DNA of 64,000 nucleotides from Macrostomum lignano (GCA_002269645.1 NIVC01003829.1:1-64000); one strand, 5' to 3'; shown: positions 1 through 64,000, counted from the stretch's first letter. A program made the numbers and translations. Notes: generated by a model not told the origin, from the letters alone.

Positions 1-522
1 CATTAGAAAAATCGACGTTTGTTAATATTAATTCGCATTGCATGTGTAATTTAAAAACTAAATTTACAGGAATGAGGGTTCCTGTGTTCAACGTTCAACA
101 AAAGCTTCTAAGGCATATTTGTTGTGCTAGGCTACTGTGCATTGCTGTGCTGGCCTATGCACTAGGCCTAGACTAAATAAGTGAAGGCTCCGTGTACAAG
201 ATAAATGAAAGGAGCTTTTCTTAAATTCCTTGTGCATTATTATGTGATTGCTTAAGTAATTTTGTTCTATAGTTTAAAGCCTGTCACTTGACTTGTCGTT
301 GTCAGTTAATTAATAATACAGGCATTTGAAATGTAAATGTAGGTCTAATATTATGAGAAGTAACTTATAAGCTGCTTTTATTCAATTATAAAAAGGCTTC
401 AATTCAATGAAATTCTATTATTTAGCTCATACATGCGCAACTTCTGAAATTACGCTGGCCGTGCGACTTAGTTTTCGATAAAAAATGCGACTTACCTATG
501 AAAGAGCCAAGCTAAAACTTTA

Positions 523-586
523 GGTAAACGGCAGGAGTAACTATGACCATATTTTTAAAGCTAAATGCCTCGCCAGCTAATTAGTG
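523..586 (+). pseudogene. 64-bp degenerate fragment of nuclear 28S rRNA (helix 69-71 region); not a functional rRNA gene
   Basis: 523-547 matches GGTAAACGGCGGGAGTAACTATGAC at 24/25 and 563-586 matches AAATGCCTCGTCATCTAATTAGTG at 22/24, with the correct 15-nt spacing (28S consensus recalled from memory). Confidence 0.85.
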
Positions 587-1004
587 CTGCGTGCAGATTC
601 CGCGTTTTATAACAGCTAATCAGTATGTCATCTAGTGGCGGCATGAAGCAATTGTAAATTGTCAGTACAGTGTAGTGAGCATACTACAAAAGTCATGATT
701 CATAAATGTCCAGAAGTAAGTGAAGTGAATACAGTGTGACCTATAGCTCAAGAACGATTTGCTAGACGATTTGGCATGGAAGATGAGAGCCCTGATTCAG
801 ATGGCTCATCAGATGCAGAATACGAATCCAGTAGAGATACAAGCTGTGAAAACCCACAGATTTTTAAACCACTGAATTCTAATTCCGGAACTATTTTTGC
901 ATAGATTCTAAATTTGAAGTCATGCTCAAACAAAAACTTGTTAACAGTTAGGAAAAAGGCAAAGATGGGAGTAATGCATGTTAAACTAAGATTTGAGGCC
1001 TTTG

Positions 1005-1784
1005 CAAATTCTCTCCATTCCTCAATCTTCTCATCCTCTTTTTCTTTCTCTCTCATCCCTTATCCCTTCTCTCTTTCCTCTCCTCTCTCCTCTCTTTCCT
1101 CTCCTCTCCTATCTCTTCTGTCTCCTCTCTACATTCTTATCTCTCCTCTTGTCTCTCTCCATTCCACTCTACTCTCTCATCTTATCTTCCCTCTCGTCTC
1201 TCTCCACTCTACTCTCTCATCTTATCTCTCCTCTCTTTTCTACTCTCTCATCTCTCCTCTCTTCACTCTCCTCTCATCTCCTCTTTATCCTCTCTTCTCT
1301 CATCTACTCTCTCCTCTTTCCTCTTTCCTCTCTTCTGATCTTATCCATCATCTTTTCTTTCCTCTTTTCTCTCATCTCCTCTTCTCTCTCATCTCTTTTT
1401 CCTCCCTCAGCTTTTCTCTCCTCTTCTATCTTTTCTCCCATCGCATCGCTCGCCTCTCCTCTGTTTGCTTATCTCTAATCTTCTATTCCCTCTACTTTGA
1501 AGTAAGAAAATATGCACATATTTTTGCTGAAGATAAGAGGAGAGAAGAGGGCATTGAGGAGAAAGGGTAGAGAGAAAGGGGGAGAAGAGAGGAGAGTAAA
1601 AATGAGAGGAGAGAGAAGAGGGAAAAGGGGGAGAGAGAGAAGAGGGGAGGCAAGGTAGAGAAGAAGAGAGAGATGAGAGTTGAAGAGACACCAACCTTGC
1701 TACTCGTAGTTAGGAAGTTTCAAAGAACCCGAGGGGCGAGGGCCAGATAGAGGGGCTTCGCGAGCCGGAGTTTGCCAACCCCTG
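1005..1784 (-). mobile_element. hAT-like MITE end with CT/GA low-complexity body, nested in the TIR element
   Basis: Ends GAGTTTGCCAACCCCTG (minus strand CAGGGGTTGGCAAACTC, a typical hAT TIR). Its terminal ~70 bp are similar to 48300-48363, and both are preceded by GA-rich sequence. The other end was not found. Confidence 0.55.
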
Positions 1785-1944
1785 CTCCAGAGTTTAAGAA
1801 ATGACGCGGGCTTCTGATTTCAAAGATCTTGTCTGTGGTTGAAGGCTTCTATTCTGTTTTTGCTCTCCTGCCACACTTGCACCTACTACCCCCTGATTGC
1901 CTCTGATTGTGACTTACTTCCCTCTTATTGCGACTTAGTTGCTT

Positions 1945-3055
1945 CTTTTTGCGACTTACCTAATCCTTTTTGCGACTTACTTAATCCTTTTTGCGACTTA
2001 CCTAATCCTTTTGCGACTTACCTAACCCTTTTGCGACTTACCTAATCCTTTTTGCGACTTACTTAATCCTTTTTGCGACTTACTTAATCCTTTTGCGACT
2101 TACCTAACCCTTTGCGACTTACCTAACCCTTTGTGACTTACCTAATCCTTTTTGCGACTTACCTAATCCTTTTTGCGACTTACTTAATCCTTTTTGCGAC
2201 TTACCTAATCCTTTTGCGACTTACCTAACCCTTTTGCGACTTACCTAACCCTTTGCGACTTACCTAACCCTTTGTGACTTACCTAATCCTTTTTGCGACT
2301 TACCTAATCCTTTTTGCGACTTACTTAATCCTTTTTGCGACTTACCTAATCCTTTTGCGACTTACCTAACCCTTTTGCGACTTACCTAATTCTTTTTGCG
2401 ACTTACTTAATCCTTTTTGCGACTTACCTAATCCTTTTTGCGACTTACCTAATCCTTTTTGCGACTTACCTAATCCTTTTTGCGACTTACCTAATCCTTT
2501 TTGCGACTTACCTAACCCTTTGTGACTTAGCTAATCCTTTTTGCGACTTACCTAACCCTTTGTGACTTACCTAATCCTTTTTGCGACTTACCTAATCCTT
2601 TTTGCGACTTACCTAATCCTTTTTGCGACTTACTTAATCCTTTTGCGACTTACCTAACCCTTTGTGACTTACCTAATCCTTTTTGCGACTTACCTAATCC
2701 TTTTTGCGACTTACCTAATCCTTTTGCGACTTAGCTGATCCTTTTTGTGACTTACCTAATCCTTTTTGCGACTTACCTAATCCTTTTTGGGACTTACCTA
2801 ATCCTTTTTGCGACTTACCTAACCCTTTTGCGACTTACCTGATTCCTGTTGCGACTTACCTAATCCTTTTTGCGACTTACTTAATCCTTTTTGCGACTTA
2901 CCTAATCCTTTTTGCGACTTACCTAATCCTTTTTGCGACTTACCTAATCCTTTTTGGGACTTACCTAATCCTTTTTGCGACTTACCTAACCCTTTTGCGA
3001 CTTACCTGATTCCTGTTGCGACTTACCTGATCCTTTTTGCGACTTACCTGAATAT
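1945..3055 (+). repeat. 22-23-bp tandem repeat (CCTAATCCTTTTTGCGACTTA-type), roughly 50 copies
   Basis: Directly visible periodicity with core GCGACTTAC. Confidence 0.95.
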
Positions 3056-3509
3056 TTTTACAACTTAGTTTGCTTCTTTTGCGAATTGTTTTTCTTTTGC
3101 TTCATTATTTTCCCTGAACTGCTCTTTCTTTCGCTTTCCTCTTGCCTTTCTTGGTTCTTGTGTTTTTCTGTTTTTGGTTGACTCAATTTTGCGACTTACC
3201 CCTGGTCAGCCACGATTTACGGTGGCCGGATCGGCCAGGTCGGCCAGCAGTTGCGCATGTATGATTTAGCTACAGCCATATGTATGTAGGAAAGCCTTAT
3301 TGAGCACTAAGCCTAGCTTATTGACTTAATGAATAGATTTAGCTAACTTACTAGATACGAGCCTTAAAATTTTAGTTTTATCTATGTATCTACTTTATGT
3401 ATACCATGGGCATTAGGCCTAGAGTAAATAACAAACTATAAAACTAAGCCTACAATATATTTTATATAAAATACCTGATCCTTGACTTATTTTCCTTTCT
3501 TTAGTTCCT

Positions 3510-4830
3510 CTCTCCCCTAACCTTGGATTTCCTCCCTCTACCCTAGCTTCTCTCCCCCCTGACCCTGGCTTCCCTCCCTCCTAACCCCTGGCTTCAATCC
3601 TAACCCCTAGCTTCCCTTCTTTGACCCCTGACTTCCTTCCCCTAATCTTGGCTTCTCCCCCTGACCCCTGGCTTCCCTTCTTTCGAACCCCTGGCTGCAC
3701 GCTTAACCCCTGGCTTCCCTCCTCTGACCCTGGCTTCTCTCCCCTTGACCCCTGGCTTCCCTCCCTTGACTCTGGCTTCCCTCCCCTGACTCTGGCTTCC
3801 CTCCCCTGACCTTGGCTTCTCCTTCCTGGCCCCTGGCTTCCCTCTCCCGTGACCCCTGGCTTCCCTCCTTCCTAACCCCTGGCTTTACTCCTAACCCCTG
3901 GCTTCCCTCCCCTGACCCTGGCTTCTCTCCCGACCCCTGGCTTCCCTCCCCTGACCCTGGCTTCTCCCTCCTGACCCCTGGCTTCCCTCCCCTGACCCTG
4001 GTTTCTCTCCCGACCCCTGGCTTCCCTCCCCTGACCCTGGCTTCTCTCCCGACCCCTGGCTTCCCTCCCCTGACCCTGGCTTTCCTCCCCTGACCCTGGC
4101 TTCCCTCCCCCGACCCCTTGCTTCCCTTTTTCCTAACCCCTGGCTTTACTTCTAACCGCTGGCTTCTCCCCCAACTTCTGGCTTCCCTCCCCTGACCCTG
4201 GCTTCCCTCCCGACCCCTGGCTTCCCTCCCCTGACCCTGGCTTCCCTCCCGACCCCTGGCTTCCCTCCCGACCCCTGGCTTCCCTCCCCTGACCCTGGCT
4301 TCCCTCCCCTGACCCTGGCTTTTCCCTCCTGACCCCTGGCTTCCCTCCCCTGACCCCGGCTTCTCTCCCGACCCCTGGCTTCCCTCCCCTGACCCTGGCT
4401 TCCCTCCTTCCTAACCCCTGGCTTTACTCCTAACCGCTGGCTTCCCTCCCCTGACCCTGGCTTCCCTCCCCTGACCCTGGCTTCCCTCCCCTGACCCTGG
4501 CTTCCCTCCCCTGACCCTGGCTTCCCTTTCCTGACCCTGGCTTCCCTCCCCCGACCCCTGGCTTCCCTCCTTCCTAACCCCTGGCTTTACTCCTAACCGC
4601 TGGCTTCTCCCCCGACTTCTGGCTTCCCTCCCCTGACCTTGGCGTGGCTTCTCCCTCTTGACCACTGGCTTCCCTCCCCTGACCCTGGCTTCCCTCCCCT
4701 GACCCTGGCTTCCCTCCCCCGACCCCTGGCTTCCCTCCCCCGACCCCTGGCTTCCCTCCCCTGACCCTGGCTTCTCTCCCCCTGGCCCTGGCCTTTCTCC
4801 TTACTAACCCCTGGCTTCCCTCCTTCCTAA
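3510..4830 (+). repeat. Degenerate C-rich ~21-25-bp minisatellite (CCTGACCCTGGCTTCCCTCCC); G-quadruplex-prone on the minus strand
   Basis: Visible repeat; inverted counterpart at ~12790-13930. Confidence 0.9.
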
Positions 4831-5344
4831 CCCCTCCCAGGCTAACCCTCCTACTCTACCCCTCCCAGCTACGCTCTCTAGGCTACCCCTCCCAGGCTAC
4901 CCCTGCCATTGTACCCCTCCTAGGCATCCCTCCCAGACAGCCCCTCAGGCTCCCCTCCTACTTTACCCCTCAGGCTCCCCTCTTACTTTACCCCTCCCAG
5001 GCAGCCCTTCCAGGCTACTCCTCCCAGGCTACCCCTTCCATGGCAACCACTTCCAGGCTATCTCCCACTGTACCCCTGTGTACTGTCTCTATTTATGTTC
5101 GAAACTGAGAAGATTGTTTCGTTTCGGTATTATTTAAAAAGATAATGCATCATTTTTTACTTCAGACGCTTCACTCTCATCATTTCAGGTGCGTACATGC
5201 GAGTCAGCTAACGCTGACGCCGCACTTTGTATTCGGCTTTCCAACGGGGAACTGTGCGTTTATGAAAGCCATTTGGGATTTGGGATGCCAGAAAAGATAT
5301 TCTATTTTGCAAGGATCCGATAAAAGCTGCCGCTTCGGCTGCAC

Positions 5345-5660
5345 TGCAGTGACCGCCGGCTCAAGCGGAGACGATCGCAGGACTGTTTGCTGCCTGCCGC
5401 TTGCTGCAGTGACCGCCGGCTCAAGCGGAGACGATCGCAGGACTGTTTGCTGCCTGCCGCTTGCTGCAGTGACCGCCGGCTCAAGCGGAGACGATCGCAG
5501 GACTGTTTGCTGCCTGCCGCTTGCTGCAGTGACCGCCGGCTCAAGCGGAGACGATCGCAGGACTGTTTGCCGCCTGTCGCTTGCTGCAGTGACCGCCGGC
5601 TCAAGCGGAGACGATCGCAGGACTGTTTGCTGCCTGCCGCTTGCTGCAGTGACCGCCGGC
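5345..5660 (+). repeat. 60-bp CpG-rich tandem repeat, ~5 copies
   Basis: Exact 60-nt period (GCTGCAGTGACCGCCGGCTCAAGCGGAGACGATCGCAGGACTGTTTGCTGCCTGCCGCTT). Confidence 0.95.
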
Positions 5661-6105
5661 TCGCTGCTTCGCGTGCTGTCATCTACGAGTGTTGCGAGTG
5701 CTAAGGGCGAACGAAGGACTAATTAAGGAGCATATTATCCGATTTCCTTCAGAGGAGATCTTTGGCATTTATTTATCTTCGCGTGGAATTAGCAGTGAGT
5801 AAAAAAATATGTGTATTTTATGCTGCCGCTTATACACTCTACAATATCATCAGCAGAATACGAAAAATGAGGTCGTTTAAAACAAAATAGTGCGTAGATT
5901 TTCTGCACGTTACGCGTATTTAGCTTCTTCCTAGTGAAATCAGTGAATTGTTTTGGTCGCGTACATAACCTATTCAGCTTCTCCGCTCATAGTCACTCCA
6001 GCATCAAGTGCTAACAATGCAAATTAGCTATGAACTGTATTGGAATACTTTGCATCATGCATTTGCATTTTAAATAAAAGGACTTTTTCTCTCGTTCATT
6101 GGCAG

Positions 6106-6251
6106 GTGTCGAGATGAGACTAAGCAATGTGCATTATGCTGCTGCCGATGCACAGGACGCAGAGTGCAATCAGGATCCTCGTGAGGTGAAAGAAGACGAC
6201 AGTGACGACTACGACATGTATGACTATTCAGCCACATTGCACAGAAATTAG
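6106..6251 (+). CDS. Possible terminal coding exon of an unidentified gene (VEMRLSNVHY...EDDSDDYDMYDYSATLHRN*)
   Basis: Pyrimidine tract plus CAG acceptor ending at 6105, open frame to TAG at 6249-6251, protein-like composition; no homology recognised. Confidence 0.25.
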
Positions 6252-8765
6252 CTGTTAGCCGTATAAATATGTTTAGTCACACTTCTCTGTGCCCGTGGCG
6301 TATACAACATTTAATCCATGACCTCTGCAATATTGCACTACCATCAAATGCTGACGCTCTCTCTCCCGCTCTGTAATGCTGTGATCAGTTTTGTCCTCCC
6401 TGTCGAGTTTTGCTAACCAAACTTTGAGAGAACTAAGCAGCGCGTTTTTCGACAAGCGTTGGCTGTTTATATTTTTTCATTGTCTTTTGTCAATGTACAG
6501 TTTTACGAGTGTATACTTGACTGTATATTATGAAGATGTGCCTCTAAAATAAAACAGACTTAATTGCTTTTACCTATGCTTTTTACGATAATTCACTCTG
6601 TCCTGTCCTGAAACATTCCTGTTTTATCGAATTCTCTTTTGATGATGACACAAATATGGTCACATGACGGTCACAAAGAATAGTGGGAGGTAGAGCCATA
6701 GGGCGAGATGTATAAAGTATATGAATTTACATTACAGTAGTCTCAATGGTTTGCCTGCCCCTCTTGGCCTCCCTTTCTCCTTCTCGCCCTCTGTCGCTGC
6801 AGCACCTGTTGGTTAAAAATGAGAGGAAAGCTCGGCGAGAAAAGCCTCTGTGTAAAAGTCTCGTGCTCCCATAGCGTGACATCCTGTCACTTTTTAAATA
6901 GCCATGACTTTCCTGGTACATGGACACTTACATATGTAAGTTGTTTCCATCCGATTAAGACAAATGATCTATAATTAGTATAGGTGGATATTAGTAGAAA
7001 TAAATTCAGTCAGTCTTATCATGTACGAGCAGTGGCGGATCTAGGATTTCTTTTTGGGAGGGGCGGTCCAAGTTTGGGAGGCCAACATGAGTATGAGGGG
7101 CACCAGTTATGAGGGGCGCTAACTGATGTACTGCTGAAAATAACGAACGGGAAACACGGGATGCATGTTATTAATTTCTTAAATACGTATTTGAATTGAG
7201 AAGCACAATATCGGGGAGAAGTTTCGCCTTCTCTGTGCTTGGCAAGTGCACATGCACTAGCTACATGTACATGTAGTTATTGCGCAGATTTGAGAGTTGT
7301 GTACAGTGTTAGAGGGTTACTTGACTTAGCTGCAGGGGTTCCGGGCATCCGGACGCAGCGAGGAGGCGTTGCCTCTTCAACTTCACGACTGCAACTTCAA
7401 GCTTCGCCACCAGATCACTCGCCATCCGCATGTTGTCAGCATGATGTCACCGATGAATTGAAGAGAATGTCAGTTTTGACGAGCTACATGTAAGTTTTAT
7501 CCGTTGCTCGAATTTCTACCGAGGAAAAAGCCTCTATTTGTTGTTGAACGGGGGTAGAAAGCCAGGGGCTTACCGCGGATCAGCCTTAAGGGGGCTCTAC
7601 CGCAGGGATCTGACTGTGGGCCATACTACCAGGGGCATGTAGCCCGAGAGGCCACGATTGGGATTGGGACCAGAGCTCAGGACTCTGGTGAGAGCAGGAG
7701 CATTGGTGCTACTAACTCAAACCTACGGTACAAGGCACCGCCAACCCAAAAGTGGAATCAGCGACGGTGCTAAGACCGAGTCCTCGGGAGTGCGCAGAAA
7801 AAATTGAAAATACGAAAAATTAGCTTGGGTTACTACTGAAACCGGTCCAAGAGCGGGGAAACCCAGAAGTCTTGGAAGCCTTAACTATTGGAGCGAGTCT
7901 GGAAGGCTTGTATCCGAGGGCGAGACTCCAGGCAGGAAGCCCATCTACCGGCTACAAACCCAAGGGTATCGCCTATCCAGCTCAATATTGGGGGCCAGGC
8001 CAAGGGGTCGGGAAGGGGCACAAGGAGCAAGAGGACCCGGACTCAGCCGGTATCCCCGATTCGGGACGAACTCATTCCCCAGGACACGAATCTACTATCA
8101 GGATGAGAGCCAGAGACACTTAGTCAGGGAGACAACCAGAGGAGCCAGCAGATGGACCAAGGACAGCGCAGGATGGACCGGGCAGGGAGGGCAGAGCTCA
8201 TTACTCCGGAAAATTGGAGCGGCAGTCAAAGGCCTTACATTAATAAAACCAATACAAGTAATGGGGATAAAAACAGGACGGAGGAGCACCTGAACCCTAC
8301 TAGCAGTTGGGAGACCCTGCTTCCCGGGGCACAGCCTCAGGGCTGGCATCAACTAGGCTCTACCGTACACCTTCGTGAATGGTCATTCTTTCCTGCAGGG
8401 CGGGTACGAAGGACAGCCAGGGTAAAAACAGTCAGAGACCGTCTTTACGGTCTGAAAAGCTTCTATTCACTACGAGTACATTAGTGGCTATAGGTTCACA
8501 CAAATAAAATTTGTCAGATCGGTCGAACCATTGAAACAAACTTTCCTGCTAATACTTCCATGAGCTCATACTTGCATGAGAATTCACTACTATATGAGTT
8601 CTTTGCAGCTGCTTCTGTCATGCCCATTCTCCTGATTCTGGGCAGCGTTGTGCTAACAGTTCCGTTCTCGCGTTTGAGAAGATCCTTGAAAAAAATTTCT
8701 ATGTTCAACTGGAGTAGAGTGGATTGAGCTGGACTACAGTACAGTATGGCTCGGAAATAAGTGTG

Positions 8766-9477
8766 CATTTTGGCATAACTCCAGTGTAGTGGAATAAAGG
8801 AAACTCCAGCATTGGAGCCTTGCAATATGCAGACTCCAATACTTTATAGATTGACGGTCGATTTTAGCGTGCAGTCTGGTGCGACACTGCTCAGCGGCTT
8901 GCGTAGTTTTGATTAGTTGCAAGTTGCAGGACAGCCGGTTTACTTGCAGAATCTTTACTGGCAGCAGGTTGATAAGGTGTAAATTTGACAAGTGCACCTA
9001 GGCTGGGGGGATACAAATCTTTGGCATTTTGCAGAGTGGCTTTCGCGCCTATGCGCCCAACATTTTCTGATAGATTTCGGCCCCTGAGTCGATTGGCGCC
9101 GGTCCCAGAGCGCCAGAAGGTCATCCAATAGAGTTATTTGCACTTTTCCGGTGCCAAAATCGAAACTCCAGTACTGGCTGATATAACTCCAGCATTGGAG
9201 CTGATAAAAATCCAGCATTGGAGCATAAGAAAACTCCAGCATTGGAACATAAGAAAACTCTAGCATTGAAACGAGTACTGGAGCTGATATAACTTCAGCA
9301 TTGGAGCCTTGCAGACTCCAATACTTAGATTGATGGTCGATTTTAGCGTGCAGTTTAGTGCGACAATGCGACAATCTTATGCTCCGATGCTGGATTTATA
9401 TCAGCCAGTATTGGAGTTTCGATTTTGGAGTTGGAGTTTCGATTGGAGTTTCCACTACTGGAGTTACGCCAAAATTT
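8766..9477. mobile_element. MITE-like element with nested inverted repeats and CTCCAGCATTGGAG palindromic motifs
   Basis: Outer imperfect IR ATTTTGGC(A/G)TAACTCCAGT..AGTGGAA at ~8767-8793 and ~9449-9476; inner 33-bp IR 9154-9186 / 9396-9428 (32/33 match); internal direct duplication ~8810-8890 / ~9300-9365. TSD not identified. Confidence 0.55.
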
Positions 9478-11276
9478 ACTTCTTTCCGAGCCATACTTGT
9501 ACCCCAAAATGATGGATTTGGCGCATAGAATTTTACTGGATAATAGGTAGAGTAATTTTGCACCAGCTATATACTTTACCACTTGTCAAAATATTGAGCA
9601 GTTGCTGAGATATCGATGCTTCAATTTCGGTGAATTTCCAGTGCTCTTTAAATAAGCGTAAAATACGTTTTTTAGTCCAGTCCACGGGGCCGCTGGACTA
9701 GTCTACATGTAGCTCAATCCACTCCACGGCTGCGTGTGGATCCACTTGCGATCAGTAAAAGTGGCAAAAGTAGAGATAAATTTAAATGTTCAGCTTGCAA
9801 AGGTATTATTAACTACCTAATAGCAGCTTAGCTTGATGTCAAAAATTTATTTTTCACTCCGACAGTCAAGCAGTCCTTCTGGCCGTCTGCTGCAGCACCA
9901 CCAACTCCAGATCTGTCCTGGACTGCAACGCCCGGCTCCACGGGCTTGCGCTGGGCAACCGGTGGAGCTCTAATGGATCCCGGTCCACGATGTCATGGTT
10001 TCCATTCCGGCAAGGCTGGCTCCGCCAGCGGGCTTCTGGACCGGGCCCAGGGGCCCCCACCCATGCGCCTCGGTGATCAACTACCGAGTCAAGCACTGGG
10101 CTGACTCTGAGCATCTCCGCAGGTGGCACGATCGACACTCGAAATTGCAGGAAATCCCGTGCTGCTGTCCCCTTCTTGCTCTTGCTGTTCTTGCTGTCTG
10201 TCTCCTCCCCTTCCTTAGGCTCAAGCCTAAGATCTTAAGAGCATTTACATGTACGAGTACATGGGCCTTTTCCGGGCATGCATGGCTGCTTCTCTCGCCA
10301 CCGCTTCCTTCAGGGCCAGGTACTTGAGGAGCGGCGCGCGGTGCCCCAAGCTCTTCTGCCGCTCAACAGGCAGTAAAAACGCAGAACAATTTATCTGCCA
10401 CTACCCGGTCTTCACCACTCACTCACCCCGGCCCAAACCCTCCAACGCTAATTGCAGGCCCGAGAGCATATTGATGCTCACCCGGTACCTCAGCTGAGTT
10501 TTACCCACCGCCGGTGAGGAGGACCGTGCTGCAAGCGAGACCGACGACGGCCCCCCTGAGCGACATCACTTCGATGGAAGTCATTCATGGTCGCCACGCC
10601 AGAGGCTAGCGGAATGGGCGGTCTCCTCCGCCTCCTGATCGCTGCATCCGCCGGATAATGCCCTCTGCATCTAAGTCAAGCTTACTTGAGGTAGCAAATT
10701 AGCCAGACTATGTAGATAGTTTGCCATTAGCTAAGGATGTTTAACATTTTGAGCAGAATGAAAGATTTTTCAGGCCGCCGCGATCCGAAATTCAAACTCT
10801 GCGACTTGCAGTCTGGTCAATTCTTTTGAGCAAGCGAAATTTCTCAAATAAGTGTAACACAAAATAGAAAAATACTTGGACAATTTCGGTCACTTCTGCG
10901 CGAAAATGCGTGGCGCAACAGCCAAATTACCGGGTAACATCGATTGAGCAAAATGCATTTTTTTGTTATTCGGACAAAAAAAATATTAAAGCTCTCAATA
11001 AACGCAAAGGTAATGTGCTGCTTGGATAGAATAACTTTATGCAGCTACGCAAAACCAACTGAAGTAATGCTCGCAACATAAAGCTACCCGCAGAAACTTC
11101 AGCTACACAGCAACTACAAACAGCTGGTACAGAACTGCGCATCACCAGGATGTGAGTCACACAAACACGCATCACTTCAGAAAATCGTTCAGGTCATAAC
11201 TATGGTTTATTAAATAGCCCTCACTTTGCCACTGTTCGTTAAGGTCGTCGCGGAACCGGATGATAGCACGCGGAGC

Positions 11277-12272
11277 AGCGATCGTCCTCCGCTTGAGCCG
11301 GCGGTCACTGCAGCAAGCGGCAGGCAGCAAACAGTCCTGCGATCGTCCTCCGCTTGAGCCGGCGGTCACTGCAGCAAGCGGCAGGCAGCAAACAGTCCTG
11401 CGATCGTCTCCGCTTGAGCCGGCGGTCACTGCAGCAAGCGGCAGGCAGCAAACAGTCCTGCGATCGTCTCCGCTTGAGCCGGCGGTCACTGCAGCAAGCG
11501 GCAGGCAGCAAACAGTCCTGCGATCGTCTCCGCTTGAGCCGGCGGTCACTGCAGCAAGCGGCAGGCAGCAAACAGTCCTGCGATCGTCTCCGCTTGAGCC
11601 GGCGGTCACTGCAGCAAGCGGCAGGCAGCAAACAGTCCTGCGATCGTCTCCGCTTGAGCCGGCGGTCACTGCAGCAAGCGGCAGGCAGCAAACAGTCCTG
11701 CGATCGTCTCCGCTTGAGCCGGCGGTCACTGCAGCAAGCGGCAGGCAGCAAACAGTCCTGCGATCGTCTCCGCTTGAGCCGGCGGTCACTGCAGCAAGCG
11801 GCAGGCGGCAAACAGTCCTGCGATCGTCTCCGCTTGAGCCGGCGGTCACTGCAGCAAGCGGCAGGCAGCAAACAGTCCTGCGATCGTCTCCGCTTGAGCC
11901 GGCGGTCACTGCAGCAAGCGGCAGGCAGCAAACAGTCCTGCGATCGTCTCCGCTTGAGCCGGCGGTCACTGCAGCAAGCGGCAGGCAGCAAACAGTCCTG
12001 CGATCGTCTCCGCTTGAGCCGGCGGTCACTGCAGCAAGCGGCAGGCGCAAACAGTCCTGCGATCGTCTCCGCTTGAGCCGGCGGTCACTGCAGCAAGCGG
12101 CAGGCAGCAAACAGTCCTGCGATCGTCTCCGCTTGAGCCGGCGGTCACTGCAGCAAGCGGCAGGCAGCAAACAGTCCTGCGATCGTCTCCGCTTGAGCCG
12201 GCGGTCACTGCAGCAAGCGGCAGGCAGCAAACAGTCCTGCGATCGTCTCCGCTTGAGCCGGCGGTCACTGCA
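11277..12272 (-). repeat. Same 60-bp repeat, inverted, ~16 copies
   Basis: Exact 60-nt period; reverse complement of the 5345-5660 monomer. Confidence 0.95.
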
Positions 12273-12789
12273 GTGCAGCCGAAGCGGCAGCTTTTATCGG
12301 ATCCTTGCAAAATAGAATATCTTTTCTGGCATCCCAAATCCCAAATGGCTTTCATAAACGCACAGTTCCCCGTTGGAAAGCCGAATACAAAGTGCGGCGT
12401 CAGCGTTAGCTGACTCGCATGTACGCACCTGAAATGATGAGAGTGAAGCGTCTGAAGTAAAAAATGATGCATTATCTTTTTAAATAATACCGAAACGAAA
12501 CAATCTTCTCAGTTTCGAACATAAATAGAGACAGTACACAGGGGTACAGTGGGAGATAGCCTGGAAGTGGTTGCCATGGAAGGGGTAGCCTGGGAGGAGT
12601 AGCCTGGAAGGGCTGCCTGGGAGGGGTAAAGTAAGAGGGGAGCCTGAGGGGTAAAGTAGGAGGGGAGCCTGAGGGGCTGTCTGGGAGGGATGCCTAGGAG
12701 GGGTACAATGGCAGGGGTAGCCTGGGAGGGGTAGCCTAGAGAGCGTAGCTGGGAGGGTAGAGTAGGAGGGTTAGCCTGGGAGGGGTTAG

Positions 12790-13930
12790 GAAGGAGGGAA
12801 GCCAGGGGTTAGTAAGGAGAAAGGCCAGGGCCAGGGGGAGAGAAGCCAGGGTCAGGGGAGGGAAGCCAGGGGTCGGGGGAGGGAAGCCAGGGTCAGGGGA
12901 GGTAAGCCAGCGGTTAGGAGTAAAGCCAGGGGTTAGGAAGGAGGGACGCCAGGGGTCAAGGGAGAGGGAAGCCAGGGGTCAGGAGGGAGTAGCCAGGGGT
13001 CAGGAGGGAGAAGCCAGGGTTAGGGGAGGGAAGCCAGGTGTCAAGGGGGAGGGAAGCCAGGGGTCGGGAGAGAAGCCAGGGTCAGGGGAGGGAAGCCAGG
13101 GTCAGGGGAGGGAAGCCAGGGGTCAGGGGAGGGAAGCCAGGGTCAGGGGAGGGAAGCCAGGGGTCAAGAGGGAGAAGCCAGGGGTCAGGAGAGAGAAGCC
13201 AGGGGTCAGGGGAGGGAAGCCAGGGGTCGGGGGAGGGAAGCCAGGGTCAGGGGAGGGAAGCCAGGGTCAGGGGAGGGAAGCCAGGGTCAGGGGATGGAAG
13301 CCAGGGTCAGGGGAGGTAAGCCAGCGGTTAGGAGTAAAGCCAGGGGTTAGGAAGGAGGGACGCCAGGGGTCAGGAGGGAGAAGCCAGGGGTCAGGAGGGA
13401 GAAGCCAGGGTTAGGGAGGGAAGCCAGGGGTCAAGAGGGAGAAGCCAGGGTCAGGGGAGGGAAGCCAGGGGTCAAGGGGAGGGAAGCCAGGGTCAAGAAG
13501 GAGAAGCCAGGGTCAGGGGAGGGAAGCCAGGGGTCAGGAGGGAGAAGCCAGGGTCAGGGGAGGGAAGCCAGGGGTCGGGAGAGAAGCCAGGAATCAGGGA
13601 GAGAGAAGCCAGAGATCAAGTGGAGAGAAGCCAGAGATCAGGGGGGAGAGAAGCCAGAGATCAGGGAGGGAGAAGCCAGGGATCAGGGGGAGAGAAGCCA
13701 GAGATCAGGGGGAGAGAAGCCAGAGATCAGGGGGGGAGAGAAGCCAGAGACCAGGGGGAGTAAAGCTAGGGATCAGGGAGGAGAGAAGCCAGAGATCAGG
13801 GGGAGAGAAGCCAGGGATTAGGAGTTAAGCCAAGAGTCAGGGGAGGGAAACTGGGGATCAGGAGTGAGAGAAACCAGGGTCAAAGGGAAGGAATTCAAGG
13901 GTCAAGGAAGAAGCCAGGGTCAAGGGACGA
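12790..13930 (+). repeat. G-rich minisatellite (GGGGAGGGAAGCCAGGGTCA), inverted partner of 3510-4830
   Basis: Visible repeat, degenerating toward 13930. Confidence 0.9.
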
Positions 13931-16265
13931 AAGCTAGTGCTAGGGGAAAGGAGAACTAAGGAGGGACAATAAGTCAAGGATCAGATATTTTTAATAAAAA
14001 TATTGTAGGCTTAATTTTTTATTAGACTAGACTAATTTTTTATTAGTCTAGGTCTAATGGTAGGCCTAGATACATGTAGTAGATAGATAGAAAAACAAAA
14101 AATTTAAGCCTCTGATCTAGTTAGCTAAATCTATTAAGTCAATAAGCTAGGCCTAGTGCTTATGTTTAATAGGCTTTTACATACATATGGCTGTAGCTAA
14201 ATAATAGAATTGAATTGAATTGAAGCCTTTTCAATAACTGAATAAAAGCAGCTTATAAGTAGGTTGCCTCTTATAATATTAGACCCACATTTATGTTTCA
14301 AAAGGCATTTATATAAATATTAACATGGCTAAAAAAATCAAATTTAAGGGACAAAGAGCTTGTCTAAGTTCTGTATAGTAGGTCTCAAATCATGCAATAA
14401 TACCAGGCCCAGAGTCAGGCTTATATTAACTGTATTAATAATTAACTGACAGGCTTTAAACTATAGAACAAAATACTAAAGCAAGCACAATATAATACAC
14501 AAGAAGTTTAATAAAAGCTCCTTTCATTTATCATGTACACGGAGCCTTCACTTGTTCAGTCTAGTGCATTGGCCAGCACAGCAATGCACAGTAGGCCCAG
14601 CACAACAAATTATATGCCTTGGAAGCTTTTGTTGAACGTTGAACACAGGAACCCTTCTTCCTGTAAATTTTGTTTTCAAATTACATGCAAGCGAATTAGC
14701 ATTAACAACATCAATTTTTCTACTGCAAATCGTTAATAAAAAAAATAACACCTATGAAAGCTTTCAATTGATTGATACACTCCCATTTGATGGGAGTTGT
14801 CGGGCTGACGCGTTAGTCAACGTAAAGTTTGAAAAGAAGTAAAAAGTTAATTATGCACGCGTTCGGTTTTTCTTGAAATTCAAAGTACAACTGAAGATTA
14901 AGATGTTGTCAATAAAATACAACAGTAGTGCCAACACATCAGTACTCATTACAACATAACACAAGTTTTGCTTTGTGCTATATTTTTTGTTATAAATTTG
15001 CTGCAACCCCAATATGCGCAATTCTTATTGGTTCACACTGGGAGCATGCTTCGGGTATAGCTAGCTACGGAGCACAGGAGCATGCTCCAGCCCCTAGCGG
15101 ACTAGTCAAGTTAGAGCATGCTTCGTCCTAGCTAGCTAGGCACCCTTAACTGGTCGGCTCTGTCTTGAAGCTTTAGAAGCTTGAGAAGATTGAGACTGCA
15201 GTGACATCTTACAGGGAAAAATTTTTCGTCTCATTCATAGTTTAAAAAGTATCTAGGTACTGCCTCGCAGCCACGCTTTCTGTCATGTGCAACTGTTTAC
15301 GAATGAAAAACTTGTCACGACTGAAACGCTATTTTCATTTTTTGCGAAATCTATGAAATCTCGAGCCGTCTAAAATTATCAGAGTGGTTGGTCCTCGTGT
15401 AGCAACAGTTACTGTTCTCATCCAATAAACATGAGATTCTGGGCCTACGAGCTCGTACTGTATTTCTCACAAAATCCCGCGAGGAAAAAGATCAGATTTT
15501 GTTTCAAGTCTGTAAAACGACAAATTATGAGTTTTCCCATATAATCGTTTCCTTCTCCCAACAGTTCAGGAAGACAACAAACAATGGACTCGATGGTACT
15601 TTCTCAGTGTGATCTCTAGAGTCACATTCTCAAACTTCTGGCGAGGATCTTTCCTCTTCAATCAGTATATTTTATAAGCCAACACAGTGTACGCAAGCAA
15701 GGAGGAATAGGGGAAGAAAGTGAAATGGGGAGGCCCAATAGGAGCCGTCGGCCAGAGGAGATTCATGCATCATGCGAGGGTCGCATGGCTGCAGGGCCTC
15801 TCGCTCGCCGATCATCAGGGCTATTTTTAGGCATGCAGATCTTGTGCATCTGGGGAGTTGTTGCCAAGGCTGGATACTTGTTCACGCATCACGCGCGCGT
15901 CGGCTGATTTCTCCCAATCTCTTGCTAACGGCGCTTTCGTTTCACTTCATCTGTATACTGACCGAATTAACAGCACTGGGCTTGTTGTATTTTTACGCGT
16001 CGTAGCACCTTCGGCTTTCTTTATGCCTATGCCCGCTTTTCCGGTTGAGTCTTATTGATTTACTAATTTCATTCGACTATTGAGCGGCATTGAAATCACG
16101 ATTTATATTTCTCCTGCACTAAATGACTCTAGCCATGCGCCATCACGAGCCGTTGAAGCACGCTTTTACACATTTTAATCAAAGTTTTTAACAAAGTTCA
16201 AACAAAAATTCCAATTCTCACATTGATCCCACCAAGTCCTGCGTTCGGCTGTCCAATCGCCATCA

Positions 16266-19083
16266 ATGACAGCCCGGTGCCTTCGACGAAAGAATCGACT
16301 GCTACTAGCAGCTCTGGCCGCCGTCTGTTGCACAGCTCTGCTGCTCCGGCCGCATCGTGAGAATCCGGTTGCACTGTCGGGGTTCGGGTGTTCGGGTGTT
16401 CGGGGTTCGGGGTTAGGTCGGGGTCGGGATTAGGGGTCCCGATGAATGTTCGGGACGGGATTTTGGACCGGGATTTCGGGGTTTTCGGGGTTTCGCAAAT
16501 TTTCTGAATTCCCATAGAACTACGAAAAAATCCTTATGAATTAGAATTAGCTTTTTTTCGTTTTTAACGTGATTGCTTAAGGCTTATGACGCTTAAATTC
16601 AAAGCTTTATTTAATGCTTTTCTGTGGTCGTAAGTTTCGTTAATAACATTTACACTTGCCGTGCCGTCCATAAACTGCGATGATTATCAAGTCAAAAAGA
16701 GTTTTCAAGCTTATTTAAACTCGTTAACTATTACTGTTGGCTAGCTTAAAAATGTTTTTTTAAACTTATGGTATATTATTTGTACTATTACAAATATTAT
16801 TTTTCTATAATTAAGTTTATATTTTTTAAGGTATTGTTTCTTAGGAAAAGATTTAGAATCTTAAGAATTTTAAGAATCATAGAAATGTTTGAATTTATAG
16901 ACCTATTCTTCAATAGAGGGTCATATTTAAGTTTAAGTTGAACTGAAACAGGCTAATAGTCGTAAGTAGCCGTCAATACCACTTTTTATTAAATGCTATT
17001 GCTTACTTCCGGGTTATCGGGGTTCGGGGTCGGGATTAGGGTTCGGGACGGGATTCGGGATTCCCGAAAGATGTCCGGGATCGGGGTTAACCCCGAACCC
17101 CGAAAAAAATGCCATCCCGAACACCCCTAGTTACAGCGCTGCCGACATCCGTAACGCCGCCGCCAATCAACCGCTCGGCGATCCCACCGCCCAGCTGCCG
17201 CGGCCTCCTGTCTGGCAACGCCAACGACATCCGTCGAGCGGAGGCTCGCTACGGACGGCCGGAAGACTTTCTGGATGACGGCCAGCTGGCGAGGCTGCCG
17301 TGCGACCGGCTCACTGCGGGCTACTGGACCGGGCCGGTCAGCCGTCTGGAGCTCGGCTTCCCCATTGCCTTCACCGTGATGGCGCATCACAGCTTCTATC
17401 AGGTAAAACGAATCAACTTAATCAGAAACAACAACAACAGCAACAACAACAACTACGACAAAATACACCTCGTGCCGACCACAAGTGGCCACAGAGGGGG
17501 TGTCAGACACTCAATAAGTAAACCAAAAACACTTATTAACGCTCTCAATTAGCTCTTAATGCTCGAATGCAATGAGGAATCCATCTGGAGGAGGTCAAGG
17601 GTGTAAAATAGCGCTTAAATCCCGCCTGCGGCGCTCTATAACTGGCGCTGAAAAGATTTGTTAAGCTGGAACTGGGATCTCGTGTAATTGACAACAATTA
17701 AATGAGCATTGTGTTGCATCCTGGTCAGCTAAGCGAACATATAAGAGGCTTTCTAGGAAAAACGGGCATTCAACTTTGAGAGCCTGTGATAAAATTTTCA
17801 ACCAATTAGTTTTGTTGACCAACTTTAATACTCGAATAATTGACAGTTTTGCATAAAAACAGACGCTGAGCAGAATTTTGCTTCCATAGCATGCGTCGGC
17901 GTGACTCAGGCGCTGTTCTTTTAACCCAACAGTCCAAGTCAAATGCAAGCTGCCATTGCTTCATTCTGCAGAGATCGTTGAACTGCATGACTGATTTTTT
18001 TAATTAGTTAGAACCTTGCCATGAAGTAGTGGCTTCGTGCCAAGGCGGAAAGAGGAAAAGGTGCCATAAATGAACAATACATAATCGTCATTATTGCACG
18101 ATCGCAGGTGAACAAGCTGATGCAGGCTGTGCACCGCTCCCACAATGCCTACTGTCTGCACGTCGACGCAAAATCCAGCGCCAATTTCTTGGCCGCCGCC
18201 AAGCGCCTGGCCGGTTGCCTTGGCAACGTGCTCACGGTCGAGTCGACAGTCGTCTGGGGTGAGACATCCGTGCTGCTGGCCGACCTCAAGTGCTTCCGTG
18301 CTCTGCTTAACGGACACAGAGTGAGTGAGCTATTGTACTTAACCCACTCACTGCATGAGCGTGCTGTGAGTCTGACTGTACTCGTATCGTACGTAACTTC
18401 CGCAGAAGTGGAACTACGTTATCAACCTGACTGGGCAGGAATACCCGATCCGCACCCTCATGGAGATGGTGCACATTCTCAAGCTGATGAACGGCAGCAA
18501 CAACATGGAGAAGCTGATCCCCTCCAACTACAGGCAGTACCCCGCGATGCCCAACGCTACGGGCTTGGGGGGCCTTCGCTGGTACAAGGGCTCAGCTCAC
18601 GCCATCATCAGCCGAGCTGCTGTCCAATACATCATGGAGGACCACAGAGCTCGCCAGATTCTGGACCACATCCAGCGGCACTATGCCAGAGGTCGCACCA
18701 TTCCAGACGAGACATACTACGCAACCCTCAACCACAACTACGGAATGCTGCAGTTCCCAGGCTCCTACACGGGCAACCGGGTGACAACTGCGACGGAGTA
18801 CCGGCAGATCTACCGCTACAAAATCTGGTCTGGAAGGTGCAGGGCCGGTCTCAGCGTTCGTGGCATCTGCATTCTGGGCGCTGCCGACCTGCAGGACTTC
18901 AACTCGAGACCGGAGCTTATCGCCAACAAGATGTACTTCGACTTCCAGAGCGATGCGTTCCGCTGCGTACAGGAGAGATTCTGGAATAACACGAGGGCCG
19001 ACTATGACTCCAATTTGACCAAGAGCTTCGTGGTACCGCTGAGTTTCTATGAGAAACTCGAGTTCGTGAGGCACCACGTGTAG
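16266..19083 (+). CDS. Core-2/I-branching beta-1,6-N-acetylglucosaminyltransferase (GT14/GCNT family), 4 exons: 16266-16356, 17137-17402, 18108-18320, 18406-19083 (415 aa)
   Basis: Exon 1 encodes a type II signal-anchor (MTARCLRRKNRLLLAALAAVCCTALLL). All introns are GT-AG and phase-consistent (1,0,0). Family motifs FPIAFTVMAH, YCLHVDAKS, KWNYVINLTGQEYPIR, KGSAH, PDETYYATLN, RGICILG, ANKM. An alternative acceptor at 17131 is possible. Confidence 0.9.
16374..17129 (-). mobile_element. hAT-like MITE in intron 1 with (CGGGTT/CGGGAT)n subterminal repeats and an AT-rich core
   Basis: G-rich repeats at 16374-16495 and 17008-17105; right end CCCGAACACCCCTA (minus strand TAGGGGTGTTCGGG). Left TIR and TSD not found. 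Confidence 0.5.
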
Positions 19084-19776
19084 CTTTACCGAGTTTGTGG
19101 GGCACCACGTGTAGCTTTACCGAGCTCGTGAGGCACCACGTGTAGCTTTACCGAGCTTGTGGGGCACCACGTGTAGCTTTACCGAGCTCGTGAGGCACCA
19201 CGTGTAGCTTTACCGAGCTCGTGAGGCACCACGTGTAGCTTTACCGAGCTCGTGAGGCACCATGTGTAGCTTTACCGAGCTCGTGAGGCACCACGTGTAG
19301 CTTTACAGAGCTCGTGAGGCACCACGTGTAGCTTTACCGAGCTCGTGAGGCACCACGTGTAGCTTTACCGAGCTCGTGAGGCACCACGTGTAGCTTTACC
19401 GAGCTCGTGAGGCACCACGTGTAGCTTTACCGAGCTCGTGAGGCACCATGTGTAGCTTTACCAAGCTCGTGAGGCACCACGTGTAGCTTTACCGAGCTCG
19501 TGGGGCACCACGTGTAGCTTTACCGAGCTCGTGGGGCACCACGTGTAGCTTTACCGAGCTCGTGAGGCACCACGTGTAGCTTTACCGAGCTCGAGCTTTA
19601 CCGAGCTCGTGAGGCACCACGTGTAGCTTTACAGAGCTCGTGAGGCACCACGTGTAGCTTTACAGAGTTTGTGGGGCACCACGTGTAGCTTTACCGAGCT
19701 CGTGAGGCACCACGTGTAGCTTTACAGAGTTTGTGGGGCACCACGTGTAGCTTTACCGAGCTCGTGAGGCACCACG
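19060..19776 (+). repeat. 31-bp tandem repeat (GAGCTCGTGAGGCACCACGTGTAGCTTTACC), ~23 copies, first copy overlapping the GCNT stop codon
   Basis: TAG at 19081 recurs at 19112 and onward with a 31-nt period. Confidence 0.95.
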
Positions 19777-21361
19777 AGTGATTAATGCCAGCTGTTTTGG
19801 ATGGCTCAGATAGTTTGCTTGTGTGAGTGTAGAAGTTGGCCTCTCACGACCGTAGTGGAGTGGACCGTAGTGGCTCCAATTATTGGAGCATATATGCATG
19901 CATACTGATTTAGTACATAGTGAGAACAGCGTGCTACTGTTGCGCAACAGTGCAAGGGCGAAAACGCGATGCCGGTTCACGTGGGAGAAGGCTAGGGCGA
20001 GAGGAAAGAGAGACCAGAGAGTGCAGTACATTTAGATTCTATGCTACGTCAGTGGCTCAGTGGTATTAGCTCAACGATGTTTTGCTTTATGAAGCTTCTT
20101 AAATTTTAAGTGTTAACGCAATTTTTTCTACCTTACTTGAACCTCCCCTGCAAGGCGCTTCCCTGGCACTGAGATAGAGGGCACTGCCCCCTCTGCCCCC
20201 TGTTCCGCTGCCCCTGTCTACTCGTATTTAGAACATAGCTGGTAATATACTGTATGCGAGCTACTTTCTATGCCCAGAACAGCACAAAATTTTACCGCAC
20301 AATTATTTACTGCGACTTTCGACTTTTAAGCTCCAGGTTTTGACCACCAAGCTTATTGAGTCATTTCTCTAGTTTAATTACGAGTATACACGAGTATTCG
20401 GTTTTCTGCTTTCAACATTTAGTGCTATAAAAATTGTCTTATGCGGATTCCTGATCCGTGATGCGAAATACATTCGAATCAATTAAAATACTCTTTTAAT
20501 GTATATGTTAAGTTATTTTAAATTCAAAACAAGCTGAAATATTCTAGAAAACTTGTACTACAGGTGCACCAATGCTTCTAGTTTTTCAAGAAACGAATTT
20601 TTCCGAATCTATGAAAAAAAATTCTGGAGCAATCGTGCCCTGCGTGGCGGGAAAACAGAGAGAGAGAGAGAGAAACTATGACACGGATGTGAACTTTGGA
20701 GATATGAAGTTTGAATATATGAAGTTTGGGGAAATTTAAGTTTGGGAATAGGGAATAATGAAGTCGGATGCCACTGGAGAATTTGCATCCAGTTTTATAG
20801 ATCTAGTGCTCCAGTTAGACTGCATGTATTCTAACTAGGAGCGTACAAGCTGTACCACTTTTCCATTTTATAGAAATTAACAGACATTTCCGTTAAGATT
20901 AATAATGGGACTTATTGACAAGCATCTTAAACAAGGATTAGCCGTTTTTTTATCACGCCCATGTAGCCTGAGATACAAGCATCAGATCGAGGTAGGTAAA
21001 CAGGCCTAATCTGTATTACTGAGCGACTCACACAGAACTCACGCCGACAGTAGAGTGCAAGAGAAGCGGTAGGCGGTCGGTAAGAGGGCCTAAGATGAAC
21101 TAACTCTTAACTCCCATGCCTCATCCCATCCTGAATTCCTCCTCTCGGTCGGTGTACTTTCCGCCCCCCCCCCAGCTCAGCCAAGCACAGACGAAAGGAT
21201 TTATCGATTTTTCCGTCTTCTAGCTTCATCTGCTCCCAGAACGTGTGCGAAGGTGCTTCTTGTTTGCGAAGGGTTGGGTGTGAGCTATGAACATCGCTAT
21301 CTAGATATCTGGACATACAAGAAACAGTCATTGTCGTTTTCACACGCGAGAGATTTTAACA

Positions 21362-24300
21362 ACAGACACAAACTCACTGAATACAATTAAAGTAAAACAG
21401 ACACAAACTCACTGACTACAAGCTAAAACACACACAAACTCACTGACTACAAGGTAAACACACACAAACTCACTGACTACAAGGTAAAACGCACACAAAC
21501 TCACTGACTACAAGGTAAACACACACAAACTCACTGACTACAAGGTAAACACACACAAACTCACTGACTACAAGGTAAACACACACAAACTCACTGACTA
21601 CAAGGTAAACACACACAAACTCACTGACTACAAGGTAAACACACACAAACTCACTGACTACAAGTAAAACACACACAAACTCACTGACTACAAGGTAAAC
21701 ACATACAAACTCACTGACTACAAGGTAAACACACACAAACTCACTGACTACAAGGTAAACACACACAAACTCACTGACTACAAGGTAAACACACACAAAC
21801 TCACTGACTACAAGGTAAACACACACAAACTCACTGACTACAAGGTAAACACACACAAACTCACTGACTACAAGGTAAACACACACAAACTCACTGACTA
21901 CAAGGTAAACACACACAAACTCACTGACTACAAGGTAAAACACACAAACTCACTGACTACAAGGTAAACACACACAAACTCACTGACTACAAGGTAAACA
22001 CACACAAACTCACTGACTACAAGGTAAACACACACAAACTCACTGACTACAAGTAAACACACACAAACTCACTGACTACAAGGTAAACACACACAAACTC
22101 ACTGACTACAAGTAAAACACACAAACTCACTGACTACAAGGTAAACACACACAAACTCACTGACTACAAGGTAAACACACACAAACTCACTGACTACAAG
22201 GTAAACACACACAAACTCACTGACTACAAGGTAAACACACACAAACTCACTGACTACAAGGTAAACACACACAAACTCACTGACTACAAGGTAAACACAC
22301 ACAAACTCACTGACTACAAGGTAAACACACACAAACTCACTGACTACAAGGTAAAACACACAAACTCACTGACTACAAGGTAAACACACACAAACTCACT
22401 GACTACAAGGTAAACACACACAAACTCACTGACTACAAGGTAAACACACACAAACTCACTGACTACAAGGTAAACACACACAAACTCACTGACTACAAGG
22501 TAAACACACACAAACTCACTGACTACAAGGTAAACACACACAAACTCACTGACTACAAGGTAAACACACACAAACTCACTGACTACAAGGTAAACACACA
22601 CAAACTCACTGACTACAAGGTAAACACACACAAACTCACTGACTACAAGGTAAACACACACAAACTCACTGACTACAAGGTAAACACACACAAACTCACT
22701 GACTACAAGGTAAACACACACAAACTCACTGACTACAAGGTAAACACACACAAACTCACTGACTACAAGGTAAACACACACAAACTCACTGACTACAAGG
22801 TAAACACACACAAACTCACTGACTACAAGGTAAACACACACAAACTCACTGACTACAAGGTAAACACACACAAACTCACTGACTACAAGGTAAACACACA
22901 CAAACTCACTGACTACAAGGTAAACACACACAAACTCACTGACTACAAGGTAAACACACACAAACTCACTGACTACAAGGTAAACACACACAAACTCACT
23001 GACTACAAGGTAAACACACACAAACTCACTGACTACAAGGTAAACACACACAAACTCACTGACTACAAGGTAAACACACACAAACTCACTGACTACAAGG
23101 TAAACACACACAAACTCACTGACTACAAGGTAAACACACACAAACTCACTGACTACAAGGTAAACACACACAAACTCACTGACTACAAGGTAAACACACA
23201 CAAACTCACTGACTACAAGGTAAACACACACAAACTCACTGACTACAAGGTAAACACACACAAACTCACTGACTACAAGGTAAACACACACAAACTCACT
23301 GACTACAAGGTAAACACACACAAACTCACTGACTACAAGGTAAACACACACAAACTCACTGACTACAAGGTAAACACACACAAACTCACTGACTACAAGG
23401 TAAACACACACAAACTCACTGACTACAAGGTAAACACACACAAACTCACTGACTACAAGGTAAACACACACAAACTCACTGACTACAAGGTAAACACACA
23501 CAAACTCACTGACTACAAGGTAAACACACACAAACTCACTGACTACAAGGTAAACACACACAAACTCACTGACTACAAGGTAAACACACACAAACTCACT
23601 GACTACAAGGTAAACACACACAAACTCACTGACTACAAGGTAAACACACACAAACTCACTGACTACAAGGTAAACACACACAAACTCACTGACTACAAGG
23701 TAAACACACACAAACTCACTGACTACAAGGTAAACACACACAAACTCACTGACTACAAGGTAAACACACACAAACTCACTGACTACAAGGTAAACACACA
23801 CAAACTCACTGACTACAAGGTAAACACACACAAACTCACTGACTACAAGGTAAACACACACAAACTCACTGACTACAAGGTAAACACACACAAACTCACT
23901 GACTACAAGGTAAACACACACAAACTCACTGACTACAAGGTAAACACACACAAACTCACTGACTACAAGGTAAACACACACAAACTCACTGACTACAAGG
24001 TAAACACACACAAACTCACTGACTACAAGGTAAACACACACAAACTCACTGACTACAAGGTAAACACACACAAACTCACTGACTACAAGGTAAACACACA
24101 CAAACTCACTGACTACAAGGTAAACACACACAAACTCACTGACTACAAGGTAAACACACACAAACTCACTGACTACAAGGTAAACACACACAAACTCACT
24201 GACTACAAGGTAAACACACACAAACTCACTGACTACAAGGTAAACACACACAAACTCACTGACTACAAGGTAAACACACACAAACTCACTGACTACAAGG

Positions 24301-27300
24301 TAAACACACACAAACTCACTGACTACAAGGTAAACACACACAAACTCACTGACTACAAGGTAAACACACACAAACTCACTGACTACAAGGTAAACACACA
24401 CAAACTCACTGACTACAAGGTAAACACACACAAACTCACTGACTACAAGGTAAACACACACAAACTCACTGACTACAAGGTAAACACACACAAACTCACT
24501 GACTACAAGGTAAACACACACAAACTCACTGACTACAAGGTAAACACACACAAACTCACTGACTACAAGGTAAACACACACAAACTCACTGACTACAAGG
24601 TAAACACACACAAACTCACTGACTACAAGGTAAACACACACAAACTCACTGACTACAAGGTAAACACACACAAACTCACTGACTACAAGGTAAACACACA
24701 CAAACTCACTGACTACAAGGTAAACACACACAAACTCACTGACTACAAGGTAAACACACACAAACTCACTGACTACAAGGTAAACACACACAAACTCACT
24801 GACTACAAGGTAAACACACACAAACTCACTGACTACAAGGTAAACACACACAAACTCACTGACTACAAGGTAAACACACACAAACTCACTGACTACAAGG
24901 TAAACACACACAAACTCACTGACTACAAGGTAAACACACACAAACTCACTGACTACAAGGTAAACACACACAAACTCACTGACTACAAGGTAAACACACA
25001 CAAACTCACTGACTACAAGGTAAACACACACAAACTCACTGACTACAAGGTAAACACACACAAACTCACTGACTACAAGGTAAACACACACAAACTCACT
25101 GACTACAAGGTAAACACACACAAACTCACTGACTACAAGGTAAACACACACAAACTCACTGACTACAAGGTAAACACACACAAACTCACTGACTACAAGG
25201 TAAACACACACAAACTCACTGACTACAAGGTAAACACACACAAACTCACTGACTACAAGGTAAACACACACAAACTCACTGACTACAAGGTAAACACACA
25301 CAAACTCACTGACTACAAGGTAAACACACACAAACTCACTGACTACAAGGTAAACACACACAAACTCACTGACTACAAGGTAAACACACACAAACTCACT
25401 GACTACAAGGTAAACACACACAAACTCACTGACTACAAGGTAAACACACACAAACTCACTGACTACAAGGTAAACACACACAAACTCACTGACTACAAGG
25501 TAAACACACACAAACTCACTGACTACAAGGTAAACACACACAAACTCACTGACTACAAGGTAAACACACACAAACTCACTGACTACAAGGTAAACACACA
25601 CAAACTCACTGACTACAAGGTAAACACACACAAACTCACTGACTACAAGGTAAACACACACAAACTCACTGACTACAAGGTAAACACACACAAACTCACT
25701 GACTACAAGGTAAACACACACAAACTCACTGACTACAAGGTAAACACACACAAACTCACTGACTACAAGGTAAACACACACAAACTCACTGACTACAAGG
25801 TAAACACACACAAACTCACTGACTACAAGGTAAACACACACAAACTCACTGACTACAAGGTAAACACACACAAACTCACTGACTACAAGGTAAACACACA
25901 CAAACTCACTGACTACAAGGTAAACACACACAAACTCACTGACTACAAGGTAAACACACACAAACTCACTGACTACAAGGTAAACACACACAAACTCACT
26001 GACTACAAGGTAAACACACACAAACTCACTGACTACAAGGTAAACACACACAAACTCACTGACTACAAGGTAAACACACACAAACTCACTGACTACAAGG
26101 TAAACACACACAAACTCACTGACTACAAGGTAAACACACACAAACTCACTGACTACAAGGTAAACACACACAAACTCACTGACTACAAGGTAAACACACA
26201 CAAACTCACTGACTACAAGGTAAACACACACAAACTCACTGACTACAAGGTAAACACACACAAACTCACTGACTACAAGGTAAACACACACAAACTCACT
26301 GACTACAAGGTAAACACACACAAACTCACTGACTACAAGGTAAACACACACAAACTCACTGACTACAAGGTAAACACACACAAACTCACTGACTACAAGG
26401 TAAACACACACAAACTCACTGACTACAAGGTAAACACACACAAACTCACTGACTACAAGGTAAACACACACAAACTCACTGACTACAAGGTAAACACACA
26501 CAAACTCACTGACTACAAGGTAAACACACACAAACTCACTGACTACAAGGTAAACACACACAAACTCACTGACTACAAGGTAAACACACACAAACTCACT
26601 GACTACAAGGTAAACACACACAAACTCACTGACTACAAGGTAAACACACACAAACTCACTGACTACAAGGTAAACACACACAAACTCACTGACTACAAGG
26701 TAAACACACACAAACTCACTGACTACAAGGTAAACACACACAAACTCACTGACTACAAGGTAAACACACACAAACTCACTGACTACAAGGTAAACACACA
26801 CAAACTCACTGACTACAAGGTAAACACACACAAACTCACTGACTACAAGGTAAACACACACAAACTCACTGACTACAAGGTAAACACACACAAACTCACT
26901 GACTACAAGGTAAACACACACAAACTCACTGACTACAAGGTAAACACACACAAACTCACTGACTACAAGGTAAACACACACAAACTCACTGACTACAAGG
27001 TAAACACACACAAACTCACTGACTACAAGGTAAACACACACAAACTCACTGACTACAAGGTAAACACACACAAACTCACTGACTACAAGGTAAACACACA
27101 CAAACTCACTGACTACAAGGTAAACACACACAAACTCACTGACTACAAGGTAAACACACACAAACTCACTGACTACAAGGTAAACACACACAAACTCACT
27201 GACTACAAGGTAAACACACACAAACTCACTGACTACAAGGTAAACACACACAAACTCACTGACTACAAGGTAAACACACACAAACTCACTGACTACAAGG

Positions 27301-29095
27301 TAAACACACACAAACTCACTGACTACAAGGTAAAACACACAAACTCACTGACTACAAGGTAAACACACACAAACTCACTGACTACAAGGTAAACACACAC
27401 AAACTCACTGACTACAAGGTAAACACACACAAACTCACTGACTACAAGGTAAACACACACAAACTCACTGACTACAAGGTAAACACACACAAACTCACTG
27501 ACTACAAGGTAAACACACACAAACTCACTGACTACAAGGTAAACACACACAAACTCACTGACTACAAGGTAAACACACACAAACTCACTGACTACAAGGT
27601 AAACACACACAAACTCACTGACTACAAGGTAAACACACACAAACTCACTGACTACAAGGTAAACACACACAAACTCACTGACTACAAGGTAAACACACAC
27701 AAACTCACTGACTACAAGGTAAACACACACAAACTCACTGACTACAAGGTAAACACACACAAACTCACTGACTACAAGGTAAACACACACAAACTCACTG
27801 ACTACAAGGTAAACACACACAAACTCACTGACTACAAGGTAAACACACACAAACTCACTGACTACAAGGTAAACACACACAAACTCACTGACTACAAGGT
27901 AAACACACACAAACTCACTGACTACAAGGTAAACACACACAAACTCACTGACTACAAGGTAAACACACACAAACTCACTGACTACAAGGTAAACACACAC
28001 AAACTCACTGACTACAAGGTAAACACACACAAACTCACTGACTACAAGGTAAACACACACAAACTCACTGACTACAAGGTAAACACACACAAACTCACTG
28101 ACTACAAGGTAAACACACACAAACTCACTGACTACAAGGTAAACACACACAAACTCACTGACTACAAGGTAAACACACACAAACTCACTGACTACAAGGT
28201 AAACACACACAAACTCACTGACTACAAGGTAAACACACACAAACTCACTGACTACAAGGTAAACACACACAAACTCACTGACTACAAGGTAAACACACAC
28301 AAACTCACTGACTACAAGGTAAACACACACAAACTCACTGACTACAAGGTAAACACACACAAACTCACTGACTACAAGGTAAACACACACAAACTCACTG
28401 ACTACAAGGTAAACACACACAAACTCACTGACTACAAGGTAAACACACACAAACTCACTGACTACAAGGTAAACACACACAAACTCACTGACTACAAGGT
28501 AAACACACACAAACTCACTGACTACAAGGTAAACACACACAAACTCACTGACTACAAGGTAAACACACACAAACTCACTGACTACAAGGTAAACACACAC
28601 AAACTCACTGACTACAAGGTAAACACACACAAACTCACTGACTACAAGGTAAACACACACAAACTCACTGACTACAAGGTAAACACACACAAACTCACTG
28701 ACTACAAGGTAAACACACACAAACTCACTGACTACAAGGTAAACACACACAAACTCACTGACTACAAGGTAAACACACACAAACTCACTGACTACAAGGT
28801 AAACACACACAAACTCACTGACTACAAGGTAAAACACACAAACTCACTGACTACAAGGTAAACACACACAAACTCACTGACTACAAGGTAAACACACACA
28901 AACTCACTGACTACAAGGTAAACACACACAAACTCACTGACTACAAGGTAAACACACACAAACTCACTGACTACAAGGTAAACACACACAAACTCACTGA
29001 CTACAAGGTAAACACACACAAACTCACTGACTACAAGGTAAAACACACAAACTCACTGACTACAAGGTAAACACACACAAACTCACTGACTACAA
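21362..29095 (+). repeat. 30-bp satellite (AAGGTAAACACACACAAACTCACTGACTAC), block 1
   Basis: Near-perfect 30-nt period; degenerate left edge. Confidence 0.99.
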
Positions 29096-29184
29096 CTTAC
29101 TTACTTACTACTGACGGGGGGCGCAGGCGCCGCGAATAGGCCGCGAGGCCCCTATCGCAACCCCAAGGTAAAAGAGCACAAGGA

Positions 29185-34063
<4,879 letters not shown>

Positions 34064-34480
34064 TTATCCCAGGATTGCTCCCAGGCGAGGCTCCGGCAGG
34101 CCCCCGGTCCACACTCTGCAAGATCAGGGGGCGGGAGGCCGGCTGTGGGCTTGGGACACAGGCGCCAGGTCGAGTTGACAGCCGACGCCCGAGCCCTCCC
34201 CCACAAGAGCGGCCCTCGAGAACCCGTGTGGTACCAGTTGCAACTAAGGGCTGTCGATGGGTAGTTGGCGCTTAGCCAGCAGCCAACTACTTAGCAGCCA
34301 CCTGCCCCGCAAAAAAGCAGCAGGGGGGATCCGTCCCCCACCAGCAGACCAAGACGAGGAAGCTAGCCGCTTCCACGCCAGGCCAGAACGAAAAGGAGGG
34401 GGAAGAGCCTCCTCGAAAAACGAAAAGCTGGCGGATGTCACAGAGTCCCTCGGTTTAAGTTGCCGTTTGCCCAAGGTAAA

Positions 34481-37400
34481 CAAGGTAAACACACACAAAC
34501 TCACTGACTACAAGGTAAACACACACAAACTCACTGACTACAAGGTAAACACACACAAACTCACTGACTACAAGTTAAACACACACAAACTCACTGACTA
34601 CAAGGTAAACACACACAAACTCACTGACTACAAGCTAAAACACACACAAACTCACTGACTACAAGGTAAAACACACACAAACTCACTGACTACAAGGTAA
34701 ACACACACAAACTCACTGACTACAAGGTAAACACACACAAACTCACTGACTACAAGTAAAACACACACAAACTCACTGACTACAAGGTAAAACACACACA
34801 AACTCACTGACTACAAGGTAAACACACACAAACTCACTGACTACAAGGTAAACACACACAAACTCACTGACTACAAGGTAAACACACACAAACTCACTGA
34901 CTACAAGGTAAACACACACAAACTCACTGACTACAAGGTAAACACACACAAACTCACTGACTACAAGGTAAACGCACACAAACTCACTGACTACAAGGTA
35001 AAACACACAAACTCACTGACTACAAGGTAAACACACACAAACTCACTGACTACAAGGTAAACACACACAAACTCACTGACTACAAGCTAAAACACACACA
35101 AACTCACTGACTACAAGGTAAACACACACAAACTCACTGACTACAAGTTAAAACACACACAAACTCACTGACTACAAGGTAAACACATACAAACTCACTG
35201 ACTACAAGGTAAACACACACAAACTCACTGACTACAAGGTAAAACACACACAAACTCACTGACTACAAGGTAAAACACACACAAACTCACTGACTACAAG
35301 GTAAACGCACACAAACTCACTGACTACAAGGTAAACACACACAAACTCACTGACTACAAGGTAAACACACACAAACTCACTGACTACAAGGTAAACACAC
35401 ACAAACTCACTGACTACAAGGTAAACACACACAAACTCACTGACTACAAGGTAAACACACACAAACTCACTGACTACAAGTAAACACACACAAACTCACT
35501 GACTACAAGGTAAACACACACAAACTCACTGACTACAAGGTAAACACACACAAACTCACTGACTACAAGGTAAACACACACAAACTCACTGACTACAAGG
35601 TAAACACACACAAACTCACTGACTACAAGGTAAACACACACAAACTCACTGACTACAAGGTAAACACACACAAACTCACTGACTACAAGGTAAAACGCAC
35701 ACAAACTCACTGACTACAAGGTAAACACACACAAACTCACTGACTACAAGGTAAACACATACAAACTCACTGACTACAAGGTAAACACACACAAACTCAC
35801 TGACTACAAGGTAAACACACACAAACTCACTGACTACAAGGTAAACACACACAAACTCACTGACTACAAGGTAAACACACACAAACTCACTGACTACAAG
35901 GTAAACACACACAAACTCACTGACTACAAGGTAAAACACACACAAACTCACTGACTACAAGGTAAAACACACACAAACTCACTGACTACAAGGTAAACAC
36001 ACACAAACTCACTGACTACAAGGTAAACACACACAAACTCACTGACTACAAGGTAAACACACACAAACTCACTGACTACAAGGTAAACACACACAAACTC
36101 ACTGACTACAAGGTAAACACACACAAACTCACTGACTACAAGGTAAACACACACAAACTCACTGACTACAAGGTAAACACACACAAACTCACTGACTACA
36201 AGGTAAACACACACAAACTCACTGACTACAAGGTAAACACACACAAACTCACTGACTACAAGGTAAACACACACAAACTCACTGACTACAAGGTAAACAC
36301 ACACAAACTCACTGACTACAAGGTAAACACACACAAACTCACTGACTACAAGGTAAACACACACAAACTCACTGACTACAAGGTAAACACACACAAACTC
36401 ACTGACTACAAGGTAAACACACACAAACTCACTGACTACAAGGTAAACACACACAAACTCACTGACTACAAGGTAAACACACACAAACTCACTGACTACA
36501 AGGTAAACACACAAACTCACTGACTACAAGGTAAACACACACAAACTCACTGACTACAAGGTAAACACACACAAACTCACTGACTACAAGGTAAACACAC
36601 ACAAACTCACTGACTACAAGGTAAACACACACAAACTCACTGACTACAAGGTAAACACACACAAACTCACTGACTACAAGGTAAACACACACAAACTCAC
36701 TGACTACAAGGTAAACACACACAAACTCACTGACTACAAGGTAAACACACACAAACTCACTGACTACAAGGTAAACACACACAAACTCACTGACTACAAG
36801 GTAAACACACACAAACTCACTGACTACAAGGTAAACACACACAAACTCACTGACTACAAGGTAAACACACACAAACTCACTGACTACAAGGTAAACACAC
36901 ACAAACTCACTGACTACAAGGTAAACACACACAAACTCACTGACTACAAGGTAAACACACACAAACTCACTGACTACAAGGTAAACACACACAAACTCAC
37001 TGACTACAAGGTAAACACACACAAACTCACTGACTACAAGGTAAACACACACAAACTCACTGACTACAAGGTAAACACACACAAACTCACTGACTACAAG
37101 GTAAACACACACAAACTCACTGACTACAAGGTAAACACACACAAACTCACTGACTACAAGGTAAACACACACAAACTCACTGACTACAAGGTAAACACAC
37201 ACAAACTCACTGACTACAAGGTAAACACACACAAACTCACTGACTACAAGGTAAACACACACAAACTCACTGACTACAAGGTAAACACACACAAACTCAC
37301 TGACTACAAGGTAAACACACACAAACTCACTGACTACAAGGTAAACACACACAAACTCACTGACTACAAGGTAAACACACACAAACTCACTGACTACAAG

Positions 37401-40400
37401 GTAAACACACACAAACTCACTGACTACAAGGTAAACACACACAAACTCACTGACTACAAGGTAAACACACACAAACTCACTGACTACAAGGTAAACACAC
37501 ACAAACTCACTGACTACAAGGTAAACACACACAAACTCACTGACTACAAGGTAAACACACACAAACTCACTGACTACAAGGTAAACACACACAAACTCAC
37601 TGACTACAAGGTAAACACACACAAACTCACTGACTACAAGGTAAACACACACAAACTCACTGACTACAAGGTAAACACACACAAACTCACTGACTACAAG
37701 GTAAACACACACAAACTCACTGACTACAAGGTAAACACACACAAACTCACTGACTACAAGGTAAACACACACAAACTCACTGACTACAAGGTAAACACAC
37801 ACAAACTCACTGACTACAAGGTAAACACACACAAACTCACTGACTACAAGGTAAACACACACAAACTCACTGACTACAAGGTAAAACACACACAAACTCA
37901 CTGACTACAAGGTAAACACACACAAACTCACTGACTACAAGGTAAACACACACAAACTCACTGACTACAAGGTAAACACACACAAACTCACTGACTACAA
38001 GGTAAACACACACAAACTCACTGACTACAAGGTAAACACACACAAACTCACTGACTACAAGGTAAACACACACAAACTCACTGACTACAAGGTAAACACA
38101 CACAAACTCACTGACTACAAGGTAAACACACACAAACTCACTGACTACAAGGTAAACACACACAAACTCACTGACTACAAGGTAAACACACACAAACTCA
38201 CTGACTACAAGGTAAACACACACAAACTCACTGACTACAAGGTAAACACACACAAACTCACTGACTACAAGGTAAACACACACAAACTCACTGACTACAA
38301 GGTAAACACACACAAACTCACTGACTACAAGGTAAACACACACAAACTCACTGACTACAAGGTAAACACACACAAACTCACTGACTACAAGGTAAACACA
38401 CACAAACTCACTGACTACAAGGTAAACACACACAAACTCACTGACTACAAGGTAAACACACACAAACTCACTGACTACAAGGTAAACACACACAAACTCA
38501 CTGACTACAAGGTAAACACACACAAACTCACTGACTACAAGGTAAACACACACAAACTCACTGACTACAAGGTAAACACACACAAACTCACTGACTACAA
38601 GGTAAACACACACAAACTCACTGACTACAAGGTAAACACACACAAACTCACTGACTACAAGGTAAACACACACAAACTCACTGACTACAAGGTAAACACA
38701 CACAAACTCACTGACTACAAGGTAAACACACACAAACTCACTGACTACAAGGTAAACACACACAAACTCACTGACTACAAGGTAAACACACACAAACTCA
38801 CTGACTACAAGGTAAACACACACAAACTCACTGACTACAAGGTAAACACACACAAACTCACTGACTACAAGGTAAACACACACAAACTCACTGACTACAA
38901 GGTAAACACACACAAACTCACTGACTACAAGGTAAACACACACAAACTCACTGACTACAAGGTAAACACACACAAACTCACTGACTACAAGGTAAACACA
39001 CACAAACTCACTGACTACAAGGTAAACACACACAAACTCACTGACTACAAGGTAAACACACACAAACTCACTGACTACAAGGTAAACACACACAAACTCA
39101 CTGACTACAAGGTAAACACACACAAACTCACTGACTACAAGGTAAACACACACAAACTCACTGACTACAAGGTAAACACACACAAACTCACTGACTACAA
39201 GGTAAACACACACAAACTCACTGACTACAAGGTAAACACACACAAACTCACTGACTACAAGGTAAACACACACAAACTCACTGACTACAAGGTAAACACA
39301 CACAAACTCACTGACTACAAGGTAAACACACACAAACTCACTGACTACAAGGTAAACACACACAAACTCACTGACTACAAGGTAAACACACACAAACTCA
39401 CTGACTACAAGGTAAACACACACAAACTCACTGACTACAAGGTAAACACACACAAACTCACTGACTACAAGGTAAACACACACAAACTCACTGACTACAA
39501 GGTAAACACACACAAACTCACTGACTACAAGGTAAACACACACAAACTCACTGACTACAAGGTAAACACACACAAACTCACTGACTACAAGGTAAACACA
39601 CACAAACTCACTGACTACAAGGTAAACACACACAAACTCACTGACTACAAGGTAAACACACACAAACTCACTGACTACAAGGTAAACACACACAAACTCA
39701 CTGACTACAAGGTAAACACACACAAACTCACTGACTACAAGGTAAACACACACAAACTCACTGACTACAAGGTAAACACACACAAACTCACTGACTACAA
39801 GGTAAACACACACAAACTCACTGACTACAAGGTAAACACACACAAACTCACTGACTACAAGGTAAACACACACAAACTCACTGACTACAAGGTAAACACA
39901 CACAAACTCACTGACTACAAGGTAAACACACACAAACTCACTGACTACAAGGTAAACACACACAAACTCACTGACTACAAGGTAAACACACACAAACTCA
40001 CTGACTACAAGGTAAACACACACAAACTCACTGACTACAAGGTAAACACACACAAACTCACTGACTACAAGGTAAACACACACAAACTCACTGACTACAA
40101 GGTAAACACACACAAACTCACTGACTACAAGGTAAACACACACAAACTCACTGACTACAAGGTAAACACACACAAACTCACTGACTACAAGGTAAACACA
40201 CACAAACTCACTGACTACAAGGTAAACACACACAAACTCACTGACTACAAGGTAAACACACACAAACTCACTGACTACAAGGTAAACACACACAAACTCA
40301 CTGACTACAAGGTAAACACACACAAACTCACTGACTACAAGGTAAACACACACAAACTCACTGACTACAAGGTAAACACACACAAACTCACTGACTACAA

Positions 40401-43400
40401 GGTAAACACACACAAACTCACTGACTACAAGGTAAACACACACAAACTCACTGACTACAAGGTAAACACACACAAACTCACTGACTACAAGGTAAACACA
40501 CACAAACTCACTGACTACAAGGTAAACACACACAAACTCACTGACTACAAGGTAAACACACACAAACTCACTGACTACAAGGTAAACACACACAAACTCA
40601 CTGACTACAAGGTAAACACACACAAACTCACTGACTACAAGGTAAACACACACAAACTCACTGACTACAAGGTAAACACACACAAACTCACTGACTACAA
40701 GGTAAACACACACAAACTCACTGACTACAAGGTAAACACACACAAACTCACTGACTACAAGGTAAACACACACAAACTCACTGACTACAAGGTAAACACA
40801 CACAAACTCACTGACTACAAGGTAAACACACACAAACTCACTGACTACAAGGTAAACACACACAAACTCACTGACTACAAGGTAAACACACACAAACTCA
40901 CTGACTACAAGGTAAACACACACAAACTCACTGACTACAAGGTAAACACACACAAACTCACTGACTACAAGGTAAACACACACAAACTCACTGACTACAA
41001 GGTAAACACACACAAACTCACTGACTACAAGGTAAACACACACAAACTCACTGACTACAAGGTAAACACACACAAACTCACTGACTACAAGGTAAACACA
41101 CACAAACTCACTGACTACAAGGTAAACACACACAAACTCACTGACTACAAGGTAAACACACACAAACTCACTGACTACAAGGTAAACACACACAAACTCA
41201 CTGACTACAAGGTAAACACACACAAACTCACTGACTACAAGGTAAACACACACAAACTCACTGACTACAAGGTAAACACACACAAACTCACTGACTACAA
41301 GGTAAACACACACAAACTCACTGACTACAAGGTAAACACACACAAACTCACTGACTACAAGGTAAACACACACAAACTCACTGACTACAAGGTAAACACA
41401 CACAAACTCACTGACTACAAGGTAAACACACACAAACTCACTGACTACAAGGTAAACACACACAAACTCACTGACTACAAGGTAAACACACACAAACTCA
41501 CTGACTACAAGGTAAACACACACAAACTCACTGACTACAAGGTAAACACACACAAACTCACTGACTACAAGGTAAACACACACAAACTCACTGACTACAA
41601 GGTAAACACACACAAACTCACTGACTACAAGGTAAACACACACAAACTCACTGACTACAAGGTAAACACACACAAACTCACTGACTACAAGGTAAACACA
41701 CACAAACTCACTGACTACAAGGTAAACACACACAAACTCACTGACTACAAGGTAAACACACACAAACTCACTGACTACAAGGTAAACACACACAAACTCA
41801 CTGACTACAAGGTAAACACACACAAACTCACTGACTACAAGGTAAACACACACAAACTCACTGACTACAAGGTAAACACACACAAACTCACTGACTACAA
41901 GGTAAACACACACAAACTCACTGACTACAAGGTAAACACACACAAACTCACTGACTACAAGGTAAACACACACAAACTCACTGACTACAAGGTAAACACA
42001 CACAAACTCACTGACTACAAGGTAAACACACACAAACTCACTGACTACAAGGTAAACACACACAAACTCACTGACTACAAGGTAAACACACACAAACTCA
42101 CTGACTACAAGGTAAACACACACAAACTCACTGACTACAAGGTAAACACACACAAACTCACTGACTACAAGGTAAACACACACAAACTCACTGACTACAA
42201 GGTAAACACACACAAACTCACTGACTACAAGGTAAACACACACAAACTCACTGACTACAAGGTAAACACACACAAACTCACTGACTACAAGGTAAACACA
42301 CACAAACTCACTGACTACAAGGTAAACACACACAAACTCACTGACTACAAGGTAAACACACACAAACTCACTGACTACAAGGTAAACACACACAAACTCA
42401 CTGACTACAAGGTAAACACACACAAACTCACTGACTACAAGGTAAACACACACAAACTCACTGACTACAAGGTAAACACACACAAACTCACTGACTACAA
42501 GGTAAACACACACAAACTCACTGACTACAAGGTAAACACACACAAACTCACTGACTACAAGGTAAACACACACAAACTCACTGACTACAAGGTAAACACA
42601 CACAAACTCACTGACTACAAGGTAAACACACACAAACTCACTGACTACAAGGTAAACACACACAAACTCACTGACTACAAGGTAAACACACACAAACTCA
42701 CTGACTACAAGGTAAACACACACAAACTCACTGACTACAAGGTAAACACACACAAACTCACTGACTACAAGGTAAACACACACAAACTCACTGACTACAA
42801 GGTAAACACACACAAACTCACTGACTACAAGGTAAACACACACAAACTCACTGACTACAAGGTAAACACACACAAACTCACTGACTACAAGGTAAACACA
42901 CACAAACTCACTGACTACAAGGTAAACACACACAAACTCACTGACTACAAGGTAAACACACACAAACTCACTGACTACAAGGTAAACACACACAAACTCA
43001 CTGACTACAAGGTAAACACACACAAACTCACTGACTACAAGGTAAACACACACAAACTCACTGACTACAAGGTAAACACACACAAACTCACTGACTACAA
43101 GGTAAACACACACAAACTCACTGACTACAAGGTAAACACACACAAACTCACTGACTACAAGGTAAACACACACAAACTCACTGACTACAAGGTAAACACA
43201 CACAAACTCACTGACTACAAGGTAAACACACACAAACTCACTGACTACAAGGTAAACACACACAAACTCACTGACTACAAGGTAAACACACACAAACTCA
43301 CTGACTACAAGGTAAACACACACAAACTCACTGACTACAAGGTAAACACACACAAACTCACTGACTACAAGGTAAACACACACAAACTCACTGACTACAA

Positions 43401-46400
43401 GGTAAACACACACAAACTCACTGACTACAAGGTAAACACACACAAACTCACTGACTACAAGGTAAACACACACAAACTCACTGACTACAAGGTAAACACA
43501 CACAAACTCACTGACTACAAGGTAAACACACACAAACTCACTGACTACAAGGTAAACACACACAAACTCACTGACTACAAGGTAAACACACACAAACTCA
43601 CTGACTACAAGGTAAACACACACAAACTCACTGACTACAAGGTAAACACACACAAACTCACTGACTACAAGGTAAACACACACAAACTCACTGACTACAA
43701 GGTAAACACACACAAACTCACTGACTACAAGGTAAACACACACAAACTCACTGACTACAAGGTAAACACACACAAACTCACTGACTACAAGGTAAACACA
43801 CACAAACTCACTGACTACAAGGTAAACACACACAAACTCACTGACTACAAGGTAAACACACACAAACTCACTGACTACAAGGTAAACACACACAAACTCA
43901 CTGACTACAAGGTAAACACACACAAACTCACTGACTACAAGGTAAACACACACAAACTCACTGACTACAAGGTAAACACACACAAACTCACTGACTACAA
44001 GGTAAACACACACAAACTCACTGACTACAAGGTAAACACACACAAACTCACTGACTACAAGGTAAACACACACAAACTCACTGACTACAAGGTAAACACA
44101 CACAAACTCACTGACTACAAGGTAAACACACACAAACTCACTGACTACAAGGTAAACACACACAAACTCACTGACTACAAGGTAAACACACACAAACTCA
44201 CTGACTACAAGGTAAACACACACAAACTCACTGACTACAAGGTAAACACACACAAACTCACTGACTACAAGGTAAACACACACAAACTCACTGACTACAA
44301 GGTAAACACACACAAACTCACTGACTACAAGGTAAACACACACAAACTCACTGACTACAAGGTAAACACACACAAACTCACTGACTACAAGGTAAACACA
44401 CACAAACTCACTGACTACAAGGTAAACACACACAAACTCACTGACTACAAGGTAAACACACACAAACTCACTGACTACAAGGTAAACACACACAAACTCA
44501 CTGACTACAAGGTAAACACACACAAACTCACTGACTACAAGGTAAACACACACAAACTCACTGACTACAAGGTAAACACACACAAACTCACTGACTACAA
44601 GGTAAACACACACAAACTCACTGACTACAAGGTAAACACACACAAACTCACTGACTACAAGGTAAACACACACAAACTCACTGACTACAAGGTAAACACA
44701 CACAAACTCACTGACTACAAGGTAAACACACACAAACTCACTGACTACAAGGTAAACACACACAAACTCACTGACTACAAGGTAAACACACACAAACTCA
44801 CTGACTACAAGGTAAACACACACAAACTCACTGACTACAAGGTAAACACACACAAACTCACTGACTACAAGGTAAACACACACAAACTCACTGACTACAA
44901 GGTAAACACACACAAACTCACTGACTACAAGGTAAACACACACAAACTCACTGACTACAAGGTAAACACACACAAACTCACTGACTACAAGGTAAACACA
45001 CACAAACTCACTGACTACAAGGTAAACACACACAAACTCACTGACTACAAGGTAAACACACACAAACTCACTGACTACAAGGTAAACACACACAAACTCA
45101 CTGACTACAAGGTAAACACACACAAACTCACTGACTACAAGGTAAACACACACAAACTCACTGACTACAAGGTAAACACACACAAACTCACTGACTACAA
45201 GGTAAACACACACAAACTCACTGACTACAAGGTAAACACACACAAACTCACTGACTACAAGGTAAACACACACAAACTCACTGACTACAAGGTAAACACA
45301 CACAAACTCACTGACTACAAGGTAAAACACACACAAACTCACTGACTACAAGGTAAACACACACAAACTCACTGACTACAAGGTAAACACACACAAACTC
45401 ACTGACTACAAGGTAAACACACACAAACTCACTGACTACAAGGTAAACACACACAAACTCACTGACTACAAGGTAAACACACACAAACTCACTGACTACA
45501 AGGTAAACACACACAAACTCACTGACTACAAGGTAAACACACACAAACTCACTGACTACAAGGTAAACACACACAAACTCACTGACTACAAGGTAAACAC
45601 ACACAAACTCACTGACTACAAGGTAAACACACACAAACTCACTGACTACAAGGTAAACACACACAAACTCACTGACTACAAGGTAAACACACACAAACTC
45701 ACTGACTACAAGGTAAACACACACAAACTCACTGACTACAAGGTAAACACACACAAACTCACTGACTACAAGGTAAACACACACAAACTCACTGACTACA
45801 AGGTAAACACACACAAACTCACTGACTACAAGGTAAACACACACAAACTCACTGACTACAAGGTAAACACACACAAACTCACTGACTACAAGGTAAACAC
45901 ACACAAACTCACTGACTACAAGGTAAACACACACAAACTCACTGACTACAAGGTAAACACACACAAACTCACTGACTACAAGGTAAACACACACAAACTC
46001 ACTGACTACAAGGTAAACACACACAAACTCACTGACTACAAGGTAAACACACACAAACTCACTGACTACAAGGTAAACACACACAAACTCACTGACTACA
46101 AGGTAAACACACACAAACTCACTGACTACAAGGTAAACACACACAAACTCACTGACTACAAGGTAAACACACACAAACTCACTGACTACAAGGTAAACAC
46201 ACACAAACTCACTGACTACAAGGTAAACACACACAAACTCACTGACTACAAGGTAAACACACACAAACTCACTGACTACAAGGTAAACACACACAAACTC
46301 ACTGACTACAAGGTAAACACACACAAACTCACTGACTACAAGGTAAACACACACAAACTCACTGACTACAAGGTAAACACACACAAACTCACTGACTACA

Positions 46401-48001
46401 AGGTAAACACACACAAACTCACTGACTACAAGGTAAACACACACAAACTCACTGACTACAAGGTAAACACACACAAACTCACTGACTACAAGGTAAACAC
46501 ACACAAACTCACTGACTACAAGGTAAACACACACAAACTCACTGACTACAAGGTAAACACACACAAACTCACTGACTACAAGGTAAACACACACAAACTC
46601 ACTGACTACAAGGTAAACACACACAAACTCACTGACTACAAGGTAAACACACACAAACTCACTGACTACAAGGTAAACACACACAAACTCACTGACTACA
46701 AGGTAAACACACACAAACTCACTGACTACAAGGTAAACACACACAAACTCACTGACTACAAGGTAAACACACACAAACTCACTGACTACAAGGTAAACAC
46801 ACACAAACTCACTGACTACAAGGTAAACACACACAAACTCACTGACTACAAGGTAAAACACACACAAACTCACTGACTACAAGGTAAACACACACAAACT
46901 CACTGACTACAAGGTAAACACACACAAACTCACTGACTACAAGGTAAACACACACAAACTCACTGACTACAAGGTAAACACACACAAACTCACTGACTAC
47001 AAGGTAAACACACACAAACTCACTGACTACAAGGTAAACACACACAAACTCACTGACTACAAGGTAAACACACACAAACTCACTGACTACAAGGTAAACA
47101 CACACAAACTCACTGACTACAAGGTAAACACACACAAACTCACTGACTACAAGGTAAACACACACAAACTCACTGACTACAAGGTAAACACACACAAACT
47201 CACTGACTACAAGGTAAACACACACAAACTCACTGACTACAAGGTAAACACACACAAACTCACTGACTACAAGGTAAACACACACAAACTCACTGACTAC
47301 AAGGTAAACACACACAAACTCACTGACTACAAGGTAAACACACACAAACTCACTGACTACAAGGTAAACACACACAAACTCACTGACTACAAGGTAAACA
47401 CACACAAACTCACTGACTACAAGGTAAACACACACAAACTCACTGACTACAAGGTAAACACACACAAACTCACTGACTACAAGGTAAACACACACAAACT
47501 CACTGACTACAAGGTAAAACACACACAAACTCACTGACTACAAGGTAAACACACACAAACTCACTGACTACAAGGTAAACACACACAAACTCACTGACTA
47601 CAAGGTAAACACACACAAACTCACTGACTACAAGGTAAACACACACAAACTCACTGACTACAAGGTAAACACACACAAACTCACTGACTACAAGGTAAAA
47701 CACACACAAACTCACTGACTACAAGGTAAACACACACAAACTCACTGACTACAAGGTAAACACACACAAACTCACTGACTACAAGGTAAACACACACAAA
47801 CTCACTGACTACAAGGTAAACACACACAAACTCACTGACTACAAGGTAAACACACACAAACTCACTGACTACAAGGTAAACACACACAAACTCACTGACT
47901 ACAAGGTAAACACACACAAACTCACTGACTACAAGGTAAACACACACAAACTCACTGACTACAAGGTAAAACACACAAACTCACTGACTACAAGGTAAAA
48001 C
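34481..48001 (+). repeat. 30-bp satellite, block 2
   Basis: Same monomer; substitution variants are confined to ~34480-35800. Confidence 0.99.
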
Positions 48002-48174
48002 ATCACTCCAATAGCTTCTACCAATGTTCCTTCGTCTGCCGATCATCTGGTTCTACCAGACCTCCATGACCTATAAGCTGGAACCGTCTCAGAAAGCAGC
48101 TGTTTTCCTATCCGAACTCCTCCGGCATCTGTCGAGCGGAGACTCGGAACTTACGGTTACCGAGCTCGTGAGGA

Positions 48175-48363
48175 ATAGAGAGGGGAGGAGGAGGAGGAAA
48201 TGCGAGATGATTAGAGAGAGAAATGGAAATAAGAGGGGAGAGGAGAGACGAGAGCTGAGAAGAGACACAAACCCTGCGAGCGGGCCGGATTGCTATTGTG
48301 AAGTTTCAGAGGACCCGATGGCCGAATAGAGAGGCTTCGAGGGTCGGAGTTGGCCAATCCCTG
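48175..48363 (-). mobile_element. hAT-like MITE end, same family as 1005-1784
   Basis: GA-rich tract followed by a terminus ending GAGTTGGCCAATCCCTG, roughly 70% similar to 1715-1784. Confidence 0.5.
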
Positions 48364-48723
48364 GCTCCCTTTTCGGCTGTGAAAGGCTTTACATAGCGGA
48401 GGGTTAACATGGCTGCAATTGTCTATGACCAGACCTTTTTAGGTGCTATTTTTAGAACTCCATGGCCGTCATGAACCAGGGACTTTTAGAAATAGCACCG
48501 CTGGACTGGAAGCCAGAATAAAGCTGGGGAGCAGAGCAGATCAGAACAAGTGAGGGGTGATTTTTAACTGGCAGCAGGCTAGCGCATTCCACTGGATTAT
48601 TAAAATTATTTGCTTACTTGTAGTTTGAGTTGAATGTCGCGTTTAAAATGGAGCGTAAAATGGTGAGGCATGTAATCATGTGGGCTGCATGGCGATCACG
48701 CACCAGCGGGTATTGATTTATCC

Positions 48724-49790
48724 TTTTTGGTACCCTTTCCTGGAAGGGGTTTCAAAAAAACAGGAGAAAAATCCTTTCCACAGAAATCTTTGTTGTTAAA
48801 ACGAGGTGCCGTAAAACTCGGCGCGGATCAGTTCCGAAGAACTCTGCCGCATTACATTTTTATTAAAAGGTGAATTTACAAGTGAATTCGATTCAGATAT
48901 TGAACGTATATTGTAGTAAAATTTTAATGAATCCGTAAAACTATTTTTAAATATTTGGCATTTTTCGTCGCCAAAAAAGAAGCGAGGCGAAAAATGCCTC
49001 ACAGAGAAGGGATCCGATAAAAAGAGGAAATCTAAAATATTGCGTGCTGGAATATTTTAAGTCCTGTTGAAGGTAAAAAGAGGCTATTGAGTAAAAGAAT
49101 GTTATGGCGTGTATTTATATTTAGCTATAATTGAATAGGTAGTATAGAGGGGTGTAAAGAGTATTTATCAAAGTTTATAAAAAGAAGTTAGATAAAAACA
49201 GTTGGAATCCGGTCTCCAGGCTCGGTGTAGAAGTTCACCAACACGGAGTTGAACTTCGGGACATCGAACTGGGTATCATGGTAAATGAAGTCACGAATGT
49301 CTTCAATTACCGGATGCCAGTTTAGATTTTCCTTCAGCTCAACCCCGCTGTAGGTGTACGACGGGCCGATCCAGTAGACGCGGCGCTGCTCACTCGGACG
49401 ATGCTGAAAGGCTTGAGGCAGCAGGTCGGTGATCAGGCGCTCGTAGACTTGGTCCGCGACCTCGCTCAGGAACTTGGGCGCGTAGATTATCGCACTGTCG
49501 CTGGCGTAGATCGTCTGAGCTTTAAGAGCTTTAAGGGTCAGCACCCAGGAGTCCACACAAAGTGCGCTCACTGACGACTTAAAATAAAATCATGGGGGGT
49601 GGGGCGGCCTAGAGATAAGCAATTTACAAGTGGAATAAACAGAGTCAGCTATGTAGTTTAAGATAAACTAATATTGACTTTCGTAAAACACAAAATCGGT
49701 AAAATCATGAGGTAACACTCATGACGTAATCTTGACGTAAATCGAAGTAAACACACCGGAAACACTCTGCTCAGTTAATCACTGACTTCA
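48724..49790 (-). mobile_element. Internally deleted copy (copy 1) of the AlkB-LINE: 5' UTR + AlkB N-half + 3' UTR
   Basis: 49204-49514 differs at only 5 positions from 55035-55345; 48730-49200 is a diverged homolog of 62670-63190; junction microhomology GGAA at 49204-49207. Confidence 0.85.
49188..49577 (-). pseudogene. Truncated AlkB N-terminal half (stops before the HxD motif)
   Basis: ...IYAPKFLSEVADQVYERL...RRVYWIGPSYTYSG...FNSVLVNFYTEPGDRIP, then runs into 3' UTR sequence. Confidence 0.85.
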
Positions 49791-50268
49791 AGTATCTTGA
49801 TTTTCACAAATCAGGGATTCTCGGAAATCTTTGTTACGCGAATTGATATTAATATGATCGAATATATACAATTTCACTATTTAAAAGCAGTATTTATGCA
49901 CGCATTTGGGGATAAAAAAGAGGGGAGGGAAATCCCGCACAAAGAAGGGATCTAATAAAAGCAGGACATCTAAAAAATACGTGCTTGATATTTGAAGGCC
50001 TATTGAGAGTAAAAGCAAGACATTTAAGTAAAAAAATAGAGATTAAAAATGCAATAGCGCATATTTGAATTTAGTTGTAAAAATAGAATGAATATAGTAA
50101 AGGTGTAAAAAAGCAATTAGTGATATTTGTAGAGCAGTTGGGTAAAAAACACAGTTGGGAAAATTGTAAAAAGAAACGCGAGGAGACATAGAGATTACCT
50201 AATCAGTCCTAATGACTGATCAACCGATCTCTGTCTCAGGCAGCAAGTTTAGTTTTATTAGTTGCGTT

Positions 50269-53090
50269 TCAGAGCGTGGTCACTTCCGGTTTGGGAGGCT
50301 GGTGCCCGGCCTTACCCTGGGGTGGGATTCCCCTGTTTCTTTCCCGACGCCTCATGGCATCCCAGAGGACATTGAGGACTGGGGTTCGGCCCGGAGCCCG
50401 AGGGGCTTCCGGCTCAATGTGGAAGCTGTGGAGCTTGGCTGCCCTCATCTTGAGCAGCCAAGCCACCCCAGCTGCTTGACCCTGTCTGCGAGCATCGGCA
50501 TACCTGCCAGCTTGTGCAGGTATTCGATGCTGATGTAGGATGGCACACCATAGCAGATACGGAGAGCCAGGTTTTGGATTTTCTGCAATTTGATTTGGTT
50601 AGTCGCACAAATTTGGCTCAGGATTGGCGCTCCGTAGGTGAGAGCGCTTTCTCCGTATGCCCTGTACAGCATTCTGAGGGTGGTGCTACTCAGCTTAGTC
50701 ATTTTTGCAATTCTGCACAGTGACATTACAATGGCTCTGCTGGTATCTGCCATGTTGTCCACATGTTTGTTCAGGCAGAGGCTCTGGTCAAGGAGGACAC
50801 CCAGGAATTTCACCTCCTGACAGTACGGAACCTCAGTGTCCCCCAGATACAGTTTGGGTCGCAAGTCCATGCGCCTAGTGGGTTTGTAGTTGAAAGCGAT
50901 TGCTTTGCTTTTACCGGCATTCAGTCTAATGCCTTGTTTACCGCACCAGTCAAAGACTCGTCTGAGGTAGCTTTGAAGGGATGTTCGGAGCCCCGCAAAG
51001 GTGTCTGCTGAGGCCCAGACGGCCATGTCGTCTGCGAATTGACTGCGTTTGACGCTTGAGATGGTGGGAGTCGGCATTGAGCTGACGAAGAGGAGATACA
51101 GGAGAGGACTCAGAATGCCTCCCTGAGGGACGCCAGCCTGGATGGTGTGGGGATCGCTTAGGGCCCCCTCGATTCGAACCTGGATCTGTCTGTCTCGCAG
51201 GTAGTCAGACAGGATTCGCATGAGCATAGGTGGAAAACCATCGGTGAGCATGCTATGCCTGATCTTGTCGTGCCAGGTGGAGTCAAAAGCTGCCTCTGCA
51301 TCCAGGAAGACTGCAGCGGACTTTTTAGCTTTGCACTTTGCTACCATGACATCTTGTGCCAGACGGCACAGGTTGTCATACGTGGAGTGAATTTTGCGGT
51401 AGGCGCATTGGTCATCTCCTAGGGTCTTATTATCCTCAAGGTGCTTGGTGAGTCTTTTTGCTATAAGCTTCTCAAACACTTTGCCCAGACATGAGGTCAG
51501 GCTGATTGGTCTGTAGGAGTTGGGGTGTTCGGGCGGTTTGTCCGGCTTGGGGATCATTGTCACCACAGCTTTCTTCCAGGCGCTGGGGAAAATCCCTCGA
51601 CCGTAGCAGGCGTTGAAGAGGTTAGTGAGTCTCGTGATTGCCACCCCCTCTAAGCCCAGCTTGAGGACGCAGTTGGGAATCTTGTCCAGCCCGGGTGCTC
51701 CATCAGGCCTGAGGTGCTCCAGTTCCCACACTGTGTCTGCCACAGAGAATGCAGCATCAAGTGGGTGGGTCTCAATGGGTTCGATTCCCTCAGGAACGGG
51801 GTAGAATGAGGTGAGCTGTGCCACATCGGCCACCTCACGTTTGAGCTGTTCGCATGTGGAAGGGACTGGGCGCATCTTTGAGTCCAGAGTCTCGGCTAGA
51901 AGGTTAGCCTTCTCCAGATCTGTGTGCGCAGTTGTTTGACCCAGGGTGAGGCTGGGGATCGAGGTTGGCTTAAATTTGCCCATCAGCTTTTTAGTGTCAT
52001 GCCAGAAATTCTTCACTTTCTTGTTCTTGCTGTTTTCAACAATACTCTCACAGACTTTGGTTAGCTTTCCATTCTGGAAGGAGTTAATTTCTCTCTTTAT
52101 GCGATTTGCGAGCTGGTTTGCTTGGGTTTTGAAATTTTGATCCCGTGTGCTGAAGAAGAGGCGTCTGAGTCGTCTGCGCTCTTTGATCAGGTCGAGGATG
52201 TACTTGGGTAGGGCGTTTTTGGCACCACAGTCTGGTACTGTGGAGTCAATCACGGTGTGAATGGCCTTTGTGATGTGATCCACTTCGGCATTGATTTGGT
52301 CAGCATTTGATAATTTAATATTCTGATCTGAGCTCAAAGCTTCACTGATTTTGAGTCTGAACTCGTCCCAGTTTGTTTTTGAGAAGTTTTTGGGTCTGGG
52401 GGGACCAGCCCATTTCTTCGACTGAATATTGAGCGTGAGGATTATGGGTAAGTGGTCACTGCCCAGGTCAGGACCCACCTCAAAGTCCTGCACAAATGGG
52501 AGAAAGTCCTCAGTGGCCAGGGCGAGGTCCAAGACATTCCTAGAAATCAGCCCGTTTTTGGTGGCCAGTCTGGTGAACTGACCGGCTTGATTGAGAATGG
52601 TTGGCGAGGTGGGGCCCTCAGACAGCCAGTCGTGCAGCTGGTAGCCAGCCATGTTGTTGCTGCTGTCACCCCCGAGGAAGCGGTGTCTGGCATTGAGGTC
52701 ACCCATGAGCACACTGCGCCTACGGGAGAGAAGATTTTTGAGTAGGTTCAGGTTCAGATGATACGGTGCTGGAGACCTGTACACCAGAGCAAGAATGAAG
52801 TCAGGACCAGAGTTGTCAGACAAGCTCACGGTGCAAGAGATGGCTTCATGGTTGACATTGTCATACTGCAAGCGCACACTTGTGAGTTTGACGCGAGGAG
52901 AGTGGGCAAGGAGAAGCCCGCGTTTGACTTGCGGGGTATCATACCGAATGATGGAGTACCCGGGAATCTGGACAGTGTGACAACTTTTGAGAATGGTCTC
53001 AGAGAAGAGGGCAATGTCTAGCTCCTGACTGACGACCCACTGTGTCAGCTCTCTGATTTTCGGGTTGAATCCCCTGCAGTTTAAATGCAT
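50269..53090 (-). CDS. LINE ORF2: AP endonuclease + reverse transcriptase; 1-nt frameshift near 50466-50469 relative to copy 3
   Basis: APE LKIMHLNCRGF, ALFSET, MGDLNARH, LDLAL, GSDHLP; [38 protein letters not shown]. Copy 3 reads through the same point (LGVAWLLKM), so the exact C-terminus is uncertain. Confidence 0.92.
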
Positions 53091-53176
53091 AATCTTCAGG
53101 GCTGTGGTTTGATTGTTTGAGTCTACAGTTAACGCACTGAAGTTTCAATTCAAGTCTTGAGTTTAGCTGCCTGAGA

Positions 53177-55345
53177 CTAGGACTCAGTGGTCATGCCAGC
53201 CATGCCCGGCACTTCCTGGAGTGCAGCCCGCACAATGTCCTCAACCATTTTACTGGTTGATTCCACAGTGAGGACCTCCCCAGGCGGTCGGGACAGGGCC
53301 TGCACAACCACTTGAGTCAGAGAGCGGGTGATCAGGGGCAACAGCATGCTCACCACCGACATAAAGTCACTAAGCTGCAGCTGCACCGCCTGGCCGGCAT
53401 CAGCTGACGGAGCAGTCGCATTGACATCAGACTCGGTCTCTGCCGCCGGAGCGCTCCTGGCATCATCGGTCACGATGACAAGCGGCCGGATCGCGGCGGG
53501 TACCGGCACCGTGCGCCTGCCTCGGCGGATCAGCCAGCCGCTGTCGGAGTCGTCGTCGGCGGCGGCGTCGTCGGTCTCACTTGACACTGGGGCAGCAGCG
53601 GCCGCAGCTTCCGCAGCTCGCGCCGCGGCTTTGGCCTCAGCAGCCGCTCTGGTCGCCTTGTCGTGCTCCGCCTTGGCGACGGTGCAGGCTCGACTGGTGG
53701 TTCGGTGCGAGCCGCCGCAGTTGGCGCAGACCGCTGGGCCCTCGTGCTGGCACTCCTTCCAGGAATGCTGGCCGCCGCAAATCCGGCAGCGCTGCTGCCC
53801 CCGACACTGAGCAGCGCGGTGGCCGAACTCCTGGCAGCGCTGGCATTGCAGAGCGCGGACCGGCTCGTCTGTGCGGCTGTCCTCGCAGTTGAACTTCAAG
53901 AAGTCGGTGCAGATGCCATCGCGGAGGCACTTCTCGTAGGTCATCGCCGACTTTGTGAAGATGCGCACGAACTGGGTTGCCTTTCCAGTCGCTCTGGCTC
54001 GGATTCTGTGGACGCTGACAATGTCCAGCTTGAGCGTGCCGCGCAACAGGGTCGCGAAGTCAGCCTCCGAGAATGCGAGGGGCACCTCAGTAGCGACGAA
54101 GGTGCGTACCGGCTGCTGCTGCACTCTGTCGGGCCCTGTTCTGTTGTCCAGCGGTCGGGCTCGGGCTGGACGGCGCTTTACGGGATGCTCGAGCAGCTTC
54201 TCCTCGCGCAGCGCGCCGCCCAGGAAGACGTTGTAGTCCCGCTCCGACGCTGGGAACACGAGATAGGCCGGCTGATTCGCCATCGGCGCAGTGTTGACGG
54301 CTCTAGCTTCGCCGGCAAAGTTGGTCTGCAGCCAGGCAACGAACTGCATCAGCTTGTTGGCCGCGTCCCGGTGCACCTCAAAAACGATCGGCGGGATGGC
54401 AGCCTGGGGCCTTCTGGGCGGCGCAGGGCGCGCCGCAACCTGCGCGTAGGGCCGCGCTGCCGCAGCCGCCTGCGCGCTTGTCGCCGAAGCCGCCGCCGCA
54501 CCGGCCGGCCATGAAGCCGCCGAAGCCGCCGCCGCACCGGACGCCGCGCCGCGACCTCCTCGCCTGCCTCGCTGGTGGCCGCCACGGCCGCGCCGACCCC
54601 GATCGCTTTCGCGGTCTCGCGTCGCCGTCGCCTGCCGCTCCTGGGGCCTGTCGTCGCCCCGGCCGCCCTGGTCGTCGTCGTGGCCGCCTTGGTCGTCGTC
54701 CCGACCGCCTTGGTCGTCGCCGAATGGGCCGCCGTTGAGCGGCTGGCTGTAGGTCGGATCATCCGGCAGAGCTCGCTTGCGCCGCAGCTCCGGCTTGGTG
54801 ACACGGAATGTTAGCGAGATGCGGACGCCATTCTGAGAGTGGGCGGCGGGCACCTGGTGCTGCAGGCGTTTCTGGCAGTTTCCTGCCATCAGAATCAGCG
54901 AGCCTGGCAGCGTTGGAAAGCGGTGCGTCACGTTGCCGTCCCGACGGCGCAGCATGAACAGCCGCTCAGCGCCGAAGGACACGGTCGCGATCGTCGGCCT
55001 GTCGCCGAGCTCATCCTCATCGTCCGAGTGCCAGGGAATCCGGTCTCCCGGCTCGGTGTAGAAGTTCACCAACACGGAGTTGAACTTCGGGACATCGAAC
55101 TGGGTATCATGGTAAATGAAGTCACGAATGTCTTCAATTACCTGATGCCAGTTTAGATTTTCCTTCAGCTCAACCCCGCTGTAGGTGTACGACGGGCCGA
55201 TCCAGTAGACGCGGCGCTGCTCACTCGGACGATGCTGAAAGGCTTGAGGCAGCAGGTCGGTGATCAGACGCTCGTAGACTTGGTCCGCGACCTCGCTCAG
55301 AAACTTGGGCGCGTAGATTATCGTACTGTCGCTGGCGTAGATCGT
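53177..55345 (-). CDS. LINE ORF1 fusion: AlkB 2OG-Fe(II) dioxygenase + RGG/Ala-rich linker + gag-like CCHC domain (722 open codons, no in-frame ATG before the AlkB domain)
   Basis: The frame of the listed ORF 53177-55075 stays open up to the TAG at 55348-55346. AlkB motifs YTYSG, FNSVLVNFY, WHSDDE (HxD), GSLILM, QHQVP (H), RISLTFR (RxxxxxR); knuckles CQRCQEFGHRAAQC, CRICGGQHSWKEC, CANCGGSHRTTSRAC. Confidence 0.92.
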   Translation of the reverse strand, partial: TIYASDSTIIYAPKFLSEVADQVYERLITDLLPQAFQHRPSEQRRVYWIGPSYTYSGVELKENLNWHQVIEDIRDFIYHDTQFDVPKFNSVLVNFYTEPGDRIPWHSDDEDELGDRPTIATVSFGAERLFMLRRRDGNVTHRFPTLPGSLILMAGNCQKRLQHQVPAAHSQNGVRISLTFRVTKPELRRKRALPDDPTYSQPLNGGPFGDDQGGRDDDQGGHDDDQGGRGDDRPQERQATATRDRESDRGRRGRGGHQRGRRGGRGAASGAAAASAASWPAGAAAASATSAQAAAAARPYAQVAARPAPPRRPQAAIPPIVFEVHRDAANKLMQFVAWLQTNFAGEARAVNTAPMANQPAYLVFPASERDYNVFLGGALREEKLLEHPVKRRPARARPLDNRTGPDRVQQQPVRTFVATEVPLAFSEADFATLLRGTLKLDIVSVHRIRARATGKATQFVRIFTKSAMTYEKCLRDGICTDFLKFNCEDSRTDEPVRALQCQRCQEFGHRAAQCRGQQRCRICGGQHSWKECQHEGPAVCANCGGSHRTTSRACTVAKAEHDKATRAAAEAKAAARAAEAAAAAAPVSSETDDAAADDDSDSGWLIRRGRRTVPVPAAIRPLVIVTDDARSAPAAETESDVNATAPSADAGQAVQLQLSDFMSVVSMLLPLITRSLTQVVVQALSRPPGEVLTVESTSKMVEDIVRAALQEVPGMAGMTTES

Positions 55346-56849
55346 CTAAGGGTTGGGGCGACTACAAGATAAAATCTTGGGGGATGGGGCGGCCTGGGGA
55401 GAGATAAGCAATGTACAGTGGAATAAACAGAGTTAGCTATGAAGTTTAAGATAGAACCAACATTAGAAATTATAAATTGCTCTCTCTAGAGCGTTATGGA
55501 CATTCATTCAGGCATACAAACCTTAGAGATTTAGTATATTTAGATTTAAGATAGAACCAACATTAGAAATTATAAATTGCTCTCTCTAGAGCGTTATGGA
55601 CATTCATTCAGGCATACAAACCTTAGAACTTTAGTATATTTAGACTAGAGCGTTATGGACATTCAAGCAAGCAAGCATACAAACCTTAGAGATTTAGTAT
55701 ATTTAGATTTAAGATAGAACCAACATTAGAAATTATAAATTGCTCTCTCTAGAGCGTTATGGACATTCATTCGGCATACAAACCTTAGAGATTTAGTATA
55801 TTTAGATTTAGAAGACTAGCTAATTAGAGCTGGCTGCCAGCAGCCAGAATAATTTTTTTATTGCCCCCCTTTAAGTGGAGCGGAGTGAGTTTTCTTATCA
55901 GTTGGCTCTGGCGCAATCAATTAAAATCGGCAGTGGTTTCTGGCTGATAAAATTTGCATTGAAAAAGGCCATTTAAAACAGTTTTTCGATCCCTTTAATC
56001 CCTTTAATCCCTATTTAATCCCTTTAGCATTGAAGCAGATACAAGAAATTTTAACTGTCTTCTTTCCAGACAATTTTGAATCTTTTGGCGAAAACGCGAT
56101 CAAAATCGGTGAAGAATTGCTCTCTCTAGAGCGTTATGGACATTCATTCAAGCAAGCATACAAACAAACCTTAGAGATTTAGTATATTTAGATTAGAAGA
56201 TTTTAACTGTCTTCTTTCCAGACAATTTTGAATCTTTTGGCGAAAACGCGATGAAAATCGGTGAAGAATTGCAGTCTCTAGAGCGTTATGGACAAGCAAG
56301 CATACAAATATTAGAGATTTAGTATATTTAGACTAGCCATTTAGCCCCCCGCTGGGGAGCCCTAAAATGACACCAATTGGTTTTTATTTTGACGCAAGAG
56401 TAACCTTACTATAATTATCCAAAATGTTGATTTCCATTAATCAAAAATTACCTTTTCTCATTTTGGCAAAAATAAATTGCCATGAATCAGAACTTTCATC
56501 AGCCAAAAAAGGTTCCTTCATCAGCCCAAAACCCTTTCTCAATCAGCAAATAGTGCTTATCCTTTCAAGCACAAACTCTTAGTGCATATCGTCGCTGGCC
56601 GGGGCATATTCTTATCCGCAGCAAATATGCAAATCACTGACGGCCTTAGACCCTCTCTTTTAATTAGCCTAAATCAAAGAATGAAACCTTTAATAAATGC
56701 GCTGGTATTTCCTATTAGCAGAAATCAGCATCACTTGTGTGTACTATTTCAATATCTGAACTACATGAGCTACTTCAGCCGTACTACCTGACTATCTGAC
56801 AATCGCCCAACAACCTAACACCCCTAACAATTCAGCCATCATCCATGAG

Positions 56850-58950
56850 CCTTGTCATCTTAGCAATTCCCCCCAGTAAGCCTTGTCATCTTAACAATTC
56901 CCCCCAGTAAGCCTTGAAATCTCAGCAATTCCCCAAGTAAGCCTTGACAAGAATTGCTAAGAATTGCTAAGAATACTTAGCTAACAATTGCTAATACTTG
57001 CTAAGAATTGCTGAGAAGCCTCGAGATCTCAGCAATTCCCCCAGTAAGCATTGACATCTCAGCGATTCTCCCAGTAAGCCTTGAAATCTTAGCAATTCCC
57101 CCAGAAAGAATTCACATCTTAGCAATTGCCGCAGTAAGCCTTGAAATCGCTGCAATTCCCCCAGTAAGCCTTAACATCTCAGCAATTCCCCCAATAAGCC
57201 TTGACATCTGAGGAATTCCCCCAGTAAGCCTTGAAATCTAAGCATTTCCCCAGTAAGCCTTGAAATCTCAGCATTCCCCAGAAAGCCTTCACATTTTAGC
57301 AATTCCCAGTAAGACTTGACATCTTAGCAATTCCCAGTAAGACTTGACATCTCAGCAGTTCCCCCATTAAGCATCGACATCGCAGCAATTAAACTCGAGC
57401 CTTGACATCTACGCAGTTCTCTCAGCTGAGTAAGCCTTGACATCCCAACAACCCAACTCCCCTCCCCCAAGAATTCAGCAATCCCCTTATGAGCCTTGAT
57501 ATCTCTGCAATTTCTTCATAAGCCTTGTCAACTCAGTGATTCCATTCATGAGCTTTGATATCTTAGCAACTCCCATCTTAGCAAGTCTTTAGTTGATGGT
57601 TAACAGAGTGGTTATTCTATGATTGAACCAAAACTGACCCTAAGCCCCTAACCCTAACCCATAAGTGAGTCTTGGCATGTTAGCAATCTCCCCCGTGAGC
57701 CTTGAGCCTGAGCATTTAAGTAACTTCCTCATAAGCTTTGAAATCTAAATTTCACCGAAAGCCTTGAACTGTCAGCAATTCCCTAAGAGCCAAAGCATAT
57801 AACTAATTCGCCCCTTTAATCTTTGAAATTCCTTGATAAATCATTTATGATTGACACGACGATCGCTCTATAATTAAACTCAAATCCTAACCCTTAACCT
57901 GCAGCCGAGTCACAGCATTTCAGCAACTCCCCCTCTCAGTCCAAGAATTTCAGCAATTCCCCAATGAGCTTTTGAAATCTTAGCAATTTTCCCATGAGCA
58001 TGAAACTTTAGCGACTAACCTTTTGATATCTTGGCACTTTCACATGAGTCTTATGGTTGAAAACTAACCCTGCCAAGTCACAGCATTTCAGCAATTCCCA
58101 CCGTAAACCACAGCATTTCAACAAATACCCAATGAACCTTGACATTTCGTGAATTTCAGCTATTCGCTTTAGGAGCCTTTGAAATCTCAGTCATTCCCCC
58201 GTGAACCTTAGCATCTCAGCAATACCCAAGAGTCACAGCCTACAGCATTACAGGGATCCCCCGTGAGCTTTGAAATCTCAGCTATTCCCCAATGAGCCTT
58301 GATATCTCAGCAACTCCTATTTGAGCCACAAAATTTCGGCATTATGAGCAGGTACTGCAATCACAACAATCCCCTGTGCATTGAGCCACATTATAATTCG
58401 GATATCCCCCCACGATCCTTTACAACTTAGCAATTCCCCAATGAGTATTTAATGTTAGACAGGCCTATTCATTTATATGGTTTACGTCTTACTCTTACCC
58501 TAACAATGTCGGCAATTCCCTCAAGAGCCACAGCATTCCAGAAATTATTTCCATGAGCCTTGACAGCAAATAATTTTAATGAGCCTTGATACCTCAGAAA
58601 TTTCTCAAATGGAATTTGAAATCAAAGCAATTCTGCCCAGAATCACATCAGTATAGAAATTTCCCTCTGAGACTTGACAAGACATCTCAGAATTTCTCTC
58701 ATGGGCCTTGATCTGGCCCATGGCCCAGTAAGCCTTGAAATCTCAATAATTCCCCAGTAAGCCTTGACATCTCAGAAATTCCCTCATTAAGATCGACATC
58801 GCAGCAATTGAACTTAAGCTTTGAAATCAAAGCAATTCTCCCCAGAATCACATCATTATAGCAATTACCGCTGAGCCTTGAGATCTTAGAAATTCTCCCA
58901 TGAGTCTTGATATCACAGAAATTTTCCATACCAGCCTTGACATCTTAGCA
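56850..58950 (+). repeat. Degenerate ~30-31-bp minisatellite (GCAATTCCCCCAGTAAGCCTTGACATCTCA)
   Basis: Recurrent motif, best preserved at 57020-57390 and 58730-58940. Confidence 0.85.
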
Positions 58951-59084
58951 ATTCACATTGAGTATTTTATTCTCGACAGACCGCTTCTTTTATGGTTGAC
59001 ATGATGATTCTTTTGTCGCTTTTTCTTGTGTTGAGTTTTCTTCTGTTTAAAGTAGCATTTATTAAAAACTTACAGTGGTTTACC

Positions 59085-59175
59085 ATCACTTTAGCAATGG
59101 TTTACCATCACTTTAGCGATGGTTCACCAGCAATTTAGCAATGGTTCACCAGCAGTTTAGCAATGGTTCACCGGC
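59085..59175 (+). repeat. Short 20-21-bp tandem repeat (GGTTTACCATCACTTTAGCAAT), ~4 copies
   Basis: Visible periodicity. Confidence 0.8.
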
Positions 59176-62100
59176 ACTGTTCCGCAAAATCTGGGAGCAG
59201 ATGGCTACTGATCTCCATATGCTTCTCAATAATCGAAACCATTTGAAATGTTTGCAACTTGCAGTTTAAAATTGATTTGCAATTCTCTTGCATATTTATT
59301 AATTCATTGTACGTCAGATTAGCACTGCTCACCCAGATTAGACCCTTTGCAAATTAGTATTTACAGCAGATTAGCACTGCTCTAGAAGACTAACGCAGCC
59401 CCAGCAAAAGTATCTTTAAATTTAAGTGTTTACCATCTCCATGAATCTGCATAGGATGCAATCATTATTGTCACAGGTCACAAAGATAAATTCGCTGCTT
59501 CAATGCAGGCTCGAACTGCTGACATCAAAGCATTCTGTTTGCTTCTGCTTGATACTGCCTGCCTACTGCGGCTATTGTGCCTATTGACATGTGGTCGAAA
59601 TAATCTAGTTTAGCAACTTCAGCCGTTTGAAGTTAACCCCCGGAAATCGGCATTTATCCCCACAACAACCTGAAATTATCCCTTCATCTAATCCCGCAAA
59701 AAGACTGCAGTTATTTCTTAGCAGCCAGCATTTATCATCCACTTTGCATTTTAAAACTTTTATTAAAATTAAGAATGCATACCCTCAGCGGCATAGAATT
59801 GTCCCCTTAGCCAAAAATATTTCACTTAGCAGCCGCAGAAATCCCCTAAACAACTTGTACTTAATCTTCCACAGTAAATATCCACTCAAAACTCAATACT
59901 TAGTTATAAGCCTCAGAAGTCTGCCATTATCCTCTAATTAGTCCGCAGTTTTCCCTCTCAGCAGTCTGCAGCTATACGCTCATACGTCTGGAGGAACTAC
60001 CTCAGCAGTTTGCAGTTGTTTCCCCTTTGCAATCTGCAATGATCCCTTCGACAGTCTGCAGTTCCCCTCAGCAGTCTGCAGTCATTTCATTTTCAGTCTA
60101 CAACTGTACCATTAACGATTTTCATTCATTCTCTCAGCAGCCTGCAGTTCTCCTCTCGGCCGGCTCCTCCTCTTTGCAGTCTCCTCTGCAAACTGCAATT
60201 TGCTCAGAATTGTACGGCTCACTAATCAATTTTCGATACATATCGGCAGTCTTGAAAAGCTCAGCATTTAGCAGCATTGTCTGCAGTTTAGTAATTTCGT
60301 ACTTTTATGGAGCTAGACAATACCCATTGATGGGATCAGTTATACTCAAAGCAGTTTTTACAAATCAAATTTGATTAGTGGCTTGTGCCGAGTAGCAAAA
60401 AATGAATTGCTAATTAATAAAAAAATGTTTCAATTGAAATTAAATAAAAAATGTTTCAATTAGTCCAGGCACAAGCTATAAATTATTGAATTATTTGAAT
60501 TTTTATTATCCGCCGGGGAGGCAGACTCGAACCTTGGACCTTACGTCTAGCCTAAACCTAGTCCTAGTGCCTACACTGCGGCTACTCCGCCTATTGATGG
60601 GAGGACAACAAAATCAGCCATATATGCTTCAGAACTGCAGTTAAATACATAGCAGTGATAGGCTGCTCAGTGTGTAGGCGTGCAGGCGGAGCCAATGCAC
60701 AGTTGATTGAGTGAAATCTATAAATAGCAATTTTCTATGGAGTCCGCCAGTCAGAGCCAGGGTCAGAATGTACACACGCAGCCACTGAGCATTTTTTCTC
60801 CTTGCACACTGCAACCAGTATTGAAGCTTACACAGTGGAGAGAGAAAAGTTATAGCGCAATCATAATTGGAATTGGAATTCAGCCAGTCCAGTCAAGAAT
60901 TCAACCTAGTTTGCCCTACCATTAAAAGCATTGGGAAAACTCGTTTTTCGAATATTTAATACCTTTAGCATTAAAGCCGATTAAAGAAATTTCAACTGTC
61001 TTCTTTCCAGATAATTACAAATCTTTTCGTAAAAACGCGATTAAAATTGGTCAATGGTTCTATCTCTAGAACGTTACACGAATACTAACACAAATTCTCT
61101 TCCAGTGAAAGTCACACGAAGCAGCTATGACATAATCAAATACAAATCAGAATTCAGTCAGTCGGTTTTTTCTCTAGCATTCTTACAGCGCATTTCAAGT
61201 CGAAAGAGCTGCTTGACCTTTGCAAAAAAGCATGTTTTTCGAATATTTAATCCCTTTAGCATTGAAGCAGATTAAAGAAATTTTAACCGTCTTCTTTCCA
61301 GACAATTTTAAATCTTTTGGCGAAAACGCGATCAAAATCGGTGAAGAATTGCCATCTCTAGAGCGTTATGGACATACAAACCTTAGAGATTTAGTATATT
61401 TATACAAGCATACAAATATTAGAGATTTAGTATATGTAGATAGAATAGAATAGATAGAAGATAGATTAGAATAGATAGAAGATAGAAGACTAGAGCGTTA
61501 TGGACAAGCAAGCAAGCAAGCATACAAATATTAGAGATTTAGTATATTTAGACTAGCTAATTAGAGCTGGCTGCCAGCAGCCAGAATAATTTTTTTATTG
61601 CCCCCCTTTAAGTGAGGCCCAGTGAGTTTTCTTATCAGTTGGCTCTGGCGCAATCAATTAAAATTGGCAGTGAAGTTTTTCGCTGATAAAATTTGCATTG
61701 AAAAAGGCCATTTAAAACAGTTTTTCGAATATTTAATCCCTTTAGCATTGGAGCAGATTAAAGAAATTTTAACCGTCTTCTTTCCAGACAATTTTGAATC
61801 TTTTGGCGAAAACACGATCAAAATCGGTGAAGAATTGCAATCTCTAGAGCGTTATGGACATTCAAGCAAGCAAGCATACAAACCTTAGAGATTTAGTATA
61901 TTTAAATTAGATTAGAAGATAGAAGATAGAAGATTAGAAGATAGATAGATAGAAGATATACTAGCTAATTAGAGCTGGCTGCCAGCATCCAGAATAATTT
62001 TTATTGCCCCCCTTTAAGTGGAGCGGAGTGAGTTTTCTTATCAGTTGGCTCTGGCGCAATCAATTAAAATTGGCAGTGAAGTTTCTGGCTGATAAAATTT

Positions 62101-62664
62101 GCATTGAAAAAGGCCATTTAAAACAGTTTTTCGAATATTTAATCCCTTTAGCATTGAAGCAGAGTAAAGAAATTTTAACTGTCTTCTTTCCAGACAATTT
62201 TGAATCTTTTGGCGAAAACACGATCAAAATCGGTGAAGAATTGCAATCTCTAGAGCGTTATGGACATTCAAGCAAGCAAGCATACAAACCTTAGAGATTC
62301 ATTCATTCAAGCATACAAACCTTAGAGATTTAGTATATTTAGATTGCAATCTCTAGAGCGTTATGGACATACAAACCTTAGAGATTTAGTATATTTGGAT
62401 TAGAAGATTAGATAGATAGAAGAATTAGAAGATTGAAAAAAATCGGTTCAGGCATTCAGGCTGTAGACTGGAATACCGGTCAAACCTTAGAGATTTAGTA
62501 TATTGTGATTTAGATTTAGAAGATTAGAAGATTAGAAGAGATTTAGTATATTTAGAAGTACCTTTTCTTGGAAGTAATTCCTTTCGAATCGAAGTAATCT
62601 CACCATGGAAATTATTGTTAAAATGAGGTACACTGCTGCGTTAGAGTAATTACTTTTGACTTCA

Positions 62665-64000
62665 TTAGTACCCCTTCTTGGAAGGGGTTTCACAAATCAG
62701 GGAACACTCATTGAATGTTCCTCTCCACGGAAATCTTTGTTGTTAAAACGAGGTGCCGTCGAAACCGGCGCGGGTCAGTTCCGAAGAACTCTGCTGCAGT
62801 TATATTTTGTATTTGATCGAAAGAATTAAAAATATTTACAAGATTTCGATTTGAATATTTATACGAATATTGAAATTAAAAATATACATATATAAAACTA
62901 TTTTTCAATATTTTGCAGTATTTTGCACGCATTTGGGGATAAAAAAGAGGGGAGGGAAATCCCGCACAAAGAAGGGATCTAATAAAAGCAGGACATCTAA
63001 AAAATACGTGCTTGATATTTGAAGGCCTATTGAGAGTAAAAGCAAGACATTTAAGTAAAAAAATAGAGATTAAGAATGCAATAGCGCATATTTGAATTTA
63101 GTTGTAAAAATAGAATGAATATAGTAAAGGTGTAAAAAAGCAATTAGTGATATTTGTAGAGCAGTTGGGTAAAAAACACAGTTGGGAAAATTGTAAAAAG
63201 AAACGCGAGGAGACATAGAGATTACCTAATCAGTCCTAATGACTGATCAACCGATCTCTGTCTCAGGCAGCAAGTTTAGTTTTATTAGTTGCGTTTCAGA
63301 GCGTGGTCACTTCCGGTTTGGGAGGCTGGTGCCCGGCCTTACCCTGGGTGGGATTCCCCTGTTTCTTTCCCGACGCCTCATGGCATCCCAGAGGACATTG
63401 AGGACTGGGGTTCGGCCCGGAGCCCGAGGGGCTTCCGGCTCAATGTGGAAGCTGTGGAGCTTGGCTGCCCTCATCTTGAGCAGCCAAGCCACCCCCAGCT
63501 GCTTGACCCTGTCTGCGAGCATCGGCATACCTGCCAGCTTGTGCAGGTATTCGATGCTGATGTAGGATGGCACACCATAGCAGATACGGAGAGCCAGGTT
63601 TTGGATTTTCTGCAATTTGATTTGGTTAGTCGCACAAATTTGGCTCAGGATTGGCGCTCCGTAGGTGAGAGCGCTTTCTCCGTATGCCCTGTACAGCATT
63701 CTGAGGGTGGTGCTACTCAGCTTAGTCATTTTTGCAATTCTGCACAGTGACATTACAATGGCTCTGCTGGTATCTGCCATGTTGTCCACATGTTTGTTCA
63801 GGCAGAGGCTCTGGTCAAGGAGGACACCCAGGAATTTCACCTCCTGACAGTACGGAACCTCAGTGTCCCCCAGATACAGTTTGGGTCGCAAGTCCATGCG
63901 CCTAGTGGGTTTGTAGTTGAAAGCGATTGCTTTGCTTTTACCGGCATTCAGTCTAATGCCTTGTTTACCGCACCAGTCAAAGACTCGTCTGAGGTAGCTT
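62665..64000 (-). mobile_element. 3' part of a third AlkB-LINE family copy (RT C-terminus + 3' UTR), continuing beyond the window
   Basis: 62925-64000 is nearly identical to ~49905-50980; ORF 63307-63897 equals the C-terminus of ORF2; terminal hairpin at 62670-62688. The AlkB part of this copy is outside the window. Confidence 0.92.

What the first reader, a model, noticed from the sequence alone, without database searches (positions are those of the whole stretch)
53177..55345. LINE ORF1 fused to a complete AlkB RNA/ssDNA demethylase domain
Seen: one open frame joins a full AlkB fold (YTYSG lid, N-x-Y, HxD...H iron triad, RxxxxxR 2OG-binding motif, all intact) to an RGG/Ala linker and a Jockey-type IPPIV + three-CCHC gag domain, directly upstream of APE-RT. 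Established: ALKBH2/3-type enzymes remove m1A/m3C, these lesions block reverse transcriptases, and plant RNA viruses (flexiviruses, closteroviruses) carry AlkB in their replicases to repair RNA. ORF1 proteins coat LINE RNA. Inference: this element packages its own eraser in the RNP to repair or unmark its template RNA or cDNA, possibly countering host methylation. I know of no functional description of such a Jockey ORF1, but related architectures may already sit in repeat databases.
Basis: partly seen in the sequence, partly recalled or inferred. Interest (0 to 1): 0.92.

Follow-up and report, generated by a model that had tools for sequence, protein, structure and literature searches.

The report
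Flatworm LINE with AlkB demethylase ORF1
A jumping gene (LINE retrotransposon) of the flatworm Macrostomum lignano has an intact ALKBH3-like nucleic-acid demethylase built into the RNA-coating protein it makes, a combination conserved across a whole lineage of such elements and apparently not yet described, although the particular copy in this window has lost its start codon.

Summary
On the minus strand, 55345-53177 is one 722-codon open frame: AlkB dioxygenase, RGG/Ala-rich linker, two RRM-like domains, three CCHC knuckles. An APE+RT ORF2 starts 86 nt downstream.

- **AlkB domain.** It passes Pfam (E=1.6e-21). It is closest to human ALKBH3 (E=4e-24; model TM 0.84). All iron and 2-oxoglutarate ligands are present.
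- **Host.** Macrostomum lignano.
- **Not a one-off chimera.** Three more copies in an M. lignano contig, other M. lignano families and unidentified sequencing runs show the same architecture at 27-39% protein identity. Their ORF2s form a clade with 100% bootstrap support; the nearest AlkB-less relatives have plain 374-402-aa ORF1s.
- **Selection.** The AlkB part evolves as slowly as the RNA-binding part and much more slowly than the linker.
- **Caveats.** This copy lacks the ATG and a 178-codon N-terminal extension found in sister copies, and has a frameshift near the ORF2 end, so it is probably defective. "Jockey" clade membership is untested. Demethylation of the element's own RNA or cDNA (m1A/m3C type) is inferred, not shown.
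- **Literature.** I found no description of a LINE ORF1-AlkB fusion; the nearest precedent is an orchid Ty3/Gypsy AlkB.

Verdict: a new variant of a known kind, of fairly high interest.

The parts
55349..55464 (-). Remnant 5' UTR of copy A. It is homologous to the 5' UTR of copy B (49575-49675, 85%) and, over 55349-55424, to the 5' UTR of the L001 copies (75%). It ends in ...CCCTTAG directly before the open frame.
54776..55345 (-). AlkB (Fe(II)/2-oxoglutarate dioxygenase) domain, ORF1 residues 1-190. All catalytic residues are present. There is no start codon upstream.
   Evidence: Pfam PF13532 E=1.6e-21; ALKBH3 E=4.4e-24; AF2 pLDDT 93.7, TM 0.84 to ALKBH3; motif positions
54389..54775 (-). 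Low-complexity linker, ORF1 residues 191-319: D/G/Q repeats, an RGG box, an Ala-rich tract, then ..AIPPIV.
   Evidence: translation; fast-evolving in homologues (dN 0.65-0.70)
54167..54388 (-). First RRM-like domain (beta-alpha-beta-beta-alpha-beta), ORF1 residues 320-393
   Evidence: AF2 model pLDDT ~88; Foldseek hits to tandem-RRM proteins, E~1e-6
53879..54106 (-). Second RRM-like domain, ORF1 residues 414-489
53684..53845 (-). Three CCHC zinc knuckles (CX2CX4HX4C, CX2CX3HX4C, CX2CX3HX6C), ORF1 residues 501-554
   Evidence: Cys/His columns invariant in the family alignment
53177..53683 (-). ORF1 C-terminal region (Ala-rich stretch, then a conserved helical tail) and the stop codon
50445..53090 (-). 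ORF2, 881 aa: APE endonuclease (about 52440-53090) and reverse transcriptase (about 50796-51554); no RNase H. A 1-bp deletion near 50470 truncates the C-terminal ~45 codons.
   Evidence: Pfam; indel comparison with L001 copies 1-3 and window copy C
49887..50444 (-). 3' UTR of copy A, cut off at 49887. In copy C and the L001 copies the UTR continues for about another 250 nt.
48772..49675 (-). Copy B, an internally deleted element lying head-to-tail after copy A. It comprises a 5' UTR (49575-49675), the first 103 AlkB codons (49204-49516, 98.4% identical to copy A), and then a divergent 3' UTR. It has the same ATG-less junction ...AG|ACGATCTAC.
62659..64000 (-). Copy C: 3' end of ORF2 plus the full 3' UTR of the same family (99.6% identical to copy A). 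It runs off the end of the window.

Best explanation
The locus is a recently derived but 5'-deleted copy of a Macrostomum lignano non-LTR (APE-type) retrotransposon family.

The family's ORF1 protein has this order: variable N-terminus, ALKBH3-like AlkB dioxygenase, RGG/Ala linker, two RRMs, three CCHC knuckles, C-terminal helical tail. ORF2 is APE plus RT.

The AlkB module was acquired once, at the base of a distinct RT lineage. It has been kept catalytically intact under purifying selection while that lineage diversified.

Inferred mechanism:
- ORF1p coats the element's own RNA, so the tethered dioxygenase is concentrated on the LINE RNP and at the site of target-primed reverse transcription.
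- There it oxidatively removes N1-methyladenine / N3-methylcytosine-type methyl groups, the ALKBH3 substrate class, from single-stranded template RNA and/or nascent cDNA.
- These lesions disrupt base pairing and stall polymerases, so removing them raises the yield of full-length copies.

Shown here: the architecture, its recurrence, the clade structure, the intact active site and the selection. Inferred: enzymatic activity, substrate, and action in cis on the element's own nucleic acids.

The window copy itself probably cannot make the fusion protein by ordinary initiation.
For: - **Domains:**
- **Host identity:** (P0001, BOX15_Mlig027759g8, 100% identity).
- **Recurrence within M. lignano:** three head-to-tail copies in NIVC01002892.1, 99.2% identical, each with AlkB-gag-APE-RT. 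Further M. lignano families are P0040, P0041/P0185, P0042 and P0044.
- **Recurrence outside M. lignano:**
  - Full-length homologues P0036-P0039 (757-962 aa, 27-30% identity over the full-length alignment) occur in runs SRR31628392 to SRR31628437.
  - L002 is a 9-kb contig with AlkB-ORF1 followed by APE-RT.
  - L012 (SRR24204725) has AlkB + Ala linker + gag + 3 CCHC upstream of an ORF2 57% identical to the window's.
- **Single RT lineage:** AlkB-associated ORF2s are 38-60% identical to the window ORF2 and form a clade with 100% NJ bootstrap. The nearest AlkB-less relatives (<=31%) have ordinary 374-402-aa ORF1s with the same three knuckles.
- **Active site:** N-x-Y, HxD, H and RxxxxxR are invariant in every member that covers them.
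- **Selection, deep comparisons:** AlkB dN is 0.25 and 0.31, gag 0.28 and 0.32, linker 0.70 and 0.65. AlkB dN/dS is about 0.10 with saturated dS.
- **Selection, shallow comparisons:** window copy A against the L001 copies shows 6 synonymous and 0-1 nonsynonymous changes in AlkB, and 11-14 against 2-3 in ORF2.
- **Substrate class:** Foldseek gives ALKBH3 TM 0.84 (33-34% identity), ahead of ALKBH2 (by E-value and identity, equal TM) and well ahead of E. coli AlkB 0.72, ALKBH5 0.61-0.66 and FTO 0.65.
- **Precedents for replicon-encoded AlkB:** orchid Ty3/Gypsy (PMC9289625) and RNA-virus polyproteins in BFVD.
Against: - No biochemical or expression data exist for any member.
- The copy in the window has no initiation codon for the AlkB frame and a truncated ORF2 tail. 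All three L001 copies carry 1-bp indels in ORF1, possibly PacBio assembly errors. So no demonstrably fully intact genomic copy was seen in M. lignano. The intact full-length ORF1s come from Logan contigs of unidentified organisms.
- dS is saturated in the deep comparisons, so dN/dS values are rough.
- The AlkB NJ tree supports monophyly of the LINE AlkBs only weakly (53%) and does not resolve the donor.
- The substrate is inferred only from fold similarity. ALKBH3-like enzymes also act on tRNA. The orchid element's AlkB was shown to remove m6A (PMC9289625).
Confidence: 0.6

Rival explanations
1. One-off chimera: a single LINE copy captured a host ALKBH exon, and the AlkB part is a neutral passenger.
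For: M. lignano has host-like ALKBH3-type genes of similar identity: P0053/P0307 at 41% and P0064 at 38%. The window copy lacks a start codon.
Against: The fusion occurs in at least five copies in two M. lignano loci. It also occurs in several diverged M. lignano families and in other samples at 27-39% identity, always with a related ORF2. Catalytic residues are invariant and dN in AlkB is no higher than in gag.
Confidence: 0.02
2. m6A eraser: the AlkB removes regulatory N6-methyladenosine from the LINE transcript, or from host RNAs. This would evade m6A-dependent decay or silencing, as proposed for the orchid Ty3/Gypsy AlkB.
For: A retrotransposon-encoded AlkB with in vitro m6A demethylase activity exists (PMC9289625). 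m6A affects LINE-1 and ERV RNA in mammals, as summarised in PMC9289625.
Against: The domain is structurally and by sequence an ALKBH3/2-type enzyme (TM 0.84). It is far from the dedicated m6A erasers ALKBH5 and FTO (TM 0.61-0.66, 14-17% identity).
Confidence: 0.12
3. DNA-directed role. The enzyme acts on DNA rather than RNA. One possibility is that it removes 3mC/1mA from the single-stranded target flap or first-strand cDNA. Another is that it repairs 3mC made as an off-target product of host DNMTs on methylated transposon DNA.
For: ALKBH3 and ALKBH2 repair 3mC in DNA, and DNMTs introduce 3mC. M. lignano retains DNMT1, DNMT3 and ALKB2 (PMC9246332). The top structural matches are ALKBH3-ssDNA complexes.
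Against: Nothing distinguishes ssDNA from RNA substrates at the sequence level. ORF1p's RRM/CCHC modules are RNA-binding and chaperone modules (PMC4120745). The host already has ALKB2.
Confidence: 0.15
4. Non-catalytic or other-substrate role: the AlkB fold serves as an extra nucleic-acid-binding or oligomerisation module, or it modifies a protein or tRNA.
For: Some AlkB homologues act on tRNA or proteins (general knowledge of ALKBH1, 4, 7 and 8). The orchid H448A mutant kept RNA binding (PMC9289625).
Against: Strict conservation of all metal and 2OG ligands across about 60-70% sequence divergence argues for catalysis.
Confidence: 0.06
5. About this copy only: the ATG-less copies A and B are still expressed. 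Spliced-leader trans-splicing at the AG directly before the frame would add the M. lignano SL, which ends in ...TTGCATG, and so supply an in-frame AUG (M-T-I-Y-A-S-D...).
For: Both copies keep AG immediately before ACGATCTAC although their upstream sequences differ by a 46-nt indel. The SL is CGGTCTCTTACTGCGAAGACTCAATTTATTGCATG, and about 30% of M. lignano genes are trans-spliced (PMC8629364). Neither copy has an in-frame ATG upstream.
Against: Neither junction fits the enriched acceptor motif [T/C]TNCAG (PMC8629364). The N-terminal extension carrying the ATG is present in the L001 copies, and ATG-started N-terminal regions of different length precede AlkB in P0036-P0039, so a simple deletion is more parsimonious. 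Copy A also has an ORF2 frameshift and copy B is internally deleted. No SL-joined sequence could be searched.
Confidence: 0.15

Closest known systems
Jockey-lineage / type IB LINE ORF1 (two RRMs upstream of three CCHC knuckles; Khazina & Weichenrieder classes as used in PMC4120745)
   Same: - ORF1 has two RRM-like domains followed by three knuckles with spacing CX2CX4HX4C / CX2CX3HX4C / CX2CX3HX6C.
- ORF2 has APE + RT and no RNase H.
- The two ORFs are separate and lie close together.
   Different: - An about 190-aa AlkB dioxygenase and an about 130-aa low-complexity linker precede the RRMs.
- The survey of 448 full-length Jockey-superfamily elements lists PHD, esterase, Tnp22, RRM and CCHC, with no dioxygenase (PMC4120745; 0 occurrences of 'dioxygenase').
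- The host is a flatworm, whereas the Jockey clade proper is reported only from arthropods.
- Clade assignment by RT phylogeny was not done.
Orchid (Phalaenopsis) Ty3/Gypsy elements with an AlkB/2-ODD domain (PMC9289625)
   Same: A retrotransposon lineage that fixed an AlkB-family dioxygenase. The proposed role is epitranscriptomic protection of its own RNA.
   Different: - The orchid element is an LTR element of 25 kb.
- Its AlkB sits at the C-terminus of a separate extra ORF, not fused to the RNA-packaging protein.
- It is described as ALKBH5-like with m6A activity, and the acquisition is recent and in plants.
- Here the element is a non-LTR element, the AlkB is fused N-terminally to ORF1p, it is ALKBH3-like, and the AlkB-bearing lineage is deeply diverged.
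AlkB domains in replicase polyproteins of plant RNA viruses (Flexiviridae-type viruses, Closteroviridae) and in invertebrate RNA-virus polyproteins
   Same: An AlkB fold embedded in a protein of an RNA-templated replicon. Foldseek matches reach TM 0.64-0.79. The logic is the same: keep the template free of m1A/m3C.
   Different: - In viruses the domain lies in the replicase, not in a coat or chaperone protein.
- Sequence identity is only 18-27%.
- The LINE domain is closer to cellular ALKBH3.
- The repair activity of viral AlkBs is from my own knowledge and was not checked here.
Human ALKBH3 (PDB 2iuw, 8jnk, 8jnr, 9ncz)
   Same: Best sequence and structure match: E=4.4e-24, 33-34% identity, TM 0.84. 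The metal and 2OG ligands are identical, and the YTYS lid motif is shared.
   Different: ALKBH3 is a stand-alone host repair enzyme. The LINE family has a shorter segment between the first helix and the ..RK.W.GP strand. Orthology is not established: the tree is unresolved among host ALKBH3-like, metazoan ALKBH3 and bacterial AlkB.
Other enzymatic or chromatin modules captured by LINEs (esterase and PHD in CR1/L2 ORF1; viral helicase in TRAS ORF2)
   Same: The modular gain of an accessory domain by a LINE protein, retained through diversification (PMC4120745, PMC5563155).
   Different: The captured module here is a nucleic-acid demethylase.

Membership tests
AlkB family of Fe(II)/2-oxoglutarate dioxygenases (Pfam PF13532) | Profile match above the curated threshold | tested here: met
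   77.9 bits against a 31.2 cut-off, E=1.6e-21. Homologues score 101-109 bits.
AlkB family of Fe(II)/2-oxoglutarate dioxygenases (Pfam PF13532) | HxD...H iron triad and the 2OG-binding N-x-Y and R-x5-R residues | tested here: met
   H106, D108, H163, N94, Y96, R175 and R181 are aligned with ALKBH3 and invariant in the family.
AlkB family of Fe(II)/2-oxoglutarate dioxygenases (Pfam PF13532) | Double-stranded beta-helix fold with a nucleotide-recognition lid | tested here: met
   AF2 model pLDDT 93.7, pTM 0.90. TM 0.84 to ALKBH3 and ALKBH2, 0.72 to E. coli AlkB. This is a prediction, not a solved structure.
AlkB family of Fe(II)/2-oxoglutarate dioxygenases (Pfam PF13532) | Oxidative demethylase activity | not testable with these tools
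   Needs an enzyme assay.
ALKBH3 subfamily (ssDNA/RNA m1A/m3C demethylases) | Groups with ALKBH3 orthologues in a phylogeny | tested here: inconclusive
   ALKBH3 is the best PDB hit by sequence and fold. The NJ tree does not resolve the sister group: host ALKBH3-like, metazoan ALKBH3 and bacterial AlkB are all 36-41% identical, with supports of 4-24%.
APE-type non-LTR retrotransposon (LINE) | ORF2 with an N-terminal apurinic-like endonuclease and a reverse transcriptase | tested here: met
   Exo_endo_phos_2 E=2.2e-11; RVT_1 E=1.5e-36.
APE-type non-LTR retrotransposon (LINE) | Multiple dispersed or tandem near-identical copies | tested here: met
   Copies A, B and C in the window, and three copies in L001 at 98.4-99.6% identity.
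APE-type non-LTR retrotransposon (LINE) | Defined 3' end (poly(A) or simple repeat) and target-site duplications | not tested
   Copies lie head-to-tail or against satellites, so element ends and TSDs could not be defined.
Type I (IB) ORF1p | At least one RRM immediately upstream of CCHC knuckles (PMC4120745) | tested here: met
   Two beta-alpha-beta-beta-alpha-beta domains (pLDDT ~88) match tandem-RRM structures at E~1e-6. Three knuckles follow. The fold is predicted only.
Jockey clade sensu stricto | RT groups with Jockey-clade reference elements (RTclass1-type phylogeny) | not tested
   No reference LINE set was available. The only named relatives are weak ones: an Araneus 'transposon X-element' protein (32% identity over 42% of the query) and a pseudoscorpion protein. 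The Jockey clade is reported as arthropod-restricted (PMC4120745).
Jockey clade sensu stricto | No RNase H domain and no Cys-His motif after the RT | tested here: met
   Pfam finds only APE and RT. The C-terminal tail in the L001 copies and window copy C has no Cys motif. This feature is necessary but not sufficient.

The most novel reading that the evidence does not exclude
A monophyletic lineage of LINEs carries its own ALKBH3-like nucleic-acid demethylase inside the RNP as a counter-measure to methylation damage or host methyl-marking of retroelement RNA/cDNA. The same AlkB module has also moved into other retroelement classes in these animals: an AlkB ORF lies next to an RT + GIY-YIG, Penelope-like ORF in L015. 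This would make nucleic-acid demethylation a recurrent retroelement strategy across LTR, non-LTR and Penelope-like elements and RNA viruses. As an add-on, ATG-less copies such as the one in this window may borrow their start codon from the trans-spliced leader.
Probability: 0.3. Interest if true: 0.85.

Novelty: new variant of a known kind. Interest (0 to 1): 0.68.

Why it matters
ORF1 proteins of LINEs are seen as RNA-binding chaperones. The accessory modules known so far are esterase, PHD and coiled coils.

A conserved, selected ALKBH3-type dioxygenase fused to ORF1p would be the first nucleic-acid-modifying enzyme reported in a LINE packaging protein. I say this on the basis of my literature searches, which found no such report.

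It implies that base methylation of the RNA template or cDNA (m1A/m3C damage or deliberate marks) limits retrotransposition enough to select for a built-in eraser. This parallels the AlkB domains of plant RNA viruses and of an orchid LTR element.

It also offers a tractable system. M. lignano is a transgenic model, so one can test whether RNA or ssDNA methylation restricts LINEs. The family is also a source of compact RNA-tethered demethylases.

Tried and rejected
- **Plus-strand reading of the coordinates:** full of stops. The feature is on the minus strand.
- **Word-indexed homology search with the whole 722-aa frame:** it returned only one protein, probably because low-complexity words swamped the candidate list. 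With AlkB alone it returned only stand-alone AlkB proteins, mostly bacterial or unnamed plus plant ALKBH2, and missed the M. lignano paralogues. The exhaustive HMMER search was needed to find the family.
- **A start codon:** none in frame upstream in copy A or copy B. A short cis-intron reading of the upstream region gives no usable ATG (my inspection).
- **The SL sequence itself:** not present in the window or in any fetched locus. This was expected for a trans-spliced leader and tests nothing.
- **Organism of runs SRR31628392 and others, SRR24204725, SRR28338156, SRR19430222 and assembly ERZ27299524:** accession search in the paper library found nothing. The Macrostomum genome paper uses a different BioProject.
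- **Exact look-up of the window's ORF2 product:** not on record, so the window's own public record was not identified.
- **Donor of the AlkB domain:** the NJ tree is unresolved.
- **Structure prediction with a row from a locus translation:** It was repeated without that row.
- **Literature on AlkB or a dioxygenase in non-LTR ORF1:** five differently worded searches found only the orchid LTR case. A sixth search found the ORF1-diversity surveys, and those contain no occurrence of 'dioxygenase'.
Full report
**1. What is in the sequence**

The coordinates describe a frame on the minus strand. The plus strand is full of stops. Window 55345->53177 reads 722 codons without a stop, with a TAG directly upstream.

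- Pfam places 2OG-FeII_Oxy_2 (PF13532) on residues 43-181 (E=1.6e-21).
- The best solved relative is human ALKBH3 (E=4.4e-24), followed by ALKBH2 (about 2e-15).
- An AlphaFold model built on a 25-sequence alignment is confident (pLDDT 93.7, pTM 0.90).
- The model superposes on ALKBH3 and ALKBH2 at TM 0.84. It fits E. coli AlkB (0.72), ALKBH5 (0.61-0.66) and FTO (0.65) much less well.
- The domain is complete at its N-terminus. The first 41 residues form the first strands and helix of the model.

Downstream lie a D/G/Q-rich, RGG and Ala-rich linker, then IPPIV (residue 317), then three knuckles at 501, 520 and 540.

A model of residues 295-579 shows two beta-alpha-beta-beta-alpha-beta domains (pLDDT about 88). 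They match tandem-RRM proteins in the PDB (E about 1e-6). So the 'gag' part is two RRMs plus three CCHC, type IB in the scheme of PMC4120745.

ORF2 starts 86 nt after the ORF1 stop. It has APE and RT domains and no RNase H.

**2. Whose genome, and is the fusion recurrent**

The frame is 100% identical over 51% of its length to a partial Macrostomum lignano protein.

That protein's contig (NIVC01002892.1; locus L001) holds three head-to-tail copies. They are 99.2% identical to the window copy, with a period of 6453 bp. Each has AlkB-linker-gag followed by APE-RT.

The window itself holds three copies:
- Copy A, the finding.
- Copy B, an internally deleted copy directly downstream (49675->48772). 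It keeps the first 103 AlkB codons.
- Copy C, the 3' part of another copy (64000->62659).

An exhaustive HMMER search of 1.84 billion representatives found full-length homologues with the same order of modules:
- P0036 (757 aa), P0037 (843 aa), P0038 (962 aa) and P0039 (892 aa), at 27-30% identity over the full-length alignment (32-38% over the matched stretches).
- Further M. lignano families: P0040, P0041/P0185, P0042, P0044.

Loci for these show AlkB-ORF1 followed by APE-RT on a 9-kb contig (L002) and on shorter contigs from seven sequencing runs. A further run has a relative whose ORF2 is 57% identical to the window's, preceded by AlkB + Ala linker + gag + three knuckles (L012). I could not identify the organisms behind these runs.

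**3. One lineage, one acquisition**

ORF2s that follow an AlkB-ORF1 are 38-57% identical to the window ORF2. Two more, at 47% and 60%, sit on contigs that lack the 5' part of ORF1.

The next relatives are at most 31% identical. Where the contig shows it, they have ordinary 374-402-aa ORF1s with the same three-knuckle pattern and no AlkB.

In an NJ tree the AlkB-associated ORF2s form a clade with 100% bootstrap. The AlkB domains of these elements also cluster, but weakly (53%). Their sister group is unresolved: M. lignano ALKBH3-like genes, metazoan ALKBH3 and bacterial AlkB are all 36-41% identical. The donor therefore remains open.

**4. Selection**

| Comparison | AlkB | gag | linker | ORF2 |
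|---|---|---|---|---|
| P0036 vs P0038, dN | 0.25 | 0.28 | 0.70 | - |
| P0037 vs P0039, dN | 0.31 | 0.32 | 0.65 | - |
| Window copy A vs L001 copies, synonymous: nonsynonymous | 6: 0-1 | - | - | 11-14: 2-3 |

- In the deep pairs dS is saturated. The one computable AlkB dN/dS is about 0.10.
- Under neutrality roughly three quarters of changes would be nonsynonymous (my estimate). The shallow comparison is therefore far from neutral.
- Every member that covers the positions keeps N-x-Y, HxD, H and R-x5-R.

**5. The state of this particular copy**

- Copy A has no ATG before M131, which lies after the HxD motif.
- Copy B has none either.
- In L001 the ORF1 begins MAANRASAKK... and runs 178 codons before ...DLTDCQQ|TIYASD.
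- Homology between the window copies and L001 begins exactly at AG|ACGATCTAC.
- The extension is absent from the whole window.
- P0036-P0039 also start with an ATG and carry N-terminal regions of different length before AlkB. The window copies are therefore most simply deletion derivatives.
- Copy A also lacks one G in a G-run near 50470. Four other copies have that G. The loss truncates ORF2 by about 45 codons.
- Copy A's 3' UTR is cut at 49887.

One alternative is worth testing. The M. lignano spliced leader ends in ATG (PMC8629364). Both ATG-less copies keep an AG immediately before the frame, so trans-splicing there would give an in-frame AUG. The junctions do not fit the enriched acceptor motif, and I could not search transcript data. 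I rate this reading at 0.15.

**6. Mechanism**

Shown: the domain architecture, an intact active site, recurrence, a monophyletic RT lineage, and purifying selection.

Inferred: ORF1p binds the element's RNA through its RRMs and knuckles (roles summarised in PMC4120745). The fused ALKBH3-like enzyme would therefore work at high local concentration on single-stranded LINE RNA, and perhaps on cDNA or the target flap. It would remove m1A/m3C-type methyl groups that block reverse transcription.

The fold comparison favours this substrate class over m6A.

Three rivals remain open and are scored separately: an m6A eraser like the orchid element (PMC9289625), a DNA-directed role linked to DNMT-made 3mC (M. 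lignano keeps DNMT1/3 and ALKB2; PMC9246332), and a non-catalytic role.

**7. Comparison with what is known**

- **LINE ORF1 surveys.** They list RRM, CCHC, coiled coil/Tnp22, PHD and esterase. The 448-element Jockey-superfamily survey contains no dioxygenase (PMC4120745).
- **Only retrotransposon AlkB found.** It is in orchid Ty3/Gypsy elements. There it is a separate ORF, ALKBH5-like, with m6A activity (PMC9289625).
- **Viruses.** AlkB domains in RNA-virus polyproteins are structural relatives at TM 0.64-0.79.
- **Literature.** Five differently worded searches found no LINE-AlkB report. UniProt merely labels the M. lignano proteins 'Fe2OG dioxygenase domain-containing'. Repbase and Dfam could not be searched, so an unremarked database entry cannot be excluded.
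- **'Jockey'.** The label is justified only for the ORF1 type and the RNase-H-less ORF2. Clade membership is untested, and the Jockey clade proper is reported as arthropod-only (PMC4120745).

**8. Verdict**

The structure and the evolutionary tests hold, the function is still inference, and this copy is probably defective.
- Novelty: a new variant of a known kind, a LINE with an ORF1p-tethered ALKBH3-like demethylase.
- Interest: 0.68.

Noticed in passing
window 21361-47999: A 26.6-kb satellite of a 30-bp unit (AACACACACAAACTCACTGACTACAAGGTA, about 884 copies). It is interrupted by a different LINE. The AlkB-LINE copy B abuts its right-hand end at about 48000.
   Followed up: partly
window 29185-33925 (minus strand): A second, unrelated LINE inserted in the satellite. 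It has a 307-aa ORF1 (33002-33925), a 190-aa ORF with no Pfam match that may be an N-terminal endonuclease remnant (32430-33002), and a 1003-aa RT + RNase H ORF (29185-32196; RVT_1 E=1.6e-30, RNase_H E=4.9e-13). It carries no AlkB.
   Followed up: partly
window 3500-5700 and 11300-13900: A large inverted repeat. Arms 4860-5570 and 12047-12757 are 100% complementary over 711 nt. Each arm contains arrays of a 60-bp unit and a 20-21-bp unit. About 5.7-6.5 kb lies between the arms. The nature of this structure is unknown.
   Followed up: no
window 18108-19083: A host gene fragment: two overlapping frames both match the Core-2/I-branching enzyme family (PF02485, E=4e-9 and 6e-10). The split suggests an intron or a frameshift. 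A 31-bp tandem array follows directly at 19059-19776.
   Followed up: partly
window 55445-56337 and 60950-62412: Arrays of 100/163-bp and related units (…TCTAAATATACTAAATCTCTAAGGTTTGTATGC…) lie upstream of copy A and downstream of copy C. They overlap the start of the element's 5' UTR. It is unclear whether they are part of the element or a preferred target.
   Followed up: partly
L001 (NIVC01002892.1:86081-107289) 3353-21209: Three AlkB-LINE copies lie in a strict head-to-tail array (period 6453 bp), with the 3' UTR running straight into the next 5' UTR. Each copy carries its own private 1-bp indels in ORF1 or ORF2, possibly long-read assembly errors.
   Followed up: partly
L015 (SRR19430222) 2120-7398: A 1012-aa ORF with an AlkB domain (PF13532, E=5e-31) and no gag part lies directly upstream of a 618-aa ORF. 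That ORF has weak RVT_1 and GIY-YIG matches, both below Pfam thresholds, which is a Penelope-like layout. Its AlkB clusters with the LINE AlkBs. This suggests the module has moved between retroelement classes.
   Followed up: partly
L002 1-30 and L004 16-45: Two different AlkB-LINE families from the same runs (AT-rich P0037 and GC-rich P0038) share a nearly identical 30-nt sequence at or near the 5' ends of their contigs (AAAACACCTTTTTTT(T)GCAATTTTGACTC). It could be a common 5' terminus, a promoter or a specific target site.
   Followed up: no
proteins P0053/P0307 and P0064 (M. lignano): M. lignano also encodes ALKBH3-like proteins outside LINEs. One has a long S/R/P-rich N-terminus (490 aa). 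A cluster member of the other (469 aa) is annotated as C2H2-type. They are 41% and 38% identical to the LINE AlkB and are candidate donors or paralogues.
   Followed up: partly
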